Positions 1 through 64,000 of a stretch of DNA of 64,000 nucleotides are shown here, one piece after another (the stretch's first letter is position 1; every line of letters begins with the position of its first letter). The stretch comes from Schmidtea polychroa. Its lineage: Eukaryota. The position numbers and the translations under genes were made by a program. The stretch covers positions 34,102,001-34,166,000 of the forward strand of contig CM097885.1 of assembly GCA_044892525.1 (NCBI GenBank). The letters are read 5' to 3'. The notes beneath the pieces were generated by a model. The model saw only the letters and a program-made list of their open reading frames with translations, made no database searches and was not told where the DNA came from.

Positions 1-329
1 AGACAGTCAATGCCTATAGGTTAAGTTTGTTTGGACTAAGTACGGTATTGTGTAGCGAATAAAAATGTTTCCGTAATAAAATCATATTCAACATATATTA
101 TTGTCCATAAAAAAATATATGAAAATAAAATGTAAGTATTTTTAATTCAGTAATTAGTGTTTCATGTAATAAATAGACTCATTGCTGTGATGAATAAATG
201 GTTGAAAAACAAACTATTAGAAATGAAAAGTAAAATGAAAAAGAAGGATTTGCACTAGCAAAAATAAATAATAAGAGAAAATTTGATGAGAACAAGTTTT
301 CAGACATCATAATGAGCAAAAGAAAATAT

Positions 330-960
330 AATTCTGAATATTTAAAATTTGGATTTACTTGATGAAGACGATTCGCGTACACTGTGTTTTATTTGCCGAG
401 AAATCTTTGCTGATGAAAGTATAATAACTAAATATTTACTACAACATTTGAAAATGAAACATCCTGATTTAAAAGGAAGCTGATCGATTATCTTAAAATC
501 GAAATACAAGAATTAAATAATTTCAAACATCTACTTTCCACCTCACCTGCATTAATGAGAAGGTCTCACTGCGAAGTGCACAATCTCGAACCGCGCACAA
601 TTGAGGAGTAAATAATACTTCTAGTGATAAAATGAGCTGTTAGAGTTAGATTTGGATATAAGAGCCGAAATGAAATTGAATCCAGTCCTCTTTAGATTAA
701 CAGTTTTGTTGATAGAATCGATGAAACATCCGAATGGATTGAAAATGTCTTGTTTATGAAATTCAGGTTAGTGGATATTTTGCACTGCAGCCGGATGGAT
801 CAATAAATATACATAGCTTGTTCCAGCCAATATGTTTCATTTGTTTTATAGGGGAAACAAACTTCTTGAAGATATTTTATTTTTAAAAAACAATCAATCG
901 AAGAAGTGATGAAACATTTTTCGACAAGTTTATCATTTATATAACATTAAAAAACTGGAA
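330..960 (+). pseudogene. Degenerate hAT (Buster/Charlie, ZBED5-like) transposase remnant
   Basis: Manual translation gives LCFICREIFADESIITKYLLQHLKMKHPDLKG (BED-like CxxC..H..KH) and later FALQPDGS (cf. FALQLDES). Many stops; boundaries approximate. Confidence 0.55.
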
Positions 961-1578
961 CTAAATTACATTCAGAATAAATTACACGAAGAATGAGTTT
1001 ACTCGAAATAAGCACAAATTGAAAGTTGCGCAAGCTGTTAATTTTTATTTATATTGGTATTTTATTTATATTTATATTTTATGATTCAAAATGCATGCAA
1101 ACTTTGGGATATAAAAGTTGTCTATGCGGTGAATTTTTTAACTTTTGACGTCGTCCTTAAATATGAATTACCTTGTAGTACACGTAATTGAAGGTTCTTA
1201 ATTTACCTTAATTTACATTTACCTTCATTTCAATTAAAGGTCAATATTTTATCTATTGAACACAATTTATATTTTATATTTTATTATATTTATATTTTAT
1301 TATATTTTATAAGTAATATTTAACACTTTAAATATAGTATTGCAGAAAATTTGTGTTCAAAAGAAAAAAAATATTGTTGAACATCAAAATGAAAATAAAT
1401 CACATTTTAAAAGGAAAAAATAAATCAGATTGAACAAAAAAATTATTTATTTTATTTATAAAAAAGTTCATTGGTATAAATTATTTTAAAGTAAAAATAA
1501 ACAAGTAAATTTATATAAAATTATTTCTTTAAATGCTTGCATATTAAAATGTTTTATATTCTCATAACTTTGATTTAG

Positions 1579-4500
1579 TATTTGGACTCTCGAGTCTGGT
1601 ATACATCGGAATGAAAAGAGGTATGAAATTCCGGGAAAGCAATTCCAAAGCGAGTATAACAGTTTACGGTGTTATTCAAGGATTCTTCATTATTATTCAA
1701 ACAAGTTTTATTTTGTTTAATCACCGGGTAAGTAATTTAATTTATACTGAAAAAGAAAATACAAAATATTTAAATTTCTATATTTAAAAGTTCTCGACAA
1801 TTCAAGGTTATCTCAAAATAAGGGGTACTTTCCAGGAAAATAGGGAATGGGATTTAGTATAGTAAAGTATTAGGTACTTCCGTGTTATCTTACCCCCAAA
1901 AATTAAATTATAAAATACAATTAAAATAACAATATAAAAAATCAGAGAATACATTTTTGATGACGTTATTGAACATGAATTTATTAAGGCTATCTGTGAT
2001 TTATGTGATTATGTGAGTTTATGTGGCGCAAACGTGTTCTAAGCCACAGTGCAGATGTGTTTGACACTATTCTGAACGACATTGTGGTTTTCTGGCCACC
2101 TGGATACCCATTTACAAACTCTTTACAAACATTTGCTGAATTTGCAACTGTGATTTAGAAAATAAATATAATAATTATGTGTTCTTTTTTAATTTAATTT
2201 TTGAGGGTAAGATAACACGGAAGTACCAAGTATTATTTTTATCAGTAAAATCCTTCATTTTTTACATAATAACTAGATCAAAAATAAATTTTCCAATGTG
2301 ATTTTATGTGTGTAATTGTTTGTTTTATTACTCATATAGCTTTAGTATGACTTTAAATTCATATCATAAATTACAATAATAAGAAAACAAATCGTTGATC
2401 TATACTATAGATTCTATAGTCATAATAAAAATAAATGAATTGATTAATTTTATATTAGAAATTGCTGCCAGAGAAGTCTTATTTGCACTTAACTGATTCC
2501 CGGATTGTGACTGTATTTGCTGTAAAATTAGGACTATACTGTCTTGGAACCGAACTGCATAGGCAGACAAACATTTTTGATAAAATAATACTAATTTTTA
2601 AAAATATAAATATGAACCCTATTTTATTATAAGTTCAATGAAATAAAAATAAAAGTGAGTTTAAGAGACAGATTTTAATGAAAATACTGTACGACAATAT
2701 GCTAATATTTATGAATCATAAATTATTATGTTGAATGATTATGATGAATAGCCCACATGCTGTTTCATTGAATACATAATCATATTTGTGGCGATGACCA
2801 TTCTGGTCCTTGAGACTCTAGGGCGTTGATAAACTCAATTATACTTAATATTTTTTTCGAATAAAATTTACTTTTAAGTGAATATGACTCTTGCATAATT
2901 CCAAAATTCTCAATAAACCTATGTTCCAGGAATATATGATCACAGTATCTAGCATTGCTGTGAATTCTTCGCAATCCTTTGTTCAGAACAATTATGATGA
3001 ACATTACATGTGAATTAATGCGTGAAATACACTATTTCCAAATTAAACCTGTATAAGCAGTAAAATGTGTGCACGGACGATTCAAGCTGATATACTTGTT
3101 ACTGCTATACAGTCAGATTCATAGGACTAATACATTCGGATCTAATTGCACACATTAAAATTACAAAAAATATTACATATTATTTGCGCATTGGTTTCAA
3201 GCTCAGCTCATAATATTCATCACGAATAGACATCCTAAAAGCTGACAGTTCCAATTCAATTTATTTTAAGTGTCATCATTTTTCAATTCAATGAGTTTTT
3301 TGTGATCATAATATGATAAATCTGACTCAGTTCTGCAAAAGGATTTAAAATATACAATTTGTTCTTGTAATCAAGATCAGGAAAATAGTGTTGAAAAGAT
3401 TTTGAGAGACTCTCAAGAGTGGAAATAATCTCATTTGAAATTTGCCATTGGATGCATTAAGGCCTGGAAACTTGTCGATTTGTCCGTTTTTGGATTTAGT
3501 GATCCAGAGTTGCAGTTTTTCTTGAAAAGATGAGGAAAGATTAAGGAAATCACCAATATTTACATAGGAAAATCGATTTTAACAGTTCTATCTTTTAAGA
3601 TACGACAGGTATTTAAAGGATAAGTAAAAGTAGCTTTGCATTGAATCAGATCATAAAATATAACTTTTTTATATTCGTGTCTGTAAAGTTTAAATCAAGA
3701 TCTCAACTCCACATAAAATATATTATTGGAAGAACAAAATATGATTAAAGTAAAACGAAATTATCGTTCAAAATTATATGACTAAAACCAAATATGTTTA
3801 GTCCATAAAGTCCATAAAACGAAATTATTATCAAAATAAAGTGAATGAAATAAATTAAAGTAAAATTGTCAAGCTGAATGTTAAATTCGACAGCAAAATA
3901 TGACAATAAATTGTGCACTCGATGATTTTTATTTTGTATTCTTTTATGACGGACATTTATTTACATGCGTACAGACAAATATAATTCTAGAATTTATTAT
4001 ATATTTTAATTTTTGTTTCTGAAAATAATGCGAAAGATTATTATGAAAGAAAAGGAAAAACAGAAAATGTGACTGATAGAGGGGGAATTATAAATGTTGA
4101 TATATATTTTTTGTATTTTTTATCGGTTAAATATTGTAATTGAATTAAATATATGTGAATATAGTTTTTTAGTATTTCTACTATTTTAGCTTATAATTTT
4201 AACCCATAAGAAAATCATGAAACTCTGTTTTGTCCACTTGATTATTACAAATATTTTGATGTGGATAAGTGGCTCAATTGGGAAAATCTCTTCGGATTTC
4301 CAAAAGTCTACATTTTGTTCAAAAAAGAAATATGATCTTTCTTGCAATCTCTACATTTACTTTCTACCAGCCTTGAGTGAATATGCGGTTATTGTGATTG
4401 CCATTATGTATGAATTTTATACACGAATTGGAAAGTACAAGTTGTTGAAATTTGGACATAAAGTACAGGTGTATATAAAAATAATTATTATTAATATTTT

Positions 4501-7500
4501 TCATTTAGAAGTCTGTTAAATCAAAGTTTTCAGCGAATTGTTCTGTGATAGCGTCAATAATAACAGGAGCTGTACTTGTAATTATTTGTATATTTACTTC
4601 TATTTCTTCGGTCGTTTATCATGTTCTTGAGATTGACAAAATTTGGATTCTTCATTTTCACAATATCGAAATTATAATTCTTAACTTAATAAGCATAATA
4701 ATTTTAGTTTTTGCTTATTTGAATGCAAGAAAATTTAAATTCAGCGTTTCTATGTTCAATAATTCTTTAGACAAAAATATTTTGGAAGTTTCCTTTATAT
4801 TCTCTTTAAATTTCTCAATTCTTTGTCTATTTATATGTGGCTATTCTTTATTGAATAGCAATGATATGGACATCCATAAAGTACTGATTGTCAGAATTTT
4901 CTCTGGATTCTTGGAAGTTATTCAAAACTCAATACAAACTCATTTTTTAATTGACGCTTTCAGAAGATGTAGCTATTCAAATTACCAAATGGAAACTAAA
5001 CCTGGACGGAACGCTTTGGCAATTCTAATGGGAATAAATACCGGAATGTGGTTTCTACAAAGCCTCCAAGTAAATATTAATCAATAAATTCATTTATTAT
5101 TGTAATAGGTGCTCTCGAGAAAGTATAAAGTATATCAAATTTTAATTCAAGAAAAGTTAAGCGAAAAGTAGCACCGTAAAATGTTCTATGTAAATAATTA
5201 AATAGACATGAAAACGATTTAATTATAAGAAAACACCACTCAAACATTCGTTTTACGATATATTTCGACAGTTATCTGGTCATTGTCAGATAGGATTACA
5301 AAACTATAGGATTACAAAACTATAGGATTACAAAATTATTGAGGATACCTAAATAACAATTTATAAAGAAATAAATAAAATTACCTGAGGGAAGATCGCC
5401 ATGACAAACGGGAGGATCTATTGGAACTCAGAAAAGAAAACGGAAGTAAAAAGAAATTAAAAATGAGAAAGATAAAAGAAATTGAAAGGAATCAAACAGG
5501 AAAATGAAAACCTAGGTCAGTACTAATTAATTAGTACAAAAAGGAAAAGGAATTTTGAAATCGGGGAAAAAGGAAAACAACAATATCCTTATCTCGACAG
5601 CTTGCCAGTGATAACAGAATTGATGGTAGAAGGCAAATAACTTGACAGCTGTCAGAGATAAAATGGGACAGTCAGGGAAAGCAGGAGAAGGAAAATGGAA
5701 AAACACTTGATTATCTGGAGTGTCACAAGAGAAGCGAACTATATAAGGGAAAACTGGTGGGCATGAAATTAGAATAAAATTAGAGAACAAAATTAGAGAA
5801 TAAAATTAGAGAGCAAATTTAGAAACAGTAATAGAGACAAGAAGTGACGCGATTTGAGAGATAAAATTATTGGAGAAAATTAGACAACTTTGGACGAAAC
5901 GTTGTTGGATAAACGAATTGTGAAAAATAATTGTAAAGAAAATTATTGTGGAGAATAATTATTGGAGAAGAGTTGAAGAAAAAAATTAGTTGAAAAATAA
6001 AACGAAAAGAAGTAATTTGATTATTTGAATAAAGTTGTGAAGAAAGTCAAAGAAAACAACCAGCTCAAAATCCCAGTTGATAAACCAATCAGTAATTTGT
6101 AATCTTTCAATCCATCTGGAGAGTGTTGTAATAAGCATTGTATAGTCACCAGGCAGAGTGTTGAATTTGTTGTCAGTGTAAAGAGAAAGTTTATTTGTGA
6201 TTATCAATAAAGATTTCTGTTGTTAAGTGTTATTTGTGAATCGATTAAAGGCACGCTTGGAGTCAGAGTAACATTTAAATTTATCGCCAACTCAATAACC
6301 CAACAAAATGTAAGTTGAATGAAAAAGACAAATAAAATTGTGGTCAGCACAAAATAGATAGCAAAGGAAATTATGATGGGAAAAGAAATAGCAAAAGGCA
6401 AAAATCCGAAAATCCAAAAAAATCAATAAATTGTAAATTTATCGAAATTGAATACGAAAAACGGAACAGGTATAGGTAGTGGTCAACAAGATGTTGATTA
6501 GGGATTTATCAGAAAATGTTTAGAAAGGGTCGAAAAGCATTCGAATGTGTTAAAACAGAAAACCGTTAATTAATTAATTAATTGACTAATAGAAAACCCG
6601 AGTTAAAACCTGAGCCAATGAAGAACCCGAGAGATGAAGGAAACACGAGCTCGATTAACATAGAAAATAAACAAAATGAGAATCTCGGAAGGCCATTATC
6701 ATGACAGCATGATTAATGGAGACAAACAAAGTTTAGGGCTACGACGAAGGATTAACAAAGGGAGGCAATTAATCACTATATGGTTCAAACAACATTCGAG
6801 GAACCGGTTGTCAAACCATTGTCAGATAGAAGTAATCCGGTAAAAAATCAATTAATAAAAGTGATTATTTTAGTATCAAAGCAAAGTTAAAATTCAAAAT
6901 AACCGGCAGAGGTTACTGACTTGAATTAGTCAAATCCAACAATTTTAAGAAAATTCAGAAATATATTACATTATTTTGAAATAAATCATTAAAATGCCTA
7001 TACACATGTGTGAAATCGTATTACAGAAATCCACCAGACATGTTAAATTCAATAACTACATAATGCGAACCAGGATTAAGAAAATTTTGACATTATAGTA
7101 AAATGAGTGTCAGGTTTATATTTGAAAATTATTATCAAAATTCAAAGATATTTATTTTTAAAATAAGATAATTAACATGTATTTTATTCACTATTCACAA
7201 TTACGTAATCTATCTCGGTTTCAAACGAAATTCCAATTCTGAATGAAATTAACAACACTTATATATTGTGATTATCTATCACTCATTATATTCAAATTCT
7301 TCCGTTCTCGGGTTTTCTATTCAATTTATAAAATAATTCATTCAAAATTTGTGCATGTCACTCTCTAATTCTATGCTTCTCAAAACTTAAATTTTGTTTT
7401 CTACTAGATGATGATTGGTGATGTAAACAATTTTTAATTAATTAATTTTTATTTTTAAATTTTCACATCAATGGAATTTGCCCATCAACTTGATAATATA

Positions 7501-10500
7501 TATTCCTATTTTTAAATATCACACTTTTCTTCTCCCATCCGAAATATATTAATTTGTAATGTATTTTCATCTATCTCAATTTTAATCATTTAAACATTAA
7601 TATTTTAGTTGATTATTTCTGGTCGTCCAAAGAGATTCTGAAATTACAACTTATAAAGTCAAGTATAAAATGAAAAATAAAAGAATAAGTTAATACATCA
7701 AACAGTTCAAAGTAAATGTAAAAGATGTTTGAATAAACAAAATAAAATCCATACCGAAAACTTATGTCAGATTGAGCAAATAGATTAAATTATTAAGTAA
7801 ACTAGACTCAATTAACTTATGCACTATCTTTAAACCTTAAATGATTCAGTTTTCTCCAAAAAAGAATTTAAAATAAAATATAATGAACATTTGATACAAA
7901 GTTTCATAAGAAATTTTGTTTAAACTCAATAAACAAAAATAATGTTATGAAATAATAAAATAATATTTAATAGTATTGGGATTAATAATAAAAATTATTA
8001 TTTCACAATTTATTAATAATTATTAAATAGTAATTTTAAGACTTAAAAATCAAAATTAGAAATTTATCAGAAAATGTGTCAAATAATGCAAATTAATTAT
8101 CTTACAATATTTCACAAGAGTGAAAAAGTACTTTAAAAAAATTATATCACCCGTCAGCAAGTCTCTTTTGTATGACCTGTCTAAAGAACAATAAAGTTCT
8201 AATAAAACTAAAAAAGTGATCATCCTAACTCTTTCACCTAGGTCCATTTTCTTTACTTTCATCTATGAATTTACCAATAACTGAACCCAATTGTCTTGAA
8301 AAAATGGATGATCTGTAGGATAATTTGATGTATCCAAAAGATTGTCATTAACAATATAATATATCTAATCAGTAATAATATATCAGTAATAATATATCTA
8401 ATCTGATATTTTTACATACCAAAAAGAAGGAATCAGTATATCGTCGGTTTAAAAGCAGAAATCACTAAGTCAAAAATCAACTTAGGAATTTCTGATTGTA
8501 TTATAATAGCACGATTGATTTAGTGCAATAAATGTCCGCCTAAAAACCTCAACAATATCAATTTACGACTTATAAGATTTTGCCCATATAAAGTTGGCAT
8601 TATAATGATTTAATTTAGTACAAAAAATCAAAATCTTGGAAAATGTACTTAGTGAATTTTGCTTGTAAACCAACGATATCCTTTTTACAATTAAAATTTG
8701 GCCTATATTTAGCTAATTTCTGATATTGTAAATGGTACATCTGGAGTTTCGATAAATTCAAAACTGTTTGACCAATATAGTTCGATCTGTTCAAACAAAT
8801 AGAGTCTGTGCTTAATGTTACAAGTCATTTACTTCAATTTAACTTATTGATTATAATTTTTCCCTAATAACTTTTAATTTAAATCAATTTTTTTTGAAAA
8901 TTAACATTTTACTATTAAAAACTAACTCATTCAACTTAATCAAGTATTTGTTCAAAATTTGTTACACTAGGTTAAATATTAAAATCTTATTTTCAATAAA
9001 TTTAAATTACTGATTTGACGTTTTGTGTAATGATCATGGTCAAAGAAATAAATGTAGGAACCATTTGATTTCAAATTGATATTGATATGACTGGTATTTA
9101 TCCTAAGGTTATCATAAAAGTTATCATAAACGATTTGAAAAGCACAAACGGAACATCAATAAAAGGTTAAATTATCCCACATTGATTTTAAAAAATGGGT
9201 CGTGTATAAAGAGAAAAATGATGAACAACATGACAAGATATTATTGTTGCAAATTACCTAGATTCTTCATATTTATCATTGCAGTCAGTCAACTCAATTC
9301 AAGCCTTCATTTATGTTGTAATAATTGTTCATGGTTTGTAATAATTAATTGATTGTCAATGCACTTTGACAGTTTAGATATTTATTGATTAAAAAACTCA
9401 ATGAGTCAGTAACTGTCGACTATTAATTTTAATGAAATACCCACCAAAACGAATGATATAAAAATTATATATACCCAACCCAAACAGCCCTCCCAACAAA
9501 AACATACCTCCATTACGCTTAAACCATTAGAAAAACAACATAAAACCTATGTTTTTATAGTATTTTAACCCCATATTTTAAACAACAACCACCCTTAATC
9601 TTTAAAGCCTCAAACTCAAAAGCTTCAAACTAAAAAGAGAATAGAAAAGAAAATGGCATTATGAAAAAGTTAGAGGGCTATTTGGGATAGGGCTATATAC
9701 ACACTACTTTTGATCGCAATCAAACTCCGGAGTTGATCTTTATCAGATTATTGATTTTAAATTATATAAATTAAAAAATAAATGAAAAATAGTAAAACTG
9801 CTCTGAGAGGACAGTGGTATTTTTTTTTTTTTATCACTGTCCCCTTTAACAGTTTTTTTGATCCGGATCATTTTTTTATTTATCAACCTCTTTCGTTTAT
9901 CAAATCTCTTCTAATATACAAGCTGGCCAGACTCATACATCAGAATCAATCCGATAATAGCAGCACACCTTATTATTCGCTTCTCACTCGAATACGATTT
10001 CATCGGCGTTTTAAGTGTGCTGCTCGAAAGTACAAATGAATTCGAAAGCGAATTCGAAAGAGGTCCGAAAACAACTGAGAAATAAATGTGCACATTAAAG
10101 AATCGATCCGGGGGTGTTCGAAAGACAGGTGGCGATAATTACGGGTTCGCCACCATCACCCGTTTCAATAATTTTTTTTTCATATTTATGTTTAAAAAAT
10201 AAAATAAAATAAAATAAATAAAATAAATAAAATAAAATAAAAATAAATAAAATATACAACTACTTTATAAATCTAAGATACCCACACTATTATTTTCAAA
10301 TTTTTAATATTATTTTATGTTGAAAAAAAACTAACCACAGTTTGGATTTGAACCACCATCCATTTGAACCACTGTGCCAGTCTAGCCCACTGCGCTATCT
10401 AGGATTGGATTTTTGTCATTTTTTTAATTTTTAATTTATAAAAAAATAAAATAAAATAAAATAAATAAAATAAAATATACAAGTACTTTATAAATATAAG

Positions 10501-13500
10501 ATACCCACACTATTTTCAATATTATTTTCAAATTTTTAATATTATTTTATGTTGAAAAAAAAACTAACCTCAGATGTGATTTGAACCGCTAGCATTTTGA
10601 ACCACTGTGTCAGTCTAGCCCACTGCGCCATCAAGGTTTGGATTTTTTGTCATTTTTTAAATTTTTATTATAAAAAATGAATAATATAAATCTTAAAAAA
10701 TAAAATGAAAACAGGGTATCCAATAAAAAATTTTTTTCTAAAAATGAATTGTAATATTTGCAATAAAGTTTTTAAAAATAAAACTGGATTAATTTCTCAC
10801 TTAAAATCGAAAGCTCATTTATTAAAAGAAAATAATCTTAATGATACAAATTCAAAAGTTTGTCCTAAATGTAAAGGAAGATTTCTACATTCTGGATATA
10901 ATAAACATTTTGAAAATTGTATCGGGAAAAATAGAGAAATATTTACATGTTCTCACTGTAACTTTTCAACAAAAGTAAATTTCTATTATTTAGAACATAT
11001 AAAAAAATGTAAAAATAAAAAACAAAATTCTGACGATGAGGAATGTCATTCAGAAGGAGAACCTGATCATGTTGAAAGAGAAAAATATAACTGGGATAAT
11101 TTTAATCATATAGATGAATTTCAATTAAAAATTAATGGACCTGCAACTCCTGGAGAATATATAAATAAAAATAAAAAAAATATTAAAAATTCTTTCACTG
11201 AAGCTTTAAAAAATTATAAACCGACAAGGTATAATGTTATAAAATATAAAATTATAATCAAAGCAAAATACTGGCGAGGAGCAGAAGAAAAGACAACACC
11301 CTTAGATGTTGAAATTGGAATACCTTTTAAATATTTATTTTCAATTAAAGGATTTGATAAAACCATCAAAGAAATAATTAAAGCAGCAGAAGCAAAACAA
11401 GAGGAAGTAGAAAATGAATTAGGAGATTCAAACTTAGTATTCAACTCTTTCCAAACTTTAGTGATTGATTATTGGAGAGGATTACCACCCAATCCTAAAT
11501 CTTATATTCCTACACCCTTTAAATCTAAAAATGTTATAAATGTACAGAATAATGATAACAAATGTTTCATCTGGTCAATACTTGCACATTTACATCCTCA
11601 AGCAACAAATCCCCAAAGAGTTTCAAAATACAAACAATATGAAAATGAATTAATATTTCCCAAAGGATTCAAACACCCAATGAAACTAGAAGACATTCCA
11701 GAATTTGAAAAATTAAATAATCTTAAACTTAATATTTATGAACATGTTATAGGGAAAGAAATTATTCCAATTTATATTTCAGATAGTGGAACCAAGGATA
11801 ACGGAGCACAGGACAACGAGATATATCTTTTAATCTTGGAACAAGAAAATAATCAACATTATGTTTTAATAAAAAACTTTCAAGCTTTTACATCTCCAGA
11901 GAATCCAACTAGTGGAGGAGGAACATGTAAAAGATGTCTTTATTATTCAACAACTAAAAACTCTATGATTAAACATACAAGATTTTGTGAAAAAGATGAT
12001 CCAGCTTTAATTAAAATGCCTAATAGTCCCAAGATGTATTTTAAAAACTTTTCAAATTTACTACAAACAGTTGGAGTTCTTTATGGTGACTTTGAATCTA
12101 TAAACCATAAACAAGATTTGGTTTATCAATATTTAAAAATAATAGAAAAAAATAAACTCATGGATTTATGGAACTCCTCAGGAGAGAAGATGAAACCAGA
12201 GAGGATGAAAGCCTTTCTAAGAAAAAGAAATAAACCTAATAGTGTTAAAAAAACTAAACAATTACCATCTGCTTATAAATTATTATTTAAAAGTAATTAT
12301 CCTGAACTCATAGAATCTAGAGAATATTCAATTCTAGGAGGTACCCCTGAAGAAGTCTTGAATCATTTTACTAAAAATATAAATGATCTAGAACATGAAA
12401 TATTTAAAATATTAAAAACAAAGTATCCTCAAAATATTTCTAATCAACAACAACAAGAATATGAAAATACTTCCAACTGTTGGATGTGTAAACAGAATAT
12501 TCTTCCTGATGAAAAAGTTATAGATCATGATCATTTAAAAAAGGAAAATAATTATCGAGGAGCAGCTCATAAAAATTGCAATCTTAATTGCCATACTCCT
12601 AAATTTATACCTGTTATATTTCATAATCTTTTTGGATATGACATACATCTATTTATTAAACATTTAGCAGCAAATGCTAAAAACTCTTTCAAAGTTATCG
12701 GCTTAACAAAGGAAAAATATAAATCAATTGAATATGGAAAATTAAAATTTATAGACTCGTTAAACTTTCTCCAAATGTCTTTAGATGCAGTAGCAAAAAC
12801 AATGAAACCAGAAAATTTTAAAATCACTCGAGAATTCTTGGAAAAAAATAATATTCCTCTAGAAGAATATCCTACATGTTTAGCAAAAGGAATATATCCT
12901 TATGACTATGTTGACTCGTTTGAAAGATATAATGAAACAAGTCTTCCTAGCCAAGAAGATTTCTATTCACAACTTCAAAAAAATCATATTACAAATCAAG
13001 AATATTCTCGAGCAAATAAAATGTGGGAATTATTCAAGTGTAAAACTTTAGGAGAATATACAAGTATGTATTTATCCTTGGATGTTTATATTCTAGCAGA
13101 TTGCTTTGAAGAATTTACAAACTCTTTTGTTCTTAAACCTTATAATTATATAACTGCACCCTCTTTAGCTTGGGATACTATGTTATATACCATTTGGACT
13201 TCAAATATAGAAGATGCTGATAAAATTATAGATCTTTTAACTAACCTCGATATGTTTAACCAAATTAAAACAAACATTAGAGGAGGAGTCTCTTCAGTAA
13301 TGGGGAATAGAGAAATAAAAGCTAGAAATGCAATAACTACTAGCCGAAGACTATCTAAACACCCTGATGATCCATATATGAAAATTAACAATGAGGAATT
13401 AAAAGAATTATTAGAAACAATGAAAAATCCTATATTTATACTTTATATAGATGCAACAGCTTTATATTCAGGAATTATGACTCAATATTTACCAATGAGT

Positions 13501-16500
13501 GATTTCACTGAAATAGAGAACCCAACAGATGACCTTATGAAAGAAATACTTTCAACATCGAAAGATTCTCCAATAGGTTACTTTATAGAGTGCGACCTCG
13601 ACTATCCAGATGATATAAAATCAGGAACAAGATATTTTCCTTTAGCTCCCATAAGAAGAAAGATTGATATCAACGAACTTTCTGAATGGCAAATCTCACA
13701 AGATAAACCTCCAACAATGAAACTTCTTTGTGATCAAACAGATCGAAGGTTTTTTCTTTGTCACTATAGACTCCTCCAATTTTATCTCTCACGAGGAATG
13801 ATATTAAAAAAAGTTCATAGTGTCATAAGATTTAAACAAGCTCCATTCATGAAAGCTTTTATCGAGGAGAACATTAGGTGTCGAAACATTGCAAAAAGAG
13901 AAGGTAATCTTTTTAAAGATAATAATTATAAAATTTTAAACAATTCAGTCTTTGGGAAGACAATGGAGAATGTTGATAAATATACTCATATTGAACTCCT
14001 AACTAATACTGCCAAAGATATTAAGCGTTATAATCGTATGCTAGGAAAGCCTACATTTAAAAACGCACAAGTATTTTCTGAAAATCTTACTGCAGTAGAA
14101 TTAAAAAATTATGAGAAAACATATAACAAACCAATATTTATAGGGTTTACAATTTTAGAACTTTCAAAATTACAAATGTATGAAACATATTATAACATCT
14201 TACAACCTATATACGGAGCAAATATATCAATGCATGCAATGGATACAGATTCAATGTTTTTAACAATAAGAACTCATGATTTACAAAAAGATATGAAAGA
14301 AAATCCTATACTTTCAAATTTAATAAATTCATCTGGAGAACTATTTTCGTTTAAAGATGAAAAACCTTTTACTCCTATAGAAAATGGAATATTTATTCGT
14401 GCTAAACAATATTCATACGAAACATTTAGAAACCCTGAATTTATAACTAGATCATTTATATTTAAAACTCCAGAAACAGAAGAAACCATTACACATAGAT
14501 ATCCTATATTTCCTAAAGAAGAAAAACCCGTAAAGGATAACAGATGTAAAGGAATACAGAAATCAGTTGCAAAGAATCTTTCTCATCAAGATTATATAGA
14601 TACATTGAATCCAAATCATAAAGATAAAATTGATGAAATACATCAACTTAAAAGTGAAAACCATGATATTCACTTGATAGAATCTCAAAAAGTATCATTA
14701 TCAAATTATGATGATAAGAGATTCATCCTAAGTGATTTAAAGACAACTCTTCCTATAGGAAATAATTTAATACCGATAATAAAAAATCTAGAAAAGTTGA
14801 ATAAGTTATATGATACAAAGATTACTGATCTTGATATTTATAATGTTGAAATTATTTATCCCGAGAGAGAAATCGAGAAACCTTTATATTCTCAAGTTTT
14901 TAATCCTATATGTTTAGAACTTAAATATTTTAATACTGATCCTGAATATATAAAAGGTCTAAGTGATAAAGAATTTAAAGATCATAAATTAATGATTCAT
15001 AGGTTGGCTTTCAACCATAACTGAAACCAACGATATTTAATTTTTTAATAATAAAATGTCGACAATTAATTTAAGCAACTATAGCAACCTGATCTACTTT
15101 TTTAAAAATACACCCATTTTATAAGTAAGAATTCTTTAACCATTTTTCTCGAGATGTTTTTTTATTACTTATAACATTAGCCACCATGCCCTCCCTTTTT
15201 AATCTTATAACCTCATTCTTTATATCTTGTATTATTTGATTTTATTTCATTATTTCTTCGTCTGTCAGGATTCCATCTTCCAAAGCTTTTAATTTAAATA
15301 AAAATAATTTAGAGATTCCTAATTCTATTGATAAACAAACTTCTCTATATAAACTTTTCTTTTTAGAAGTATAAGATAATGAAACTATTTCAGTTAAGAA
15401 ACCATCAGCCACAGAAATACTTCCAAGTATTACAGGTGCAAGAGTAACAACTGGTAAAGTTATGGGTAAAATAACTGTTAATATTGCAGATGCAAATCCT
15501 AAAGAATAACCTATAACTTTTAAAACTGTATTCCCTTTATTCCATCTATTTTTAATTTTTTTATAATGCTTTAATAAATCTTGTAAATGTAAGGTTTCTG
15601 ATTTAAATTCTTTTACTCTCATAATTTCAAGTTCTGTGGGAGCCGAGGCCTTGGAACCTTTGTGACCTTCGGAATAATATCCTGATGATCTCAATTCTGG
15701 GTAAATTTTTTCTTGTCTTACTTCTTCCATTTTAATAATTAAAAAAATAAAACTTTATTCTTCTGAGCACCATCTGGCACCAATACTCGGATATCAAAAG
15801 AAACTCTTGTTGAGAGGATATCTTTATACAATTCTCTCAATGCTTTACGAACTTCATCAACATCAACCTTTTTTTCATAAAATATTAAATCTATATATTG
15901 TACAAGTGAACTAGAAAAATGAATATTCTTACTTTTAACTTTATGTAGTCCATGTGAATGAGTATTAACATACCAATCTCCGTGTGGTAAATCATAACTA
16001 GTCATTATAACATCACCCTTTTCAAGCTTACTATTATAATCACATTTCACAAACCATTTCATTCTTTCATTATCATCATCAAACAAAAAGAAATAAGGAT
16101 CAATAATTTTTACAACCATAAAAACACCCCATTCTTTACTGTTTGTTGTTATTAAACTTGGTTCTATAAAATGTTTATATGTATGGGGTAATAATGTTTT
16201 ATTCTGTTCTAATTCAGCAGCTCTTTTTCTAATACTATGTGTGGTGTTAATGTGTGTTCCATGAGACTCTAAATTTGAAATTCTTTTATTAAATGATGTA
16301 ATCATCTCATTTATTATTTTATATATTGTATTAAATTTAGTATTCATAATTTGTTTATCTTTAGAATTTAATATAGCAGTATTTAACTTTACAACTTGTT
16401 CAGTTAACAGACTTTGTAACTTGTCAAATTTATCATTAAATCGTTGTTCGATATTATTAAGCTTTGATTCCATTGAATCAATTTTTGTTGTTAATGAACT

Positions 16501-19500
16501 TTCAATTCTTGTTGTTGTTAAATCAGTATATTTTTTAACACCATCTACATATTTCTTATTAACTGCATCAGCTTCATCAGTTGGAAAAGATAATTCTTTT
16601 ATCTTGTGTCCATTTAAAATTAAATCACCCTTCATTGAATCACCTCTTTCATTAATATATTTATTTTCTGTTAAAGTTAATATTTCTTCTGTATTAAACC
16701 CTGTTTTTATTGTTCCACCACCTCTATTACATGGAATATAAGAACTCATTTATTAATAATTTAAAATGGACGGAGTCCCCTGAGAGGAACTAAACCTGTT
16801 TCAAATGTAAATACATTGAAATCTCTTCTCCATTAAAATCAATCAATTCTCCTTCTTGATTAAGAATTTTAAAATTAATATCCATTATATATTTTCTACA
16901 TAAAGGTAATTAATTTGGAGGATTCATTCTTTCAACTATTTTATATCCCATAGGAACTGTGTTTGAGGGAAAGGAATATAAAACATTTGTTTGTTTACCA
17001 TTATTATAAGAACCTGTTATACAATCGCAATGAATATTTATTGTGTTTGTATTTATTATTTTTATAATATGTTCTGATGTTATTATTTTATCTTCTTTTA
17101 TTGTTATATCCATAGGTTTAAATCCTAAAACTGTGTGAAAGAAACAATTATCTAAAAAACTAATTTTTATATTCTTCAAAGTCATTACACATTTTGAAGT
17201 TGGTATATCCATTTTAATTTTAATACCTTCATTTGTTTTTTTAGAAAGTATATCATTTAAATCTTTTATCTCATATGCCCCAGGTTCTATTGTTATAATT
17301 TCTGGTTTATGCCCATCACGAGTTTGAATAGTAAATTTATTATTATCTTTAGTTATATTAAAAATAGTATTATAAGCACAAAACCATAATAGCCCCAATT
17401 CATAATTTAAATTTTGATCTAATTTAATTGAATCTTGAAAGTTTATAGTAAAGTCTGATTCTTTTGAATTTATAGATAAAGTTCTTGAATATTTATCTGA
17501 CATTATGTTTACCATTTTTTTTAAATTATCTTCCGGAGGGTTGTGAAGCTCCATTTCTTTAGTAGTAAATTCATATAGTAAAAATCCTTATAGTAAAAAT
17601 CCTTATAGTAGAGATTCTAGATCATTATAAATTTCTTGAATTATAGATTCAAAATCCTGTGCATGCCCCTTTCCCTCTCCCTTATTCAATCTATACAAAA
17701 CATATAAACTTAAAATACCACATATTTTAGTATTCAAAGGTTGAACTTGTAAAGAGTTAAAAGTATAACCATTTGGGGAATCAATCGGAGAACCCCTCAA
17801 GAGATAATCTTCAACTTCTTTAGTAGGTTTAATCCCAAAAGAATCAAAGTAGATAGATTTCTTATATATACAAACCCAATGAGATCCTTTTTCATTTGAA
17901 TTTTGATAATTGATTATTATATTCAGGGGACTCTCCAGACTTGATAATTCATCATTCATTAATATTTTAATTTTTAAATTTAAATAATTTGCATAATCTT
18001 TTAAATCAAAATTTGTTTTTGCATTTATTCCAAATGTTTTTAAAAAATCTAATATTGAAGGAGTCATTTTGTATTTTAAAACTTCGTATTTATAACTTCG
18101 TATACTTATTAAATTTATCTTTTGAAATTATTCCTTGTTTTAACAAATCTTTAGAAATCTTTAAAATATCAGAATCTAAATTATTATGTCCTGCTTTCCT
18201 TGCAGCTAATAGTTTTCTTAATTCAATAAAAAGATTGATGGGATTTGGTTTACCACCTTCACTAATTAATCCCTCTCCCTCTGTAACAACATAACCCTTT
18301 TCATTTTTATTTAAATAATTCTTTAAATCTTGAATATATTTTGCTTTAGAACTAGCTCTTATTAATCTTATTAAATTTAAATATTTTTTAATTTCTTCAA
18401 CATCATCTGAAGAATATCCACAAAGTAATCTATAAAAATCATCTGTAAATTCAAAGTCTAAATATTCATTATTATAAACATTTTGTGAATGAATACGTGA
18501 TTTATTTTCTGAATTTGAATATAAAGTAAAGTTTTGTTTATTAATTGTTATTATTTGATATCCTTCAGTATTAGTATTAAATGTGGGTCTAATTGAAGGT
18601 AAATCATCTCTAATTTTAGGATCAACTTTAAGAGCTTTTGTTTTTAAAAACATTTCTTCTTCTTCCACATTAGAAATTCTTCTGCGTTTTCTTTGATTTC
18701 TTTCAGAATGACTTTCAGGATGGTTTTCACTGGATTCTTTTTCTTTATCCTGCCACTCTAGTTCTTTTATTTTTTGTTTTTTATCTTCTAACTCTTTAAA
18801 TTTTGCTTGCTCATTGAAATCTTCCAACTCTTTTATAGCTTTAATTGTTGGCCCCTGTTGTTGTGTTATTACCTCATTTAATATTATAGATTCAGCATGT
18901 TGAGTTGTATCTTTTTTATTATATTTATCTTGTTCTGATTGTAATTTTTTTAAAAGTGCTAATCTTTCTTCATATACCATTTTAATGGTATCAAAAATGG
19001 TATCATAGTTCGAAGGGCTTCAAGTATAATCCTTTACCATTTTTAGTTTTACAAAGGCATCCATTCTTTAAAGGTTTACATATTTTTTTTAAATCTTCTT
19101 TATCTTTTGAAGATAAAGATTCAGATGTAGAAATTTGATTTTTTAAAAAATCATTTAAACCTCTACCTTTATAAGGATCAAGATAGAGACCTTTGCCCTG
19201 AGACTTTTGCCGACTCCCCTCATATGGATTAAGATAGAGACCCTTTCCAACGGACACTCCCCCTTTAGCTTGCCCTACCTTCTTCATTGAATCGATTTCA
19301 GTTTGTAGTTTTTCTTTTTCTAGGTCTGTCTTTTGAGATTCTTTAGCTTTTTGAACTGTAGTTGCAATTCCTCCAGCTATTCCAGCAGCACCTGATAAAC
19401 CAGCAATGATTGCAGGTATTAAAGCAGCTAATGGAAGAATGCCACCTTCTTTAGCTTCGTGGAGCTTCGCTCTAACTTGTTCTTTTACATGTTTTCCAAT

Positions 19501-22500
19501 AAAATATTTTTTACCATCAATTACTACTGATTTATTTTTATTTGAATTTATTAATTCTTGCAAAGATTCTTCAGTTGTCATTTTATAATAAATAAAAATG
19601 GATACTTGGAAACCAATTTTAAATAGACATAAGAGTAAATTTAATAATAAAGTATTTCCTGATAATTTTAGATTATTAATTGTTGGTTCTTCTGGATGTG
19701 GAAAGAATGTACTTGTTTTGAGAATGTTACTTGAAGATGATTTTTTAGATTATAATAATTTAATCTTTTATTCTACGACCATAAATCAACCAGAATTACA
19801 ACTTTTGAAATGTGGATTTGAAAATAAATTAACTAAAAAAGCAATAATTGATATTTTTAAAAATCAACATAGGTGTCCTGAAGAAGTTTTTCAACCTTGT
19901 GATATGGTTGATTGGTATAAGGAAAAGATTTTAGAATCAGATATTAGTAATAAAAATGATTATATTTGTGAAGAAGGGCAGGAGGCAATTCAAGTTTTAT
20001 TCTCTAATAAACCTGAAGATGTTTTACATTGTGATTTACTTCCTAAAGATAAAAAGAATCTAGTTATATTTGATGATGTTGTTAATATGAAAAATCAAGA
20101 GATTCAAAAGAGTTACTTTACACGAGGTCGACATAATAATTGTAATGTTATTTATATATCTCAAACATATTATGCTTTAGATAAAAATTCAATAAGAAAT
20201 AATTCCAATTGTTTTATATTTTTTAAATTAGATCGCCGTGATAAGAATATGATTTATAATGATTTATTTTCAAATGTTGAACCTGATAAGAATATGTTTG
20301 ATATGTTTGTTGATAATCATTGGAAAGAAAAATATAATTATATTTATTTGGATAGAGAAGAAGCTGAAATATGGAAAAGTTTGTTTTAGGGCTTGTCGAC
20401 TTAAAAACCTGTTTTCTGTAGTTCATTATTATAAAATCTACCTAATATTTTTTCATTATTTAAATCAAAGATGCTATATGTTATTGGAGTTGTATAATGT
20501 ATTTTATTTATAATAAAAATTTCATTTGTCCATTTTGCTGTGAATCCTTTTTCAAATTTATTTTTATATTTAAATATTCTTACTCGGTCACCAATTTTAA
20601 ACTTTGGTTTTTCAATAACATCATTTTCAATATTTACCACTTTAATGGTTTCAGGCTTCATGGAAGCATTTAAAGGTGTTAATTTTATAGAACTATGTAC
20701 ATCATTATTATATTCATTTACAATCTTTTGTAACAATTCATTGTTCCATTTTTGTTTTCCAATAGCAGTAAAATATTTCCACATTTTATTTTTTAATGTT
20801 CTATTTAATCTTTCAACTACGACTGCTTTTCCTTCGTTTTCTGTTGAATATAATTTAATATCATTTTCATTTAAAAACTTTGTTATAAAATTCTGTTCCT
20901 TTATCACTCCATAAATATTTTGGAATTCTTTGATGTTCTTCAAATATATTTTCAAATGCTTCTGTAATGGAATATCCTGTTTTATTTTCTAAACACCTTG
21001 CAAAAGCAAATCTTGTATATAAATCTATTACAGTTAAAATTATTTTATATTTTTCAGGGTCTGATGATTTGGGCATAAAGACTAAATCTGCAGACCATGT
21101 TTGATCTTTTTCATGTACTTGAACTTTTAAATATTTTTTATTTTTTCTAAATTCATGGTGTAATTCCTTTGCATATTTTATTTCTGATTCTGTTGGGGTT
21201 TGTAAACTAGCCTTGGATATATTCTCAAGGGATCTTTCAATGTCTGCTTGTTCGATAATCTTTTAATAAGCAACATCTTTTGCTATTCTAGGAAGTCTTG
21301 CACCCATGGTGATCGGACTGTGTCCTAAGCCTATGAAAATTTTACCTTTCATTGCTAATTTAACTAGAGCTCTTTGAATCTTTTCTTGGGTTGATGGATT
21401 TTGGATACTATTTAAATCATGTATTAAATTCACATCTGCAACATGTCTATCTCTAAGATTTGTTGAATTGTATGCAATGTCATGTTTTAAAGCTGCTTGA
21501 TCAATTCTATTTATTGGTTCTTCTCCTTGTTTGGGATTATTATTTTCATCTAATCTAATATCTAATCTTGTTCCTGGTCCGGTGTAGTTGTGTTTAAATA
21601 AATGTCTTTCACCTGGATATTTTTCTGTAGTAAAAGGTTTTAATATTGAAGATGTTGTTTTTGAAGATTGTAGAGCGCCTCCTGTATGTTTTTTAGTTTT
21701 TAAATGACTTGCTTTATGATGTCTTGTAACTTGACAATTACAAGTTTCACATCTCCAATAGGGTTTATTTAAAGACATTTTAAAATGTTAAAATATCAGG
21801 GATTATATCAAGAATCTCCCCTAACATTTTCGATTATTGAAATCTTTCCACCATATAATTTCATTTCTATTTTCTTTTCTTCTAATATTAATGTATATAC
21901 TTTAGCTTTAAAATTAGAATCCTTTGTTACATGAAGTGTAACATCAACATTATTTATAGCTAGACGATCATCTTGATCTGATACATTTATACAAAATATA
22001 GAATATAAATTTTTGAAATCTTCTAAACTTAATTGCGGTTCAACTTTGAAATCATAACATGTTTCAATATAATTTAGATATGGGAATATGTTTTCATTAT
22101 TTTCAATATTAAATTCCATTCTATTTATTGGATAATAAGAACTATTTAATTGAATTTGGATTGTTTTTAAATTATCATCTCCAATCTTTTGAATAAATAG
22201 ATTGTTATTTTTTTGGAAAGATGAATCTGTTTCTTTAAATCCAATCAAGATATATCTTGGTCGGTATGCTAAATTTGCTACCTTTATAGAATATGTTGAA
22301 CCCTCTGTCATACTAAATTCACTACAGATTCTATTTAAATAATTTACATTTATAGACTTGTTGGAATTTAATCTTTCAAGGAGTTTAATCTCAGAATGTG
22401 GGTTTAATGTCCATTCAGGTATATGTAATTCAAGTGTTGATAATTTTAATTTAGCTTTTGTATCAACAGCTCCATAGAACAATCTTTTATCACCTTCTAC

Positions 22501-25500
22501 TCTATTACAGATGAATTCTATAAAAACATTATGAAGTATACAATTATAGTTTTGAAGGAATCCAAACAAGTGTTTTAATTCAAAATAACCTTCAAATTTT
22601 TTAGATTTATAAAGTTCAGCTCTTTTATGGTAACCATGGTTTACATCTAAACCATCTTTATCTAAATCCCCTTTATTAACATCAGGAATCCAACCTGTTA
22701 ATTCACCATATTCGTTTTTATAATCACAACCAGTCAAAATAAAATTTAACATTGTAGAATATACTCCCGGATGCAAAACAGTTTCAATTTCTGATGATCC
22801 TAGTTTTAATCTCATGTTGGAGAATAAATTTGGAAAGAAATTATTTTCTAGGGTTATATCTTTGTTTGCTTCAATTTCTAATTCGATTTTATAATATAAT
22901 TTGGCATTACAAATATCTATAGGGTTTGATGTTTGAAGAGATTGAAAAACTATATCACCCCTACGATTTAAGTTTGCAATAGATCCTGAAGTTGGGGAGA
23001 TTTTAAGTACATCGTTTTTCTTGATTTCGTGAGTAAATTCTTTATTATAATCAAGATTTAATTTATTTTTTTCTTGAATTTTAAGATTTATATTATTCAT
23101 TTTTATATATTAAAATTTACACACACAAAATAGGATTAATTAAATATATTATGTAAGCCATTATAGCGGAGTGGGAATAGGCTTCAATTTTATCACCGGG
23201 AGTACCGGGTTCAATTTTCGATTTTGGTCAATTTTTTTCGATATTTTTTTTCAACGGAATCTGATTTTAGTATATATTTAAATTTTCAGATGGATCTGAG
23301 TGGTAGTTGTCGAGAAAATGAATAATTAATTATTAATTTCATCAATAAATAGTCACACATTAACAACTTACTTTATATTGAGTATAGCTCTAATAGCTTA
23401 GTGGTAATAGCACTCAACTGCATTGCCAATACCAATGGGTTCAAATCCCATTTCGGTCATTTTTTTTCAAATATTTTTTTTAACGAAATATTGATCAGCA
23501 TACTCGATTTAGTACTTGTACAAATTTTTAAGGAGATTGGTCAACGGCAACTCTTGGAAATTTAAGATCAAAAACGTTTTAACTACCAAAAATTAATATA
23601 TCCAATAAAAAAATATTTATAAAAATGGATGAGTTAAAAGAAAGAATGAGAAATGAATTGAATGAAGTTAAACATAAGAGAATGAAAAGAAGAGAAGAAG
23701 AACCATTAGAATACATCAAAGAGTTGATGGTAGATAATGAAAAGTATCGACATTTTTATATGAAGGTTGTAGATGTTGCTGATATAAGATTGAAGAAAAT
23801 GAAACAATTACAGGAAAGAGTTAAAGAACTTGAATCGATTATTTATAGTCTAAAAAATGACAAAAATTCAAACCTTGATGGCGCAGTGGGAATAGACTGG
23901 CACAGTGGTTCAAATGGATAGTGGTTCAAATCACATCTGAGGTTAGTTTTTTTTCAACATAAAATAATATTAAAAATTTGAAAATAATATTGAAAATAGT
24001 GTGGGTATCTTATATTTATAAAGTACTTGTATATTTTATTTTATTTATTTTATTTTATTTTATTTTTTTATTAATTAATTATTTTTTAAACATAAATATG
24101 AAAAAAAAAATATTGAAACGGGTGATGGTGGCGAACCCGTAATTATCGCCACCTGTCTTTCGAACACCCCCGGATCGATCCCGGTAATGTGCACATTTAT
24201 TTCTCGGTTGTTTTCGGACCTCTTTCGGATTCGCTTTCGAATTCATTTGTACTTTCGAGCAGCACACTTAAAACGCCGATGAAATCGTATTCGAGCGAGA
24301 AGCGAATAATAAGGTGTGCTGCTATTATCGAATTGATTCTGATGTATGAGTCTGGCCAGCTTGTATATTGGAAGAGATTTGATAAACGAAAGAGGTTGAT
24401 AAATAAAAAAATGATCCGGATCAAAAAAACTGTTAAAGGGGACAGTGATAAAAAAAAAAAAAATACCACTGTCCTCTCAGAGCAGTTTTACTATTTTTCA
24501 TTTATTTTTTAATTTATATAATTTAAAATCAATAATCTGATAAAGATCAACTCCGGAGTTTGATTGCGATCAAAAGTAGTGTGTATATAGCCCTATCCCA
24601 AATAGCCCTCTAACTTTTTCATAATGCCATTTTCTTTTCTATTCTCTTTTTAGTTTGAAGCTTTTGAGTTTGAGGCTTTAAAGATTAAGGGTGGTTGTTG
24701 TTTAAAATATGGGGTTAAAATACTATAAAAACATAGGTTTTATGTTGTTTTTCTAATGGTTTAAGCGTAATGGAGGTATGTTTTTGTTGGGAGGGCTGTT
24801 TGGGTTGGGTATATATACACACTACTGTCGTGTATAAAGAGAAAAATGATGAACAACATGACAAGATATTATTGTTGCAAATTACCTAGATTCTTCATAT
24901 TTATCATTGCAGTCAGTCAACTCAATTCAAGCCTTCATTTATGTTGTAATAATTGTTCATGGTTTGTAATAATTAATTGATTGTCAATGCACTTTGACAG
25001 TTTAGATATTTATTGATTAAAAAACTCAATGAGTCAGTAACTGTCGACTATTAATTTTAATGAAATACCCACCAAAACGAATGATATAAAAATTAAATTT
25101 AAACATTATTTGCAGAAACTAATTTTGATAAAACCAATTTGTTTATAAATGTTTTTTATCTCTTCCATCGAGCAAAATCAATATTTCCTTAAGAATTTAT
25201 CAAAAATTTAATAATTTCATGTGTTGTCTGATCTGTGTTACGGTGCAAATTATTTGACAGTTGTCTTGAACTTTTGGAATTTCAAATATTATTCTTGGGA
25301 AATTAATCATTGAAATTCCAGAAGTCTGAATCAACAAATTTGACTATATATATATATATATATACATACATTATTTTTACTAGAAATATTGTAATATAAA
25401 TATTTTTATAACAACAATATTATATCAAATAATAATTCTAAATAAAGAAAGGAAACTTTAATAAGTATTTGAAATTGTAAAATATTCATTAATTTCCGAA

Positions 25501-28500
25501 TAACTCTTTAAAATTAATTTTGTTTAAACCAATCAACACATACTTTCTAATATTCATTGTAAGAATTTAAAATATTTTGACATTTATTATATCCAATTTT
25601 ACTTTTAAGTTAATCTCTAAAGAAAATATAAATGTTTTAATCCAGTATTCCCCAAACATACAACCCATGTGTATCTTTTTCACATATTTTTTAACACTTC
25701 CTACCTATTAAAAGAAAATTTCTTGGATATACTATTAAAAAACTACTAATACTTTTTCCCATATGAGGTTAAGAAATAAAAAATTCTTAAATTTTGATTT
25801 TAGGGAAAATATTCTTTATAAGAGTTACTGATTGACTTTAAACACCTAAAACAATCTTCAAATAAATTTTCATCGAATTTTTAAAATAAAATATTGATTA
25901 TTTAAAAATTTTATAAGAAAATATTGCAGTTTCTTAAAAACAAATTTAATCATGTTAGTTTTGATAAACTATAAACAAAACATGAAAATTATTTTTTATA
26001 ATATAATGCAAATCTGTTTATTATAATTAAATGAATTAATCATTAATTATTAATGAGATCATAGTATGCATATAGCTAATGGTTTTAATGATCGGTGCTT
26101 GAATATAAAGAAAAGAATAAAATAAAATTTTTTAATCAAGAATAATGAAACGGATGATGTTGTTTATGTCCGGATTAAATTACTTTATTATTTGGTTCCT
26201 GATCTAATTTTAATCTTAGATGTGGCTCTACATTGAGTATTCTATTTCTATTTTTGTGATAATATAAACGAAAGTGGAAAAGGCAAATTCTCACAGATAG
26301 GAAGTTGGGAAAAGTAATATGAATTTCAGAACATTTTCAATTAATATAGGTTAAACATTTAATACTTCTGACCAAAATGACGCTAATCTATGTTCTGTAT
26401 ATCTATCTTTCAAGAATCCATATGAGGATAATTTTAACAATTGTTCTAATCCAATTTCATAAACCTCCTGACATGCATGTTGAAGCAATATTAAATGAAT
26501 ATCCTATACATTCAGCATTTTTCTCCAATCCAGGCAAATAATGCTATAGATTTAATTGTGATTTAATATAAATGCTATTTAATATTTCCCACATTTTCAC
26601 ATGAATACAACTGCCTGAATTTATCTGTAATTCATCAAGGAAAGATTTGAATTCTCCATTAATAACTCTTCAATGGCACAAATTTAATTTTTCTATCATA
26701 GCTTATACTTTATCTTGAACGTGAAACATTGAAACGTTTTTACCTTATAATGGCAAATTAAGACTGTTCAAGACAGAAAATATATCAACTAAATAGACTA
26801 ATTTATTTTATCCTTTCCAATCACGTAAATAGTATAGGCACTTTTTCAATTCTCCTCGAAGTTCAAACAATCGATTTAAAGTTTTCCTCTTGTTAGGCAA
26901 CGAGCATTTGTATGGCCGAGAAGTTAAATATGGATACTTCCCATTTCTTCACACATTTCTAAAAAATGTCTTAATATAATTAAAATTTTTTATTACTTTC
27001 ATCCAAAAACGTTTTTTAAATCTGGTGACGTACTACATGTTGCCAAAATGTTTTAAAATGTTTTCTTAGCAGATTCTTAAGAAGCGCAAAGTGACTCAAA
27101 GTCATTAAATTGATCATTTCATGCTTGTCGGTTGGAATCATATTCCTGTAGTTTTTCAGATGTAAGTGATTCAGTTTTTACCCAACAATTCATTTCTAGG
27201 ATCGATAAAATAATGTTAAAATTACAAAAACGATACACTAATCATAATTTTGAATAAAAATTAATGGAAAAAAACAATAATAGTGTAAGGAGTTAGTAAA
27301 CCTCTATATAACATTATTATGGTTAAATGGTAGAAGTGAGATCAGTTAGTAGAAATAATTATTTCTGTTAAATTTGTATATTTAAATTCTATATTAAATT
27401 ATATCATATTATATTAAATTATATTAAATTAAATCAATTAAATGTATGACCAGTAATTACATTAATATTAATAATTATCACGCCTCGGTGTTTAAATATT
27501 CTAGTAAACGGCACAATTTTTGAAGTTGTTATAAAAATAAATGCTTGAAGAAGACTTGAATTTAATTGCGTCTAACATGGCGACCACGACCACGGATTTA
27601 TTGATAAGCAGACTATTACCTGAGAAATTTCACAAAGGCGATGATTTAGAAAATTTTATCAAGGATTGTCAAAGGTTTTTTGGCGCGACAAAAACAACAA
27701 TTAGGATGCAAGTAATATTAACTACAACATTACTTGACAGATCGCTAATGGAAGATTATGAAGCAGCCGAAGGAAAAACTATGGAAGAGAAACTTCGATA
27801 TGCATTTTCAAAACCGACATCATTAATGGATGATCTAAAAGAAGCTTTGAGTTATGAACAAGGATCAGATTCAGCCGAAACTTTTATAGAGAAAATTAAA
27901 AAGATTACAAAGAAATTAATAGCGCACAAATGGGATGAAGAAGAAATAGAAAAATGCCTGCTTACAAACTGTGTAAGAGATCGAGAAGTTAAAAAAGAGA
28001 TCGAGATGAAAGATTTGAAAACAGTAGTATGATTGGAGCTCCCCCGGCCAGGAGCTCCCCCGGCCACATATACCCCCTCCCCCCCCCCCAAGAAAAAAAA
28101 ATTTTTTTTTAATTTTTTGTTTTAATTAATTGGCCGGGCGGGCTCACACTTTTTTTCATCCCAAAAATTAATGTTCCTGCCAACAGATTTTATTGACCGA
28201 TACCTCATCTTAAAGCTCAGTCCAAGACCTTTCGAATGAGCTATAGGTATCATATATATCTTTAATAGTTTTAATGTTATTAACAATTGATGACCACCAT
28301 CTTTTCAACGTTAAATTATTATTATTTTCCAAAATATTATTAATTGGCCGGGCGGGCTCACACTTTTTTTTCATCCCAAAAATAATGTTCCCACCAACAG
28401 ATTTTATTGACCGATACCTCATCTTAAAGCTCAGTCCAAGACCTTTCGAATGAGCCATAGAAGGTATCATCATCATTATTATTAACAAAGAGATTGACTC

Positions 28501-29127
28501 ACCCAATGACTCACCCAACGATGTCTAATATTTTTAGAACGATGCCAAATATTTTTAGAATGGTGCCTAATATTTTTAGAACGATTACATCATACTTTTA
28601 GAACGATGCCTCTTATTTTAGAACGATGTCTAATATTTTAGAACGATGCCTATTATTTTTAGAATGATTACGTCATATTTTTAGAATGATGCCTAATATT
28701 TTTAGAACGATGCCTATTATTTTTAGAACGATTACATCATACTTTTAGAACGATGCCTAATATTTTTAGAATGATGCCTAATATTTTTAGAATGATGTCT
28801 ATTATTTTTAGAACGATTACGTCATAATTTTAGAACGATGCCTAATATTTTTAGAATGATGCCTAATATTTTTAGAACGATTACGTCATACTTTTAGAAC
28901 GATGCCTAATATTTTTAGAATGATGTCTATTATTTTTAGAACGATTACGTCATAATTTTAGAACGATGCCTAATATTTTTAGAATGATGCCTAATATTTT
29001 TAGAACGATTACGTCATACTTTTAGAACGATGCCTAATATTTTTAGAATGATACCTAATATTTTTAGAACTAATAATCTTTGTTTTAATTATCGATTACA
29101 TATTAATTTAATTTGTTTAAATCGTTG

Positions 29128-29166
<39 letters not shown>

Positions 29167-32100
29167 ATTAGTCAAAAACCTAAAATAATTTTTACACACT
29201 AAGTTATGGGGAGAGAATTATTATATGTTTGCAGTATTCTGTGTTTGCCTTTACAGGAAGTTGTCAATAAGGAGCGATAATTTTATATACACATACCTTG
29301 TTTAACATGGGTGTATATACTCCTAGTCTATCCGACAAAATATTCTGTCCCCCTATGGGTACTGCTCACAAAATTACTGGTAAAAATATTCAAGACAAAA
29401 CTTTCTAAATTCTAAATATTATTCTTTAAATATACACTAAAATTTATTAACACATTCACATTCATCATCTCCACAGTTCATAACATTTTCAACAACATGA
29501 TCTATACAATCCCTATATACACACGGTTCAGTATCCGTAAATTCCTCCATAGGTTCATCAATTTCTTGAATGCTTTCCTCATCATCTTGAGTGTTTTCTT
29601 CATCTGTTTCATCAAATTCCGAATCTTCACTCTCTGCTACCCAGTCTATATTTAATGCGTTTGTAACAGATAATATATCCGCCATTTTCACACCAGATAT
29701 TTCTGCTAATTTTTCCAATAAAAAGTTTATTATAAATTCTAAATATTAAATAATTCGATAATTAACTAATCATATTAACCTTTTTCTGTAGTCATTATTA
29801 GTATTTTAAAACTATAGTATATATTTGTTTATAGAAAATATAGAATATAAGCGAAAACAAATATGACTAAATACATTTATTAAATACAACATTAAAATAA
29901 CTGTGAAAGTCTAGCAGACATAATTTTCCAAATTGGAGAATACACATCATTATTATCAACTTTATATCCTTGGATTGTAATTGTTATATACCAATTTTCG
30001 TTTTCTTTGAAACTGATTTCATCAAAGGAATCATAAAATTTTGCATATCGGTTGTTGAAAAATGCATTTTGATTGCATGATAGATTCGTATTCAACCTTT
30101 TGAAAACATCATCTATGGTTTTAATATCTAACATTGAAAGCGTGCCGGTTAAGAATTGAAATTGGGTAGGAATTAGCTTGATCGGTGACACCAATTTCAT
30201 ATTGATTTCTTCTTTTAAAAAATACATTTTGTAGTTGTGGAACATTTGAACAGGTTGTACAAGTTCTGGAACTACTTTTGGTTTTTCAGTGCTTGAAATT
30301 TTCTTGGTCATTGTGAATTATGATTAAAATGAAATGGTACAGGGTTTTTATACCTATGACTATTGTTTATCATCCAATCAGATTGCAGTATGTTTTTGTT
30401 TTAATTGAATGATAAATAATTAATTAAGTGATAATAAAAAATCTAAAAATTCTTTTCCTTCAATTATTGATTTAATTTCAGATATGATATTATCAACTAT
30501 ACTTTTGTAATCAATATTTTTTATTCCAAGAATTACTATCTTACCGCTAGCGAATATATTTACACACATAGGGTTATATTTTATATATCTCAAAGCTGGA
30601 AATAATTCTGGTTCATAAAAGCATGGTATTAATTTAGCTAATTTATTTAAATTACAAGAAAAACCTATATCGGAAGTTACGGTTATCGATTGTATTTCTA
30701 AATCATAAACATTATATTCACTAGCTTTGATTATTTCCTTACACCCCATAATTCTACATTTACCAGTTTTGAAATATATTATTGGATATTTATTACTTCT
30801 ATTGATAAGTTGTTGTGGTTTCCCTATTGGAAATACCATTTTTGATACATCAGTTTTTGCCCTGTAATTTATATTTGAAAGCATTTTAATGAAATAATTT
30901 TAAAAACTTTGATATATATAGGTATTTAAAAACAGAGTTCATTTAAATTATCAATATAAACAATAATTATATAGTTTAAATTTAAAAAATGGAATTACGA
31001 AATGATGCAGTATACCAAATCGTTGGTCCAAGTGGTAGCGGGAAAACTTTATTTGTTTGTAAATTACTAAAATCAAATTTGTTTAAAACAAAATTCAACA
31101 ATATTTATTGGCATAGGGGCGCCGACGAAGAACACGGATTGACGCAATCAAGTTTCTGTCAGTTGAAAAACATGAAAATAGTAAAGGTCTTTGATAAAAA
31201 CTGGTCAAGTCGTTTGAAGAAAGATGATGTCATCATTATCGATGATTTGTATCAAGAAGCCAATAAAGAAAAGGACTTTAATAATTTATTCACAAAAATC
31301 AGCAGACATGTTGGTGTAACAGTTATTTTCATAACACAAAATCTATTTCATCAAGGTGGTGCACATCGAACACGTAATTTAAATGTACAATATTTAGTTA
31401 TTTTCAAGAATCCTAGAGATGCAACTGTCATTGATTTTCTTGGACGACAAGCATACCCTAATAACCGTAATTTTCTTATCAGTGCATTTCAAGATGCCAC
31501 GAAAATACCGCATGGGTATATATTTCTCGATTTCACACAACAATGCCCTGATGATATACGGGTAAAAACGGATATTTTCAACCCAAAAGGTGCCATGGTA
31601 TATAAACAAAGTTCAAAACAAAGTTGAAAACATATAAATCATGTTTTCAAAAACAAGGATATCGGGTAAAAAACAACCAAAAGTTCCACCAACAACTAGT
31701 TATACTCCATCTAAAGAACTTATTACAGAAAATTTTCCTGCAATGAATCTTATTTCGAAAAATCCTAAACCAAAAAGTAAAACCACTAAGAAAGTAAAAG
31801 TTGTTAAAAATCATCGGAGTTTCCCGTTTTTCAATACATTGTTAAAGGCACCAAGTATGAAAAGAAACAGTATTTTGCAATCATTTCCAAATTATGTTGT
31901 CGATGATTTACTCGATATTATACTTAAAGTAGTCAAAGGCAAGATTAAAATCAGTAAATCTAAAAAGCAATTATTGAGTAAACATAGGAAACCTTTGCTA
32001 TCATTAGTAAATAATAAAAATCGTCAACAAATGAGAAAAATTATATATAAACAACAAGGGGGATTTATCGGTGCATTGATACCTTTAGCAATATCATTAT

Positions 32101-35100
32101 TAGGTGGAATAATAGGAAGTCGATCATAAACAATGGGTGCTAATCCTTCATTACCAGACATTAAATTTAATATTAAATCTTCTTGTTGTAATGGAGAAGA
32201 TTTGGACGAACCCGGAAGACGAAGCCGGTTTTGGTGGAGTGGCAAAATTAAGGAAAAGAGTTCCGAATTCGAAAAAGGAAACACAGAAGTGGTTATCAGA
32301 CCAGCTTGCGTACAGTTTGAACAAACCAATGCGGAAACGATTCCCAACAAGAACATATAAAACATATGGAATAAATGATTTATGGCAAATGGATTTGATG
32401 GAGATGATACCCTATTCGAAAATTAACAATGGGTATAAATATATTTTAACATGTATTGATGCAATAAGTTTAATTGTTCACACATATTTAAAAGTTTGGA
32501 TATTGTGAACAATTATACTTTAAATATTTAAGTAACACATCAAGTTTATCAATATATAATTCGTCAGCAAAGGTGAATGATTCTTCAACTTCATTATTAT
32601 ACGACACTGAAATTTCGATTTCTTCTCTCATTACACTGTTTGCTTCAAATAGATCAAAGCGTAATAAATATTCTGTTTCCATAACTTCATTTTTCAACTT
32701 ATTGCAACCCATTCGTCTGGCATCTTCAATATATTCGAATGTTATTGTAAATGGTTTAAAATCACAACTGATATTTAATCCATCCTTGTAAAACATAGTG
32801 CAATGCTGATCTAATATTTGATTCGGAATATGATATGTTTTATCATAATTACTGATAATAAAGATACCACTACATGTTTTCATAGCATTCCTTTTGAAAT
32901 CAATCTTACATTGACTATAAAATGGGAATGTATTGTACACGAATGTAAAATCTTGCAGTGCAACTTCCCAGTCACCATTTAAAGAAATCGGATTCTGGAG
33001 ATTGACCATGAATTTACTGGCTTGATTATCTGGATGAATAAGCGGGCAACTATTGCTTGGTAAAATAGTATAAAAATTCACTTTACTAGGTCCTTTTCTG
33101 ATATCCATGATGGGTTTTGATAACCATGCCATTTGACATAGTATTGTTTATCCTTGCCTTTATTTTTAGTTTTCAATATCTTCTGAATTCTAAATACTTT
33201 TGGGGGAGGAATAACTTGTAATTCCTGCTCATAAAATTTTCCTTGTACAATATTGTTATCATTGTCTTTGATGACATACATTACAGGATTCTGTTTAGTA
33301 TTTATTTTTGAAATTACAAAGACTTCATCACTCCAATTCGTATCAAAATTTTTAATAAATGGTGATGCACTAATTTTACTAATTCTAACATGGTCACCTA
33401 CTTTATATTTCGGTTTTGTAATTTTTTCAGGTTTTTTAGAATAGATTGTTTTTGACGTGATATCAATCGGCCTTAATCCATTCAGTCCTTGATGTGATGA
33501 GTGATTATAACTGGTTATTATTTTTGGTAAAACCAATACCCATTTTTTATTACCTTGATGCACGAATAATTTCTTTAATCTATCTCTCAAAGTTCGGTTA
33601 AATCTTTCAACATGAGCAGCTTTGTATTGAGAATGTACTGAGTAATGGTTTATTTTCATTTTATTGAGGATTTGCTTGACTTTACTGTTGTAGAATTCTT
33701 TACCTAAAATAATAATAATAATAATAAAAATAATAATATTAATACCTAAATCAGTTTGCAAGTTTTTAGGATGTCCATCTTTAAATAAATGATTAACAGC
33801 TTTGGACATTTCATCTGCAGATTTTGCCTTGACGGGTATTGCTCGGGCAAACCGACTGAATACATCAATACATGTTAAAATATATTTATACCCATTGTTA
33901 ATTTTCGAATAGGGTATCATCTCCATCAAATCCATTTGCCATAAATCATTTATTCCATATGTTTTATATGTTCTTGTTGGGAATCGTTTCCGCATTGGTT
34001 TGTTCAAACTGTACGCAAGCTGGTCTGATAACCACTTCTGTGTTTCCTTTTTCGAATTCGGAACTCTTTTCCTTAATTTTGCCACTCCACCAAAACCGGC
34101 TTCGTCTTCCGGGTTCGTCCAAATCTTCTCCATTACAACAAGAAGATTTAATATTAAATTTAATGTCTGGTAATGAAGGATTAGCACCCATTGTTTATGA
34201 TCGACTTCCTATTATTCCACCTAATAATGATATTGCTAAAGGTATCAATGCACCGATAAATCCCCCTTGTTGTTTATATATAATTTTTCTCATTTGTTGA
34301 CGATTTTTATTATTTACTAATGATAGCAAAGGTTTCCTATGTTTACTCAATAATTGCTTTTTAGATTTACTGATTTTAATCTTGCCTTTGACTACTTTAA
34401 GTATAATATCGAGTAAATCATCGACAACATAATTTGGAAATGATTGCAAAATACTGTTTCTTTTCATACTTGGTGCCTTTAACAATGTATTGAAAAACGG
34501 GAAACTCCGATGATTTTTAACAACTTTTACTTTCTTAGTGGTTTTACTTTTTGGTTTAGGATTTTTCGAAATAAGATTCATTGCAGGAAAATTTTCTGTA
34601 ATAAGTTCTTTAGATGGAGTATAACTAGTTGTTGGTGGAACTTTTGGTTGTTTTTTACCCGATATCCTTGTTTTTGAAAACATGATTTATATGTTTTCAA
34701 CTTTGTTTTGAACTTTGTTTATATACCATGGCACCTTTTGGGTTGAAAATATCCGTTTTTACCCGTATATCATCAGGGCATTGTTGTGTGAAATCGAGAA
34801 ATATATACCCATGCGGTATTTTCGTGGCATCTTGAAATGCACTGATAAGAAAATTACGGTTATTAGGGTATGCTTGTCGTCCAAGAAAATCAATGACAGT
34901 TGCATCTCTAGGATTCTTGAAAATAACTAAATATTGTACATTTAAATTACGTGTTCGATGTGCACCACCTTGATGAAATAGATTTTGTGTTATGAAAATA
35001 ACTGTTACACCAACATGTCTGCTGATTTTTGTGAATAAATTATTAAAGTCCTTTTCTTTATTGGCTTCTTGATACAAATCATCGATAATGATGACATCAT

Positions 35101-37157
35101 CTTTCTTCAAACGACTTGACCAGTTTTTATCAAAGACCTTTACTATTTTCATGTTTTTCAACTGACAGAAACTTGATTGCGTCAATCCGTGTTCTTCGTC
35201 GGCGCCCCTATGCCAATAAATATTGTTGAATTTTGTTTTAAACAAATTTGATTTTAGTAATTTACAAACAAATAAAGTTTTCCCGCTACCACTTGGACCA
35301 ACGATTTGGTATACTGCATCATTTCGTAATTCCATTTTTTAAATTTAAACTATATAATTATTGTTTATATTGATAATTTAAATGAACTCTGTTTTTAAAT
35401 ACCTATATATATCAAAGTTTTTAAAATTATTTCATTAAAATGCTTTCAAATATAAATTACAGGGCAAAAACTGATGTATCAAAAATGGTATTTCCAATAG
35501 GGAAACCACAACAACTTATCAATAGAAGTAATAAATATCCAATAATATATTTCAAAACTGGTAAATGTAGAATTATGGGGTGTAAGGAAATAATCAAAGC
35601 TAGTGAATATAATGTTTATGATTTAGAAATACAATCGATAACCGTAACTTCCGATATAGGTTTTTCTTGTAATTTAAATAAATTAGCTAAATTAATACCA
35701 TGCTTTTATGAACCAGAATTATTTCCAGCTTTGAGATATATAAAATATAACCCTATGTGTGTAAATATATTCGCTAGCGGTAAGATAGTAATTCTTGGAA
35801 TAAAAAATATTGATTACAAAAGTATAGTTGATAATATCATATCTGAAATTAAATCAATAATTGAAGGAAAAGAATTTTTAGATTTTTTATTATCACTTAA
35901 TTAATTATTTATCATTCAATTAAAACAAAAACATACTGCAATCTGATTGGATGATAAACAATAGTCATAGGTATAAAAACCCTGTACCATTTCATTTTAA
36001 TCATAATTCACAATGACCAAGAAAATTTCAAGCACTGAAAAACCAAAAGTAGTTCCAGAACTTGTACAACCTGTTCAAATGTTCCACAACTACAAAATGT
36101 ATTTTTTAAAAGAAGAAATCAATATGAAATTGGTGTCACCGATCAAGCTAATTCCTACCCAATTTCAATTCTTAACCGGCACGCTTTCAATGTTAGATAT
36201 TAAAACCATAGATGATGTTTTCAAAAGGTTGAATACGAATCTATCATGCAATCAAAATGCATTTTTCAACAACCGATATGCAAAATTTTATGATTCCTTT
36301 GATGAAATCAGTTTCAAAGAAAACGAAAATTGGTATATAACAATTACAATCCAAGGATATAAAGTTGATAATAATGATGTGTATTCTCCAATTTGGAAAA
36401 TTATGTCTGCTAGACTTTCACAGTTATTTTAATGTTGTATTTAATAAATGTATTTAGTCATATTTGTTTTCGCTTATATTCTATATTTTCTATAAACAAA
36501 TATATACTATAGTTTTAAAATACTAATAATGACTACAGAAAAAGGTTAATATGATTAGTTAATTATCGAATTATTTAATATTTAGAATTTATAATAAACT
36601 TTTTATTGGAAAAATTAGCAGAAATATCTGGTGTGAAAATGGCGGATATATTATCTGTTACAAACGCATTAAATATAGACTGGGTAGCAGAGAGTGAAGA
36701 TTCGGAATTTGATGAAACAGATGAAGAAAACACTCAAGATGATGAGGAAAGCATTCAAGAAATTGATGAACCTATGGAGGAATTTACGGATACTGAACCG
36801 TGTGTATATAGGGATTGTATAGATCATGTTGTTGAAAATGTTATGAACTGTGGAGATGATGAATGTGAATGTGTTAATAAATTTTAGTGTATATTTAAAG
36901 AATAATATTTAGAATTTAGAAAGTTTTGTCTTGAATATTTTTACCAGTAATTTTGTGAGCAGTACCCATAGGGGGACAGAATATTTTGTCGGATAGACTA
37001 GGAGTATATACACCCATGTTAAACAAGGTATGTGTATATAAAATTATCGCTCCTTATTGACAACTTCCTGTAAAGGCAAACACAGAATACTGCAAACATA
37101 TAATAATTCTCTCCCCATAACTTAGTGTGTAAAAATTATTTTAGGTTTTTGACTAAT

Positions 37158-37199
<42 letters not shown>

Positions 37200-40100
37200 C
37201 AACGATTTAAACAAATTAAATTAATATGTAATCGATAATTAAAACAAAGATTATTAGTTCTAAAAATATTAGGCATCATTCTAAAAATATTAGGCATCGT
37301 TCTAAAAGTATGACGTAATCGTTCTAAAAATATTAGGCATCATTCTAAAAATATTAGGCATCGTTCTAAAATTATGACGTAATCGTTCTAAAAATAATAG
37401 ACATCATTCTAAAAATATTAGGCATCGTTCTAAAAGTATGACGTAATCATTCTAAAAATATTAGGCATCATTCTAAAAATATTAGGCATCGTTCTAAAAG
37501 TATGATGTAATCGTTCTAAAAATAATAGGCATCGTTCTAAAAATATTAGGCATCATTCTAAAAATATGACGTAATCATTCTAAAAATAATAGGCATCGTT
37601 CTAAAATATTAGACATCGTTCTAAAATAAGAGGCATCGTTCTAAAAGTATGATGTAATCGTTCTAAAAATATTAGGCACCATTCTAAAAATATTTGGCAT
37701 CGTTCTAAAAATATTAGACATCGTTGGGTGAGTCATTGGGTGAGTCAATCTCTTTGTTAATAATAATGATGATGATACCTTCTATGGCTCATTCGAAAGG
37801 TCTTGGACTGAGCTTTAAGATGAGGTATCGGTCAATAAAATCTGTTGGTGGGAACATTATTTTTGGGATGAAAAAAAAGTGTGAGCCCGCCCGGCCAATT
37901 AATAATATTTTGGAAAATAATAATAATTTAACGTTGAAAAGATGGTGGTCATCAATTGTTAATAACATTAAAACTATTAAAGATATATATGATACCTATA
38001 GCTCATTCGAAAGGTCTTGGACTGAGCTTTAAGATGAGGTATCGTCCAATAAAATCTGTTGGCAGGAACATTAATTTTTGGGATGAAAAAAAGTGTGAGC
38101 CCGCCCGGCCAATTAATTAAAACAAAAAAATTAAAAAAAAAATTTTTTCCCGGGGGGGGGGGGGAGGGGGTATATGTGGCCGGGGGAGCTCCTGGCCGGG
38201 GGAGCTCCAATCATACTACTGAAAACATCAGATGAAATAAAAGCGACAATAAAGAAATTAGAAAAGGTAAACAAAATTATGGGCCATGTTAATGTTGTGA
38301 AGACTTCACCGGTTGTTCAAAACTACAGAAGCTACAGAGATGTTGCTCAAAGAGGAATGGTAAACGGAAATAATAATTTCAACCAACGAAACGTCAGTAA
38401 CCGACAATTGGAATGCTGGACATGCAAGAAAATTGGTCATGTGAGTCGAGAATGCCAAATGAAAAAGAAAATTACGTGTTTTGCATGCGGAGTTGAAGGC
38501 CATGTACGGCGAGAATGTTCAACGATTCAATGCCAGAGATGTCACTTACGTGGACATAAGGAGATTGACTGCTATACAAATTTGGAAAGAAGGAAGTTTC
38601 AAACTAATTCAAACATGAGAAACAATAATTATTATGCCCATCGAACCACAAGCTATCAACAAAAGATCAACAATCCAAGAAGAACAATTGCAGCAATTGA
38701 ACCTAATGATGAGACGATGCCATTGGAGTATTCAGACGATGCAGAAGACAAATATGAGGAGATTCAGCACCCAAAAGTACATGCTTCGACACGGGAGGCA
38801 ATGATCGGAGCAATATACTAGGTAATTTTGATATTGATGTAAATATTGGTCATAATAATTTTAATAATGTAAATAATCCTTATTTTTATAATAATGTAGA
38901 ACCTTTATGTAATAATATTTGTAATTTTAAAAAGTTTCCTTTAAATAATTTTAAATGTTATAGTTATTTTAATGCTGATCGATCTTTAATAAATAATAAT
39001 AATAATAATCCTAAGAATCAAGAAGAGTATAGTGAAATTAAAGAAGCAGAATATAATAATAAAATAGTAAATGAAAAAGTTTATAAATTTATTAAGAAGG
39101 CAGAAGATAAATTAGAGAGAAAGGAAATTGGGTGGATTAATGAAATATCAGAGGAGCAAAATATTTTCACTAAAGATGAATGGAAACGACCGAAATTGAG
39201 TTATGACAAAATGCAAGGTAGACCGAGTACAACTCTTGAAATTCAGGGTTATAGAATGGAATGCTTACTAGATACAGGAGCAAGAGTAAATGTAATGGCA
39301 GAAGCAGTTGTGGAAAAATTAGTGAATGTGAAAATCATAAAAACAGATGAGATGTTAAGATGTGCAAATGATAGTAAATTAGAGACAATCGGAAAAATAT
39401 ATATTGATGTTAGAATTGGTAATATGGAAAGAAAAATAACATTTATAATAGTTAAAAATATTGTTCCAGATATAATAGGCGGAGTGGAATTGCAGAAAGA
39501 GTTTGGAATTGAATTAAACTACATCAAGCAAAATGAAGAAGGATATAATGAATTTATATGTGAAATAGAAGCTAGATTTGGGGAAAAGATTACAGATAAC
39601 GAGAGATGTCAAAGAGCAATAGAAATTCTAAGATTAAACGAAAATAAAAGACTGTTAGAGATTGTTAAATACAATAAAAGTGTTTTTATGGCTAATAACT
39701 GGGATATCGGATGTACTGATTTAATTGCACATAAAATCATCACAAAAGAAGGGCCAATTATGATAAAACCCAGAAGACAACTCATCAATTTAGAGGAGAA
39801 AATAAATGCTGCTATAAAAAATTTAGAAAATAATGATATCATAAGAAGATGTAATTCACCTTGGAATACGCCGTTAGTATGCGTGTGGAAAAAAGACAAA
39901 AAAGATATCAGACTTTGTTTAGATTTTAGACAGCTTAATAAGATTACTGAAAGACAAGCTTTTCCTATGCCGAATGTAGAAGAAAGTCTAGATACATTAC
40001 ATGGATCTAAGTACTTTAGTTCTATAGACCTTGGGAACGCTTATTATCAGGTGAAATTGGACATAGAATCGCAAGAAAAGACAGCATTTTCTACTAAAGA

Positions 40101-43100
40101 AGGACAATTTTGTTTTAATAGAATGCCTTTTGGCATTGCGGCGGCACCGGGTACATTCCAAGAATTAATGACAAAAATATTGAAAGATCTATGGAAAGAA
40201 GGAGTTATGGTGTATTTAGACGATATTTTAATTTTTACAAGAACAATTGAAGAACATTACAATGTGTTTGGAAAAGTTCTAGAGAAAATAAGGGAAGCTA
40301 AATTGAGAATCAACCCAGAAAAATGTCAGTTATTAAAGAGCGAAGTAAAGTTTTTAGGGCACATTATTAACAGTCAGGGGATTCGGACAGATCAAAGTAA
40401 AATTGAGGCTATTAAATCATTTCAGGGGCCTAAGTGTATAAAGAATTTGAGAAGCTTTTTAGGTATATGTAACTATTATCGGAGATTTATTAAGGAATAT
40501 GCAACAAAATCAAGAGCGCTAGAAAGCATATGTGGAAGCAATAGTGAAAAAATAATCTGGACTGAGGAATGTGAGAAAGCTTTCGAAGAAATGAAAATGG
40601 CGTTGACTACAGCGCCAATTCTCGTATTTCCAGATTTCAAGAAAGAATTCATATTAGATACAGACGCAAGCTTTGATGCAATTGGAGCTGTATTATCACA
40701 AAGAGATGAAATGGGGCATGAACACGTTATTGCATATGGATCGCATGCAATGAGTAGCCATGAAAGAGGATATTGTATAACACGAAAAGAGCTTTTGGCT
40801 ATATATTATTTCTGGCGCCATTTCAACCATTATTTATACGGTAAACGGTTGGTTTTGCGCACTGATCATAAAGCAATAACTTTTATGTTAACGACAAAGC
40901 AGCCGATAACAGCACAGTTCCAAACGTGGATAAATTACTTGAGCAGTTTAGACATAAAAATGGAGTTCAGAAAAGGTACGGCGCATACGAATGCAGATAT
41001 GCTGTCTAGAAATACATGCGGCAAATGTGTACAATGTTTGATGAACCATGATAACCCCAAATCAGGGCGATTTAAAACTAGATTGTTAACATTGATGACC
41101 GAAAATAATGGAAATGAATGCAAAGAGATAATGCAGAAATACAAGATATAAAAGATCAAATAAATGAAAGGAAAAATAATAAATATATATTAAAAGGAAA
41201 TATTATCTATACCAATCAAAACAAAATATGGATACCAGAAACAAAAAGACGAGAAATGATTAAGGAAACACATTTATTATTATGCCACGCAGGAGTAGAA
41301 AAAGTTATGAAATATATTTGGAACAATTTTGATATGTAAGATTTGCTAAATGAAGTAAAAGAGACTATTTCAATATGTGAAGCATGCCAGAAAAACAAAG
41401 TTTTAACTACAAAGTCAAAAGAAAAAACCCAAGTAATTCAAGCTTCAGAACCTATGGAGAAAATATACATGGATATTTGCGGTCCATTAAGATAAACCTT
41501 CAGAGGAGAAAAATATATTTGTGCAATAATCGATCATTACAGTAAATACATATCTCTAACTCCTATTAGAAAGCAAGATGAAAATACAATAAAGGCAGTT
41601 TTGTTAAATAATTGGATATTGAAATTTGGAGTCCCTAAGGAACTACATGTTGATTGTTGAAAAAATTTCGAAGCAAGTAGCATTAAAGAACTAGCAAAGG
41701 CAGCAGGAATTGAGTTGATATTTTCGAGTCCGTATCATCATAATACTAATGGTGTAATTGAAAGACAATTTCGTACTATAAGAGACTATATTAATGCATC
41801 ACTCAGAGAAGGAGTTAAAAAAAGCTGGGCAGAATTAATACCTGATATAGAATACGTTTTAAATGCGACAGCTCAAAAAACTACTGGAGTGAGTCCAGCA
41901 GAAATTATTTTTGGAAGAAAGATTAATAGATCGCAATGGCATAGTAATAATGAAGTGGATAGAAATGAAATCATGCGGAAATTAGAGGCTAAAAGACAGC
42001 AAGCGAAAGAAATTGGCACAACTAGGAACTTAGAAGTGGGGGACAAAGTATTGGTGAAACAAGAAATTAGAAACAAAGATCACGAGAGATATGAAGGACC
42101 ATACACAGTAATAAAACGAAATCATGAAAGAAGTTATTTATTAACAGACGAAAACGGAAGAAAAATAACGAGGAATATAGAAAAGTTAAAGCATTTTAAA
42201 GAAGGGGGGATGTAAGGAGTTAGTAAACCTCTATATAAAATTATTATGGTTAAATGGTAGAAGTGAGATCAGTTAGTAGAAATAATTATTTCTGTTAAAT
42301 TTGTATATTTAAATTCTATATTAAATTATATCATATTATATTAAATTATATTAAATTAAATCAATTAAATGTATGACCAGTAATTACATTAATATTAATA
42401 ATTATCACGCCTCGGTGTTTAAATATTCTAGTAAACGGCACAATTTTTGAAGTTGTTATAAAAATAAATGCTTGAAGAAAACTTGAATTTAATTGCGTCT
42501 AACAAATAGTACATCAAGAAATTCAATAGTAAAATAAACTTACATGGTATTTGTGAAAGTAATTAAACAGAATTAGTATTTAATTTCCAGTTTTAAATAG
42601 ATTTAAATAATATGCTAAAAGTAAATAATAAAATTATAAATTAAAAATTATAAATTAAATATATTTAAGAATGATCGAAAATTAAAATATGAAATATTTA
42701 TTGAATACTTATGTACGAATATTCCCTATTCAATAATTAATTCATGCTTGCGAAAATATTCTCAATCCTATAAACAGAGATTGCTTAAATAAGACAGATT
42801 TTGTGTTGTTTTCATAAATATAGTTTTGTTTTGTTTTGAAATATTATAAATGTTATTAATTCAAGAAATCTAACATCTAATAGAATGACTATTATTTTGC
42901 AATAAACATGCATATTGATTTAAATATTTTAGAAAAGTAATATTTGTTATATTTACCTTCTATGTAATTTAAATACTATAAAATATTATTTTTATTGTAT
43001 TTATTTAAAAGCTTGACTGTGAATCAATAAATATATCGATGTTTTATATAGTCAAAAAACATCGATATATTTTCTGATTCATAGTCAAGCTTTTCAATTG

Positions 43101-44289
43101 AAAAGAAATAAGTGGTGAAAATTGAAAAAAGTTCTTATAATACTTTTATTTTTATATTTGCTTTGGCATACACAAAAAAAGAAAAATTAAAAATTTTTTT
43201 GCGTAACTTTTGGGGTACACGTACCCCACTTTGTAATCATTGTTTTAATCTAACCGTTATTACTTTAAACTTTATTACAATACTGAATGTTATGGAGATC
43301 TTATCATATTTATTACTGTCAAAACTTACTCCTAACTTTTCTTAAATGAACTTGTAATACGTTCGTAATAAACACATACCAGTTCTTTTATTTGCAGCAA
43401 CTTGTTATAGTGAAAATCACAATTTTATTTTGTTTGTAAAAGAAATAAAATAATTTTGTTGTGGAATGTAACAATTTTCAACAAAAAGGTAGGAAATTGA
43501 TATTCTAGGAGAAAAGTTTATACTTTCTTTATAAAATTATATTTCAAATCTTAAGGATTTTTAGCTTAATCTTTTCATTTCCGATTGCAACATCAAAACC
43601 TATTGTTAATTTTAATTAAAAATAATTAATTAATATATTTTTAGATTAAAAACGCGGATATCATTTATTTAAAAGATCATCATATCAAAATGTATAAATT
43701 CCTACAGGACAAGGATGATAATGTAAAAGGATTATTAGTTCGTTTTTTCTTACAAACGACCCTACCATTATCTATGCTTTATCGTTATCATTCGTCTGCA
43801 TGCTTCTCAGATATTTACACAAAAATGTATCAAACTGAAGCAAAGAGATTCGAAATTCATTTAAGAGCTGGAAATACACATAAAGAGTCTCAAATAATGT
43901 CGGAATTCATGAAAAAATCAACAGAAAGTGTGAAACATATTTCATTTGAAAATAACGGCATGAAACTGTTAGAAGACACTTCCCATGGACAAAGATCGAA
44001 ATCAGTTGGCATGATTCCTACAAATATGATATTACAAGTGGAAAGAAAAATGAATAGACGAGCAACTATAAAAAATATGGAAATAGCTCACAAACAAATT
44101 ATTTCAACTGAATTATCCTTACAATTGTTCAACAAAAAGCTCAAATCAAAACCAGCGGATCAGCACAAAACTAAAAGTAAAGAAAAAAGAATGAAAAATA
44201 TTCAGAATATGGTGCAAATGGGATACTTTAACCGAAAACAAGAATTGTATAACAATGCTAGCGATACCGAAAGTGCATATTCAATTTAA
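1579..44289 (+). CDS. Otopetrin-family proton channel, multi-exon, 5' part outside window (exons 1579-1727, 4190-4468, 4509-5069, 43645-44289)
   Basis: GT-AG junctions are phase-consistent. Motifs VHLIITNILMW, FLPALSEY, QTHFLIDAFRR..KPGR..NTGMW and PLSMLYRYHSSACF match otopetrin family motifs. Confidence 0.85.
1873..2227. mobile_element. Non-autonomous DNA transposon (MITE), Merlin-like
   Basis: TIR GGTACTTCCGTGTTATCTTACCC.. / ..GGGTAAGATAACACGGAAGTACC. 8-bp TSD AAGTATTA at 1865-1872 and 2228-2235. GG termini plus 8-bp TSD suggest Merlin. Confidence 0.85.
5254..5293 (-). ncRNA. Degenerate hammerhead-like motif (Penelope/retrozyme-type end)
   Basis: Minus strand reads tat-CTGACAAT-GACCAG-ataa-CTGTC-GAAA-TATA-TC-gta, the same layout as the motif at 60407 but with a variant core. 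Confidence 0.4.
8150..9467 (-). pseudogene. Old degraded protein-primed PolB (Polinton-type) remnant; probably continues right of 24827
   Basis: Minus-strand fragments TDSLSFL (~9391-9410), LNRSNYIGQTVLNLSKLQMY (~8735-8795), YTDSFF (~8425-8442) and LDTSNYPTDHPFFSRQLGSVIGKFIDE (~8260-8340) occur in pPolB order. Confidence 0.65.
9199..9467 (+). repeat. 269-bp direct duplication, left copy (right copy 24827-25095)
   Basis: GTCGTGTATAAAGAG...GATATAAAAATTA occurs on both sides of Polinton A. Confidence 0.95.
10331..10404 (-). ncRNA. tRNA-like Pol III unit 1
   Basis: A box TAGCGCAGTGG, two GGTTCAAAT B-box-like motifs, T8 terminator. Confidence 0.6.
10564..10637 (-). ncRNA. tRNA-like Pol III unit 2
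   Basis: A box TGGCGCAGTGG, B box GGTTCAAATC, poly-T terminator; 233-bp tandem paralog of unit 1. Confidence 0.6.
10705..15024 (+). CDS. polB: Protein-primed DNA polymerase B with N-terminal zinc fingers and an internal endonuclease VII/HNH-like domain
   Basis: YGDFES, FHNLFGYD, YIDATALYS, KILNNSVFGKT and MDTDS motifs; CWMC..DHDH..YRGAAHKNCN; CxxC..H..H fingers at the N terminus. Confidence 0.95.
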   Translation: MKTGYPIKNFFLKMNCNICNKVFKNKTGLISHLKSKAHLLKENNLNDTNSKVCPKCKGRFLHSGYNKHFENCIGKNREIFTCSHCNFSTKVNFYYLEHIKKCKNKKQNSDDEECHSEGEPDHVEREKYNWDNFNHIDEFQLKINGPATPGEYINKNKKNIKNSFTEALKNYKPTRYNVIKYKIIIKAKYWRGAEEKTTPLDVEIGIPFKYLFSIKGFDKTIKEIIKAAEAKQEEVENELGDSNLVFNSFQTLVIDYWRGLPPNPKSYIPTPFKSKNVINVQNNDNKCFIWSILAHLHPQATNPQRVSKYKQYENELIFPKGFKHPMKLEDIPEFEKLNNLKLNIYEHVIGKEIIPIYISDSGTKDNGAQDNEIYLLILEQENNQHYVLIKNFQAFTSPENPTSGGGTCKRCLYYSTTKNSMIKHTRFCEKDDPALIKMPNSPKMYFKNFSNLLQTVGVLYGDFESINHKQDLVYQYLKIIEKNKLMDLWNSSGEKMKPERMKAFLRKRNKPNSVKKTKQLPSAYKLLFKSNYPELIESREYSILGGTPEEVLNHFTKNINDLEHEIFKILKTKYPQNISNQQQQEYENTSNCWMCKQNILPDEKVIDHDHLKKENNYRGAAHKNCNLNCHTPKFIPVIFHNLFGYDIHLFIKHLAANAKNSFKVIGLTKEKYKSIEYGKLKFIDSLNFLQMSLDAVAKTMKPENFKITREFLEKNNIPLEEYPTCLAKGIYPYDYVDSFERYNETSLPSQEDFYSQLQKNHITNQEYSRANKMWELFKCKTLGEYTSMYLSLDVYILADCFEEFTNSFVLKPYNYITAPSLAWDTMLYTIWTSNIEDADKIIDLLTNLDMFNQIKTNIRGGVSSVMGNREIKARNAITTSRRLSKHPDDPYMKINNEELKELLETMKNPIFILYIDATALYSGIMTQYLPMSDFTEIENPTDDLMKEILSTSKDSPIGYFIECDLDYPDDIKSGTRYFPLAPIRRKIDINELSEWQISQDKPPTMKLLCDQTDRRFFLCHYRLLQFYLSRGMILKKVHSVIRFKQAPFMKAFIEENIRCRNIAKREGNLFKDNNYKILNNSVFGKTMENVDKYTHIELLTNTAKDIKRYNRMLGKPTFKNAQVFSENLTAVELKNYEKTYNKPIFIGFTILELSKLQMYETYYNILQPIYGANISMHAMDTDSMFLTIRTHDLQKDMKENPILSNLINSSGELFSFKDEKPFTPIENGIFIRAKQYSYETFRNPEFITRSFIFKTPETEETITHRYPIFPKEEKPVKDNRCKGIQKSVAKNLSHQDYIDTLNPNHKDKIDEIHQLKSENHDIHLIESQKVSLSNYDDKRFILSDLKTTLPIGNNLIPIIKNLEKLNKLYDTKITDLDIYNVEIIYPEREIEKPLYSQVFNPICLELKYFNTDPEYIKGLSDKEFKDHKLMIHRLAFNHN
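15119..15730 (-). pseudogene. Polinton two-TM membrane protein with premature TAA at 15242-15244
   Basis: Hydrophobic hairpin. The frame continues for 40 sense codons (NQIIQDIKNEVIRLK...) after the TAA. Confidence 0.6.
15739..16749 (-). CDS. Fiber-like/coiled-coil virion protein
   Basis: GDSMKGDLILNGHKIKELSFPTDEADAVNKKYVD fiber-type motif followed by a long coiled coil. Confidence 0.6.
   Translation of the reverse strand: MSSYIPCNRGGGTIKTGFNTEEILTLTENKYINERGDSMKGDLILNGHKIKELSFPTDEADAVNKKYVDGVKKYTDLTTTRIESSLTTKIDSMESKLNNIEQRFNDKFDKLQSLLTEQVVKLNTAILNSKDKQIMNTKFNTIYKIINEMITSFNKRISNLESHGTHINTTHSIRKRAAELEQNKTLLPHTYKHFIEPSLITTNSKEWGVFMVVKIIDPYFFLFDDDNERMKWFVKCDYNSKLEKGDVIMTSYDLPHGDWYVNTHSHGLHKVKSKNIHFSSSLVQYIDLIFYEKKVDVDEVRKALRELYKDILSTRVSFDIRVLVPDGAQKNKVLFF
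16790..17554 (-). pseudogene. Minor capsid protein (penton/PX) with premature TAA at 16910-16912
   Basis: Reading through gives PPN*LPLCRK...ILNQEGELIDFNGEEISMYLHLKQV, a typical penton C terminus; also INIHCDCITGSY. Confidence 0.85.
17603..18067 (-). CDS. Adenain-like cysteine maturation protease
   Basis: GSHWVC, YFDSFG and Q..ICG catalytic motifs. Confidence 0.92.
   Translation of the reverse strand: MTPSILDFLKTFGINAKTNFDLKDYANYLNLKIKILMNDELSSLESPLNIIINYQNSNEKGSHWVCIYKKSIYFDSFGIKPTKEVEDYLLRGSPIDSPNGYTFNSLQVQPLNTKICGILSLYVLYRLNKGEGKGHAQDFESIIQEIYNDLESLL
18090..18980 (-). CDS. PZ-like Polinton core protein
   Basis: C-terminal LLAARKAGHNNL..LLKQGII motif; located in the structural cluster. 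Confidence 0.6.
   Translation of the reverse strand: MVYEERLALLKKLQSEQDKYNKKDTTQHAESIILNEVITQQQGPTIKAIKELEDFNEQAKFKELEDKKQKIKELEWQDKEKESSENHPESHSERNQRKRRRISNVEEEEMFLKTKALKVDPKIRDDLPSIRPTFNTNTEGYQIITINKQNFTLYSNSENKSRIHSQNVYNNEYLDFEFTDDFYRLLCGYSSDDVEEIKKYLNLIRLIRASSKAKYIQDLKNYLNKNEKGYVVTEGEGLISEGGKPNPINLFIELRKLLAARKAGHNNLDSDILKISKDLLKQGIISKDKFNKYTKL
19003..19581 (-). CDS. pX/pVI-like membrane-active core protein precursor
   Basis: EGG/ILPLAALIPAIIAGL amphipathic segment; repeated GKGLYLxPY (candidate adenain sites). Confidence 0.7.
   Translation of the reverse strand: MTTEESLQELINSNKNKSVVIDGKKYFIGKHVKEQVRAKLHEAKEGGILPLAALIPAIIAGLSGAAGIAGGIATTVQKAKESQKTDLEKEKLQTEIDSMKKVGQAKGGVSVGKGLYLNPYEGSRQKSQGKGLYLDPYKGRGLNDFLKNQISTSESLSSKDKEDLKKICKPLKNGCLCKTKNGKGLYLKPFEL
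19598..20389 (+). CDS. A32/FtsK-like DNA packaging ATPase
   Basis: Walker A GSSGCGKN (atypical N), Walker B VIFDD, RGRH and ISQ motifs. Confidence 0.93.
   Translation: MDTWKPILNRHKSKFNNKVFPDNFRLLIVGSSGCGKNVLVLRMLLEDDFLDYNNLIFYSTTINQPELQLLKCGFENKLTKKAIIDIFKNQHRCPEEVFQPCDMVDWYKEKILESDISNKNDYICEEGQEAIQVLFSNKPEDVLHCDLLPKDKKNLVIFDDVVNMKNQEIQKSYFTRGRHNNCNVIYISQTYYALDKNSIRNNSNCFIFFKLDRRDKNMIYNDLFSNVEPDKNMFDMFVDNHWKEKYNYIYLDREEAEIWKSLF
20401..21778 (-). pseudogene. Zn finger-PLA2(parvovirus VP1u-like)-retroviral-type integrase; TAA at 21263-21265 and frameshift near 20880
   Basis: NYTGPGT..DQAALKHDIAY PLA2 motif. The frame stays open after the TAA into AKELH..WSADL..SDKGTEFYN, then shifts to VERLNRTLK..W..FYNNELQK. 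Confidence 0.88.
21808..23100 (-). CDS. Major capsid protein (double jelly-roll, PY/hexon)
   Basis: 430 aa. LFSNMRLKLGSSEIE, L.HLFGF, RPRYILIGF, LNSSYYP and YSIFCINVS resemble Polinton MCP. Confidence 0.85.
   Translation of the reverse strand: MNNINLKIQEKNKLNLDYNKEFTHEIKKNDVLKISPTSGSIANLNRRGDIVFQSLQTSNPIDICNAKLYYKIELEIEANKDITLENNFFPNLFSNMRLKLGSSEIETVLHPGVYSTMLNFILTGCDYKNEYGELTGWIPDVNKGDLDKDGLDVNHGYHKRAELYKSKKFEGYFELKHLFGFLQNYNCILHNVFIEFICNRVEGDKRLFYGAVDTKAKLKLSTLELHIPEWTLNPHSEIKLLERLNSNKSINVNYLNRICSEFSMTEGSTYSIKVANLAYRPRYILIGFKETDSSFQKNNNLFIQKIGDDNLKTIQIQLNSSYYPINRMEFNIENNENIFPYLNYIETCYDFKVEPQLSLEDFKNLYSIFCINVSDQDDRLAINNVDVTLHVTKDSNFKAKVYTLILEEKKIEMKLYGGKISIIENVRGDS
23157..23230 (+). ncRNA. 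tRNA-like Pol III unit 3
   Basis: A box TAGCGGAGTGG (23164-23174), CCGGGTTCAATTTTCG T-arm, T7 terminator. Confidence 0.55.
23387..23459 (+). ncRNA. tRNA-like Pol III unit 4 (tRNA-Cys-like)
   Basis: A box TAGCTTAGTGG, D stem GCT/AGC, CTGCA loop, perfect T arm ATGGG-TTCAAAT-CCCAT, T8 terminator. Acceptor stem pairs poorly. Confidence 0.65.
23625..23921 (+). CDS. Small coiled-coil protein of unknown function; 3' end runs into the TIR
   Basis: 98-aa charged helical ORF with an AAAAATGG start context. Confidence 0.55.
   Translation: MDELKERMRNELNEVKHKRMKRREEEPLEYIKELMVDNEKYRHFYMKVVDVADIRLKKMKQLQERVKELESIIYSLKNDKNSNLDGAVGIDWHSGSNG
23851..24826 (-). repeat. Right TIR of Polinton A
   Basis: Ends in ...TATATACACACTACT; inverted match to 9466-10659. 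Confidence 0.93.
23872..23946 (+). ncRNA. tRNA-like Pol III unit 5 (inverted paralog of units 1 and 2)
   Basis: A box TGGCGCAGTGG, two GGTTCAAAT motifs, T8 terminator. Confidence 0.6.
24827..25095 (+). repeat. 269-bp direct duplication, right copy
   Basis: Same sequence as 9199-9467. Confidence 0.95.
27284..27577 (+). repeat. 5' LTR
   Basis: TGTAAGG...CTAACA. Two substitutions seen by eye versus the 3' LTR. Confidence 0.97.
27578..27590 (+). promoter_or_regulatory. Primer binding site TGGCGACCACGA (tRNA-Arg-like 3' end)
   Basis: Directly follows the LTR and starts with TGG. The tRNA assignment is from memory of Arg-TCG 3' ends. Confidence 0.75.
28518..29070 (+). repeat. ~21-bp minisatellite (AACGATGCCTAATATTTTTAG variants), left arm
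   Basis: Visible tandem array, followed by (TTA)n near 29128-29165. Confidence 0.95.
29437..29795 (-). CDS. Acidic, Cys-tailed small protein, spliced (intron 29739-29779); mirror copy
   Basis: Inverted copy of 36529-36887. Confidence 0.65.
29892..30311 (-). CDS. Unknown 139-aa protein, mirror copy
   Basis: Identical translation to 36013-36432. Confidence 0.7.
   Translation of the reverse strand: MTKKISSTEKPKVVPELVQPVQMFHNYKMYFLKEEINMKLVSPIKLIPTQFQFLTGTLSMLDIKTIDDVFKRLNTNLSCNQNAFFNNRYAKFYDSFDEISFKENENWYITITIQGYKVDNNDVYSPIWKIMSARLSQLF
30420..30884 (-). CDS. TATA-binding protein (TBP)-like protein, copy 1
   Basis: YEPELFPAL..IFASGKIVILG and IYFKTGKCRIMG match the two TBP core repeats. Confidence 0.9.
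   Translation of the reverse strand: MLSNINYRAKTDVSKMVFPIGKPQQLINRSNKYPIIYFKTGKCRIMGCKEIIKASEYNVYDLEIQSITVTSDIGFSCNLNKLAKLIPCFYEPELFPALRYIKYNPMCVNIFASGKIVILGIKNIDYKSIVDNIISEIKSIIEGKEFLDFLLSLN
30989..31627 (+). CDS. A32-like packaging ATPase, copy 1
   Basis: GPSGSGKT, IIIDDL, SRH, ITQN, FKNPRD. Confidence 0.93.
   Translation: MELRNDAVYQIVGPSGSGKTLFVCKLLKSNLFKTKFNNIYWHRGADEEHGLTQSSFCQLKNMKIVKVFDKNWSSRLKKDDVIIIDDLYQEANKEKDFNNLFTKISRHVGVTVIFITQNLFHQGGAHRTRNLNVQYLVIFKNPRDATVIDFLGRQAYPNNRNFLISAFQDATKIPHGYIFLDFTQQCPDDIRVKTDIFNPKGAMVYKQSSKQS
31641..32129 (+). CDS. PW-like basic core protein, copy 1
   Basis: Lys-rich; ends QQGG/FIGALIPLAISLLGG (adenain site plus amphipathic helix). Confidence 0.75.
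   Translation: MFSKTRISGKKQPKVPPTTSYTPSKELITENFPAMNLISKNPKPKSKTTKKVKVVKNHRSFPFFNTLLKAPSMKRNSILQSFPNYVVDDLLDIILKVVKGKIKISKSKKQLLSKHRKPLLSLVNNKNRQQMRKIIYKQQGGFIGALIPLAISLLGGIIGSRS
32191..32461 (+). pseudogene. Truncated integrase 5' copy ending at the fold-back junction
   Basis: Identical to the 33078-34133 integrase up to ILTCID, then diverges. Confidence 0.9.
32488..33132 (-). pseudogene. Penton/PX-like protein, 3'-truncated at the junction
   Basis: FYTILPSNS..PDN..F..L..PI.L.GDWEVAL penton N-terminal motif. The C-terminal half is absent; start codon uncertain. Confidence 0.8.
33078..34133 (-). CDS. Polinton DDE integrase with C-terminal chromodomain; 42-nt intron 33704-33745
   Basis: WQMDL, TDLG|KEFYN after splicing, VERFNRTL, YYVKWHGY..SWI. 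Confidence 0.93.
   Translation of the reverse strand: MEKIWTNPEDEAGFGGVAKLRKRVPNSKKETQKWLSDQLAYSLNKPMRKRFPTRTYKTYGINDLWQMDLMEMIPYSKINNGYKYILTCIDVFSRFARAIPVKAKSADEMSKAVNHLFKDGHPKNLQTDLGINIIIFIIIIIILGKEFYNSKVKQILNKMKINHYSVHSQYKAAHVERFNRTLRDRLKKLFVHQGNKKWVLVLPKIITSYNHSSHQGLNGLRPIDITSKTIYSKKPEKITKPKYKVGDHVRISKISASPFIKNFDTNWSDEVFVISKINTKQNPVMYVIKDNDNNIVQGKFYEQELQVIPPPKVFRIQKILKTKNKGKDKQYYVKWHGYQNPSWISEKDLVK
34195..34683 (-). CDS. PW-like basic core protein, copy 2
   Basis: Mirror of 31641-32129. Confidence 0.75.
   Translation of the reverse strand: MFSKTRISGKKQPKVPPTTSYTPSKELITENFPAMNLISKNPKPKSKTTKKVKVVKNHRSFPFFNTLLKAPSMKRNSILQSFPNYVVDDLLDIILKVVKGKIKISKSKKQLLSKHRKPLLSLVNNKNRQQMRKIIYKQQGGFIGALIPLAISLLGGIIGSRS
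34697..35335 (-). CDS. A32-like packaging ATPase, copy 2
   Basis: Mirror of 30989-31627. Confidence 0.93.
   Translation of the reverse strand: MELRNDAVYQIVGPSGSGKTLFVCKLLKSNLFKTKFNNIYWHRGADEEHGLTQSSFCQLKNMKIVKVFDKNWSSRLKKDDVIIIDDLYQEANKEKDFNNLFTKISRHVGVTVIFITQNLFHQGGAHRTRNLNVQYLVIFKNPRDATVIDFLGRQAYPNNRNFLISAFQDATKIPHGYIFLDFTQQCPDDIRVKTDIFNPKGAMVYKQSSKQS
35440..35904 (+). CDS. TBP-like protein, copy 2
   Basis: Mirror of 30420-30884. Confidence 0.9.
   Translation: MLSNINYRAKTDVSKMVFPIGKPQQLINRSNKYPIIYFKTGKCRIMGCKEIIKASEYNVYDLEIQSITVTSDIGFSCNLNKLAKLIPCFYEPELFPALRYIKYNPMCVNIFASGKIVILGIKNIDYKSIVDNIISEIKSIIEGKEFLDFLLSLN
36013..36432 (+). CDS. Unknown 139-aa protein
   Basis: ATG ORF preceded by TATAAAA (~35973) and TCATT. 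Confidence 0.7.
   Translation: MTKKISSTEKPKVVPELVQPVQMFHNYKMYFLKEEINMKLVSPIKLIPTQFQFLTGTLSMLDIKTIDDVFKRLNTNLSCNQNAFFNNRYAKFYDSFDEISFKENENWYITITIQGYKVDNNDVYSPIWKIMSARLSQLF
36529..36887 (+). CDS. Acidic, Cys-tailed small protein, spliced (intron 36545-36585)
   Basis: ATGACTACAGAAAAAG|gt..tttag|AATTT joins in frame with the TTG-started 93-aa ORF. Confidence 0.65.
37256..37725 (-). repeat. ~21-bp minisatellite, right arm (about 4 units shorter)
   Basis: Inverted copy of 28518-29070. Confidence 0.95.
38770..42215 (+). pseudogene. pol: Gypsy pol (PR-RT-RNaseH-IN), -1 frame to gag; frameshift near 41120 and stops in IN
   Basis: LLDTGA, YLDD, DTDAS, GHII, FSSPYHHNTNGVIER, YEGPY. The frame is open from 38758. 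Confidence 0.93.
42211..42504 (+). repeat. 3' LTR, preceded by PPT AAAGAAGGGGGGA
   Basis: Direct repeat of 27284-27577. Confidence 0.97.
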
Positions 44290-45229
44290 TTACTTTTATA
44301 TTTTGATTGACATAAAATAATCTTTAATGTTCATATTTGATGCTTTTTATTCTTACAATACTTTTAAAATATATTTTAATTTGTATTTTATGTTATATTT
44401 TGTAATTTTATAAAATTCTGAATTTTATTAGATACTTCTAACATCAGAATATTTGATAAATTAAATTATTAATATGTTAAAGGGGAATTTTTAATTTGGC
44501 GTATTTCATAAGATATTTAAAATATCTAAAAAGTGGATTTTTAATTTAAAAAAATTTATTTTAAACAGGACAGTGGAGTCGGTAAAAACATTTGACTAAA
44601 AATCAGATTCCGACTCCACAAACTTAAATAGGCATTTTGATTTTATGGTGTATTAATAAAAACGAAAAATTATATAAAGAAATTGTGAGGAATCTGAGTG
44701 TTTAGGTGAATTGGAAACTAATATTTTTTGAATCATGGTTTTCTTTCCACTTTCCTTTAAAATATAAGTTAACGCCTTAAAGAAAACTACACTTTAAAAT
44801 TACTTTTAATCGCTATTTACTATGACATATTGGGTAAATTAGAACATTTATAACAAAAAATATGGAAAATATTTTCGTAGACTACTAGTGCCATCTATTG
44901 TTGAAATGCGTCACTACTTCCAGGATAATCATTATAGAAAAACAAGAAATCACGCCTTTAACAAGTGTACCCATGTGAGTACAGTGGGAGGTAATATGTT
45001 AAATGAGGAAAAGAGTAGTTAAAGGATTACTAAACTTAATAATAGGAAAAGAATTAATTTTTATTATTATTACCATTTTGTAATATTGTTAATATGAAAA
45101 GTTAAAATACTAACAATATATATTACTCCAAAAAAGAAATATTATCAAAACCGGTAAATTGGTTGGGGAAGGATGTTGAAGATATGAAAAGCAACTGCGA
45201 TGGGGATGTGTGTTAAAGATGATTCACAA

Positions 45230-45560
45230 ATAGGTTTTTAAAGCTCGACGAAATCTTTCAATCATGTTGTTAGTCAGAGGTTGATAAGCAATTGATCGTA
45301 AATGTAGAATATCAAACTTTTTGCTTAATTGTTGGAATAAATGTGATTCTAACTGTGTTCCTTTGTCAATGATTATTGACTTAGAGACACCTTATCGGGA
45401 AATCCAGTGTTACGAAATTGAATTTGCCACGATTTTGGCCAAAATACTTTTTAAAGGAACGGCCTCAAAATAACATCTTGATGACAATCATTCCTAAAAA
45501 GTAAGAAAAACCACTTTTAGAAGATAAAGGACCGACGAGGTCGATATGCATGATTTCAAC
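45230..45560 (-). pseudogene. Decayed Gypsy integrase fragment
   Basis: IDLVGPL..HWISR*G..IIIDKGTQ..IERF on the minus strand. Confidence 0.7.
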
Positions 45561-47382
45561 CTTATTTTTGGTCAATTAATGAATCATAGATGGTTTGGTT
45601 GTTTTGTTTTCATTATTCGGTGTTAAGCAATAACCTCTTTCAAAACTTTGAGCATGAACCCAACCTTATTTCTCTTTTAGATAATTTATTTCCAGATTAT
45701 TTAGTTATTCGGTTAAAATTTTAGGGTTTTTGGAAATTTTGGATAGGGTTTCTCCCATATTTTTCTGGATATTACCTATGAGTATTTTCTATCAGTATTT
45801 TCATCAAACCAATTTTTTATCATCATGACAATTATCTAATCTAGATTATTAATTCGTTGTTAATTATCAGCAATACCTTATCTCTTCACTGATTTTATAC
45901 ATTATAGGTAACGCCGGTAATCTGATAGTCCTAAATTATTAAAAGTCTGGGTCCTCAGTGTTTTCATCAGTATTAGTAACTAGGTGGGCTTTAAGACAAT
46001 CCTCAGATAGGTCTGTTGAATGGTAATTTCCTATCTATAACTTGTCCAACTGCGGCCCAAAATAGTACATAGTCCCAACTTTTCAAATAATTTGGATTAC
46101 CAATCAATTGTTTCGAGAGTCACATGAGCATTAAAAAATTATATAAATTAGAACGAAAAGAAAATGAACTAAACCTTTATTGCATAAAAATTACTATAAC
46201 ATCACCATAATAATTAAATTAACAATAGGTAAAGTACGTACATAAACAAATTTTGTCAATTAAAGGTGTTATATAGTAAGTTAGAAAAGAGCTTCTTTCA
46301 ATGAATTCGGGCGCATATTTATACTAATGTCTGGAGCTCGTACACGCATTCTCTGCTACTCTATTAAATTAGTGTATTTATTTTTATGATTATTAGAATG
46401 GCCTCGTATACATACTCCGATATCAACTTATATTTTCAGTTTATTTCAGAATTAACTTAAAATTATTTTTCTGAAACTATTTCATTTCCCAACACGCTGT
46501 GCATTGTCTGATATCGCGAATTTATTAATTGTTTAAAACAACTAGAGTGTTTATTAAATTTATTCTTTCATATTTTAATTTATTTAGTGTATTTTATTCC
46601 TATTTTCCTGGGAATTGTTCTAGAATTATTATTATTTATCTTAATCAACTTATACTCTCAATGATCATTCAATTTTTTATAGTTTTATTTTATTCTTTAA
46701 TTTATTATTTTTTTCTTAATAATGTTGATCCCTTCACCTTCTCGTGTTTCATTATTACTGCTACGTGTTGATCCTCAAGATGTATTGCGTATTACTTGAG
46801 GTATGACCTTATATTTGAATTCAAATTAATGCGACTGCGTGGGCATATTTATTGAAACATTTAAACAAATTCAAAATTTGCACGATCTCGATTCCGATAA
46901 CTTTATTTTATCTTTCTATTTATCTTGAATCAATCACAAATCTTTTATTTATTGTTTAATTTGTGTGTGATGTTTAACAATGAAAAGAAAATTTAAGAAA
47001 ATTAAAAAATAAATTTTTCGATTTATGTAACTTTGATCTCCTTCAACTTTGATTGTATTTTTAATTTAACCGTTTAATTTTTGAAGTTAAGATCGCTTCC
47101 ATAAAAAATATATCACATGTATTGAACCGATATTTCCATGTATTAGTGAGGTTAGTACATGGAAATATCGTTTAAAAGGAAGATACAACAAATATTAATA
47201 AAATCAATAAAAGTGCAAAATTAATTACAACTTACTAAAAATCAAATTGATAGATGAGTTCAAGAATTATAATGAAAATTTTATAAGTAATTCACAAAGA
47301 AAGTTAATGTGAAAAAACAAATTAAATAAAATTAATTAATCTGTAATAGAAAGCTCAAGCCCATGGGAAGCCCGAAGAGCAG

Positions 47383-50300
47383 TCAGACACAATCGATCAG
47401 ATAAGAGAGGGAATGTTCCGAGTGCCAATCTAGAACATATAAATTAAAATAACCATCACTTTGAGGATAATATGGTGAAGTGAAGGTTTTTTGAATACCT
47501 AAGATTTTACAGTATTCGAGGAAAAATTGTGATTGACAATTACTTCCACAATCCGAGTGTATTCTCTCTGGGACACCGAATTTTGATATCCAGTTTCTCC
47601 ATAGTTCTTGTGCAACCTTCGGTGTTTCTGTCGTTGCCATTGGTATGAAACTTATATACTTTGAGAAATAATTGATCATTCCAAGTATATATCTGTAACC
47701 TCCGTTGTTGCTTTAAAGGGTCCTGTTATGTCGATTCCAATAATCTTAAAGGTCTTTCACACACAATGTTTTGTAAAGGTGCTTTAACTCGTCCGTTTAA
47801 GTTCTTATTATGCAAACATTCCTTACAGGTTACAATAACCTCCCGTATCTCTTTATCCATGACTGGCCAATAAAATTGATTTTTAATGGCTCCAATTGTC
47901 TTTTCAATACCCGTATGTCCTAAACAGGAATGAAACTGCCTAATGATGGAATCTCTTTCCGTTCTTGGTACCACCAATAAAAATTTATCATCCCGATATA
48001 TATATGGTAAACCACCTCGCAATCTGCAATTTGTTTTAAGAGCCATAATTCTTTTAGTTCTTTACTACATTCTTCACATTTGTGGTAATCGTGACATTAC
48101 ATCAGCGTTAACATGCTCACTACCTTTCCAATATTCGACTACCATGTCAAAAACCTCCAATTCAGCTCTCCAAACACTATATTGAGATGTTTTTGGGCTA
48201 TCCCAATTCAAAAGCCACTTCAATGCTTGGTGATCAGTCCTTACTATAAATTTGTATCCAAGTAGATAATGCTTAAATTTTAACACAAATGTATGAATTG
48301 CAAGTAGTTCTTTCCTGGTTATGCATTACTGTCTTTGACACTTACTAATAGTTTTTGATGCATAACATAGTACTCTTTCCTTGCCTTCTTGTATCTGCGA
48401 GAAGACAGCTCCAATGCTATTATGTGATGCATCAGTGTCTAAAATATATTGCCCTTTCTTGCTTGATAATGCCAACAATGGCGGAGAGGACAATAACCGC
48501 TTTAGCTCATAGAACGCTGCTTTTCTGTCCTCATTCCACTGGAAACTGCTTTCAATTTTTAGCATCGCACTCAATTTCTCTGAAGTCTCTGCATAATTCT
48601 TAATAAAACGTCTAGAGTAACTGCAAAATCTCAAGAACGACTACAACTCTTTTTTACATGCTGGAATTTCCCACGAACTGATACTTTTGATTTTCTCAGG
48701 ATCTGTTTTAACACCTTCCTTATTTATGATATGACCTAGATAGCTAATCTCTGTCTTTAAAAATACACGCTTATCAGGCGATAGTTTAAGTTCAGATTCT
48801 CTGATGTGCCCTAGCACTTTATCAAGTCGTTCATTATGTTCATCTATTGTTCTTTCAAAAATAAACACGTCATCCAGATAAACGACGCAGTTAATCCAAT
48901 TTTCCTTCCTTAGAACCATGTTCATGAGTTTTTGAAATGTAGCAGGAGCTGAACAAATTCCGAAAGGCATTCTTGTGAACTCAAATTGCCAATACTTTGT
49001 ACTAAAAGCCGTATTGAGAAAATCGAACTAGCTATCTTAGGATTAAGTGCTCGATAATCAACACACATTCTTATATCCCCATTTTTCTTTTTTACCACCA
49101 CTATAGGAAAATTCCATGGTGATGAACTTGATCTAATTATACCTGCATCTAATAAATCTTTTACCATATGATCTTCTTCTAATCCTATCGGAACCCTTCG
49201 TGGCTTAAATGCTATTGGTCTTGCATTTCCGGTATCAATGTAATGTTTCACTTCATCAGATTTTCCGATGTCCATCTTGTATTTACTGAAAATATCTTCA
49301 TTACATTTTAGTGTTTTAATCAACTCAAGCTTATCATGCTCATTAATATCTGAACACAATCCTTCTTTAATTTTGTCTAGTATTGCTTCTATTGCCTTCT
49401 TGTCATTTATTTTTTCATCCTCCGTGAGTTTATTCACTATGCCATTTGATTAATTAATAAAATCGTTCCAATTTTCTACATATCCCAAGCCGGTTCCAGC
49501 ACGAAGAGTTTTAGAACCTCTTTCTAACATGCATATCTTTACTAATATATACCCATTCTCGCCTTGTACCACATAGTCACTTATTAAAATGTCACGATCT
49601 GCCATCCTCGATCTTTCTCCATTAAATATACAAATCTCATTAAAATTATCAATTTTCTAATGACTGGTTAATATAGGTCCAATTGAAATATTTAACTTAA
49701 TCTTACCGGTACATTGCAATGTACTTCCGTTAGCGCATGTGACTTTTGTCGTTGAATTTTAAACTCTTAGTGATGGGTTATCTTTGACAATATCTTCCAC
49801 TAACTCTTGACTTATAACATTCAGATCTGCTCCTGAATCAAACATGACTTTCACATGTCGATTCCCAATCACACATTCTGTAACTGGTTTATTTCGGGCC
49901 TTCTCAGGTCTGTTAACTGAAATCAGTGTTTGTGCGTACTTCCTCAGATGTTTTTTTTGGTTTTTTACTTTCACCATTGATAAAGTTAGCATATTTCTCT
50001 TCCAATGTTGGTTTTGTAGCAAGATCTCTTATCAACTTTGCTGTTCTTTGCTCACACCAACTATCCTTTCTTCCGAATCTGCTGTATCTGTAATTTCAGT
50101 TCTTATATCCTCCTCGTATTCTTCTTGGAGATACCTAAACTTGTTCCTTTTATCGCAGAATCTCTCTTGGTGCGCTCCACCACACTCGAAACATTTCATT
50201 CCACTCTTTGCGCCGTTCATATGTGACCTTTCTTGCCGCACTGGTAACAAGTTCGTTCTTCTTTTGTTCTTAAAGAATCGGGCTATGTGACCTGGTTCGT

Positions 50301-50870
50301 TACATTTGTAACACTTACGATTCGCCATTCTTCTAAGAGTCACATAGTTTCCAGACCGTGTTCCTTGCGCCTTCAAATTTTCTATAATCTGCCTCAATCT
50401 TTGTATTTCTTTCTTTAATGTGACTATTGTTCCTTGATCCGAGGAACTGAACTTCCTGAGCTGATGTCATTCTCCCATTGTCATACCTTTGTCTTCCGCC
50501 TTTATTTCTTCGACAGCTTCTTCTAATGTTTTCGGCTGTCTAATTCAACAGTGAAAGCAAATATTACCGTAACCCTTCGATAAAAGCTTGAGTCATCAAT
50601 CTTTCCTTGTCTCCTTCGTACGCCATAAATCGTAATCGTATTCTTTTGGCAAAATCAACGGCACTTTCGTTTCTTTCTTGTATTGTATTATTTAATATGT
50701 CGACTATAACCGACGTTTTTGACTTATTTTCACTCAGTAATTTCGTAATCTTATCGGTGTATTGACTTTCTGCATCTTTCGTGGCCATGCAATCTACTTC
50801 CTTTATGACATCTTTTTCAAAGTATTTTAGGAAAACCTCCTTTTCTTCGTCAGCGAGTATTATTTACATT
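47383..50870 (-). mobile_element. Degenerate Ty3/Gypsy internal region (gag CCHC, PR, RT, RH, partial IN); no LTRs seen
   Basis: CYKCNEPGH, FDSGA, YLDD, DTDAS and IHSDCG fragments spread across frameshifts. Confidence 0.9.
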
Positions 50871-51751
50871 GAGCGAAATGTGCAAATATAGTGACAAATT
50901 GTAGTTTGATTGAAATTGAATAAAGTTATTCTGTATTGGGTTTCTATTTAGGAGTCAGAGGGAATCGACTTGAAAAATAAAACCCATCATAATTGTGAGT
51001 TACAAAATCGCGGTTACCTGATCTAAGCATCTAAAATTTTCCCATGATATTAATTAGAAATTTAATTAATATTATTTTTATTTATTTCAAGGATTCTTCC
51101 AATTGAAAAAAGTTCTTATAATTATGATAACGTATTTAAAAAAGCAATTTTTGTAAATTTGAAAACTATTATGATTGCATCAAATAATTTAGAGGTAAAA
51201 AATGAGTAGTTCTTGTTTTATAAGGATATATAATCAGAGCCAAGATAAGTTCCCAAATTCCGTCAGAATAGGGTTTGATATATTTTCATAATAGTTAATG
51301 TAACAATGAAAATGCGCATAAATATAGCTTAGCGATCCCCCAGATAGAAATCCATAATATTGTGTTTAAAAAGTATGTAATATCAAAGCAGGTAAATTTC
51401 AAAAAATGAACCGTTACGATGTTGAATATATAAAAATTTGAAATAAAAGCTAAATACAAAAGTCAAATGGAAAATTAGAATTTATTGTTAGAAAAATGTA
51501 CATAAATAATATTCATAATATTCTCCAATCAAGCAGCAATTCAATAGCTCCAATAATCAATACAATAGAATCAAATAAAATGCATGCCAAAGATATTGAT
51601 AATAATTAATATTAAAATTTTTATTTCAACTATAAAATGCTATAGTTAAAATTTAAATCTTTCAATAAATATTAATCAGCACAAATCTTTATGATAAATT
51701 TGTAAAATGAAATCCATAGAAAAATCATACAAAAAAGGAAAAAATTGGGTT

Positions 51752-54700
51752 TCAGCTACTCATTATAATTTCTCTATCATTATTCACATTATTAACAATA
51801 TCAGATTTGGTCTTTTCCATATTTTTATCAAGGATAGATTTGTTATGTCGCGTCCATTTAATCATAGTTTCTGTAGACCGATACAAGAATATCAATTTCG
51901 CTATTAACTGTTCTTCCAATCGAAACATTTTATTTTCTCTGACCAGATAAATTTCGTTGAGAAGATTGAGAATCCTATCAACATGTGGCAATTCCTCACA
52001 TCGGATAATATATGATATATCTGAGTAAAATGCTCTGAGAACCCGATGGGCAACGAAAATATATGCAGCATACATTCCAATAATTCTGAAAAAATTACAA
52101 GAAATTAGAAATAGGAAAAGAAATCGATAAGAAATGTAATTATAAACACACTTTAAGGGAGAAGAAGAGTTCGACATGTTGATGTGAAAGAACACAGTGC
52201 CGTTATAAAAAGATCAGTATAAAACAGTGCTATTGGAATTCGGAGAATTTTAATTTTCCATAAGTTATATCAGAATTATGGAAAATGCTAGAAATACTTG
52301 TTTCATTACTCTTTTTATTGAATCATAATTTAATTTTTATCTTTTAAGGAAATTTAGTAAATTAAAATATTTTTAAAATTTCATTTATTCATATTTTAAC
52401 ATATTAATTTTTCTCAAGGAAAACAATCAATCTCGAAATCAAATCTTCCTCCAGAAAGAAAGAAGATGTTAAAGCCGAATAAATCTTATCATATAAATCC
52501 TTTCGCTTTTTATAGTGATTTTTATAGATCACTCTTTCTGCACAGCTTTGCATGTTCACGAGGACGTAATAATACATTTTAAATAATCAGCCTACTACAC
52601 AAATAGAAAGGAACTTATTTCTTTCATACAACCAGAAGATTAAATGACTAAATTATTGACTAATTCAACATAATTGATAAACGAACTATAATATGCATAA
52701 CACAAAGTAAGAAACATAAATAAGATTATCTAGATAGCGAGAACAAAGATTTACTAAGAAAAGCTGTATTACTGTGATTTAATGCAACTCAAATTCAATA
52801 TAAGGTATTCATAAAGCCAGCTTGCAATTAAAATATTATTTAGCTATGGAAACATTCTTATAGAACATTGAACTCAGCTTGGAGAAATTTGTTGCCACAA
52901 GCAGTGACTTGGTAGTGTATTAGTTCAAGGATACAAGGAAGAGTTTCAAAAATTTGAGAAGGAGAAGCATAATACTAATATAGATGTACTCTTTTCAGGC
53001 TCGGAGGAGGAGTAGATACAGGAAGCCATACTTTATTAATCAAAAAAATCTTTGCTAAATGAATGAATATCAAAAAATTTACAAAGAAGTAACAACCAAA
53101 CATAGCCCAAACATTCGTAATAGCACTGTATGAAATGACCAGACAATGTCACAATCCCGAAACAACCGGAGATGAAGGCAGAAGCAAAGTTCTTTGGATA
53201 AATATTAAGAAAAATTCAAACTTTGTGAACCTCAATCAGGTCTATGCATGGTAAAGAAACAGAAAAAACACCAAAATTTCAGATATTACCGAAGATTTAT
53301 TGGAAGGCGATTTTTTATTATTTTATACAATATGCCAATAAGAAAAGGATTTGTTTTATGGGAATGGATTAATCATTCTCCCTTTACTTCATATGGGAAA
53401 ACTTGTTTGGTATACATCCAGTATAACATGACATAGCTAACTTCATTCATCACAAAATACTATTCAATGATGTCATCCGCAGAGCATTATCAAAATGAAA
53501 TTGACTGAATTTCCTTTAATTATACGATCAAATAAATTCGTGCGCGGAACAATAGCAAAATGAAACTCGTGAATGCCATATCTTGTTATATTTGTATCAT
53601 ATTATATTTGAAATTTCAATAAATATTCCTTACGAACAGTTGCCGTTTTTTCAAAACTTAAAATATATTTTACGTTATTTTCGATTTGGTAAAATTTTTT
53701 TTTATTAATATATAATTAAAATATAACCAGTATGATCCCTTCAACAGAAATGGATAAAAAAGAAAAGTCGATGCTCAAAGAAAAATGAACTGCACAAAAT
53801 TTTTTATCAGATGTGGTGACAAAGCTGTTTGTTTAATTTGTAATTACATTGTGGCTGTTTTAAAATAATTTAAATATACATTTTTCAACAAAGAGTACTG
53901 ATAAATAACTAAAACAACTAATTTTTCGCATTAAAAATAAATTTATAAAATACAATAGCCCTGAATTGCATGATTTTTTTTATTTCTTTTAAATAAAATA
54001 GAATAAAGTTCCTTTGACTGAATATAAACTAATATGAACTGGACACTTTATGAACTAAATCCGTTAAACAGCTTTATAGCTTACAAGCAAAACTATGAAA
54101 TGGTTAGTTCTTATTTATTTTAGGCGATCTAAACGTGAAATTCTGGTATGTTGAAAATTTGCTACACAATGTAATTAAGGGACAACATAGGGAAAAATGA
54201 ATACAATAAGTACTGCAACAGAAAAAATATTATAAAAATGATTTTTACTTTATATTTTTGATTTATTTATAAAATTTATTTGATTAAATTTGAATTATTT
54301 GCATTTTGAAAAAAAATCAATAATTTAATATTGCACTACAAAAATGTTTTTATCAATTATTAAATATGGATTATTAAAACCTATAAAAGAACAAAAAGTA
54401 AATTTTAGAAAATATATTAATTATTTTAATTACTGTTCTCATGATGGAATTAGAAATAATTTTTCTCGTAATAAAAATTCAAGTTACTGATGCATGAGAA
54501 CTTACCCATAATTGCTGAATAGATGTCCAAATAAATTGTCAGAAACTCTTTCACTGAAAATAAATACGGTCAAATTAGAATAATTCTGTCTAGGAGCTTT
54601 TTCATTAGAACAATATGTTTCTCCTGCTACAATTTCTTGAATTTCCCACCATCTGTCTTCATTTTCTTTTTTCATTGACAAAGTGAGATTGAGATAAGTC

Positions 54701-57700
54701 TGATTGTGATCTTTAAGAAGCGCAGTAGCTTCTGAAAGAGTTCTTTTGTAAGCTGTTAAAAAACGAGGAAATATTCCATCAATTTGAACGACATATGAAC
54801 TTTGATTAGACTCGATTGCTCTAAGTAAATTTTTCTTGTCATTTTCATCAAGCTGTTTAGTATTAGTATGTCGAACCATCTTTTCTGTAGTTTTCGAATC
54901 GGATGAGCGCCTGGAAGAAAAAAGACAGTACAATAAACGGTCAATAAAGAATAAGTATAATGATGATAAAGAAATAACATAATATTCAAGAGGTCTTAAT
55001 TACAGTGAAATCTAGTCACGTTAAAAACCTCACTATAATGAACACGCTATGGCTAGAATATAAGCCTGACACTCAATAAGTTTCAGTGAAAAAAACAATT
55101 ACCGATTTGTTAATGTTTTTTACATTAATGCTGGTTCATCTGCAACTCAATGAAAAATATGGAATGAATAAATAAATGTATAGTTACTGTGAGAGCAATT
55201 CTGAAGAATTACAATTTTAAATGTTGAAATATATAAAACGTTATTTAAATTTAAAACTATAATAGTTAAATTGAATTTATCGTAAAAAAATCTTTGATGT
55301 TTCCTTACGAAAAAAATAAATAAGTTCGGAATTTAACAAAGCATATTAGAATTCAGAATCTAAACAGGTGGCAGTGTATTAAAAAACAATCTAGAAATAA
55401 GTAGTGGTAATGGAAAGTACACACCAATAAGGACTCAAAATTAAATAATAGAAATTTGCGAGAATGTTCAAAGAAACGAGTTAGTTCTGCGCCGCCAATT
55501 CATCTGTTGAGTTCGCTATTATCGGAAATGAGACTATAGATACTTTAGGAAAATTATTAAATTGAATAATTCATTGGATTTACCACAATTTAAGATAAAA
55601 GTAGAGAGGATAAACAAATTGATATAATTAATAAATGTATAAAAATTAAAAATGAAAAATTTATTAAAACCAGGATATGTTCAATTTTCTGCCATAGCAT
55701 GCAAATAGTGACGGTAAATTAAAAGAATATATCCGAAACCAATATTTATGCACTTCTAATCATGTCAAAATTTTAAAATGCATGACTTAAATTATTATCC
55801 CAATAATCGAAATAGTACCGAGAAAATTAAAAACATAATTCGTTATTTTTGAAATAGTCTTCTCAGAAATTTAACTGTTCCAAATATACCTATGTTGTCC
55901 TAGAATTTGATGGACACCAAACACAAAAGTATTCGATTGTTTGGCAAAGGTTTAGTAAAGTTCGTAAATGAATTAAAAATTCTCATAAAAATGAGAAAAG
56001 TAGTACTCATGTAAGAGAAAAAATCTTATTTTACTTCGTTCTGCGTCTATGCTTTCAAAATTTATTATGAGTAACAATAACAGTAAATACTCAACAATTT
56101 TAGAACCCGTTTCAATTAAATAATGATATCTAAAAAATATGAAAAATTTTACAGCAACATAAAGAAAAGGCACAATAATCATTAAAAAAATTTGTTGTAA
56201 GAGGTAATTATTGATTATTTAATTTTATAAAATTTCGAAACATAGACATGAAAACGCTCCAATTCAACCTTCCAACATCTTCATGACCCCAACAGACGAG
56301 TGTGACTTCCAGCTTGTGGCGCAAGCTCCATACAGCTTAGATCTTGCTCGCAGTAATTTTGTGCTATTCATCATTTCAAACAGATTTGAAAATCCATCAT
56401 TTTCAATCTACAGAAGAACTAAAGGAGAAAGTGGAGAATATCTTGACTTCTCTTGCTCGTAATTTCTTCGAAAATGCATTTGTCACTGGAAGATGTGCGT
56501 GAAGGAAGATGGCTTACATATTGAGAAATGACCCACTGTTGGAGTATTTAACTGTATTAAAAATTTGAACTTCATTTGACTTTCTATTCTTGTCAAGTCC
56601 AGGGACTACCCTAACACCACGTATTTTTGTTGTTTTTCAATAATATTTATTCTTTTCTGATCATTTGATTACAGTCAAATCTTGTTACCATGCCACTCTC
56701 ACTGTTATACTGCGTTTACTAGGTCCCAACAAAATTAAATATAAAATAAATTTATTATGTCACTCTGTACTCTGGCTACTATGCCTATATCGTGTAAATG
56801 TCAAAAGAAACGAGTTTTTAAAAACCTATGTTCTTGCACAATGCTCGATTATCACTCACGTCCTAAAGGTTAAGCGATAAATTAAGTCTAACTTCACAGA
56901 ACAACACTTAATACATACACGCATAGTATAACTGTGTCAAGGTCAAACACGTGAGGCTTCTCGCAGATAACAACTAAAACAAGCCAATCACAAGATGTAC
57001 AGCGACAAGTCTACAACCGAAGCTAATAAGAGAATATAAAAGTTCGAACATACCTAAACACTCACATAAAGATTGCGGAGGAGATGCTATCCGGTGAAGA
57101 GCCGATGGAAAGCAAGGATGGCGATATAACTGCTGAGGAGAAAGTAGTTTCATTCGAGGAAGCTCAGCGCGCTTGGGGCACCGTACGGCAGTTCATGCAC
57201 CAGAAAAGTGGGAAGCTAAGTGTGATCAGCTAGATAACGAGATGCACTTGATCCGCCAACAGACAATTTTTGAGAGCTTTGGTAGGATGAGTAACTTGAG
57301 AAAATAAATCTATTTTAACAAACCCTCGTTACTATGCCACTCAATCCTGATAGGTGGCATAGTAACGAGATTTGACTGTATTTTTAAATGAAGTTTATTT
57401 CGACTTCATTGTTTAAACTTGTAATACAAACAAATGTAAATAAAACTAAATAATATTTAAAAAATCTTTAAATATAAAATCAATACAATCATTTCAAATT
57501 ACCAAATAGAGTAAATCCCTCCCACTGTATCTCACAATAAGATTCCGATTTTAAGTTTATTATTCGTATAGCAACAAAGCAAGCTTTCAATGTGAATTCA
57601 AAATTTAACGCCATTTATAAAATCATTTTAAGTTTAAATTAATGAATAATTTAGGAAAGAAAAATTTGAATGAAAAATATAACAATTATGATTTTAATTA

Positions 57701-60700
57701 AAAAACAATTTTTTTAAATTTTGGTGAAATATGTTTAAAAAATTACCTTTCGCAAATGGCTTGCATGTTAATTTTTAAAGATTCCATGCTTCGTAATTTT
57801 GTTTTCAACTTTTTAAGACTCGGCGGTGTTATTGTCCATACATCGTCGGAAGAGCCATCAATTGATATCTGTGTTACATCGCCTGCTTCAAAACTCATGA
57901 GATAGTCTGTTGGAGGCTGGAATATTTTTAAATGTCTATTATTTAATTTACTAAAAGAAAATACTAAAAGATAAAACATGCAGAAATAATATATTCCAAT
58001 TACGATGAATAAATAGATTCGAAAGTTTTGTTTAAATTAAATGAGTTCTAAAGAACTTTTGGTAATTTTTCATATTTTCGTTAAAAATAACCATTTCATG
58101 AAGTTTAGAATATTCAATTATAAGGTTCGATTGACTTATATAGGGAGAAAAAACTTTTAACAAAGTCGAAGACAAACCACTATTTAATAAATATTTCTCT
58201 AACATTTTGAAATAATAATAACACTACTTGAATTCATAAAACTCTTTCTCAGATTTGGTGTTATAAATGTAAAATCTAAGGCAAATCGAAAGTGGAATTT
58301 CATAAACCATAGTTGTATTAGATTTTATAACAGGTACTTTATTTGTTGTCTTACAGAAAAGTACAAAGTAAATTCTTTGATTGTTTTGTATAGAAGTCCA
58401 TGCAAAAATACTCTCCTGACTTCCCCCTTCCAATGCCTAGATATGACCAATTATTCAATCAAACATCCTTTTGACTGATAACATACTCATATAAATTATA
58501 TAAATACTATCAAGAAGACTGTTGGAATTAATATATTATTCAATAATAATAATAATAATTACCCTGAAGATTTTATTTTCCACAAAGTTAATCCTTCAAT
58601 TTCAGGTCTACAAATAATTAAAAAAAGGACTATGCATTCCTTATATTAAACAAATTTAAAATCATATCTTAAAACTAAATAATATTAAAAAATAAAATCA
58701 ATACAATAATTTCAAAATAAATTTGTTTTCAATTTTATTATTATGCAGTAATTTTGAAATATTTATATTCCAATTTAAAAACAGTGTTAATTAAAGGATA
58801 AGTGTAATTTAAATTCATTACACTCAACGTGGCAATAACTAATGAAGACCATTTTAATTAATTTTAATTACCGAAAAGTTTCTATAGCATTCTTTCATTT
58901 GATCAAATGTATCTTTATGCAATGATTTCAAATTGTTTTCACGGGAAATAAAATAGAATAGTGGCTAAAGTATATTGTTAAATAAGTTGAAATATTTAAT
59001 AAAATCTAACACTGTATCCACCAACGCTTATCGAGAATGTGCATTCTATGGGAGGGTTTTTGACAAATGTTGTTCCAATAAAGCTGCTTAGTGTGAGTGG
59101 ACCCCAAAAACAAATAAAAAAAAATGCCAGAAGCAAGCCGCCAACACTGTACTTTGAGGCTAATCGTCGAGTGTTTCCTCTCACAGTTGGATATTCTAAT
59201 TCAGATCGTCTCCAGCATTTAAGAACAAATATCTTGCAAAACACATCTTCAACTTCCATCCAATGGAATAGGGCAACCGATGTGTCAGTCCACATCCAAT
59301 CCATGACATTTCTCAGTTCATATAAAAAAGGAACGATCATGTATCTAAAATTAATTAAAAAATTTCTTTAATCTCAATAAAAGCATTTAATTCAATGAAT
59401 TAGTTTTCTCGTATGTATTAATTCCAAATTCCTTCATTTCGCTGGAAAACACTAGAAGAGGTTGATATTTATAAGATTACAACATGTCAAAAGGCAGCTG
59501 TAATCCTGCCAATAATAAAATAACATTAATGTAGTTTTACACTATAGATCAATGTTTTCATTTCAAACAAAAATACTGGCAATGCATCTTTTCAAGTGTT
59601 TTAATAAACAAATATAAGTAACCTTGACTTTTAGCCTAAAGCTAAATGACGATCAAAGGTGAAGAAGAGAGATAAATAAAGAAAAATAAAATAATAATAA
59701 TAAATATAATCAAACATTCTTTTCACGATTAATTTCGACAGTTTTCCTGTCATCATCAGGTGGGATATAATAACTCATTAAATTAAGGATTTTAAACAAA
59801 TTTATTAATTATATATAAAAAAAAATTTTTTTCATTTTATAAAAAAATATATTATTTTTTTTTAAAATTTTAACATTTAAAATTTTATAATAAGTCAAAA
59901 ACTCCAGTTGAATTGTGTTCCGATCTCGTTTATCAGTTAACATGTAATGGGTGTCATGCCACATACATTGGAGAGACTTCCCGTCATCTCAGTATTCGAG
60001 CTCGAGAACATTGTAGACCGAAGGCTTTGACCCATATTGGTGAGCCCAATAAGGGCTGTAAGATTAAAATAGGTATGTCTGATTTTAAAATTTTATTAAA
60101 AAATTTCGATAATTATTGGGAACGTGTGATTTGTGAGGCGTTTTTGATAAAATCATTGAATCCGAAAATTAAAGTGCAGAATGCAGTAAACACTTGTGTG
60201 TTGAGTGTTTTTAAATAAGCTTTTGTGTATTGTATGTATTGATTGTTAGGTTAAATTAAATAATTAATAAAAAAATTTTTTAAATTATTAAATTAAATGT
60301 TAAAATTTAAAAAAAAAAATATATTTTTTTTATAAAATAAAAAATTTTTTTTATATATAATTAATAAATTTGTTTAAAATCCTTAATTTAATGAGTTATT
60401 ATATCCCACCTGATGATGACAGGAAAACTGTCGAAATTAATCGTGAAAAGAATGTTTGATTGGCGTTATCTTATAATTAAATCATTGCCATGTATGTTTA
60501 ATCATTTATTCAATAATAAATATGATATTATTATAAGAACTTTTATTTCTTCCAATTTCACCACTGATTATTTTATCCGTTGAATTAAAAAGAGAGTTTT
60601 TAATTATATATAGTGAAGTTTAATATAGTGAAGTTTGCATGTGCCAAGATTATTTTGAGAGGTACCGTAGAGACTATGAAAATAGTCTCCAAGGTACCTC

Positions 60701-62644
60701 TCAATATAATCTTGGCACATGCAAACTCCACTAACACTAATATACAATTCACCCTTGAACTACCTGACCCAGAAGGCAAGATTGCTTTCTTAGATACCAA
60801 GGTCCAAACACGCTCACGTTCAAGACAGATTTATCCACTAAAAGTCTACACAGTGGGCACATTCTTCCTTGGGAAAGTCACGTTCCACTCCAACGAAAAA
60901 TCGCTCTATTAGTAGGAGAGACAAAGAGCAACACGGAACTGTTCAGATAAAACGAAAACACAAGAAACCCTAGAAAACATTAAAACACGGTTTTTACAAA
61001 ATGGATACCAAAAGGAGTTTGTAGAAAAATACTTCCTGAGTGAATATAACTCTAATAGGCATAATACACAAAAGGAAAATGTCAATAAGCGAGTAATATA
61101 CCTACGCTTCCCTTTTTTAAACAATAGGACATGTAACACAATCAGAGCCTACATTCGCAATATGGAGTTGCCAGTTCATATTCGCCCAATTTTTATAACT
61201 GCTGCACCTTTGAAATCACAGCTTCGTAAGTCTCAAAAATCTCTAACACCAGACCTATTTCATCGAGATTGCATATGCCAATCCTCCACCAAATGTTTCT
61301 GCTTCTCAAAGAACATCGTTTACCAAATTACTTGCACAAGATGTAGTGCATCGTACATAGGCGAAACACTTAGAACGTTCCAAACAAGACTCAACGAACA
61401 CGTCAAGAGCAAAACCAGCAATTATCACAAACACTGGAAAAAAGTGCACAAAAACCACTGATATACATACTCACATACAAATACAATCACATACAAGAAC
61501 CTCAACTGTCCCGATAAATTCTGAAAAGAGACTGCTGAGGTCTATAAATTTCCTTAATATAAATAACATTATATAATACAAATTAACATATTAATATACT
61601 TGAACAGGATTTATCCGTTAATAATAATAAACAATGGTTTCTTAGTAGCAGCATCAATAAAATGTTAAATAATCAATGAATAATTTTATTAATGATACAA
61701 TGTCTAGATTCGATAATGCAAAATAGTCCTTTTAAGAAAATTACTGGAATATTCAATAAATGATCATTTCACACATTTACCAAAAGCCCTATTTGTTAAC
61801 CAATGGTGCCAATAAGAAATATTTAAAAAAATAATAATAAATAAAAAAAATGAAAATGTGCCATGACATTTTCGTAATTTGTATTAGGGTGCCTTAATTA
61901 AAATAAGTTAAGATTATTAGGTTGAATAAAAAAACTTAGTTTTCAATAATAATACAAAATGTAAATGTAGCTTACCCTTTGAATAGAAATAAATTAATAT
62001 AATTAAAATCTCGAGTCAAAAAATTTCCAAGAATCCTTAATGGATAACCAGATTTCATTTGGTATGCTGAAAGAGCAAAATAAATACATTTTACAAAATA
62101 CAAAAGTTGGGGAGCTATTTGAGAGTTAAATTTTCTAAATATGAAATAAAATATTTATCGTTTAAAATTATTCATCAAACTTCTTTGTAATGTGAGGTAA
62201 TGCAAAAAATAACCATGCGTGGATCAAAAGAACATGAAATATTTGAAATATGAACTTTCCTTTAACTTGTTTCCTTAGAAAAAGCGCTCTGTCAATAATA
62301 ATGAATACAAACTGAGTAATAATCATTGTTATAAAAGGCACAGGAATCTAAATTTTCAAACTAAACAAAAATATTCTAAATTCATTTACTTTATTTGTTT
62401 TAATGAAATCAAACGCATTATCAGCAGAATCAGTCTAAAAGAACGTGATAGTTGGAGGTGATTTATAAAAAATAATCACTAACCCCAGGACCAAATGAAA
62501 CATAACCAAAGATAATTATCAGAAACGCAATAAATTCACAAAGAAACATAAAAACATAAACATCCACTTTTTTATTGAATTTTGGATTTGTCATTTTTGA
62601 ATAAAATCTTCTCATTTTATATATTGGATTACAGGACCATTTGC
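51752..62644 (-). CDS. piezo: Piezo mechanosensitive channel, 3' exons (51752-52085, 54506-54910, 57747-~57920, 59011-59344, 61976-62134, 62181-62347, 62390-62434, 62484-~62644)
   Basis: PFLYELRNVMDWMWTDT, IIDRALFLRK, SAYQMKSGYP, EELPHVDRILNL..LIFLYRSTETMIKWTR. GT-AG phases fit; a small exon near 58 kb may be unlocated; the gene continues upstream. Confidence 0.93.
56250..56623 (+). pseudogene. Mariner transposase 3' remnant
   Basis: APYSLDLARSNF resembles the YSPDLAPxD motif. Confidence 0.55.
56672..57378. mobile_element. pogo/Tigger-like non-autonomous DNA transposon
   Basis: TIR CAGTCAAATCTTGTTACCATGCCAC / GTGGCATAGTAACGAGATTTGACTG flanked by TA. Confidence 0.85.
59724..59762 (-). ncRNA. 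Minimal type I hammerhead ribozyme, inverted copy
   Basis: Reverse complement of 60407-60445. Confidence 0.65.
60407..60445 (+). ncRNA. Minimal type I hammerhead ribozyme
   Basis: cac-CTGATGA-T-GACAG-GAAAA-CTGTC-GAAA-TTAA-TC-gtg. Confidence 0.7.
60626..61540 (+). mobile_element. Second Penelope-like fragment (RT C terminus plus GIY-YIG), decayed
   Basis: NIQFTLE..IAFLD; IVYQITC..C..YIGET.R..R..EH. Confidence 0.85.
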
Positions 62645-63671
62645 TATTAAATCACATGTAAAAATAGAAATAATGATCGACAAATAAATACTTTGATGTC
62701 GGAGAAGATTCTTCGTATGAGGATTTGATTTTCTAAATATTAAATTAAATATTTATGCTATATTTTAAATTTGATATGTAGCTATTTTGATATGTTAACT
62801 ATTATATGCTTGAGTGGGTCTTTTAGTTTCTAGTTCAAATGTTATTATTTTATAATACTTGGATTGAATCCTTATCTAGAGAACAAGAAATTCCAAAAAT
62901 TCTGAATTCTTGAAAGTGACTATTTATCAATATTTTAAGCTTCTTTACATGAATATATTAAAACATTGATGATTACCAATACATTACTGAGTCATTTTAT
63001 TTGCTGTTAGGTGGATGTTATGTTATTTGACCGGTTTATTGGAAGCTTTTCTTACATAGATTCAAGATACTCCAAACGAAATTAATATATCTTCATTGTT
63101 GAGTTTCTGTGAATTTTAATTTTAAATTGGACTTGATCTTGCGATTAAATATTTTTCTTGATTCTTCTTTAAATTTATGACTAGAAACTTGCACATTTCA
63201 TTGTATATAAATCGATAAAATATCAAACCAAATTTTAAAATGACCCAATCAATATATATTAGAATAAATTTTCCAAACTATAATAATTCAGACACTAAAA
63301 TAAAGGATTATGTGATATATAAAAAGAAAAAAAATGTGGTTCTAAATTACAGGATTTAATAGATCGGCCTCAGCGAGCAGTTTAAGCAATTAGCTTTATT
63401 TTATGAATTTCAGTATGAATTTCAATGATGTGTATCCACTGGATCTTTTCTACTCTGATCATAAGTGCTTGTGTCATCGTTGATCATAGTATGTAGATAT
63501 CGCATGAACAATTGAGACAAATGTTCACCAGCCATAACCACATCATATGAAATAAATCCAAGTTAAATTTCATATTTCAATTATACGCATTGCTCAAACG
63601 AAGCCGAAAAAGTGCCATAGCATTATACAGGCGATGATTTTGCACTCAAGGCTTTTATCTGTACCGTTTTG

Positions 63672-63673
<2 letters not shown>

Positions 63674-63757
<84 letters not shown>
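63674..63757 (+). repeat. (TTA)n microsatellite
   Basis: Directly visible. Confidence 0.97.
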
Positions 63758-64000
63758 CATCATATTAACAATTTCATTAAACTCCATCTTAAATCTCAAA
63801 AGGAAAATGGTGAACTAAAAATGTTTTACCAAAAAATAAGTGTTCAATTTGAAAAATATGATTTTAATATTATTTCTTCCGAAAAATATATTGTTTCTGT
63901 TTCATTCAAAGGTCTAAATTTCTGGGCGCATATTTATCTTAATGATCCTTTTTCTTACTTTCCACAATGACGGTAATAAAATAAATAATCAGTCTTATTG

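What the first reader, a model, noticed from the sequence alone, without database searches (positions are those of the whole stretch)
10331..23946. Five outward-facing tRNA-like Pol III genes at the inner edges of Polinton A's TIRs (VA-RNA analogues?)
Seen: ~74-nt units at 10331-10404(-), 10564-10637(-), 23157-23230(+), 23387-23459(+) and 23872-23946(+). Each has an A box (TRGCNNAGTGG), a GGTTCAA B box and an immediate T7-T9 terminator. Neighbours are spaced ~230 bp apart. Promoter boxes are conserved while acceptor and anticodon stems are degenerate; unit 4 looks tRNA-Cys-derived. Established: adenoviruses, which are Polinton relatives, make Pol III VA RNAs that counter host defences, and tDNAs act as chromatin barriers. 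Inference: these are viral small RNAs (RNAi/defence decoys) or TFIIIC insulators bracketing the gene block.
Basis: partly seen in the sequence, partly recalled or inferred. Interest (0 to 1): 0.85.

Follow-up and report, generated by a model that had tools for sequence, protein, structure and literature searches.

The report
Pol III promoter relics in Polinton
A very abundant virus-like jumping element carries worn-down tRNA genes at both ends that keep the signals for RNA polymerase III but not the tRNA shape, so they likely act as protein landing pads beside its polymerase and capsid genes rather than as adenovirus-style decoy RNAs, and two of them are shared with the host's ribosomal-DNA spacer, from which they were likely copied.

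Summary
The five units are real (5 found, 0 in 200 shuffles) but are three genes. U1, U2 and U5 are one unit of the terminal inverted repeat (type A); U3 and U4 form a separate cassette. They lie in a high-copy Alpha-adintovirus-type Polinton. Type A is in 35 of 35 capsid-selected copies. Its A box, B box, a second internal B-like motif and terminator carry no shared variants (0/21, 0/9, 0/8 sites), against 22/44 elsewhere in the unit. No fold is conserved. That is selection on a promoter, not on a VA-like structured RNA. The U3+U4 cassette is missing from 32 of those 35 copies and is about 99% identical to a tRNA-like array in the spacer of one of the host's two rDNA types; homology ends at the cassette's edges, so capture from rDNA is likely. 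No free SINE-like copy was found (0 of 60, 0 of 30 loci). Other Polinton-like families sampled lack such units. Best reading: cis-acting TFIIIC/TFIIIB modules beside the pPolB and capsid promoters (0.5). Pol III binding and transcription are untested. The scan noted these units before in other copies of this genome.

The parts
9466..24827 (.). Polinton / Alpha-adintovirus-type element. The right end has the intact terminal motif. The left end lacks its last ~10 bases and abuts a 275-bp flank duplication.
   Evidence: inverted repeats and D5; termini; genes
9466..10424 (.). left terminal inverted repeat, including U1; pairs with about 23852-24817
10331..10404 (-). U1: type-A unit (A box, two B-like boxes, T8), outer tandem copy
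10564..10637 (-). U2: type-A unit, inner tandem copy (233-bp block); position 1 lies 67 bases from the pPolB ORF's ATG, head to head
10705..15024 (+). protein-primed family B DNA polymerase ORF, 1439 aa
   Evidence: Pfam PF03175 E 1.2e-11
19598..20389 (+). A32-like packaging ATPase
   Evidence: PF04665 E 9.7e-9
20401..21778 (-). PLA2-like / integrase region, in pieces in this copy (21263-21778 PLA2-like; 20867-21076 rve; 20401-20784). A relative has a single 441-aa ORF with like motifs (by eye).
21808..23100 (-). double-jelly-roll major capsid protein, 430 aa
   Evidence: PF21738 E 1.4e-25
23112..23589 (+). U3+U4 cassette, shared with the host rDNA intergenic spacer; a 6-bp AT-rich direct repeat flanks it; absent from other subfamilies
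23157..23230 (+). U3: degenerate tRNA-like unit, 56 bases from the capsid ATG, head to head
23387..23459 (+). U4: degenerate tRNA-like unit with a tRNA-Cys-like D arm and GCA anticodon loop; paralogue of U3 (48/74)
23625..23921 (+). 98-aa ORF of unknown function; accessory (missing in many copies); ends inside U5
23872..23946 (+). U5: type-A unit at the inner edge of the right TIR
23852..24827 (.). right terminal inverted repeat

Best explanation
The TIR unit (U1/U2/U5) is a tRNA-derived A-box/B-box/terminator module whose boxes are conserved across this Polinton family while the rest of the unit drifts, and it likely works on DNA by recruiting TFIIIC/TFIIIB (and Pol III) at both ends of the gene block, whereas U3+U4 are a host rDNA-spacer cassette that one lineage likely copied in later. 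Inferred mechanism: the bound Pol III complex sits 37-67 bases from the ATGs of pPolB and the capsid gene, head to head. It would keep those promoters open, set their start sites, and block host read-through and heterochromatin entering from the flanks. Any ~80-90-nt RNA would be a by-product. The doubled B-like motif would strengthen TFIIIC binding. The captured cassette put a Pol III unit back next to the capsid promoter (56 bases) in a lineage where a 98-aa ORF had moved type A about 300 bases away. Shown: presence, box conservation, geometry, identity with the rDNA spacer. Inferred: binding, transcription, barrier effect, direction of transfer.
For: Type A is present in 35 of 35 distinct capsid-selected copies and in the most divergent copy seen (L212, capsid 94% identical). 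Among 144 units, variants shared by 4 or more copies fall on 0/21 box sites, 0/9 inner B-like sites and 0/8 terminator sites, but on 22/44 other sites (Fisher p=3.6e-5; shared versus singleton p=0.003). The result is the same in 118 units not picked by the box pattern, in 69 units without the overlapping ORF and for G/C sites only (p=0.012). No conserved fold: z-scores -0.25, 0.72, 0.22 and 0.15 for U1, U2, U3, U5; acceptor pairing among distinct 5'/3' combinations is no better than permuted (P=0.26). Distance to the capsid ATG is 37-38 bases in 26 of 26 measured cassette-less, ORF-less loci, duplicates not removed. Capture: homology to the spacer starts and ends at the cassette's edges; the 6-bp repeat is on both sides in the Polinton and on one side in the spacer; the spacer array has a further member, U0, 237 bp upstream and outside the shared block; three letters differ in all Polinton copies over ~470 bp; cassette diversity is 0.015 against 0.033 at capsid third positions; 18 of 20 cassette-bearing capsids are nested among cassette-less ones when outgroups are added (quick tree). 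Precedent: tDNA barriers need TFIIIC and Pol III (PMC2040200, abstract); Pol III complexes block Pol II read-through and shift neighbouring starts (PMC4228148, PMC5052057, abstracts).
Against: There is no occupancy or expression data. Box conservation shows selection on the promoter but cannot say whether the DNA-bound complex or the RNA is what matters. The terminator and the last six bases of the unit are also invariant, which fits an RNA role too. Sites and copies are not independent, so the p-values are too small. At haplotype level 2/21 box sites do vary. Counting all copies, acceptor pairing is slightly better than permuted (-3.63 vs -3.39 kcal/mol, P<0.001). In the cassette-less subfamily with the 98-aa ORF, type A is about 300 bases from the capsid ATG, so closeness is not required. 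Other Polinton-like families in this genome persist without such units. piRNA-guided silencing of planarian Polintons acts within the element (PMC8532177, passages), where end barriers may not help. The DNA tree needs 5 label changes, and starred branches force at least 3; the rooted protein tree was the unfinished quick version. The second rDNA type lacks the array, so an older Polinton-to-rDNA origin of the array is not excluded.
Confidence: 0.5

Rival explanations
1. Trans-acting viral small RNAs (VA-, TMER- or decoy-like): the boxes are kept because an abundant ~80-90-nt Pol III RNA ending in U's titrates host factors such as La, exportin, PIWI or Dicer, or mimics uncharged tRNA.
For: The boxes, terminator and last six bases are invariant. 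The family holds thousands of units (3155 exact pattern matches). U4 folds better than shuffles (z -2.78). VA genes are A/B-box Pol III genes proposed to derive from tRNA (PMC7589676, passages).
Against: VA RNAs are about 160 nt with three conserved stems (PMC7589676); type A is 75 nt, unstructured, and half of its non-box sites carry shared variants. No covariation among distinct haplotypes. U4, the only folded unit, is accessory and the host already holds it in hundreds of rDNA repeats.
Confidence: 0.22
2. Passengers: tRNA-like relics picked up from host DNA and carried along. Box invariance reflects gene conversion between TIRs and hitchhiking, not function.
For: This is plausible for U3/U4, which are absent from 32 of 35 capsid-selected copies, near-identical to the spacer, and too young to show selection (0-1 shared variant sites each). 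Sampled sister families lack such units.
Against: For type A, neutral drift does not explain 0/21 versus 22/44 within the same 75 bases, the kept terminator, or the universal presence (35/35).
Confidence: 0.18
3. Nuclear addressing: the boxes tether integrated or excised elements to Pol III or nucleolar compartments, helping replication or integration. This would also explain exchange with rDNA.
For: A doubled B-like motif sits at both termini. Sequence is shared with the rDNA spacer, and four spacer letters segregate among Polinton copies. tDNA clustering at nucleoli is recalled from yeast and comes from no call.
Against: No localisation data. Copies are spread along chromosomes. Insertion-site preference was not tested.
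Confidence: 0.08
4. Insertions of a host tRNA-derived SINE family into the element.
For: tRNA-like head plus T run; thousands of genomic matches.
Against: 55 of 60 U4 loci have Polinton flanks and 5 of 60 have rDNA-spacer flanks; 30 of 30 type-A loci lie in the Polinton TIR. No free copy was seen. The samples are the first matches on one chromosome arm.
Confidence: 0.02

Closest known systems
Helenus / TRIMp3 LTR elements (PMC10886601, abstract and passages)
   Same: A tRNA-derived sequence sits in both terminal repeats of a mobile element; boxes A and B are conserved; no functional tRNA.
   Different: There the promoter is proposed to transcribe the short retroelement itself. Here it faces outward, ends at once in a T run, and sits in a 15-kb DNA virus-like element.
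tDNA / TFIIIC barriers and Pol II roadblocks in yeasts (PMC2040200, PMC4228148, PMC5052057, abstracts)
   Same: A/B-box units next to Pol II genes at domain edges; this is the mechanism proposed here.
   Different: Those are host chromosomal sites with demonstrated binding. Here the unit is portable, degenerate and untested.
Adenovirus VA RNAs (PMC7589676, passages)
   Same: Intragenic A and B boxes, T-run terminator, proposed tRNA origin, related virus lineage; a VA terminator change altered the adjacent Pol II gene.
   Different: VA RNA is about 160 nt with conserved terminal, central and apical structure. Here 75 nt, no conserved fold, and located at the termini.
Divergent tRNA-like A/B boxes driving Leishmania U2 snRNA (PMC4950102, abstract)
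   Same: A non-functional tRNA-like unit acts through its boxes on the neighbouring gene.
   Different: The neighbour there is a Pol III snRNA gene; here the neighbours are long protein-coding genes.
tRNA genes of Polinton-like and MELD viruses (PMC12220804, PMC8502044, passages); MHV68 tRNA-like TMERs (search listing only)
   Same: Polinton relatives and other DNA viruses carry tRNA-type genes.
   Different: Those in Polinton-like viruses are tRNAs detected by Rfam or ARAGORN and proposed to aid translation. These units fail ARAGORN and have broken stems; no miRNA hairpin lies before the terminator.

Membership tests
Polinton / Alpha adintovirus (host element) | pPolB, retroviral-like integrase, A32 ATPase, DJR capsid | tested here: met
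   Pfam hits; integrase in pieces in this copy
Polinton / Alpha adintovirus (host element) | PLA2-like virion gene typical of the Alpha class | tested here: met
   PF08398 E 1.3e-9; class feature from PMC8502044 passage
Polinton / Alpha adintovirus (host element) | long TIRs and 6-bp target-site duplication (feature recalled) | tested here: inconclusive
   TIR about 0.95 kb. This copy's left tip is missing. A 6-bp duplication was seen in 1 of 2 sister end-pairs with both termini readable.
functional tRNA gene | cloverleaf with paired acceptor, D, anticodon and T stems | tested here: not met
   ARAGORN 0; Rfam borderline for U4 only, with unpaired positions
type 2 Pol III promoter gene | A box, B box at tRNA spacing, oligo-T terminator | tested here: met
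   box conservation
type 2 Pol III promoter gene | TFIIIC / Pol III occupancy and a discrete transcript | not testable with these tools
   no RNA holder listed; contigs only
adenovirus VA RNA | about 160 nt with stable terminal, central and apical stems | tested here: not met
   73-75 nt; folding z-scores about 0 for four of five units; no covariation among distinct haplotypes
adenovirus VA RNA | abundant RNA that inhibits host dsRNA sensors or Dicer | not testable with these tools
   needs experiments
tRNA-derived SINE | dispersed free copies with their own flanks and duplications | tested here: not met
   0 of 60 and 0 of 30 sampled loci
tDNA chromatin barrier / roadblock | box-dependent block of heterochromatin spread or read-through | not testable with these tools
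   only geometry and selection were shown

The most novel reading that the evidence does not exclude
An animal Polinton has domesticated tRNA-like Pol III modules from its host's rDNA spacer twice: an old capture fixed in the TIRs and tuned to a double B box, and a recent one. It uses them as portable insulators that keep its polymerase and capsid promoters usable in a piRNA-silenced genome, while the same array serves one of the host's two rDNA types.
Probability: 0.3. Interest if true: 0.8.

Novelty: new variant of a known kind. Interest (0 to 1): 0.55.

Why it matters
If true, a virus-like transposon with thousands of copies scatters thousands of selected TFIIIC/Pol III sites through an animal genome and uses host barrier machinery for its own promoters. 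This gives a testable answer to how such elements stay expressible under piRNA control. It also shows DNA traffic between a Polinton and rDNA, and reveals a tRNA-like Pol III array specific to one of two rDNA types. Ten literature searches listed no report of such units in animal Polintons or in this kind of rDNA spacer. The library lacks most subscription papers and Repbase entries, and no supplements were read.

Tried and rejected
Expression: no RNA holder listed. Laying contigs of 4 of the 12 listed runs gave higher depth over U5 in two runs and little over U3/U4. I do not use this. Contig depth cannot rank parts; the unit is multi-copy; A-run loose ends just downstream could be the 3' end of the 98-aa ORF message or internal priming; and a loose end upstream of U3 looked like the rDNA-spacer flank by eye. 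Sister elements elsewhere: the viral collection gave no confirmed locus. 38 metagenome loci showed no credible unit (regex and ARAGORN on 38, Rfam on 20 of 38), but most are short, and in the two I annotated the gene order differs, so this is inconclusive. Searching the genome with 50% and 74% capsid relatives returned only the same family. The first acceptor-pairing permutation was spoiled by one truncated row and redone. One search had no de-duplication and is used only for per-column patterns. Three truncated rows of 147 were dropped before the box counts. L005 was labelled cassette-less in the DNA tree although it holds U4 in a rearranged copy. The high variant density in type A as a sign of transcription-linked mutation was set aside: the neighbouring spacer of the same tandem block is as variable. 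No type-A parent was found in either rDNA type or among three host tRNAs. The atlas search of the 98-aa ORF was uninformative. 'Host rDNA second type as source of type A' was rejected.
Full report
1. Observation. The pattern occurs five times in the window and never in 200 shuffles. They are not working tRNAs: ARAGORN finds none and Rfam scores only U4, at the threshold. They are three genes. U1 and U2 are a 233-bp tandem pair inside the left terminal repeat and U5 is the mirror copy in the right one; I call this unit type A. U3 and U4 lie inside the right end and are paralogues (48/74 identical with similar flanks). Type A carries a second GGTTCAAA 16 bases before the B box.

2. The element. 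It spans 9466-24827 and encodes pPolB, an A32 ATPase, a PLA2-like gene, integrase pieces and a double-jelly-roll capsid. The PLA2-like gene marks Alpha adintoviruses (PMC8502044, passages; that paper has no mention of VA RNA or polymerase III). The family is very abundant: 3251 first-look capsid candidates and 3155 exact matches to a type-A pattern. The host has 781 Mb, four large contigs and two rDNA types. This recalls dugesiid planarians, but that is recall and was not tested.

3. Not a SINE. I fetched 60 loci holding the first 62 of 3110 matches to a U4 21-mer. 55 have Polinton flanks and 5 have rDNA-spacer flanks. The first 30 type-A matches all lie in the Polinton terminal repeat. Both samples come from the start of one chromosome.

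4. Core and accessory parts. Among 35 distinct copies chosen by capsid likeness to two relatives, all 35 have type A and 3 have U4. This sample favours cassette-less subfamilies; in the position-ordered sample cassette-bearing right ends were commoner. Where cassette and 98-aa ORF are absent, type A starts 37-38 bases from the capsid ATG (26 loci, duplicates not removed). In the window U2 is 67 bases from the pPolB ORF's ATG and U3 is 56 bases from the capsid ATG.

5. Origin of U3+U4. A junction pattern found 1063 matches, and those listed lie mostly in a ~13-kb tandem repeat. That repeat is host rDNA: 18S, 5.8S and 28S. U3 and one to three U4 copies lie in its spacer, antisense to the rRNA, about 3 kb before 18S, in 9 of 9 repeats counted. 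Homology with the Polinton covers window 23112-23589, exactly the block missing from cassette-less copies. A 6-bp repeat flanks it on both sides in the Polinton and on one side in the spacer. A third tRNA-like unit lies 237 bp upstream in the spacer, outside the shared block. Three letters differ in all Polinton copies and four spacer letters segregate among them; cassette diversity is half that of capsid third positions. In the capsid DNA tree all 61 cassette-bearing rows fall on one side of one branch together with 5 others (support 80/98), though at least 3 label changes are forced. With outgroups, 18 of 20 are nested among cassette-less copies (quick tree). Capture from rDNA is the simplest reading. 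The second rDNA type (~11.6 kb, ~90% identical) has no such array in 5 of 5 stretches, so the deeper origin is open. Type A shares D-loop and 3'-end motifs with U3/U4 and may be an older relative; its parent was not found. U4 matches host tRNA-Cys in the D arm, anticodon loop and B box.

6. What is selected. In 144 type-A units (147 aligned, 3 truncated dropped), shared variants hit 0/21 box sites, 0/9 inner B-like sites, 0/8 terminator sites and 22/44 other sites. The result holds without pattern-ascertained loci, without the overlapping ORF and for G/C sites alone. At haplotype level it is 2/21 against 22/44. Copies are related, so the p-values overstate. No structure is kept: four of five units fold like shuffles, and distinct acceptor-strand combinations pair no better than permuted ones (P=0.26), although all-copy counting shows a small excess. 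U3/U4 are too uniform to test.

7. Relatives. Four 39.6-kb stretches holding other Polinton-like families (pPolB 25-35% identical, or the TBP-bearing family) show no credible unit, and the window's second, TBP-bearing element has none. 38 metagenome loci show none but mostly lack element ends. The trait appears specific to this family.

8. Mechanism. Selection on boxes and terminator without selection on fold, a doubled B-like motif, and a fixed place at both inner TIR edges head to head with the two flanking genes point to a DNA-level role. In yeasts, tDNA barriers need TFIIIC and Pol III (PMC2040200, abstract), and Pol III complexes stop Pol II read-through and shift neighbouring starts (PMC4228148, PMC5052057, abstracts). 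Planarian Polintons are piRNA-silenced at chromatin level (PMC8532177, passages), which would give a motive if the host is one. I put this at 0.5, a trans-acting RNA at 0.22, passengers at 0.18 (higher for U3/U4 alone), nuclear tethering at 0.08 and SINE at 0.02. Binding, transcription and any barrier effect are inferred. Sequencing runs gave nothing usable.

9. Known systems. The nearest anatomy is Helenus, with tRNA-like boxes in terminal repeats (PMC10886601, abstract and passages). The nearest function is the tDNA barrier or roadblock. VA RNAs share the promoter type but need a 160-nt structured RNA (PMC7589676, passages); that test is not met. Polinton-like viruses carry recognisable tRNAs (PMC12220804, passages), unlike these relics. 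Ten searches listed no report of such units in animal Polintons or in this rDNA spacer; no supplements were read.

10. Earlier notes. After forming my reading and finding the rDNA link, I saw that the scan had noted the same units in other copies in this genome (e1-8072744, e1-7879910, e1-7879896) and a spacer fragment shared with a neighbouring Polinton (e1-7879912). These are not independent support. Four other notes gave the coordinates of sister families that I then scanned.

11. Verdict. The feature is real, selected, and a new variant of a known kind. The VA analogy is weak, the cis reading is plausible and unproven, and two of the five units are host rDNA-spacer cargo. Interest 0.55.

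Noticed in passing
L224:3500-4570 (G000 contig C115); also L225, L226, L228, L232, L234, L235, L241, L243: The host's ~13-kb rDNA type carries an antisense array of degenerate tRNA-like Pol III units (U0, U3, one to three U4) in its spacer, about 3 kb upstream of 18S. The ~11.6-kb second rDNA type (L236-L240, ~90% identical) has none.
   Followed up: partly
window 28022-38221: A second Polinton-like element arranged as a near-palindrome (arms over 4 kb) with duplicated TBP-like genes (30420-30884 on -, 35440-35904 on +), A32-like ATPases and a central integrase with chromodomain. It has no A/B-box unit.
   Followed up: partly
window 9199-9473 and 24827-25101: A 275-bp direct duplication flanks the element instead of a short target duplication; the left terminus lacks its last ~10 bases.
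   Followed up: no
window ~10660-10700 versus ~23080-23120: The left end keeps a short remnant of the capsid gene's start just upstream of pPolB, so both flanking genes share the same promoter-side sequence next to type A.
   Followed up: partly
window 24380-24540 (and its mirror in the left TIR): Strong hairpin signal inside the TIR (z -4.6 to -6.7 on the + strand), downstream of U5's terminator; function not examined.
   Followed up: no
window 23625-23921: Accessory 98-aa ORF with very low diversity among cassette-bearing copies (0.007); it runs into U5; no family found.
   Followed up: partly
L015, L038, L042, L183-L188: Host tRNA genes lie in long single-isotype tandem arrays (Cys 281-bp period with 1000 motif matches, Arg 278 bp, Lys 424 bp).
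   Followed up: no
L106:5436-5515 (-): A distant metagenomic adintovirus-like contig has a hairpin matching Rfam mir-754 at 48.6 bits (E 9e-7, below the gathering score of 84) between two ORFs.
   Followed up: no
window 38174-41151 and 51752-54879: LTR retrotransposon gag/pol pieces and exons of a Piezo channel gene.
   Followed up: no

What the first reader, a model, noticed from the sequence alone, without database searches (positions are those of the whole stretch)
24575..24826. Each TIR begins with a 252-bp mini-element bounded by its own inverted termini
Seen: AGTAGTGTGTATATAGCCCTATCCCAAATAGCCCTC at 24575 is an inverted, slightly diverged copy of the true terminus (GAGGGCTGTTTGGGTTGGGTATATATACACACTACT, ending 24826). 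The mirror module ends at 9708. Just inside lie short palindromes TTTGAT-CGCA-ATCAAA and AACTCCGGAGTT. Inference: each end has two opposed origin/integrase sites. It could fold into a terminal panhandle, flip, or be mobilised alone as a tiny MITE-like Polinton derivative.
Basis: partly seen in the sequence, partly recalled or inferred. Interest (0 to 1): 0.7.

Follow-up and report, generated by a model that had tools for sequence, protein, structure and literature searches.

The report
Fold-back palindromes at Polinton ends
The tips of this virus-like jumping element, and of three unrelated relatives, carry a mirror-image copy of their own last bases so that each DNA end can fold back on itself; this looks like a built-in end structure for copying the element, not a tiny transposon of its own.

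Summary
The right end of a 15.4-kb Polinton/Maverick (9466-24826) has an inverted copy of its terminus 216 bp inside (31/36 identical, first 15 exact); the left end has the same module minus its first 9 bases. It is better read as a decayed terminal palindrome than as a mini-element. The same flush geometry occurs in three unrelated Polintons (129, 150 and 174 bp; 19-28 exact base pairs at the tip), one of them a 68/69-bp stem with a perfect 6-bp target duplication at the outer ends. None of 5 modules has its own target duplication, contig depth shows no excess of the module, and both two-ended elements are unflipped. It was found in 4 of 18 candidate elements, so it is optional. Most likely role (about 0.4): the 3' end of a displaced strand folds back and rebuilds a duplex origin locally for protein-primed replication. 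Rivals: a neutral copy-back product, or parvovirus-like self-priming. Shorter terminal palindromes were reported in 2026 for protist virophages and PLVs, mostly without pPolB; I found no report for pPolB Mavericks. Solo and flipped copies could not be counted: no host genome or raw reads.

The parts
24575..24826 (.). Right terminal palindrome (252 bp): inner arm, ~140-180-nt poorly paired centre, outer arm ending at the element's last base
24575..24610 (+). Inner arm: inverted copy of the terminus, reads outward; 31/36, first 15 exact; traceable to about 24631
24791..24826 (-). Outer arm = true right terminus with the (AGT)2 end motif
   Evidence: motif as described in PMC8097293 section 7
9466..9708 (.). 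Left terminal palindrome, same orientation as the right one, first 9 bases absent (243 bp)
9673..9708 (-). Left inner arm
9466..10424 (+). Left TIR (outer 367 bp identical to the right TIR, 95% overall)
23852..24826 (-). Right TIR
24549..24574 (.). 12-bp palindrome and 6-bp-stem hairpin abutting the inner arm; hairpin not above chance
9199..9467 (+). Left copy of a 269-bp host duplication (last 2 bases shared with the truncated left end)
24827..25095 (+). Right copy of the 269-bp host duplication
   Evidence: contigs of X14 and X15 start exactly at 24827
10705..15024 (+). Protein-primed DNA polymerase B, open frame of 1439 aa, weak endonuclease-VII-like insert
   Evidence: PF03175 E 1.2e-11; PF02945 18.5 bits, below its cut-off of 23.6
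19598..20389 (+). Packaging ATPase
   Evidence: PF04665 E 9.7e-9
20401..21262 (-). Retroviral-type integrase region, reading frame interrupted near 20,880
   Evidence: three-frame translation; family named by eye from recalled motifs; the 127-aa end piece had no Pfam hit
21263..21778 (-). Phospholipase-A2-like ORF
   Evidence: PF08398 E 1.3e-9
21808..23100 (-). Double jelly-roll major capsid protein
   Evidence: PF21738 E 1.4e-25

Best explanation
Shown: the 252 bp are a terminal palindrome built into the TIR of a Polinton family, one member of a series that recurs in unrelated Polintons, always flush with the last base (about 0.85 that this description, not a MITE, is right). Inferred: it probably arose by fold-back copying at the origin and was copied to both ends by TIR homogenisation. 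Inferred function: in strand-displacement replication the 3' end of a displaced single strand folds onto the inner arm and so rebuilds a short double-stranded origin locally, a built-in panhandle, on which the terminal protein and pPolB can initiate without waiting for the two ends 15 kb apart to pair. The integrase keeps using the outer end; the module is neither flipped nor moved alone.
For: Same geometry in L103 (150 bp, 21 exact), L154 (129 bp, 19 exact) and L404 (174 bp, 28 exact, 68/69 stem) with unrelated sequence beyond the end motif. Clean separation from background: 3 of 444 end-motif sites scored 19-21 (two are the same L154 module), the other 441 scored 10 or less; 4 of 321 in further loci, all L404. 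Pairing is exact at the tip and decays inward in the window, L103 and L154. In L103 a second tandem copy of the inner arm has 4 mismatches in the 21 tip bases where the first has none. L420, a relative of L404, shows five changes shared by both arms against three arm-specific ones (read by eye). Eight mismatches can pair as G-T on the strand that carries the 3' end, none on the other strand (21 others). pPolB frames are open in the window, L154 and L404; L404 has a perfect 6-bp duplication at its outer ends and the same orientation at both ends. The three pPolBs do not form one side of a branch in a quick tree (3 changes, at least 2 forced).
Against: No functional test. 14 of 18 candidate elements lack it, among them 2 of the 4 with both ends in hand, so it is dispensable. 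Deletions that remove the inner tip exist in the family at low depth (24547 to 24599; depth 805 in X14, 364 in X15). In X1 and X3 the module bins fall to 0.09-0.20 of the TIR body: other subfamilies have different or no such ends. Matched arms, an exact tip and shared changes are also what template-switch correction of an imperfect palindrome gives without selection (recalled). The G-T bias is post hoc and the arms are A+C-rich. L154 and L404 were found by scanning for flush matches, which biases towards exact tips. A flush 3'-OH should also invite plain self-priming. The tree is a quick one with long branches; test_one_clade was not run.
Confidence: 0.4

Rival explanations
1. Neutral by-product. 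Copy-back or template switching at the origin occasionally duplicates the tip in reverse; repeated switching keeps the arms matched, TIR homogenisation spreads it, and it has no role.
For: Patchy presence (4 of 18); all stages of decay from 68/69 to 31/36; deletion variants without the inner tip; a polymerase running off the 5' end gives a flush join by itself (inference).
Against: Kept at roughly the depth of the terminus in a very abundant family; 8:0 strand bias of G-T-compatible mismatches; the commonest module deletion shown (24592 to 24753, depth 7501 in X14) spares the 15 exact tip pairs.
Confidence: 0.28
2. Parvovirus-like self-priming. The folded 3'-OH is extended directly; the closed end is later nicked and copied, which inverts the module (flip/flop). 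This is the model proposed for protist virophages and PLVs.
For: The geometry is that of a hairpin primer, with the TIR continuing inside the palindrome; L404's 174-nt near-perfect palindrome with an asymmetric centre; precedent in bioRxiv 10.64898/2026.07.28.741278 section 7.
Against: Both two-ended elements have the same orientation at both ends; no strand-change joint among the 15 of 85 shown; no Rep/HUH nickase family among the 12 ORFs scanned; pPolB and the (AGT)2 motif are retained; the preprint links palindromes mainly to non-pPolB elements.
Confidence: 0.17
3. One reading: a small element with its own inverted ends (MITE-like, or the remnant of one Polinton end inserted into another) that sits at the tips and can move or be cut out alone.
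For: Two perfect-tipped inverted ends 129-252 bp apart are formally an integrase substrate; an integrase join would also be flush (inference). One single-copy joint from 24826 to 24702, kind not given, shows that the tip takes part in local rearrangements (table 5c).
Against: 0 of 5 modules have a flanking 6-bp duplication; no depth excess in 4 of 4 runs; arms match far beyond a short TIR in L404 and L154; no solo copy in the window or in five searched genome bins for the L154 and L404 modules (these bins hold little host DNA).
Confidence: 0.08
4. Excision signal: in the integrated copy each palindrome extrudes a cruciform whose base is the host junction, and a junction-cutting nuclease, perhaps the endonuclease-VII-like insert of pPolB, frees the element with hairpin ends.
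For: The stem base coincides with the junction; PF02945 passes its cut-off in L154 pPolB and is weak in the window's; the damaged left junction shows that a break was repaired at this tip.
Against: No such hit in L404 pPolB, the best palindrome; many pPolB relatives carry PF02945 while most ends lack the palindrome; these inserts are read as homing-endonuclease invasions in bioRxiv 10.1101/2024.03.18.585575 (passage); a 15-bp exact stem around a long loop is unlikely to extrude (inference).
Confidence: 0.07

Closest known systems
Polintons/Mavericks (adintoviruses)
   Same: pPolB, packaging ATPase, double jelly-roll capsid, PLA2-like gene, ~1-kb TIRs, (AGT)2 end motif (PMC8097293 section 7). 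The standard model has the single strand form a racket by pairing of the two TIRs (PMC4196379 passages).
   Different: Each TIR tip is itself palindromic; this copy has an interrupted integrase frame, a left end short by 9 bases and a 269-bp flanking duplication.
Terminal palindromes of endogenous virophages and PLVs of Halocafeteria seosinensis (bioRxiv 10.64898/2026.07.28.741278; passages and section 7 read)
   Same: Palindrome inside the TIR, next to the target duplication; hairpin role proposed, untested; present in some subtypes only.
   Different: There 52 nt in the example given, found with a loop limit of 10 nt, and mainly with non-pPolB replication genes. Here 129-252 nt, imperfect, some with long loops that such a screen would miss, in pPolB + integrase Mavericks, and the arm begins with the end motif itself.
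Parvovirus/AAV terminal hairpins (recalled, not from a call)
   Same: 3' end folds back flush; the ITR extends inside the palindrome; asymmetric centre.
   Different: No Rep/NS1 nickase found, double-stranded integrating element, no flip seen in 2 elements.
Bidnaviruses (PMC4938981 passages) and adenovirus panhandle origins (recalled)
   Same: pPolB replicons whose single strands rebuild a duplex origin by ITR pairing.
   Different: Bidnavirus ends explicitly lack terminal palindromes; here a duplex can form at each end alone.
MITEs / composite transposons with inside and outside ends (recalled)
   Same: Short unit bounded by inverted ends, repeated in inverse at both ends of a cargo.
   Different: No target duplication, solo copy or excess depth found.

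Membership tests
Polinton/Maverick (host element) | Protein-primed DNA polymerase B | tested here: met
   PF03175 above cut-off
Polinton/Maverick (host element) | Packaging ATPase and double jelly-roll capsid | tested here: met
   PF04665, PF21738
Polinton/Maverick (host element) | Retroviral-type integrase | tested here: inconclusive
   Interrupted frame, recognised by eye; only the end piece was scanned, without a hit. L404 has an rve hit just under cut-off
Polinton/Maverick (host element) | TIRs with (AGT)2 end motif | tested here: met
   ~970-bp TIRs; motif whole at the right end, absent at the truncated left end
Polinton/Maverick (host element) | 6-bp target site duplication | tested here: not met
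   269-bp duplication in this copy; met in L404. Read as damage to this insertion, so the copy is filed as a defective Polinton
MITE | Short unit with inverted ends | tested here: met
MITE | Own target site duplication | tested here: not met
   0 of 5 modules
MITE | Dispersed solo copies | tested here: inconclusive
   None in the window, no depth excess; host genome not held
Parvovirus-type terminal hairpin | 3' end folds back flush onto an inner arm | tested here: met
   Predicted folds only
Parvovirus-type terminal hairpin | Flip/flop orientations | tested here: inconclusive
   0 of 2 two-ended elements; contig tables cut
Parvovirus-type terminal hairpin | Rep/NS1 HUH nickase | tested here: not met
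   No such Pfam family among the 12 ORFs scanned, 7 of which had no hit at all
Halocafeteria-type terminal palindrome | Palindrome at the TIR tip next to the target duplication | tested here: met
   L404; right end of the window's element
Halocafeteria-type terminal palindrome | Arms of 20+ bp, at most 4 mismatches, loop at most 10 nt | tested here: not met
   Window: 5 mismatches in 36 and a ~180-nt spacer
Halocafeteria-type terminal palindrome | Preferential link to non-pPolB replication genes | tested here: not met
   3 of 4 carriers have pPolB; L103 does not reach a polymerase gene

The most novel reading that the evidence does not exclude
A scattered subset of pPolB Polintons runs a hybrid replication mode: the palindromic tip lets a displaced or excised single strand prime itself or rebuild its origin alone, and unresolved fold-back products are a source of giant palindromic Polinton derivatives. 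Swapped-arm ends, or palindromic derivatives centred on the module, would be a sequence record of how Polintons copy themselves, readable in long reads.
Probability: 0.2. Interest if true: 0.8.

Novelty: new variant of a known kind. Interest (0 to 1): 0.55.

Why it matters
How Polintons leave the chromosome and replicate rests on a model from sequence (racket-shaped single strand, protein priming; PMC4196379 passages). Ends whose two arms differ at a few marked positions are a natural reporter: five positions in this family, one plus an asymmetric centre in L404, tell from sequence alone whether ends are copied by protein priming (no swap) or by hairpin transfer (swap). It also extends terminal palindromes from non-pPolB protist viruses to pPolB Mavericks, and warns annotators that a second end motif 130-250 bp inside a TIR is not a nested MITE or a second boundary.

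Tried and rejected
No host genome is held, so the genome-wide count of solo and flipped modules was not possible. All 17 runs found are assembled contigs, none raw reads; 4 of 17 were laid, and the tables show 15 of 85 joints, 24 of 939 loose ends and 40 of 181 variant sites, so absence there proves little; summed contig depth is no copy number. The 15-base terminus in viral contigs gave 88 matches, none extending into the TIR. A 25-base pattern covering both arms found nothing in metagenome contigs; a 19-base one gave 1 match in a bacterial bin, not followed. Capsid, ATPase and single polymerase queries found no relatives in viral contigs nor, for the capsid, in genome contigs; none in phage records. 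L130 and L131 are Polintons whose termini could not be fixed. The end-motif site in L153/L177/L180 is internal, not a terminus. 15 of 24 loci offered for whole-record search were not held. The abutting small hairpin was rejected as chance. Literature: ten searches gave one paper on terminal palindromes; none found on pPolB Mavericks.

Full report
Observation. The stretch 24575-24826 is as described. Its first 36 bases match the reverse complement of its last 36 at 31 positions, the first 15 without a mismatch. The match scores 47 where 300 shuffles reach at most 24, and the 252 bases fold with z = -5.8. The mirror copy ends at 9708. The left end lacks the first 9 bases present on the right, so the left module is 243 bp, and the element is flanked by an exact 269-bp direct repeat instead of a 6-bp one. 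Beyond base 36 the arms remain weakly in register to about base 57 (p = 0.03). The small hairpin next to the inner arm is no more than chance.

Host element. 9466-24826 is a Polinton/Maverick: pPolB, packaging ATPase, PLA2-like ORF and double jelly-roll capsid by Pfam, an integrase region with an interrupted frame near 20,880 (named by eye), and TIRs of about 970 bp whose outer 367 bp are identical. The (AGT)2 end motif is the common Maverick type (PMC8097293, section 7 read). The host is a eukaryote, called an animal in earlier notes of this scan (not checked); no genome is held.

Within the family. Contigs of 4 of 17 runs were laid on 22400-25400. Depth over the element is about a thousand times that of the flank or more, so the family is very abundant, although summed contig depth is no copy number. 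In X14 and X15 the bin with the inner arm has 0.82 and 0.92 of the depth of the terminal bin, so the inner copy is a family trait there. The module has 0.60, 0.57, 0.09 and 0.20 of the depth of the TIR body in X14, X15, X1 and X3: no excess as solo copies would give, and in X1 and X3 other subfamilies with other ends seem to dominate. The 15 joints shown (of 85) are all same-strand skips. One removes the centre but keeps the 15 exact tip pairs (24592 to 24753, depth 7501 in X14); one removes the inner tip (24547 to 24599, depth 805 in X14 and 364 in X15); one shortens the centre in X1 (24649 to 24715). A flip would be hard to see in such tables, so this is no test of flipping.

In other Polintons. 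I collected loci by capsid (37), ATPase (3) and polymerase profiles (76 and 30) and scanned them for inverted copies flush with an end motif. Of 444 motif sites (four duplicate loci and sites with under 300 bases downstream left out) three scored 19-21 and the rest 10 or less: L103, 15 bases from the start of a contig with capsid and ATPase genes (150 bp, 21 exact pairs), and L154, 280 bases before a pPolB start (129 bp, 19 exact pairs, counted from both sides). In 14 further stretches, 4 of 321 sites scored, all in L404: a whole 15.1-kb element with a perfect 6-bp duplication at its outer ends and a 174-bp palindrome at both tips, 68 of the first 69 pairs exact, in the same orientation at both ends. 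Predicted folds have z = -21.9 and -14.3 for L404 and L154. L420, a relative of L404, keeps the stem with five changes on both arms and three on one arm (by eye); its outer tip is not in the contig. Of 18 elements with a candidate terminus, 4 have the palindrome; of the 4 with both ends in hand, 2. This rate is rough: three entries were picked by hand, L154 and L404 entered because the scan found them, and some contig-end motifs may not be termini. The second Polinton of the window and L224, both with target duplications, have none. In a quick pPolB tree of 22 rows the three carriers need three changes, at least two forced by well-supported branches; branches are long and no clade test was run.

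What it is. A series from near-perfect (L404) through moderately (L154, L103) to strongly decayed (this window) shows a terminal palindrome that belongs to the TIR. No module has a duplication of its own (0 of 5), and integration in L404 used the outer ends. The MITE reading is therefore unlikely, though a genome-wide count is missing.

How it may work. Shown: flush geometry, exact tip, concerted change of the arms, retention of pPolB and the end motif, no swap in 2 elements. Inferred: on a displaced single strand the 3' end pairs with the inner arm. I favour (0.4) that this rebuilds a short duplex origin locally for protein priming, because it explains an exact 15-28-bp tip (adenovirus core origins are of that size, recalled), needs no nicking enzyme and predicts no flips. 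In L103 a redundant second inner copy has decayed at the tip while the first has not, and 8 mismatches can pair as G-T on the 3'-end strand against none on the other (post hoc, and the arms are A+C-rich). Against any function: most Polintons lack the feature, variants without the inner tip exist, and template-switch correction alone can keep arms matched (0.28). Parvovirus-like self-priming with flips (0.17), a mobile mini-element (0.08) and cruciform excision (0.07) follow.

Comparison with print. Terminal palindromes next to target duplications are described for endogenous virophages and PLVs of Halocafeteria seosinensis, 52 nt in the example, mainly with non-pPolB genes, with a hairpin-priming model and a call for a wider survey (bioRxiv 10.64898/2026.07.28.741278; passages and section 7). 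Its screen allowed loops of 10 nt at most and would miss this window's module. Bidnaviruses, pPolB relatives, lack terminal palindromes and form panhandles (PMC4938981, passages). Passages searched in PMC8097293, bioRxiv 2024.03.18.585575, bioRxiv 2026.10.13.758929, PMC11296320, PMC8363768 and bioRxiv 2025.02.07.637071 gave no description of such ends in pPolB Mavericks; PMC8502044 was seen as listing and part 1 of its supplement. Ten searches of an open-licence library are the basis for 'not found in print'. Earlier notes of this scan report perfect 50-nt tips in protist and chytrid viruses and giant palindromic Polinton derivatives in this genome; I did not test them and they are leads only.

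The flanking duplication. The right junction is exact, the left end is short by 9 bases with 2 shared bases, and 269 host bases are doubled. Contigs of X14 and X15 begin exactly at 24827, as a real repeat boundary would cause, and a contig of X1 runs on for 663 bases past it into other sequence, probably the empty site (letters not seen). One-ended integration, or repair of a break at the left tip from an empty homologue, would give this (inference).

Verdict. Real, recurrent, and a new variant of a known kind: long terminal palindromes in pPolB Polintons. Function is unproven, but the marked arms make the replication question countable in long reads. Interest 0.55.

Noticed in passing
window 9199-9467 and 24827-25095: Exact 269-bp host duplication around the element, with an exact right junction and a left end short by 9 bases; looks like one-ended integration or break repair.
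   Followed up: partly
window 28023-38220: Second, unrelated Polinton with a 6-bp duplication, inserted in an LTR retrotransposon (294-bp direct repeats at 27284-27577 and 42211-42504); almost wholly palindromic, with 3.3-kb identical inverted arms around a 1.4-kb centre that holds an integrase-like ORF. No terminal palindrome of the kind studied.
   Followed up: partly
window 30420-30899 (-) and 35425-35904 (+): Duplicated 159-aa ORF in the second Polinton that looks TBP-like by eye; earlier notes of this scan describe such a gene. Not scanned.
   Followed up: no
window 10214-10710: About 230-bp tandem duplication of the inner part of the left TIR (84% alike); the second copy also matches the right TIR at 95%.
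   Followed up: no
window 9466-10424 and 23852-24826: TIR identity falls from 100% in the outer 367 bp to about 95% overall, as homogenisation from the tips would give.
   Followed up: partly
window 24186, 24412, 24549: Three perfect 12-bp palindromes in the TIR body (0.4 expected), two sharing a TCCGGA core; possible sites of a dimeric protein.
   Followed up: no
window 24826 and 24702: A joint between these places with 4 extra letters at single-copy depth in run X14; kind not given.
   Followed up: no
window 59708-60461 and 5191-5305: A 750-bp unit with 153-bp inverted arms (93%) and a related piece 55 kb away: a likely MITE; a 96-bp hairpin at 60632-60727.
   Followed up: no
L103:198-243: Second, decayed tandem copy of the inner arm about 77 bp after the first.
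   Followed up: yes
L216:1-698 and 15456-16153: The end motif lies 386 bases inside the inverted repeat, so either the terminus is further out or flanking DNA is duplicated in inverse.
   Followed up: no
L132-L207, G005: Polinton-like polymerases on contigs inside prokaryotic genome bins: 76 loci kept from 102 matches; one 12-Mb bin has 93 matches. Probably misbinned eukaryotic DNA.
   Followed up: partly
L276-L397: Many bacterial contigs (Bacteroidota, cyanobacteria) hold 110-170-bp units bounded by inverted heptamer-type repeats that mimic the Polinton end motif.
   Followed up: no

Follow-up and report, generated by a model that had tools for sequence, protein, structure and literature searches.

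Within the window, the whole 64,000-nucleotide stretch of Schmidtea polychroa DNA that was analyzed, positions 28023..38220 are occupied by a palindromic Polinton derivative of 10.2 kb, as compared with ~16 kb for intact copies, which interrupts the gag of a gypsy LTR element (Table 1). The LTRs of this host element differ at 2 of 294 positions, and the element has its own 5-bp TSD, AATAG. A sequence-only reading of this DNA had described two ~4.4-kb inverted arms around a 1.4-kb spacer, AGTAGT/ACTACT termini with an exact 6-bp TSD, and a gag that rejoins in frame, and these descriptions agree with our results. GAAAAC flanks the derivative on both sides but occurs singly in 9/9 other gypsy copies fetched (39 other matches listed), where it is followed by the sequence that stands after the right TSD in the window, with 1–2 substitutions; it is thus a true 6-bp TSD. 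The gag reading phase is equal left and right of the insert, which is a matter of arithmetic only. Between the arms there are 8 substitutions and 3 indels, every one within the outer 1.1 kb (TIR) and inside the left TIR-equivalent region, while the inner 3.33 kb show zero differences. The length and identity of the arms exclude chance. No second internal terminus or TSD is present inside the element.

Table 1 Features of the Polinton derivative and its insertion site (positions in the window).
Feature	Position	Strand	Details
Host gypsy LTR element	27284..42504	+	LTRs 27284-27577 and 42211-42504; gag interrupted by the Polinton derivative
Left TSD copy GAAAAC	28017..28022	+	6 bp, inside gag of the gypsy LTR element
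Left arm	28023..32461	+	4,439 bp; inverted copy of the integrase-side end of the parent; 1,342 bp shorter beside the centre
Left TIR-equivalent region	28023..29170	+	16-bp, ~214-bp, 21/64-bp and ATT repeats; inner boundary approximate
82-aa acidic ORF, left copy	29437..29685	-	no Pfam family above cut-off
139-aa ORF, left copy	29892..30311	-	no Pfam family above cut-off
TBP-like gene, left copy	30420..30884	-	PF00352, E 1.4e-15
A32-type packaging ATPase, left copy	30989..31627	+	PF04665, E 9.4e-7
162-aa basic ORF, left copy	31641..32129	+	"PW" is a provisional label of the sequence-only reading; no Pfam family above cut-off
Integrase 5' fragment	32191..32508	+	90 matching codons, then sequence derived from the junction
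Spacer	32462..33862		1,401 bp
Junction	32462..32509	.	4 nt without match on either side, 11-nt stem remnant, 6-bp inverted repeat with 21-nt loop
Penton (minor capsid) gene	32488..33132	-	cut after codon 209 of 355
RVE integrase with chromodomain, full length	33078..34133	-	351 codons; PF00665 (rve), E 6.7e-8
Right arm	33863..38220	-	4,358 bp; integrase-side end of the parent; colinear with intact copies from 32510 on
162-aa basic ORF, right copy	34195..34683	-	
A32-type packaging ATPase, right copy	34697..35335	-	
TBP-like gene, right copy	35440..35904	+	
139-aa ORF, right copy	36013..36432	+	
82-aa acidic ORF, right copy	36639..36887	+	
Right TIR region	37154..38220	-	inner boundary approximate
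Right TSD copy GAAAAC	38221..38226	+	6 bp

The gene content likewise bears out the earlier description. The ATPase, the TBP-like gene and the three small ORFs are doubled, and the ATPase and TBP-like ORFs are undamaged. One integrase is complete, equals that of an intact copy in 350/351 residues and contains a 42-nt in-frame GT..AG insert that is probably an intron. The penton gene is truncated, and polB, protease and the major capsid gene are absent from 28023-38220, being sited in the section of intact copies that is missing here. As Pfam and PDB sequence searches did not recognize the penton, capsid and polB of this family, these were identified via folding, the Atlas and pairwise comparison; the penton of an intact relative has a fold that matches the mavirus penton (Foldseek E 2.5e-8).

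The full-length parent that had been called for exists: intact 16-kb copies were mapped in the genome, in a Polinton family of over a thousand copies. Judged by sequence, the window element is derived from the integrase-side end of this family, with 98.3–99.5% identity to 28 other fetched loci. The nearest other copy compared has 2 differences in 1,637 bases and most copies have 3–12, and a single template for both arms is supported by these comparisons. The element shares with autonomous Polintons its TIRs with AG-starting ends, its 6-bp TSD and its RVE integrase, but has no protein-primed polB and no capsid or protease gene, its penton is cut and its ATPase is present twice. Its ends and sequence come from an autonomous family of the same genome, as in a non-autonomous Polinton derivative, and both ends come from one parental end and one template, as in a copy-back molecule, an assignment that is provisional for the outermost 1.1 kb of the left arm. 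A helper-dependent satellite should recur in identical form at multiple sites, each with its own TSD, whereas this structure has 1 match in the genome. We therefore regard the window element as a fold-back derivative, defective and present in single copy, of a 16-kb Polinton that is very active.

The central junction carries the signature of a fold. An 11-nt stem remnant with 1 mismatch (32466-32476) is followed by a 6-bp inverted repeat (32477-32482 and 32504-32509) enclosing a 21-nt loop, whose orientation is opposite to that in the right arm, and the parent penton gene has the same repeat with its loop unflipped. One arm has also lost 1,342 bp beside the centre, which implies a second break besides the fold. 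The junction is thus best read as the product of two events, folding at a 6-bp inverted repeat of the penton gene and a 1,342-bp loss from one arm. It had been proposed that one Polinton end was copied back on itself by a template switch; the single template and the fold signature uphold this proposal, but the second break shows that it was not one simple switch. The parental hairpin at the fold site is unremarkable (z -0.49), and 6-bp repeats with 3–30-nt loops occur 17 times per kb. The fold-back at C2:147.74 Mb uses the same repeat as the window. A fold hotspot is nonetheless not established, as this fold-back was found by searching that very site and any two of seven points would fall within 50 nt of each other 15% of the time.

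Such elements recur in the genome, and from both Polinton ends. We found 13 independent fold-backs (integrase end, 7; polymerase end, 6), with 6-bp TSDs verified in 9/13 and the remaining 4 unresolved or unfetched. The junctions of all four fold-backs tested are unique. A central local fold is present in 6 of the 12 junctions examined (the window, C2:147.74, and C1:179.57, 79.02, 150.51 and 29.61 Mb), and the other 6 of the 12 have no central hairpin. In a count with a polB probe, the first 100 of 396 matches include 7 inverted pairs within 25 kb, as opposed to 0.31 expected; all 7 are inverted duplications and two are one event, leaving 6 events per ~93 elements. The ATPase census (first 100 of 1,507 matches) gave 2 pairs in fold-back orientation and 2 opposite pairs where 2.07 were expected, and thus no excess alone. 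One of its two fold-back-orientation pairs is a clear fold-back and the other, C1:19.76, is ambiguous and was left out of the 13. By end, the rates of 2/98 (integrase side) and 6/93 (polymerase side) are similar (p 0.16). A first census, of 11 inverted pairs in the first 100 of 665 matches to a near-TIR probe, was dropped despite its apparent 11-to-0 excess; only one of the other 10 pairs, when fetched, was a coding fold-back, the rest being 3 gene-less palindromes, 2 hybrids and 4 shorter elements related to the satellite. Neither the same-strand pairs at C1:3.39, 11.23 and 30.03 Mb nor the divergent pair at 18.57 Mb qualify as fold-backs.

The gene-less palindromes are 13–15 kb long, have the same ends and a common arm boundary, and lie at different TSDs (3/3 examined; 1,510 probe matches), from which it follows that giant palindromes are moved in trans by the Polinton machinery. 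TSDs are also carried by Polinton/satellite hybrids, at C1:7.29 and 8.48 Mb, whose two ends are unlike. The gene-less palindromes, a family separate from the window element, are the real mobile satellite of the genome. The sequence-only reading had taken the window element for a helper-dependent satellite that keeps its own integrase, and a search for the junction had been set beforehand as the test. With up to 3 mismatches allowed, the junction has 1 match in the 781-Mb genome, and the window copy is therefore not a spreading satellite. A spreading helper-dependent lineage would be expected to keep its ends intact, to have a TSD and to encode a full-length integrase beside undamaged ATPase and TBP-like ORFs, all of which the window element does. 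Yet four polymerase-end fold-backs (C1:21.41, 79.02, 150.51 and 167.20 Mb) likewise have TSDs and intact ends although they carry no integrase gene, so the retention of a full-length integrase in the window is incidental. The only repeated junction found, shared by C1:167.20 and 167.72 Mb, was considered as a mobile fold-back lineage and rejected, since both flanks are shared too and the repeat is a segmental duplication. For this assembly, the spreading-satellite reading is thus largely refuted, and we regard it as very unlikely.

How the window element formed can be judged less firmly. We favour, at roughly even confidence, a fold on a free replicating molecule before integration over chromosomal repair via the TIRs. 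A free linear Polinton copy would have been replicating from its integrase-side end when the growing strand halted in the penton gene; the 3' end would have paired with the 6-bp inverted repeat 21 nt off, within the same strand or on the displaced one, after which synthesis would have returned outward to the same end. The product would carry one terminus twice and would contain no polB, protease or major capsid gene. As Polinton ends are cis signals, the enzymes of an intact copy could then have integrated it with a normal 6-bp TSD. The 1,342-bp loss may reflect a second template jump or a later palindrome-stabilizing deletion, giving the 1.4-kb spacer. The fold-back has not multiplied. That the fold took place off the chromosome is inferred, as are the enzyme involved and the sequence in which folding, deletion and integration happened. 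In phi29, end-derived subgenomic DNA arises via template switching, according to PMC4974454, and long palindromes are stabilized by asymmetric deletions, as described in PMC8701086. The copy-back order is favoured by the arms, which are identical over 3.33 kb when even the nearest other copy has 2 differences in 1,637 bases, by the central folds, which a conversion tract entering from the TIR does not predict, and by the excess of inverted polB pairs, the 9/13 TSDs, the outer TIRs at C1:259.86 Mb, the gene-less palindromes and the hybrids. Against it count the TIR-only arm differences, which would fit an original left TIR but for which repeat-unit conversion is an alternative cause, as well as the hairpin-less half of the junctions, the unmultiplied lineages, the ordinary parental hairpin, the commonness of 6-bp repeats and the non-significant rarity of unlike ends. 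Unlike ends occur in 1/9 fold-backs (C1:179.57 Mb, entered by hand) and 3/7 other copies (Fisher p 0.19).

The sequence-only reading had the copy-back integrated afterwards. This order is only plausible, as an exact TSD and intact ends would also survive repair that re-enters the left TIR. In such a repair, a full-length Polinton would have integrated, a break or stalled fork in its penton gene would have folded back (alternatively, the right TIR was invaded by the left one), inverted copying of the right end would have followed, and TIR homology would have rejoined the left flank, deleting the polB, protease and capsid genes yet keeping ends and TSD. We consider this possible, though short of probable. 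The restriction of arm differences to the TIR, with no change in the interior, which is found in the window and at C2:147.74 and largely so at C1:21.41, speaks for it, as do the unique junctions. As proof of a retained left end these differences were rejected, since each variant either recurs elsewhere, in other repeat units or copies, or is a private one within a homopolymer. For Galileo, TIR extension has been proposed to arise by repair that uses the other TIR (PMC3573991), and yeast shows fold-back priming at breaks near short inverted repeats, with rescue by repeats (PMC10622511). With a Galileo-type extension, which would keep the original left TIR and send a conversion tract inward from it, the TIR-limited differences fit, whereas the central hairpin and C1:259.86 do not: at that locus the two outer TIRs share one type, the polymerase-end TIR, which belongs to a different type, lies internally and is cut, and the right outer TIR resembles the left outer TIR over most of its length, with one stretch resembling the internal TIR. 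The frequency of the class and the integration of gene-less palindromes and hybrids as units also weigh against repair. Lengths point both ways. Three of the nine fold-backs with both ends mapped exceed the ~16-kb unit (17.2, 19.2 and 26.6 kb), which favours repair and argues against a capsid step for those three, while none of the six polymerase-end events is longer than one unit (p roughly 0.004 in a crude model with a uniform fold point and no later deletion), which opposes it. A packaging cap is thus suggestive for polymerase-end events and contradicted by the oversize fold-backs.

An assembly or amplification artefact, in which the TIR repeat led to the joining of a chimeric fold-back read to the opposite flank, seems unlikely to us. 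Strand-displacing amplification yields inverted chimeras (PMC1855051, PMC6218980), and no run with the junction was found; in 4 runs of contigs from divergent samples, only parental continuations were seen at 32461, 32504 and 32509 among the matches listed. The 20 listed runs are contigs only, and the 4 examined neither support nor refute the junction. However, the flanks differ, come from one gypsy element and carry a true TSD, and the junction is compound, with a fold, a mismatched stem remnant, 4 extra bases and the 1,342-bp loss. Other fold-backs moreover have features of aged genomic DNA: that at C1:167.20 Mb sits in a segmental duplicate later hit by a 0.9-kb insertion, that at C1:21.41 Mb has a 1.9-kb secondary insertion in its spacer, and arms have diverged to 97–99.5%. 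Two independent copies lying head to head or nested, later trimmed by deletions, we hold to be barely credible. Copies of this family lie densely, and C1:19.76-19.79 Mb, where an inverted partial copy (96.7–98.6%) comes after a complete element, may be such a case, but zero differences in 3.33 kb would have p ~0.017 at nearest-copy distance and 5e-6 at typical distance, the stem remnant and flipped loop require a fold, and the needed second internal terminus or TSD is absent.

TSD-flanked fold-backs from both ends (~6 per 93 polB-bearing copies, in one census) are the expected residue of protein-primed strand displacement. To our knowledge, such replication in animal Polintons has been inferred from gene content and not observed, and the fold-back class makes the model testable. 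More tentatively, the class may be a fossil library of Polinton replication errors, recording a protein-primed polymerase, both origins, free DNA and integration in trans, with the gene-less 13–15-kb satellite as the only lineage that spread. If true, this would count as evidence, at the genome level, that an animal Polinton replicates by two-ended strand displacement and is exploited by parasites resembling defective-interfering genomes. Hairpin RNA directed against the family might also come from fold-back copies. Two cautions follow: a rearrangement cannot be dated by an exact TSD, and palindromes in single copy should not be called satellites.

Copy-back and snap-back defective viral genomes carry one end twice, keep the cis signals and lose trans functions. 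By analogy, the window element resembles them in all three respects, helper interference and amplification being theirs. The subgenomic DNA of phi29 is reportedly palindromic. Like the window element, it is shortened and end-derived, from a protein-primed strand-displacing replicon (PMC4974454, citing Murthy et al. 1998); it is, however, described there as free phage DNA, mainly from one end, whereas the Polinton fold-backs are TSD-flanked insertions to which the two ends contribute at similar rates. In Galileo (TIR1-F1-F1-TIR2), internal sequence is likewise duplicated inverted so that the TIR grows, and the longest TIRs are in non-autonomous copies; according to PMC3573991, those extensions span hundreds of bases and are explained by post-insertion repair, while the Polinton fold-back extensions measure 2.5–10 kb, hold whole genes and have a central hairpin at half of the junctions. 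Fold-back inversions with asymmetric central deletions share the deletion on one side of the centre (PMC8701086). Butterfly Polintons also have core genes doubled in long (2-kb) TIRs, and polB-less copies that seem still mobile, but there it is capsid and protease that are doubled, in a spreading family (10.1101/2025.02.07.637071), and the S. polychroa fold-backs are one-off with varied junctions. Animal Polintons/Mavericks (polintoviruses), with the gene set given in PMC4028283 and PMC6431247, share with the window element AGTAGT-starting TIRs, a 6-bp TSD, an RVE integrase with chromodomain, an A32-type ATPase and a penton. Intact relatives also have polB, an adenovirus-like protease and a double-jelly-roll capsid gene, which the window element lacks; it has 4.4 kb of one end twice, inverted. 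Expansion of Polinton inverted repeats was reported earlier, per reviews cited in PMC3573991; in the literature covered, which includes few subscription papers, multi-kilobase fold-back Polintons as a class were not found. The recurrence of similar copies with different fold points in the family may record how Polintons copy their DNA.

The fold-back is the single long inverted repeat that self-comparison finds in the window, and the two arms of about 4.4 kb and the 1.4-kb spacer described by the sequence-only reading were recovered by base-level alignment. Between the arms there are 8 substitutions and 3 indels, every one in the outer 1.1 kb, leaving no differences in the inner 3.33 kb. Both termini read AGTAGT inward, and GAAAAC flanks each side. 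As the host gypsy element carries GAAAAC only once, followed by right-flank sequence, in 9/9 other copies fetched (39 other matches listed), the claimed exact 6-bp TSD stands, as does the in-frame rejoining of gag, with the same phase left and right of the fold-back. The gene list also agrees: ATPase and the TBP-like gene are doubled in the arms, together with three ORFs without a Pfam family, integrase is present as one full copy and one stub, and penton is cut at codon 209 of 355. The truncated gene is identified as penton through the model of an intact relative (pLDDT 93.5, 69 sequences), which matches the mavirus penton best (E 2.5e-8). The integrase carries a 42-nt in-frame, AT-rich GT..AG insert (33708-33749, minus strand), which measures 42, 45 or 30 nt in relatives (64 instances, from overlapping loci) and is probably a small spliceosomal intron.

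A second, unrelated Polinton lies at 9199-25101, with polB (PF03175), capsid (PF21738), a PLA2-like domain and a split integrase. Its right end is intact, its left end is short of about 10 terminal bases, and on its two sides a direct repeat of 275 bp (9199-9473 and 24827-25101, 99.3%) stands in place of a 6-bp TSD. Short MITE-like inverted-repeat elements are found at 59708-60461, 60626-60733 and 43003-43098.

Features of the fold-back in the window, fold-backs elsewhere in the genome and gene-less palindromes
Feature	Position	Length	TSD	Basis or remark
Left arm	28023-32461			base-level alignment
Right arm	33863-38220			base-level alignment
Spacer	between arms	1,401 bp		base-level alignment
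Integrase-end fold-back	window		GAAAAC
Integrase-end fold-back	C2:147.74 Mb (147,739,220-147,749,548)	10.3 kb	CACCAA
Integrase-end fold-back	C1:4.16 Mb	17.2 kb	TTTAGA
Integrase-end fold-back	C1:179.57 Mb	19.2 kb	TGTGAC
Integrase-end fold-back	C1:259.86 Mb	26.6 kb	AACAAA
Integrase-end fold-backs	C1:29.6 and 63.57 Mb			both ends not mapped
Polymerase-end fold-back	C1:21.41 Mb	10.6 kb	TAAGCA
Polymerase-end fold-back	C1:79.02 Mb	11.3 kb	TAAGTA
Polymerase-end fold-back	C1:150.51 Mb	11.0 kb	CAATAA
Polymerase-end fold-back	C1:167.20 Mb	12.6 kb	AACAAC
Polymerase-end fold-backs	C1:90.50 and 174.26 Mb			both ends not mapped
Gene-less palindrome	C1:51.53 Mb			L115/L116
Gene-less palindrome	C1:58.39 Mb			L117/L118
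Gene-less palindrome	C1:71.29 Mb			L119/L120

The full-length parent, for which a search had been proposed, was found. Intact copies of about 16 kb run TIR, polB, protease, major capsid, 120-aa ORF, penton, integrase, 162-aa ORF, ATPase, TBP-like gene, two small ORFs and TIR, a Polinton gene set as in PMC4028283 and PMC6431247, and the 781-Mb genome holds 1,507 exact matches to an ATPase 22-mer and 396 to a polB 22-mer. The polB was recognised through its similarity to the PF03175-positive polymerase of the window's other Polinton (E 1e-103) and the protease by PF00770, while for the capsid gene the Atlas neighbours (PF21738 in 65% of members of one cluster) provide a lead. At one locus a 214-bp TIR sub-repeat has grown to about 13 units at one end (L043:1751-4586). 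Three copies that are not fold-backs (L051/L053, L096/L098 and L121/L122; C2:101.65, C2:103.14 and C1:28.91 Mb) have TIRs of different types, which differ by 14-35 substitutions over 330 nt; a TSD nevertheless flanks each copy.

Within the penton gene of intact copies, a 6-bp inverted repeat surrounds 21 nt. At the window junction this loop has the reverse orientation with respect to the right arm; ahead of it come an 11-nt piece left from the mirrored stem and 4 more bases, beyond which the left arm picks up 1,342 bp further out. In a plus-strand reading, the parent minus strand would have folded back at the 6-bp repeat to give a perfect palindrome, one side of whose centre would subsequently have been lost; asymmetric central deletions stabilise long palindromes (PMC8701086). 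In the other-strand reading, a switch to the displaced strand would have been followed by a second jump. The sequence is compatible with either reading. Judged by their identity, both arms are copies of one template: even the closest of the other copies (46 rows compared, among them overlapping loci and the window itself) has 2 differences in 1,637 bases, so that zero differences in 3.33 kb would be improbable for independent copies (P 0.017 to 5e-6).

Altogether, 13 independent fold-backs were found. The least biased census comes from the polB probe, which gave, among the first 100 of its 396 matches, 7 inverted pairs less than 25 kb apart (0.31 expected), all 7 confirmed as fold-backs and representing 6 events. 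Among the first 100 of its 1,507 matches, the ATPase probe gave 2 pairs per orientation, which is chance level; these include one clear fold-back and an ambiguous one, C1:19.76, left out of the 13. Fold-back rates did not differ significantly between probes (p 0.16). A central fold is present at 6 of the 12 junctions examined, with loops of 9 to ~100 nt where read.

The earlier proposal of a spreading satellite was not borne out, as the junction 35-mer has one genome match with up to 3 mismatches allowed. Integrase retention as a satellite trait likewise falls, since four end-mapped polymerase-end fold-backs have no integrase gene, and the window element keeps its own because of where the fold fell. 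A fold-site pattern search yielded one more element, at C2:147.74 Mb, which differs from the window fold-back in TIR type, stem resolution and second breakpoint. This element (L094/L095) is itself inserted in an older Polinton, within the penton region; that older Polinton has ~72% identity to the family. The junctions of two further fold-backs are also unique in the genome, and where a junction is common, solely at C1:167.20 and 167.72 Mb, the flanks are common too. These loci (L128, L139, L142, L143), 520 kb from each other, are a segmental duplication or haplotype duplicates; both contain the fold-back, and one has an additional 0.9-kb insertion. The window fold-back qualifies neither as an autonomous Polinton nor as a multi-copy satellite; it is a non-autonomous Polinton derivative, behaving like a copy-back defective genome.

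The true mobile satellite is the gene-less palindrome family. The three copies examined have one arm boundary in common and different TSDs, and their spacer of 0.5-0.7 kb is found in either orientation, which recombination between palindrome arms would produce; the arm-boundary 26-mer has 1,510 genome matches. Giant palindromes with Polinton ends have thus moved in trans. These copies, of 13-15 kb and with the same Polinton ends, were among 11 inverted pairs (0 opposite) given by a near-TIR probe, from which a fold-back excess was dropped, 9 of the 11 not being coding fold-backs. In hybrids at C1:7.29, 8.48 and 179.57 Mb (L107/L108, L109/L110, L044/L045), the integrase-side arm of a Polinton is joined to an end of satellite type; their TIR tips are unlike, but their TSDs are exact.

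That the fold-back formed before integration we consider an even chance. The exact TSD is not decisive, because chromosomal fold-back repair can rejoin through the left TIR. Formation before integration is favored by the central hairpins at junctions, the high frequency of fold-backs, the mobility of the gene-less palindromes, the TSD-flanked hybrids with unlike ends, and the element at C1:259.86 Mb, whose two outer TIRs largely agree with one another rather than with the internal polymerase-end TIR; in phi29, a protein-primed polymerase is described as switching templates (PMC4974454). Formation after integration, by chromosomal repair, is the somewhat less probable reading, to which the restriction of arm differences to the TIR, the unique junctions and three oversize elements point. 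Repair is proposed to have extended TIRs in Galileo (PMC3573991), fold-back priming occurs at breaks in yeast (PMC10622511) and inversions are linked to Polintons in C. elegans (PMC11414722). In the TIR-identity comparison, unlike ends were counted in 1/9 fold-backs versus 3/7 other copies, not a significant difference (p 0.19). An assembly or other artefact is improbable: among the sister elements, some have later insertions, some have arms that have diverged and one lies in a segmental duplicate, so the class is old genomic DNA. We judge the structure in the window to be real.

In the literature searched, with most subscription papers outside its scope, we found no account of multi-kilobase fold-back Polintons arising at both ends. 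A Maverick expansion is reported in Dugesia, palindromes being unmentioned in the text available (10.64898/2025.12.11.693146), and butterflies are reported to have Polintons with gene-containing 2-kb TIRs as well as mobile Polintons without polB (10.1101/2025.02.07.637071).

Follow-up and report, generated by a model that had tools for sequence, protein, structure and literature searches.

The integrase gene at this locus raises the question whether a 42-nt insert close to its second catalytic aspartate is a spliceosomal intron, and, if so, how the intron was gained and whether its removal serves as a switch. The gene lies in a stretch of 64,000 nucleotides (the window) from a host that is, by its sequence, an AT-rich animal, with Piezo and otopetrin genes in the window (Pfam).

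The gene is carried by a Polinton derivative (Table 1). In the features by which such elements are recognised, a DDE integrase (here with a chromodomain), terminal inverted repeats, a 6-bp target duplication and an A32-like packaging ATPase, the derivative resembles the animal Polinton/Maverick (adintovirus-like) elements; it differs from animal Polintons in that this copy is palindromic, is without polymerase and major capsid genes and has an integrase with a probable intron. Pfam recognised no polymerase or major capsid ORF between 28023 and 38220, and we do not count the derivative as a full Polinton/Maverick member. It was inserted recently, since its two arms and likewise the two LTRs of the gypsy-type element that hosts it are nearly identical (Table 1). 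The palindrome is near-perfect: genes for a TBP-fold protein, the packaging ATPase and a protein of 162 codons are present in both arms, the TBP-fold gene (35440-35904, plus strand, and 30420-30884, minus strand) being arranged head-to-head with the ATPase gene, and the left arm contains only the first 93 integrase codons. The insert is located in the single-copy centre between the arms, so that the window offers no second copy of it. The other ORFs of the derivative show no break.

In the window there is also a second, distant Polinton (9466-24817) with polymerase, ATPase, PLA2-like ORF and double-jelly-roll capsid. A direct repeat of 275 nt (9199-9473 and 24827-25101) borders this element in place of a short target duplication.

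On the minus strand, an open frame of 351 codons (34133-33078) encodes a retroviral-type DDE integrase, as indicated by a Pfam rve match; the match to a C-terminal chromodomain is weak. The best fold matches of the modelled integrase are foamy-virus intasomes (E 6e-14), and the catalytic residues D68, D128 and E176 are invariant in the 110 aligned rows. Within this frame the insert (33745-33704) begins 4 nt past the D128 codon and separates D128 from E176 by 48 residues, as compared to 34 in the relatives. A 76-codon ORF starting with MGAN (33964-34194, minus strand) overlaps the start of the integrase gene in another frame and has no Pfam match.

Table 1. Position of the insert, of the integrase gene and of the surrounding element in the window (strand as given; a dot where none applies).
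Feature	Positions	Strand	Basis
Probable spliceosomal intron: 42-nt GT..AG insert with ATT-repeat filler	33704..33745	-	Absent from 120/120 homologues
Direct repeat, copy 1 (exon end and donor)	33743..33750	-	
Direct repeat, copy 2 (acceptor and exon start)	33701..33708	-	
Integrase part upstream of the insert, with Asp68 and Asp128	33746..34133	-	Pfam rve; invariant columns
Integrase part downstream of the insert, with Glu176 and C-terminal chromodomain	33078..33703	-	Pfam rve_3 and Chromo, both below cut-off; invariant columns
Asp128 codon (second catalytic Asp)	33750..33752	-	Invariant in 110 rows; aligns with foamy-virus integrase Asp (weak match, E 0.006)
ORF of 214 codons that follows the integrase gene and overlaps its end	32488..33132	-	No Pfam match
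A32-like packaging ATPase of the element	34697..35335	-	Pfam Pox_A32
Short TBP-fold gene of the element	35440..35904	+	Pfam TBP, E 1e-15
Right arm, inner part	33855..37196	.	3339/3342 nt identical to the inverted left arm (29128-32469)
Palindromic non-autonomous Polinton derivative, 10.2 kb	28023..38220	.	AGTAGT ends, 6-bp target duplication GAAAAC, long inverted arms
Gypsy-type LTR element hosting the Polinton derivative	27284..42504	+	LTRs 292/294 nt identical

The insert starts with GT, ends with AG and is in phase 1, splitting a Gly codon after its first base; when read through, it adds 14 residues, for the most part Ile. An 8-nt direct repeat, TTTAGGTA, spans both junctions and permits nine registers of the insert, of which only one yields GT..AG. 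The description in the initial annotation of an in-frame GT..AG insert with an 8-nt direct repeat is borne out by the sequence, and its filling by (TTA)n holds in so far as the interior consists of ATT/TTA repeats (GC 0.05, i.e., 95% AT), with two interruptions. A further AG, likewise in frame, follows 6 nt past the acceptor. Judged by eye, there is no clear branch-point motif in the insert and none common to the six short host introns described below. Microsatellites of the ATT/AAT type are also found elsewhere in the window (29128-29163, 37161-37199, 38992-39009, 58542-58559 and 63675-63755), both arms of the element included.

The window itself provides the yardstick. Its six short host introns measure 40, 39, 49, 42, 46 and 46 nt; the likeness in size to introns of 40, 42 and 46 nt, which had been pointed out before, was right for all three on re-measurement. 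Three Piezo introns are verified by Pfam profile positions that run on across the exons (1-26, 43-97, 99-150). The introns of 39-49 nt separate exons of Piezo and otopetrin, which are found at 51752-62733 (minus strand) and 4217-5108 (plus strand). The short host introns end with TTTAG in five of six cases and start with GTA in two of six, at a GC content of 0.10-0.29; donors are loose (GTG, GTA, GTT), and the three long introns all have GTA. By its length and its TTTAG end the insert fits into this class, with an interior that is more repetitive, and its donor is no weaker than those of the host. No other donor in nine Polinton ORFs of the window opens a GT..AG stretch of 36-51 nt whose GC content is below 13%. 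The 8-mer TTTAGGTA is no rarity in the window (6 matches vs. 3.7 expected), and 8-nt repeats spaced 36-51 nt apart occur at seven places in the nine ORFs.

Alignment with related Polinton integrases, which the initial annotation had suggested for mapping the presence or absence of the insert, revealed contiguous flanks in the full-length homologues and in the loci that span the site. All of the 120 best full-length homologues (of 2272 matches) are without the insert and have the short Asp-to-Glu spacing, a count that is biased against genes split by an intron with a stop, which would not be recorded as full-length proteins. At the DNA level 37 metagenome loci were found, 32 of which span the site, and the 32 are uninterrupted; in five of them the single TTTAGGTA site is already present. 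The three genome-file loci that span the site are uninterrupted as well, and a fourth enters unrelated DNA. Locus L041 (72% identity) was considered as an intron carrier and rejected: its match ends at residue 130, and unrelated DNA without a GT donor follows straight after the Asp codon. The distant integrase of the second Polinton has a plain frameshift near 20887 and the motif without insert. No relative was found in the viral contigs scanned, and a search with the C-terminal part for a split half yielded no close one among the best 120 of 1013 matches.

Absence from the relatives would also be expected of an insertion that is never spliced. A repair or slippage event private to a dead, non-autonomous copy, with GT..AG as a by-product of duplicating AGGT, agrees with the finding that no homologue has the insert at the DNA level and that the element is without polymerase and capsid matches; the repeat by itself is enough to produce GT and AG, and the insert was picked for its intron look from among very many decayed repeats, a selection of look-alikes that is real. 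Two further points count against the intron. Since the copy is non-autonomous, its integrase need not work, and a length of 3n without an in-frame stop would, on analysis, make the insert one of a rarer type of intron; of the new 3n introns of Daphnia covered in the accessible part of a study (PMC4202315), 25 of 27 contain stops. We nevertheless regard an unspliced insertion as doubtful. A host-like size and host-like ends seldom arise together from random insertion, and a random repeat-flanked insertion is rarely GT..AG because AGGT is present in only 15 of the 1006 8-nt windows of the integrase gene (1.5%). In the relatives there is no ATT seed at the site that slippage could expand, for which reason pure slippage was discarded; so was pure tandem duplication, since the repeated part of the 42 nt comprises only 8 nt and the remaining 34 have no match in either flank. 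Finally, two sister proteins depart from the conserved sequence at the very same base.

These two proteins came from a search for short proteins, which gave 31 matches. P0122 (77% identical in the N-terminal half) leaves the conserved sequence directly after the Gly of the site and ends with the tail K-I-I-I; P0123 (76% identical in the N-terminal half) leaves it after the same Gly with the tail N. Both tails would fit a read-through of a GTAA donor, and that of P0122 also ATH repeats like the filler in the window. Contig ends or frameshifts could also account for the two tails. P0125 and P0137 just end at the motif, and P0153, too, begins or ends near it. P0121 (92%) jumps from the site to the last 14 residues; it was rejected as a spliced form and is read as a DNA deletion, the window having no AG at the corresponding place downstream. 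P0121 and L041:256-270 are both broken at the motif; breaks or assembly points may be frequent there.

A tree was calculated from 55 N-terminal halves, namely the window, 46 of the top 47 matches (P0035 was omitted for its length) and 8 of the 31 short matches. The window and P0121 (100/99) and P0122 and P0123 (100/96) form two pairs, which together with an uninterrupted branch containing P0005 make up an unresolved group of seven rows (91/78). This topology would allow a single gain of an intron before the split of the window lineage from that of P0122 and P0123.

Of 146 new representatives inspected at the site, 109 read through, 15 stop aligning and 22 are unclassified. Ten proteins of one distant family (P0199, P0221, P0231, P0235, P0236, P0239, P0244, P0247, P0262 and P0292; 76-100% alike) depart from the integrase at the codon that corresponds to the insert site. 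The residue that follows always has a codon beginning with G, and the proteins then run into later integrase sequence or into other Polinton genes. They may stem from gene models in which a donor at this position is used and would then count, as a group, for one weak hint at a donor-like site; the pattern could also be a gene-model artefact or an adenovirus-like shared first exon.

How the insert fares in other copies of the family can be asked from sequencing runs, 20 of 24 of which contain the stretch or part of it, none of them recorded as RNA. Contigs of four runs were aligned to the stretch; the family is very abundant, with 55,536 records from run X1 alone. At the insert the four runs show no gap row and none of the 15 joints displayed, with the repeat letters there skipped and 114 weaker joints hidden, and no contig was seen that bridges the insert. 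The same alignment caught single deletions with 24-30 letters a side elsewhere, and no gap and no joint was dropped at skipped repeats; the silence at the insert may still be technical, the repeat letters being skipped. In run X10 a contig that ends at 33697 and a second one that starts at 33754, the edges of the insert, fully account for the depths. Together this gives weak to moderate reason to think that most copies of the family carry something at the site. Runs X9 and X10 were considered as RNA and discarded as such: they cover the non-coding arm, and their longest records are 19 and 14 kb, so that they are probably DNA and permit no inference on splicing.

Between copies of the family 40 differences (of 368) were displayed, 26 of them in the integrase gene, where 17 are synonymous, 9 are not and none creates a stop; synonymous ones make up 6 of 12 upstream of the insert and 11 of 14 downstream of it. 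That the differences in the integrase are mostly synonymous is a sign of constraint at the level of the family, not of this copy.

An error of assembly or sequencing would be invited by the low complexity of the filler, and no contig was seen to bridge it. Such an origin is hardly credible in view of the exact intron-like ends and size, of arms that are near error-free over 3.3 kb and of relatives that have no repeat at the site to be mis-expanded.

The 8-nt repeat had been taken to indicate that the intron was gained by duplication of AGGT. The repeat itself is there; as a proof of duplication it fails, since an intron of the host type at this place often yields it. With TTTAG acceptors and GTA donors in the host and a single TTTAGGTA site already present in some uninterrupted relatives, the repeat is no guide to the mechanism: an intron of any origin at the site would show it roughly a quarter to half of the time. 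In line with this, repeats at exon ends are, according to the accessible part of a review (PMC3443670), equally common at old and new introns of Drosophila.

The same consideration weakens the case for a young spliceable intron confined to this copy or to a small subfamily, made by the Daphnia route, i.e., by the repair of a staggered break, with 8 nt duplicated and the gap filled by AT-rich repeats. Such an event would account well for the perfect repeat and the filler of 95% AT, and it would suit the recent insertion of the element (see the arms and LTRs in Table 1); new introns of Daphnia are AT-rich, and 33 of them have exon-end repeats of 4-12 bp, as stated in the part of PMC4202315 available. 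The repeat, however, is expected for any host-type intron at the site, P0122 and P0123 depart at the same base, and the contig alignment displayed no uninterrupted junction of the family (repeat letters being skipped and weaker joints hidden). We therefore consider a gain as recent as this rather unlikely.

Taken together, the insert is probably a real intron, an assessment to which its GT..AG anatomy, its host-like size and ends and its absence from the relatives all contribute; of the intron reading in the initial annotation these parts stand, and splicing itself is, from the sequence, probable. Somewhat less firmly, we favour a constitutive intron of the host type that was gained once and is probably inherited rather than private to this copy. 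Splicing, sharing among copies, and the time and the mechanism of the gain are what we infer in the following. The host spliceosome would recognise the short AT-rich GT..TTTAG stretch and remove it as a U2-type intron from the integrase pre-mRNA, and the mature message would then encode the Asp-to-Glu spacing of the relatives. A single gain would have used an AG|GT site that the Leu-Gly-Lys codons behind the second catalytic Asp already offered, probably in the ancestor of the window family and its sister lineage; the interior would since have become mostly ATT microsatellite, a type common in the window. No second copy of the insert was found among the repeats of the 64-kb window, and the insert is without inverted ends.

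In addition it had been proposed that splicing acts as an on/off switch, because the unspliced message still yields a full-length, probably inactive integrase. This proposal we find unsupported. The precedent would be the IVS3 intron of the P element (PMC7776569, as far as the text is accessible): the spliced message would give the active integrase, and the retained one a full-length protein that is inactive or inhibitory. The retained form is indeed in frame, and when modelled its core is confident (pLDDT mostly above 90) and intact, and the insert forms a low-confidence loop (residues 131-144) just behind the strand that bears D128; low confidence is to be expected there, the alignment having only gaps at the insert. 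From the model, impaired catalysis of the retained form is plausible. The ATT repeats, however, have no stop in any frame of this strand, so that the open read-through needs neither selection nor an adaptive cause. A full-length retained product is not conserved, P0122 and P0123 ending 1-4 residues past the site, and the donor is no weaker than those of the host. We therefore regard a regulated switch of the IVS3 kind as very improbable. Equally improbable is its extension to a high-copy Polinton lineage present in more than one host, with an inherited intron whose splicing is controlled and a retained integrase that binds the element ends and cannot integrate.

How does a constitutive intron in this gene compare with what is known? 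The core ORFs of intact vertebrate Mavericks are intronless (PMC8097293, accessible part). No spliceosomal intron is mentioned for such genes in the available portions of a paper on nematodes (PMC10748475), the adintovirus paper (PMC8502044), two papers on Polinton-like viruses (PMC12220804, PMC11296320) and a review (PMC6431247). An intron in the integrase of an animal Polinton was not found in the literature searched, which comprised main texts of mostly openly accessible papers.

Spliceosomal introns within Polinton-type elements are known from dinoflagellates, whose Maverick-Polinton-like proviruses contain introners (PMC11957031, from the text available). According to that source, these are multi-copy, derived from transposons, found in protists and mostly acquired after integration, whereas the insert is a 42-nt microsatellite without a second copy in the window. 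In being short, very AT-rich and provided with a short repeat at an AG|GT site the insert resembles the new introns of Daphnia pulex (PMC4202315) and the models of gain at AGGT sites (PMC3443670), both as far as these texts are accessible; the Daphnia introns differ in that they reside in host genes, that their splicing has been shown by cDNA and that most of the 3n cases have stops, the insert being located in a mobile element. Ginger1 transposases (PMC2836005, accessible part) are likewise of the integrase type and interrupted by ordinary GT-AG introns; Ginger1 is a cut-and-paste DNA transposon and not virus-like, and the likeness concerns the presence of introns. With IVS3 of the P element (PMC7776569, accessible part) the insert would share that its removal is required for an active transposition enzyme. 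Retention of IVS3, for which regulation has been shown, leads to a shorter repressor of 66 kDa, whereas retention of the insert would lead to a longer protein, and its regulation is hypothetical.

An intron would be unusual in genes described as intronless, and with introns of Polinton-type elements already known in dinoflagellates the finding is of moderate value. If the inherited intron is real, the lineage would be transcribed in the nucleus and would depend on the host spliceosome to integrate. Surveys based on ORFs would misjudge such copies as broken or miss them, and a family that is very abundant in one genome would be a convenient population in which to watch the gain or the fixation of an intron.
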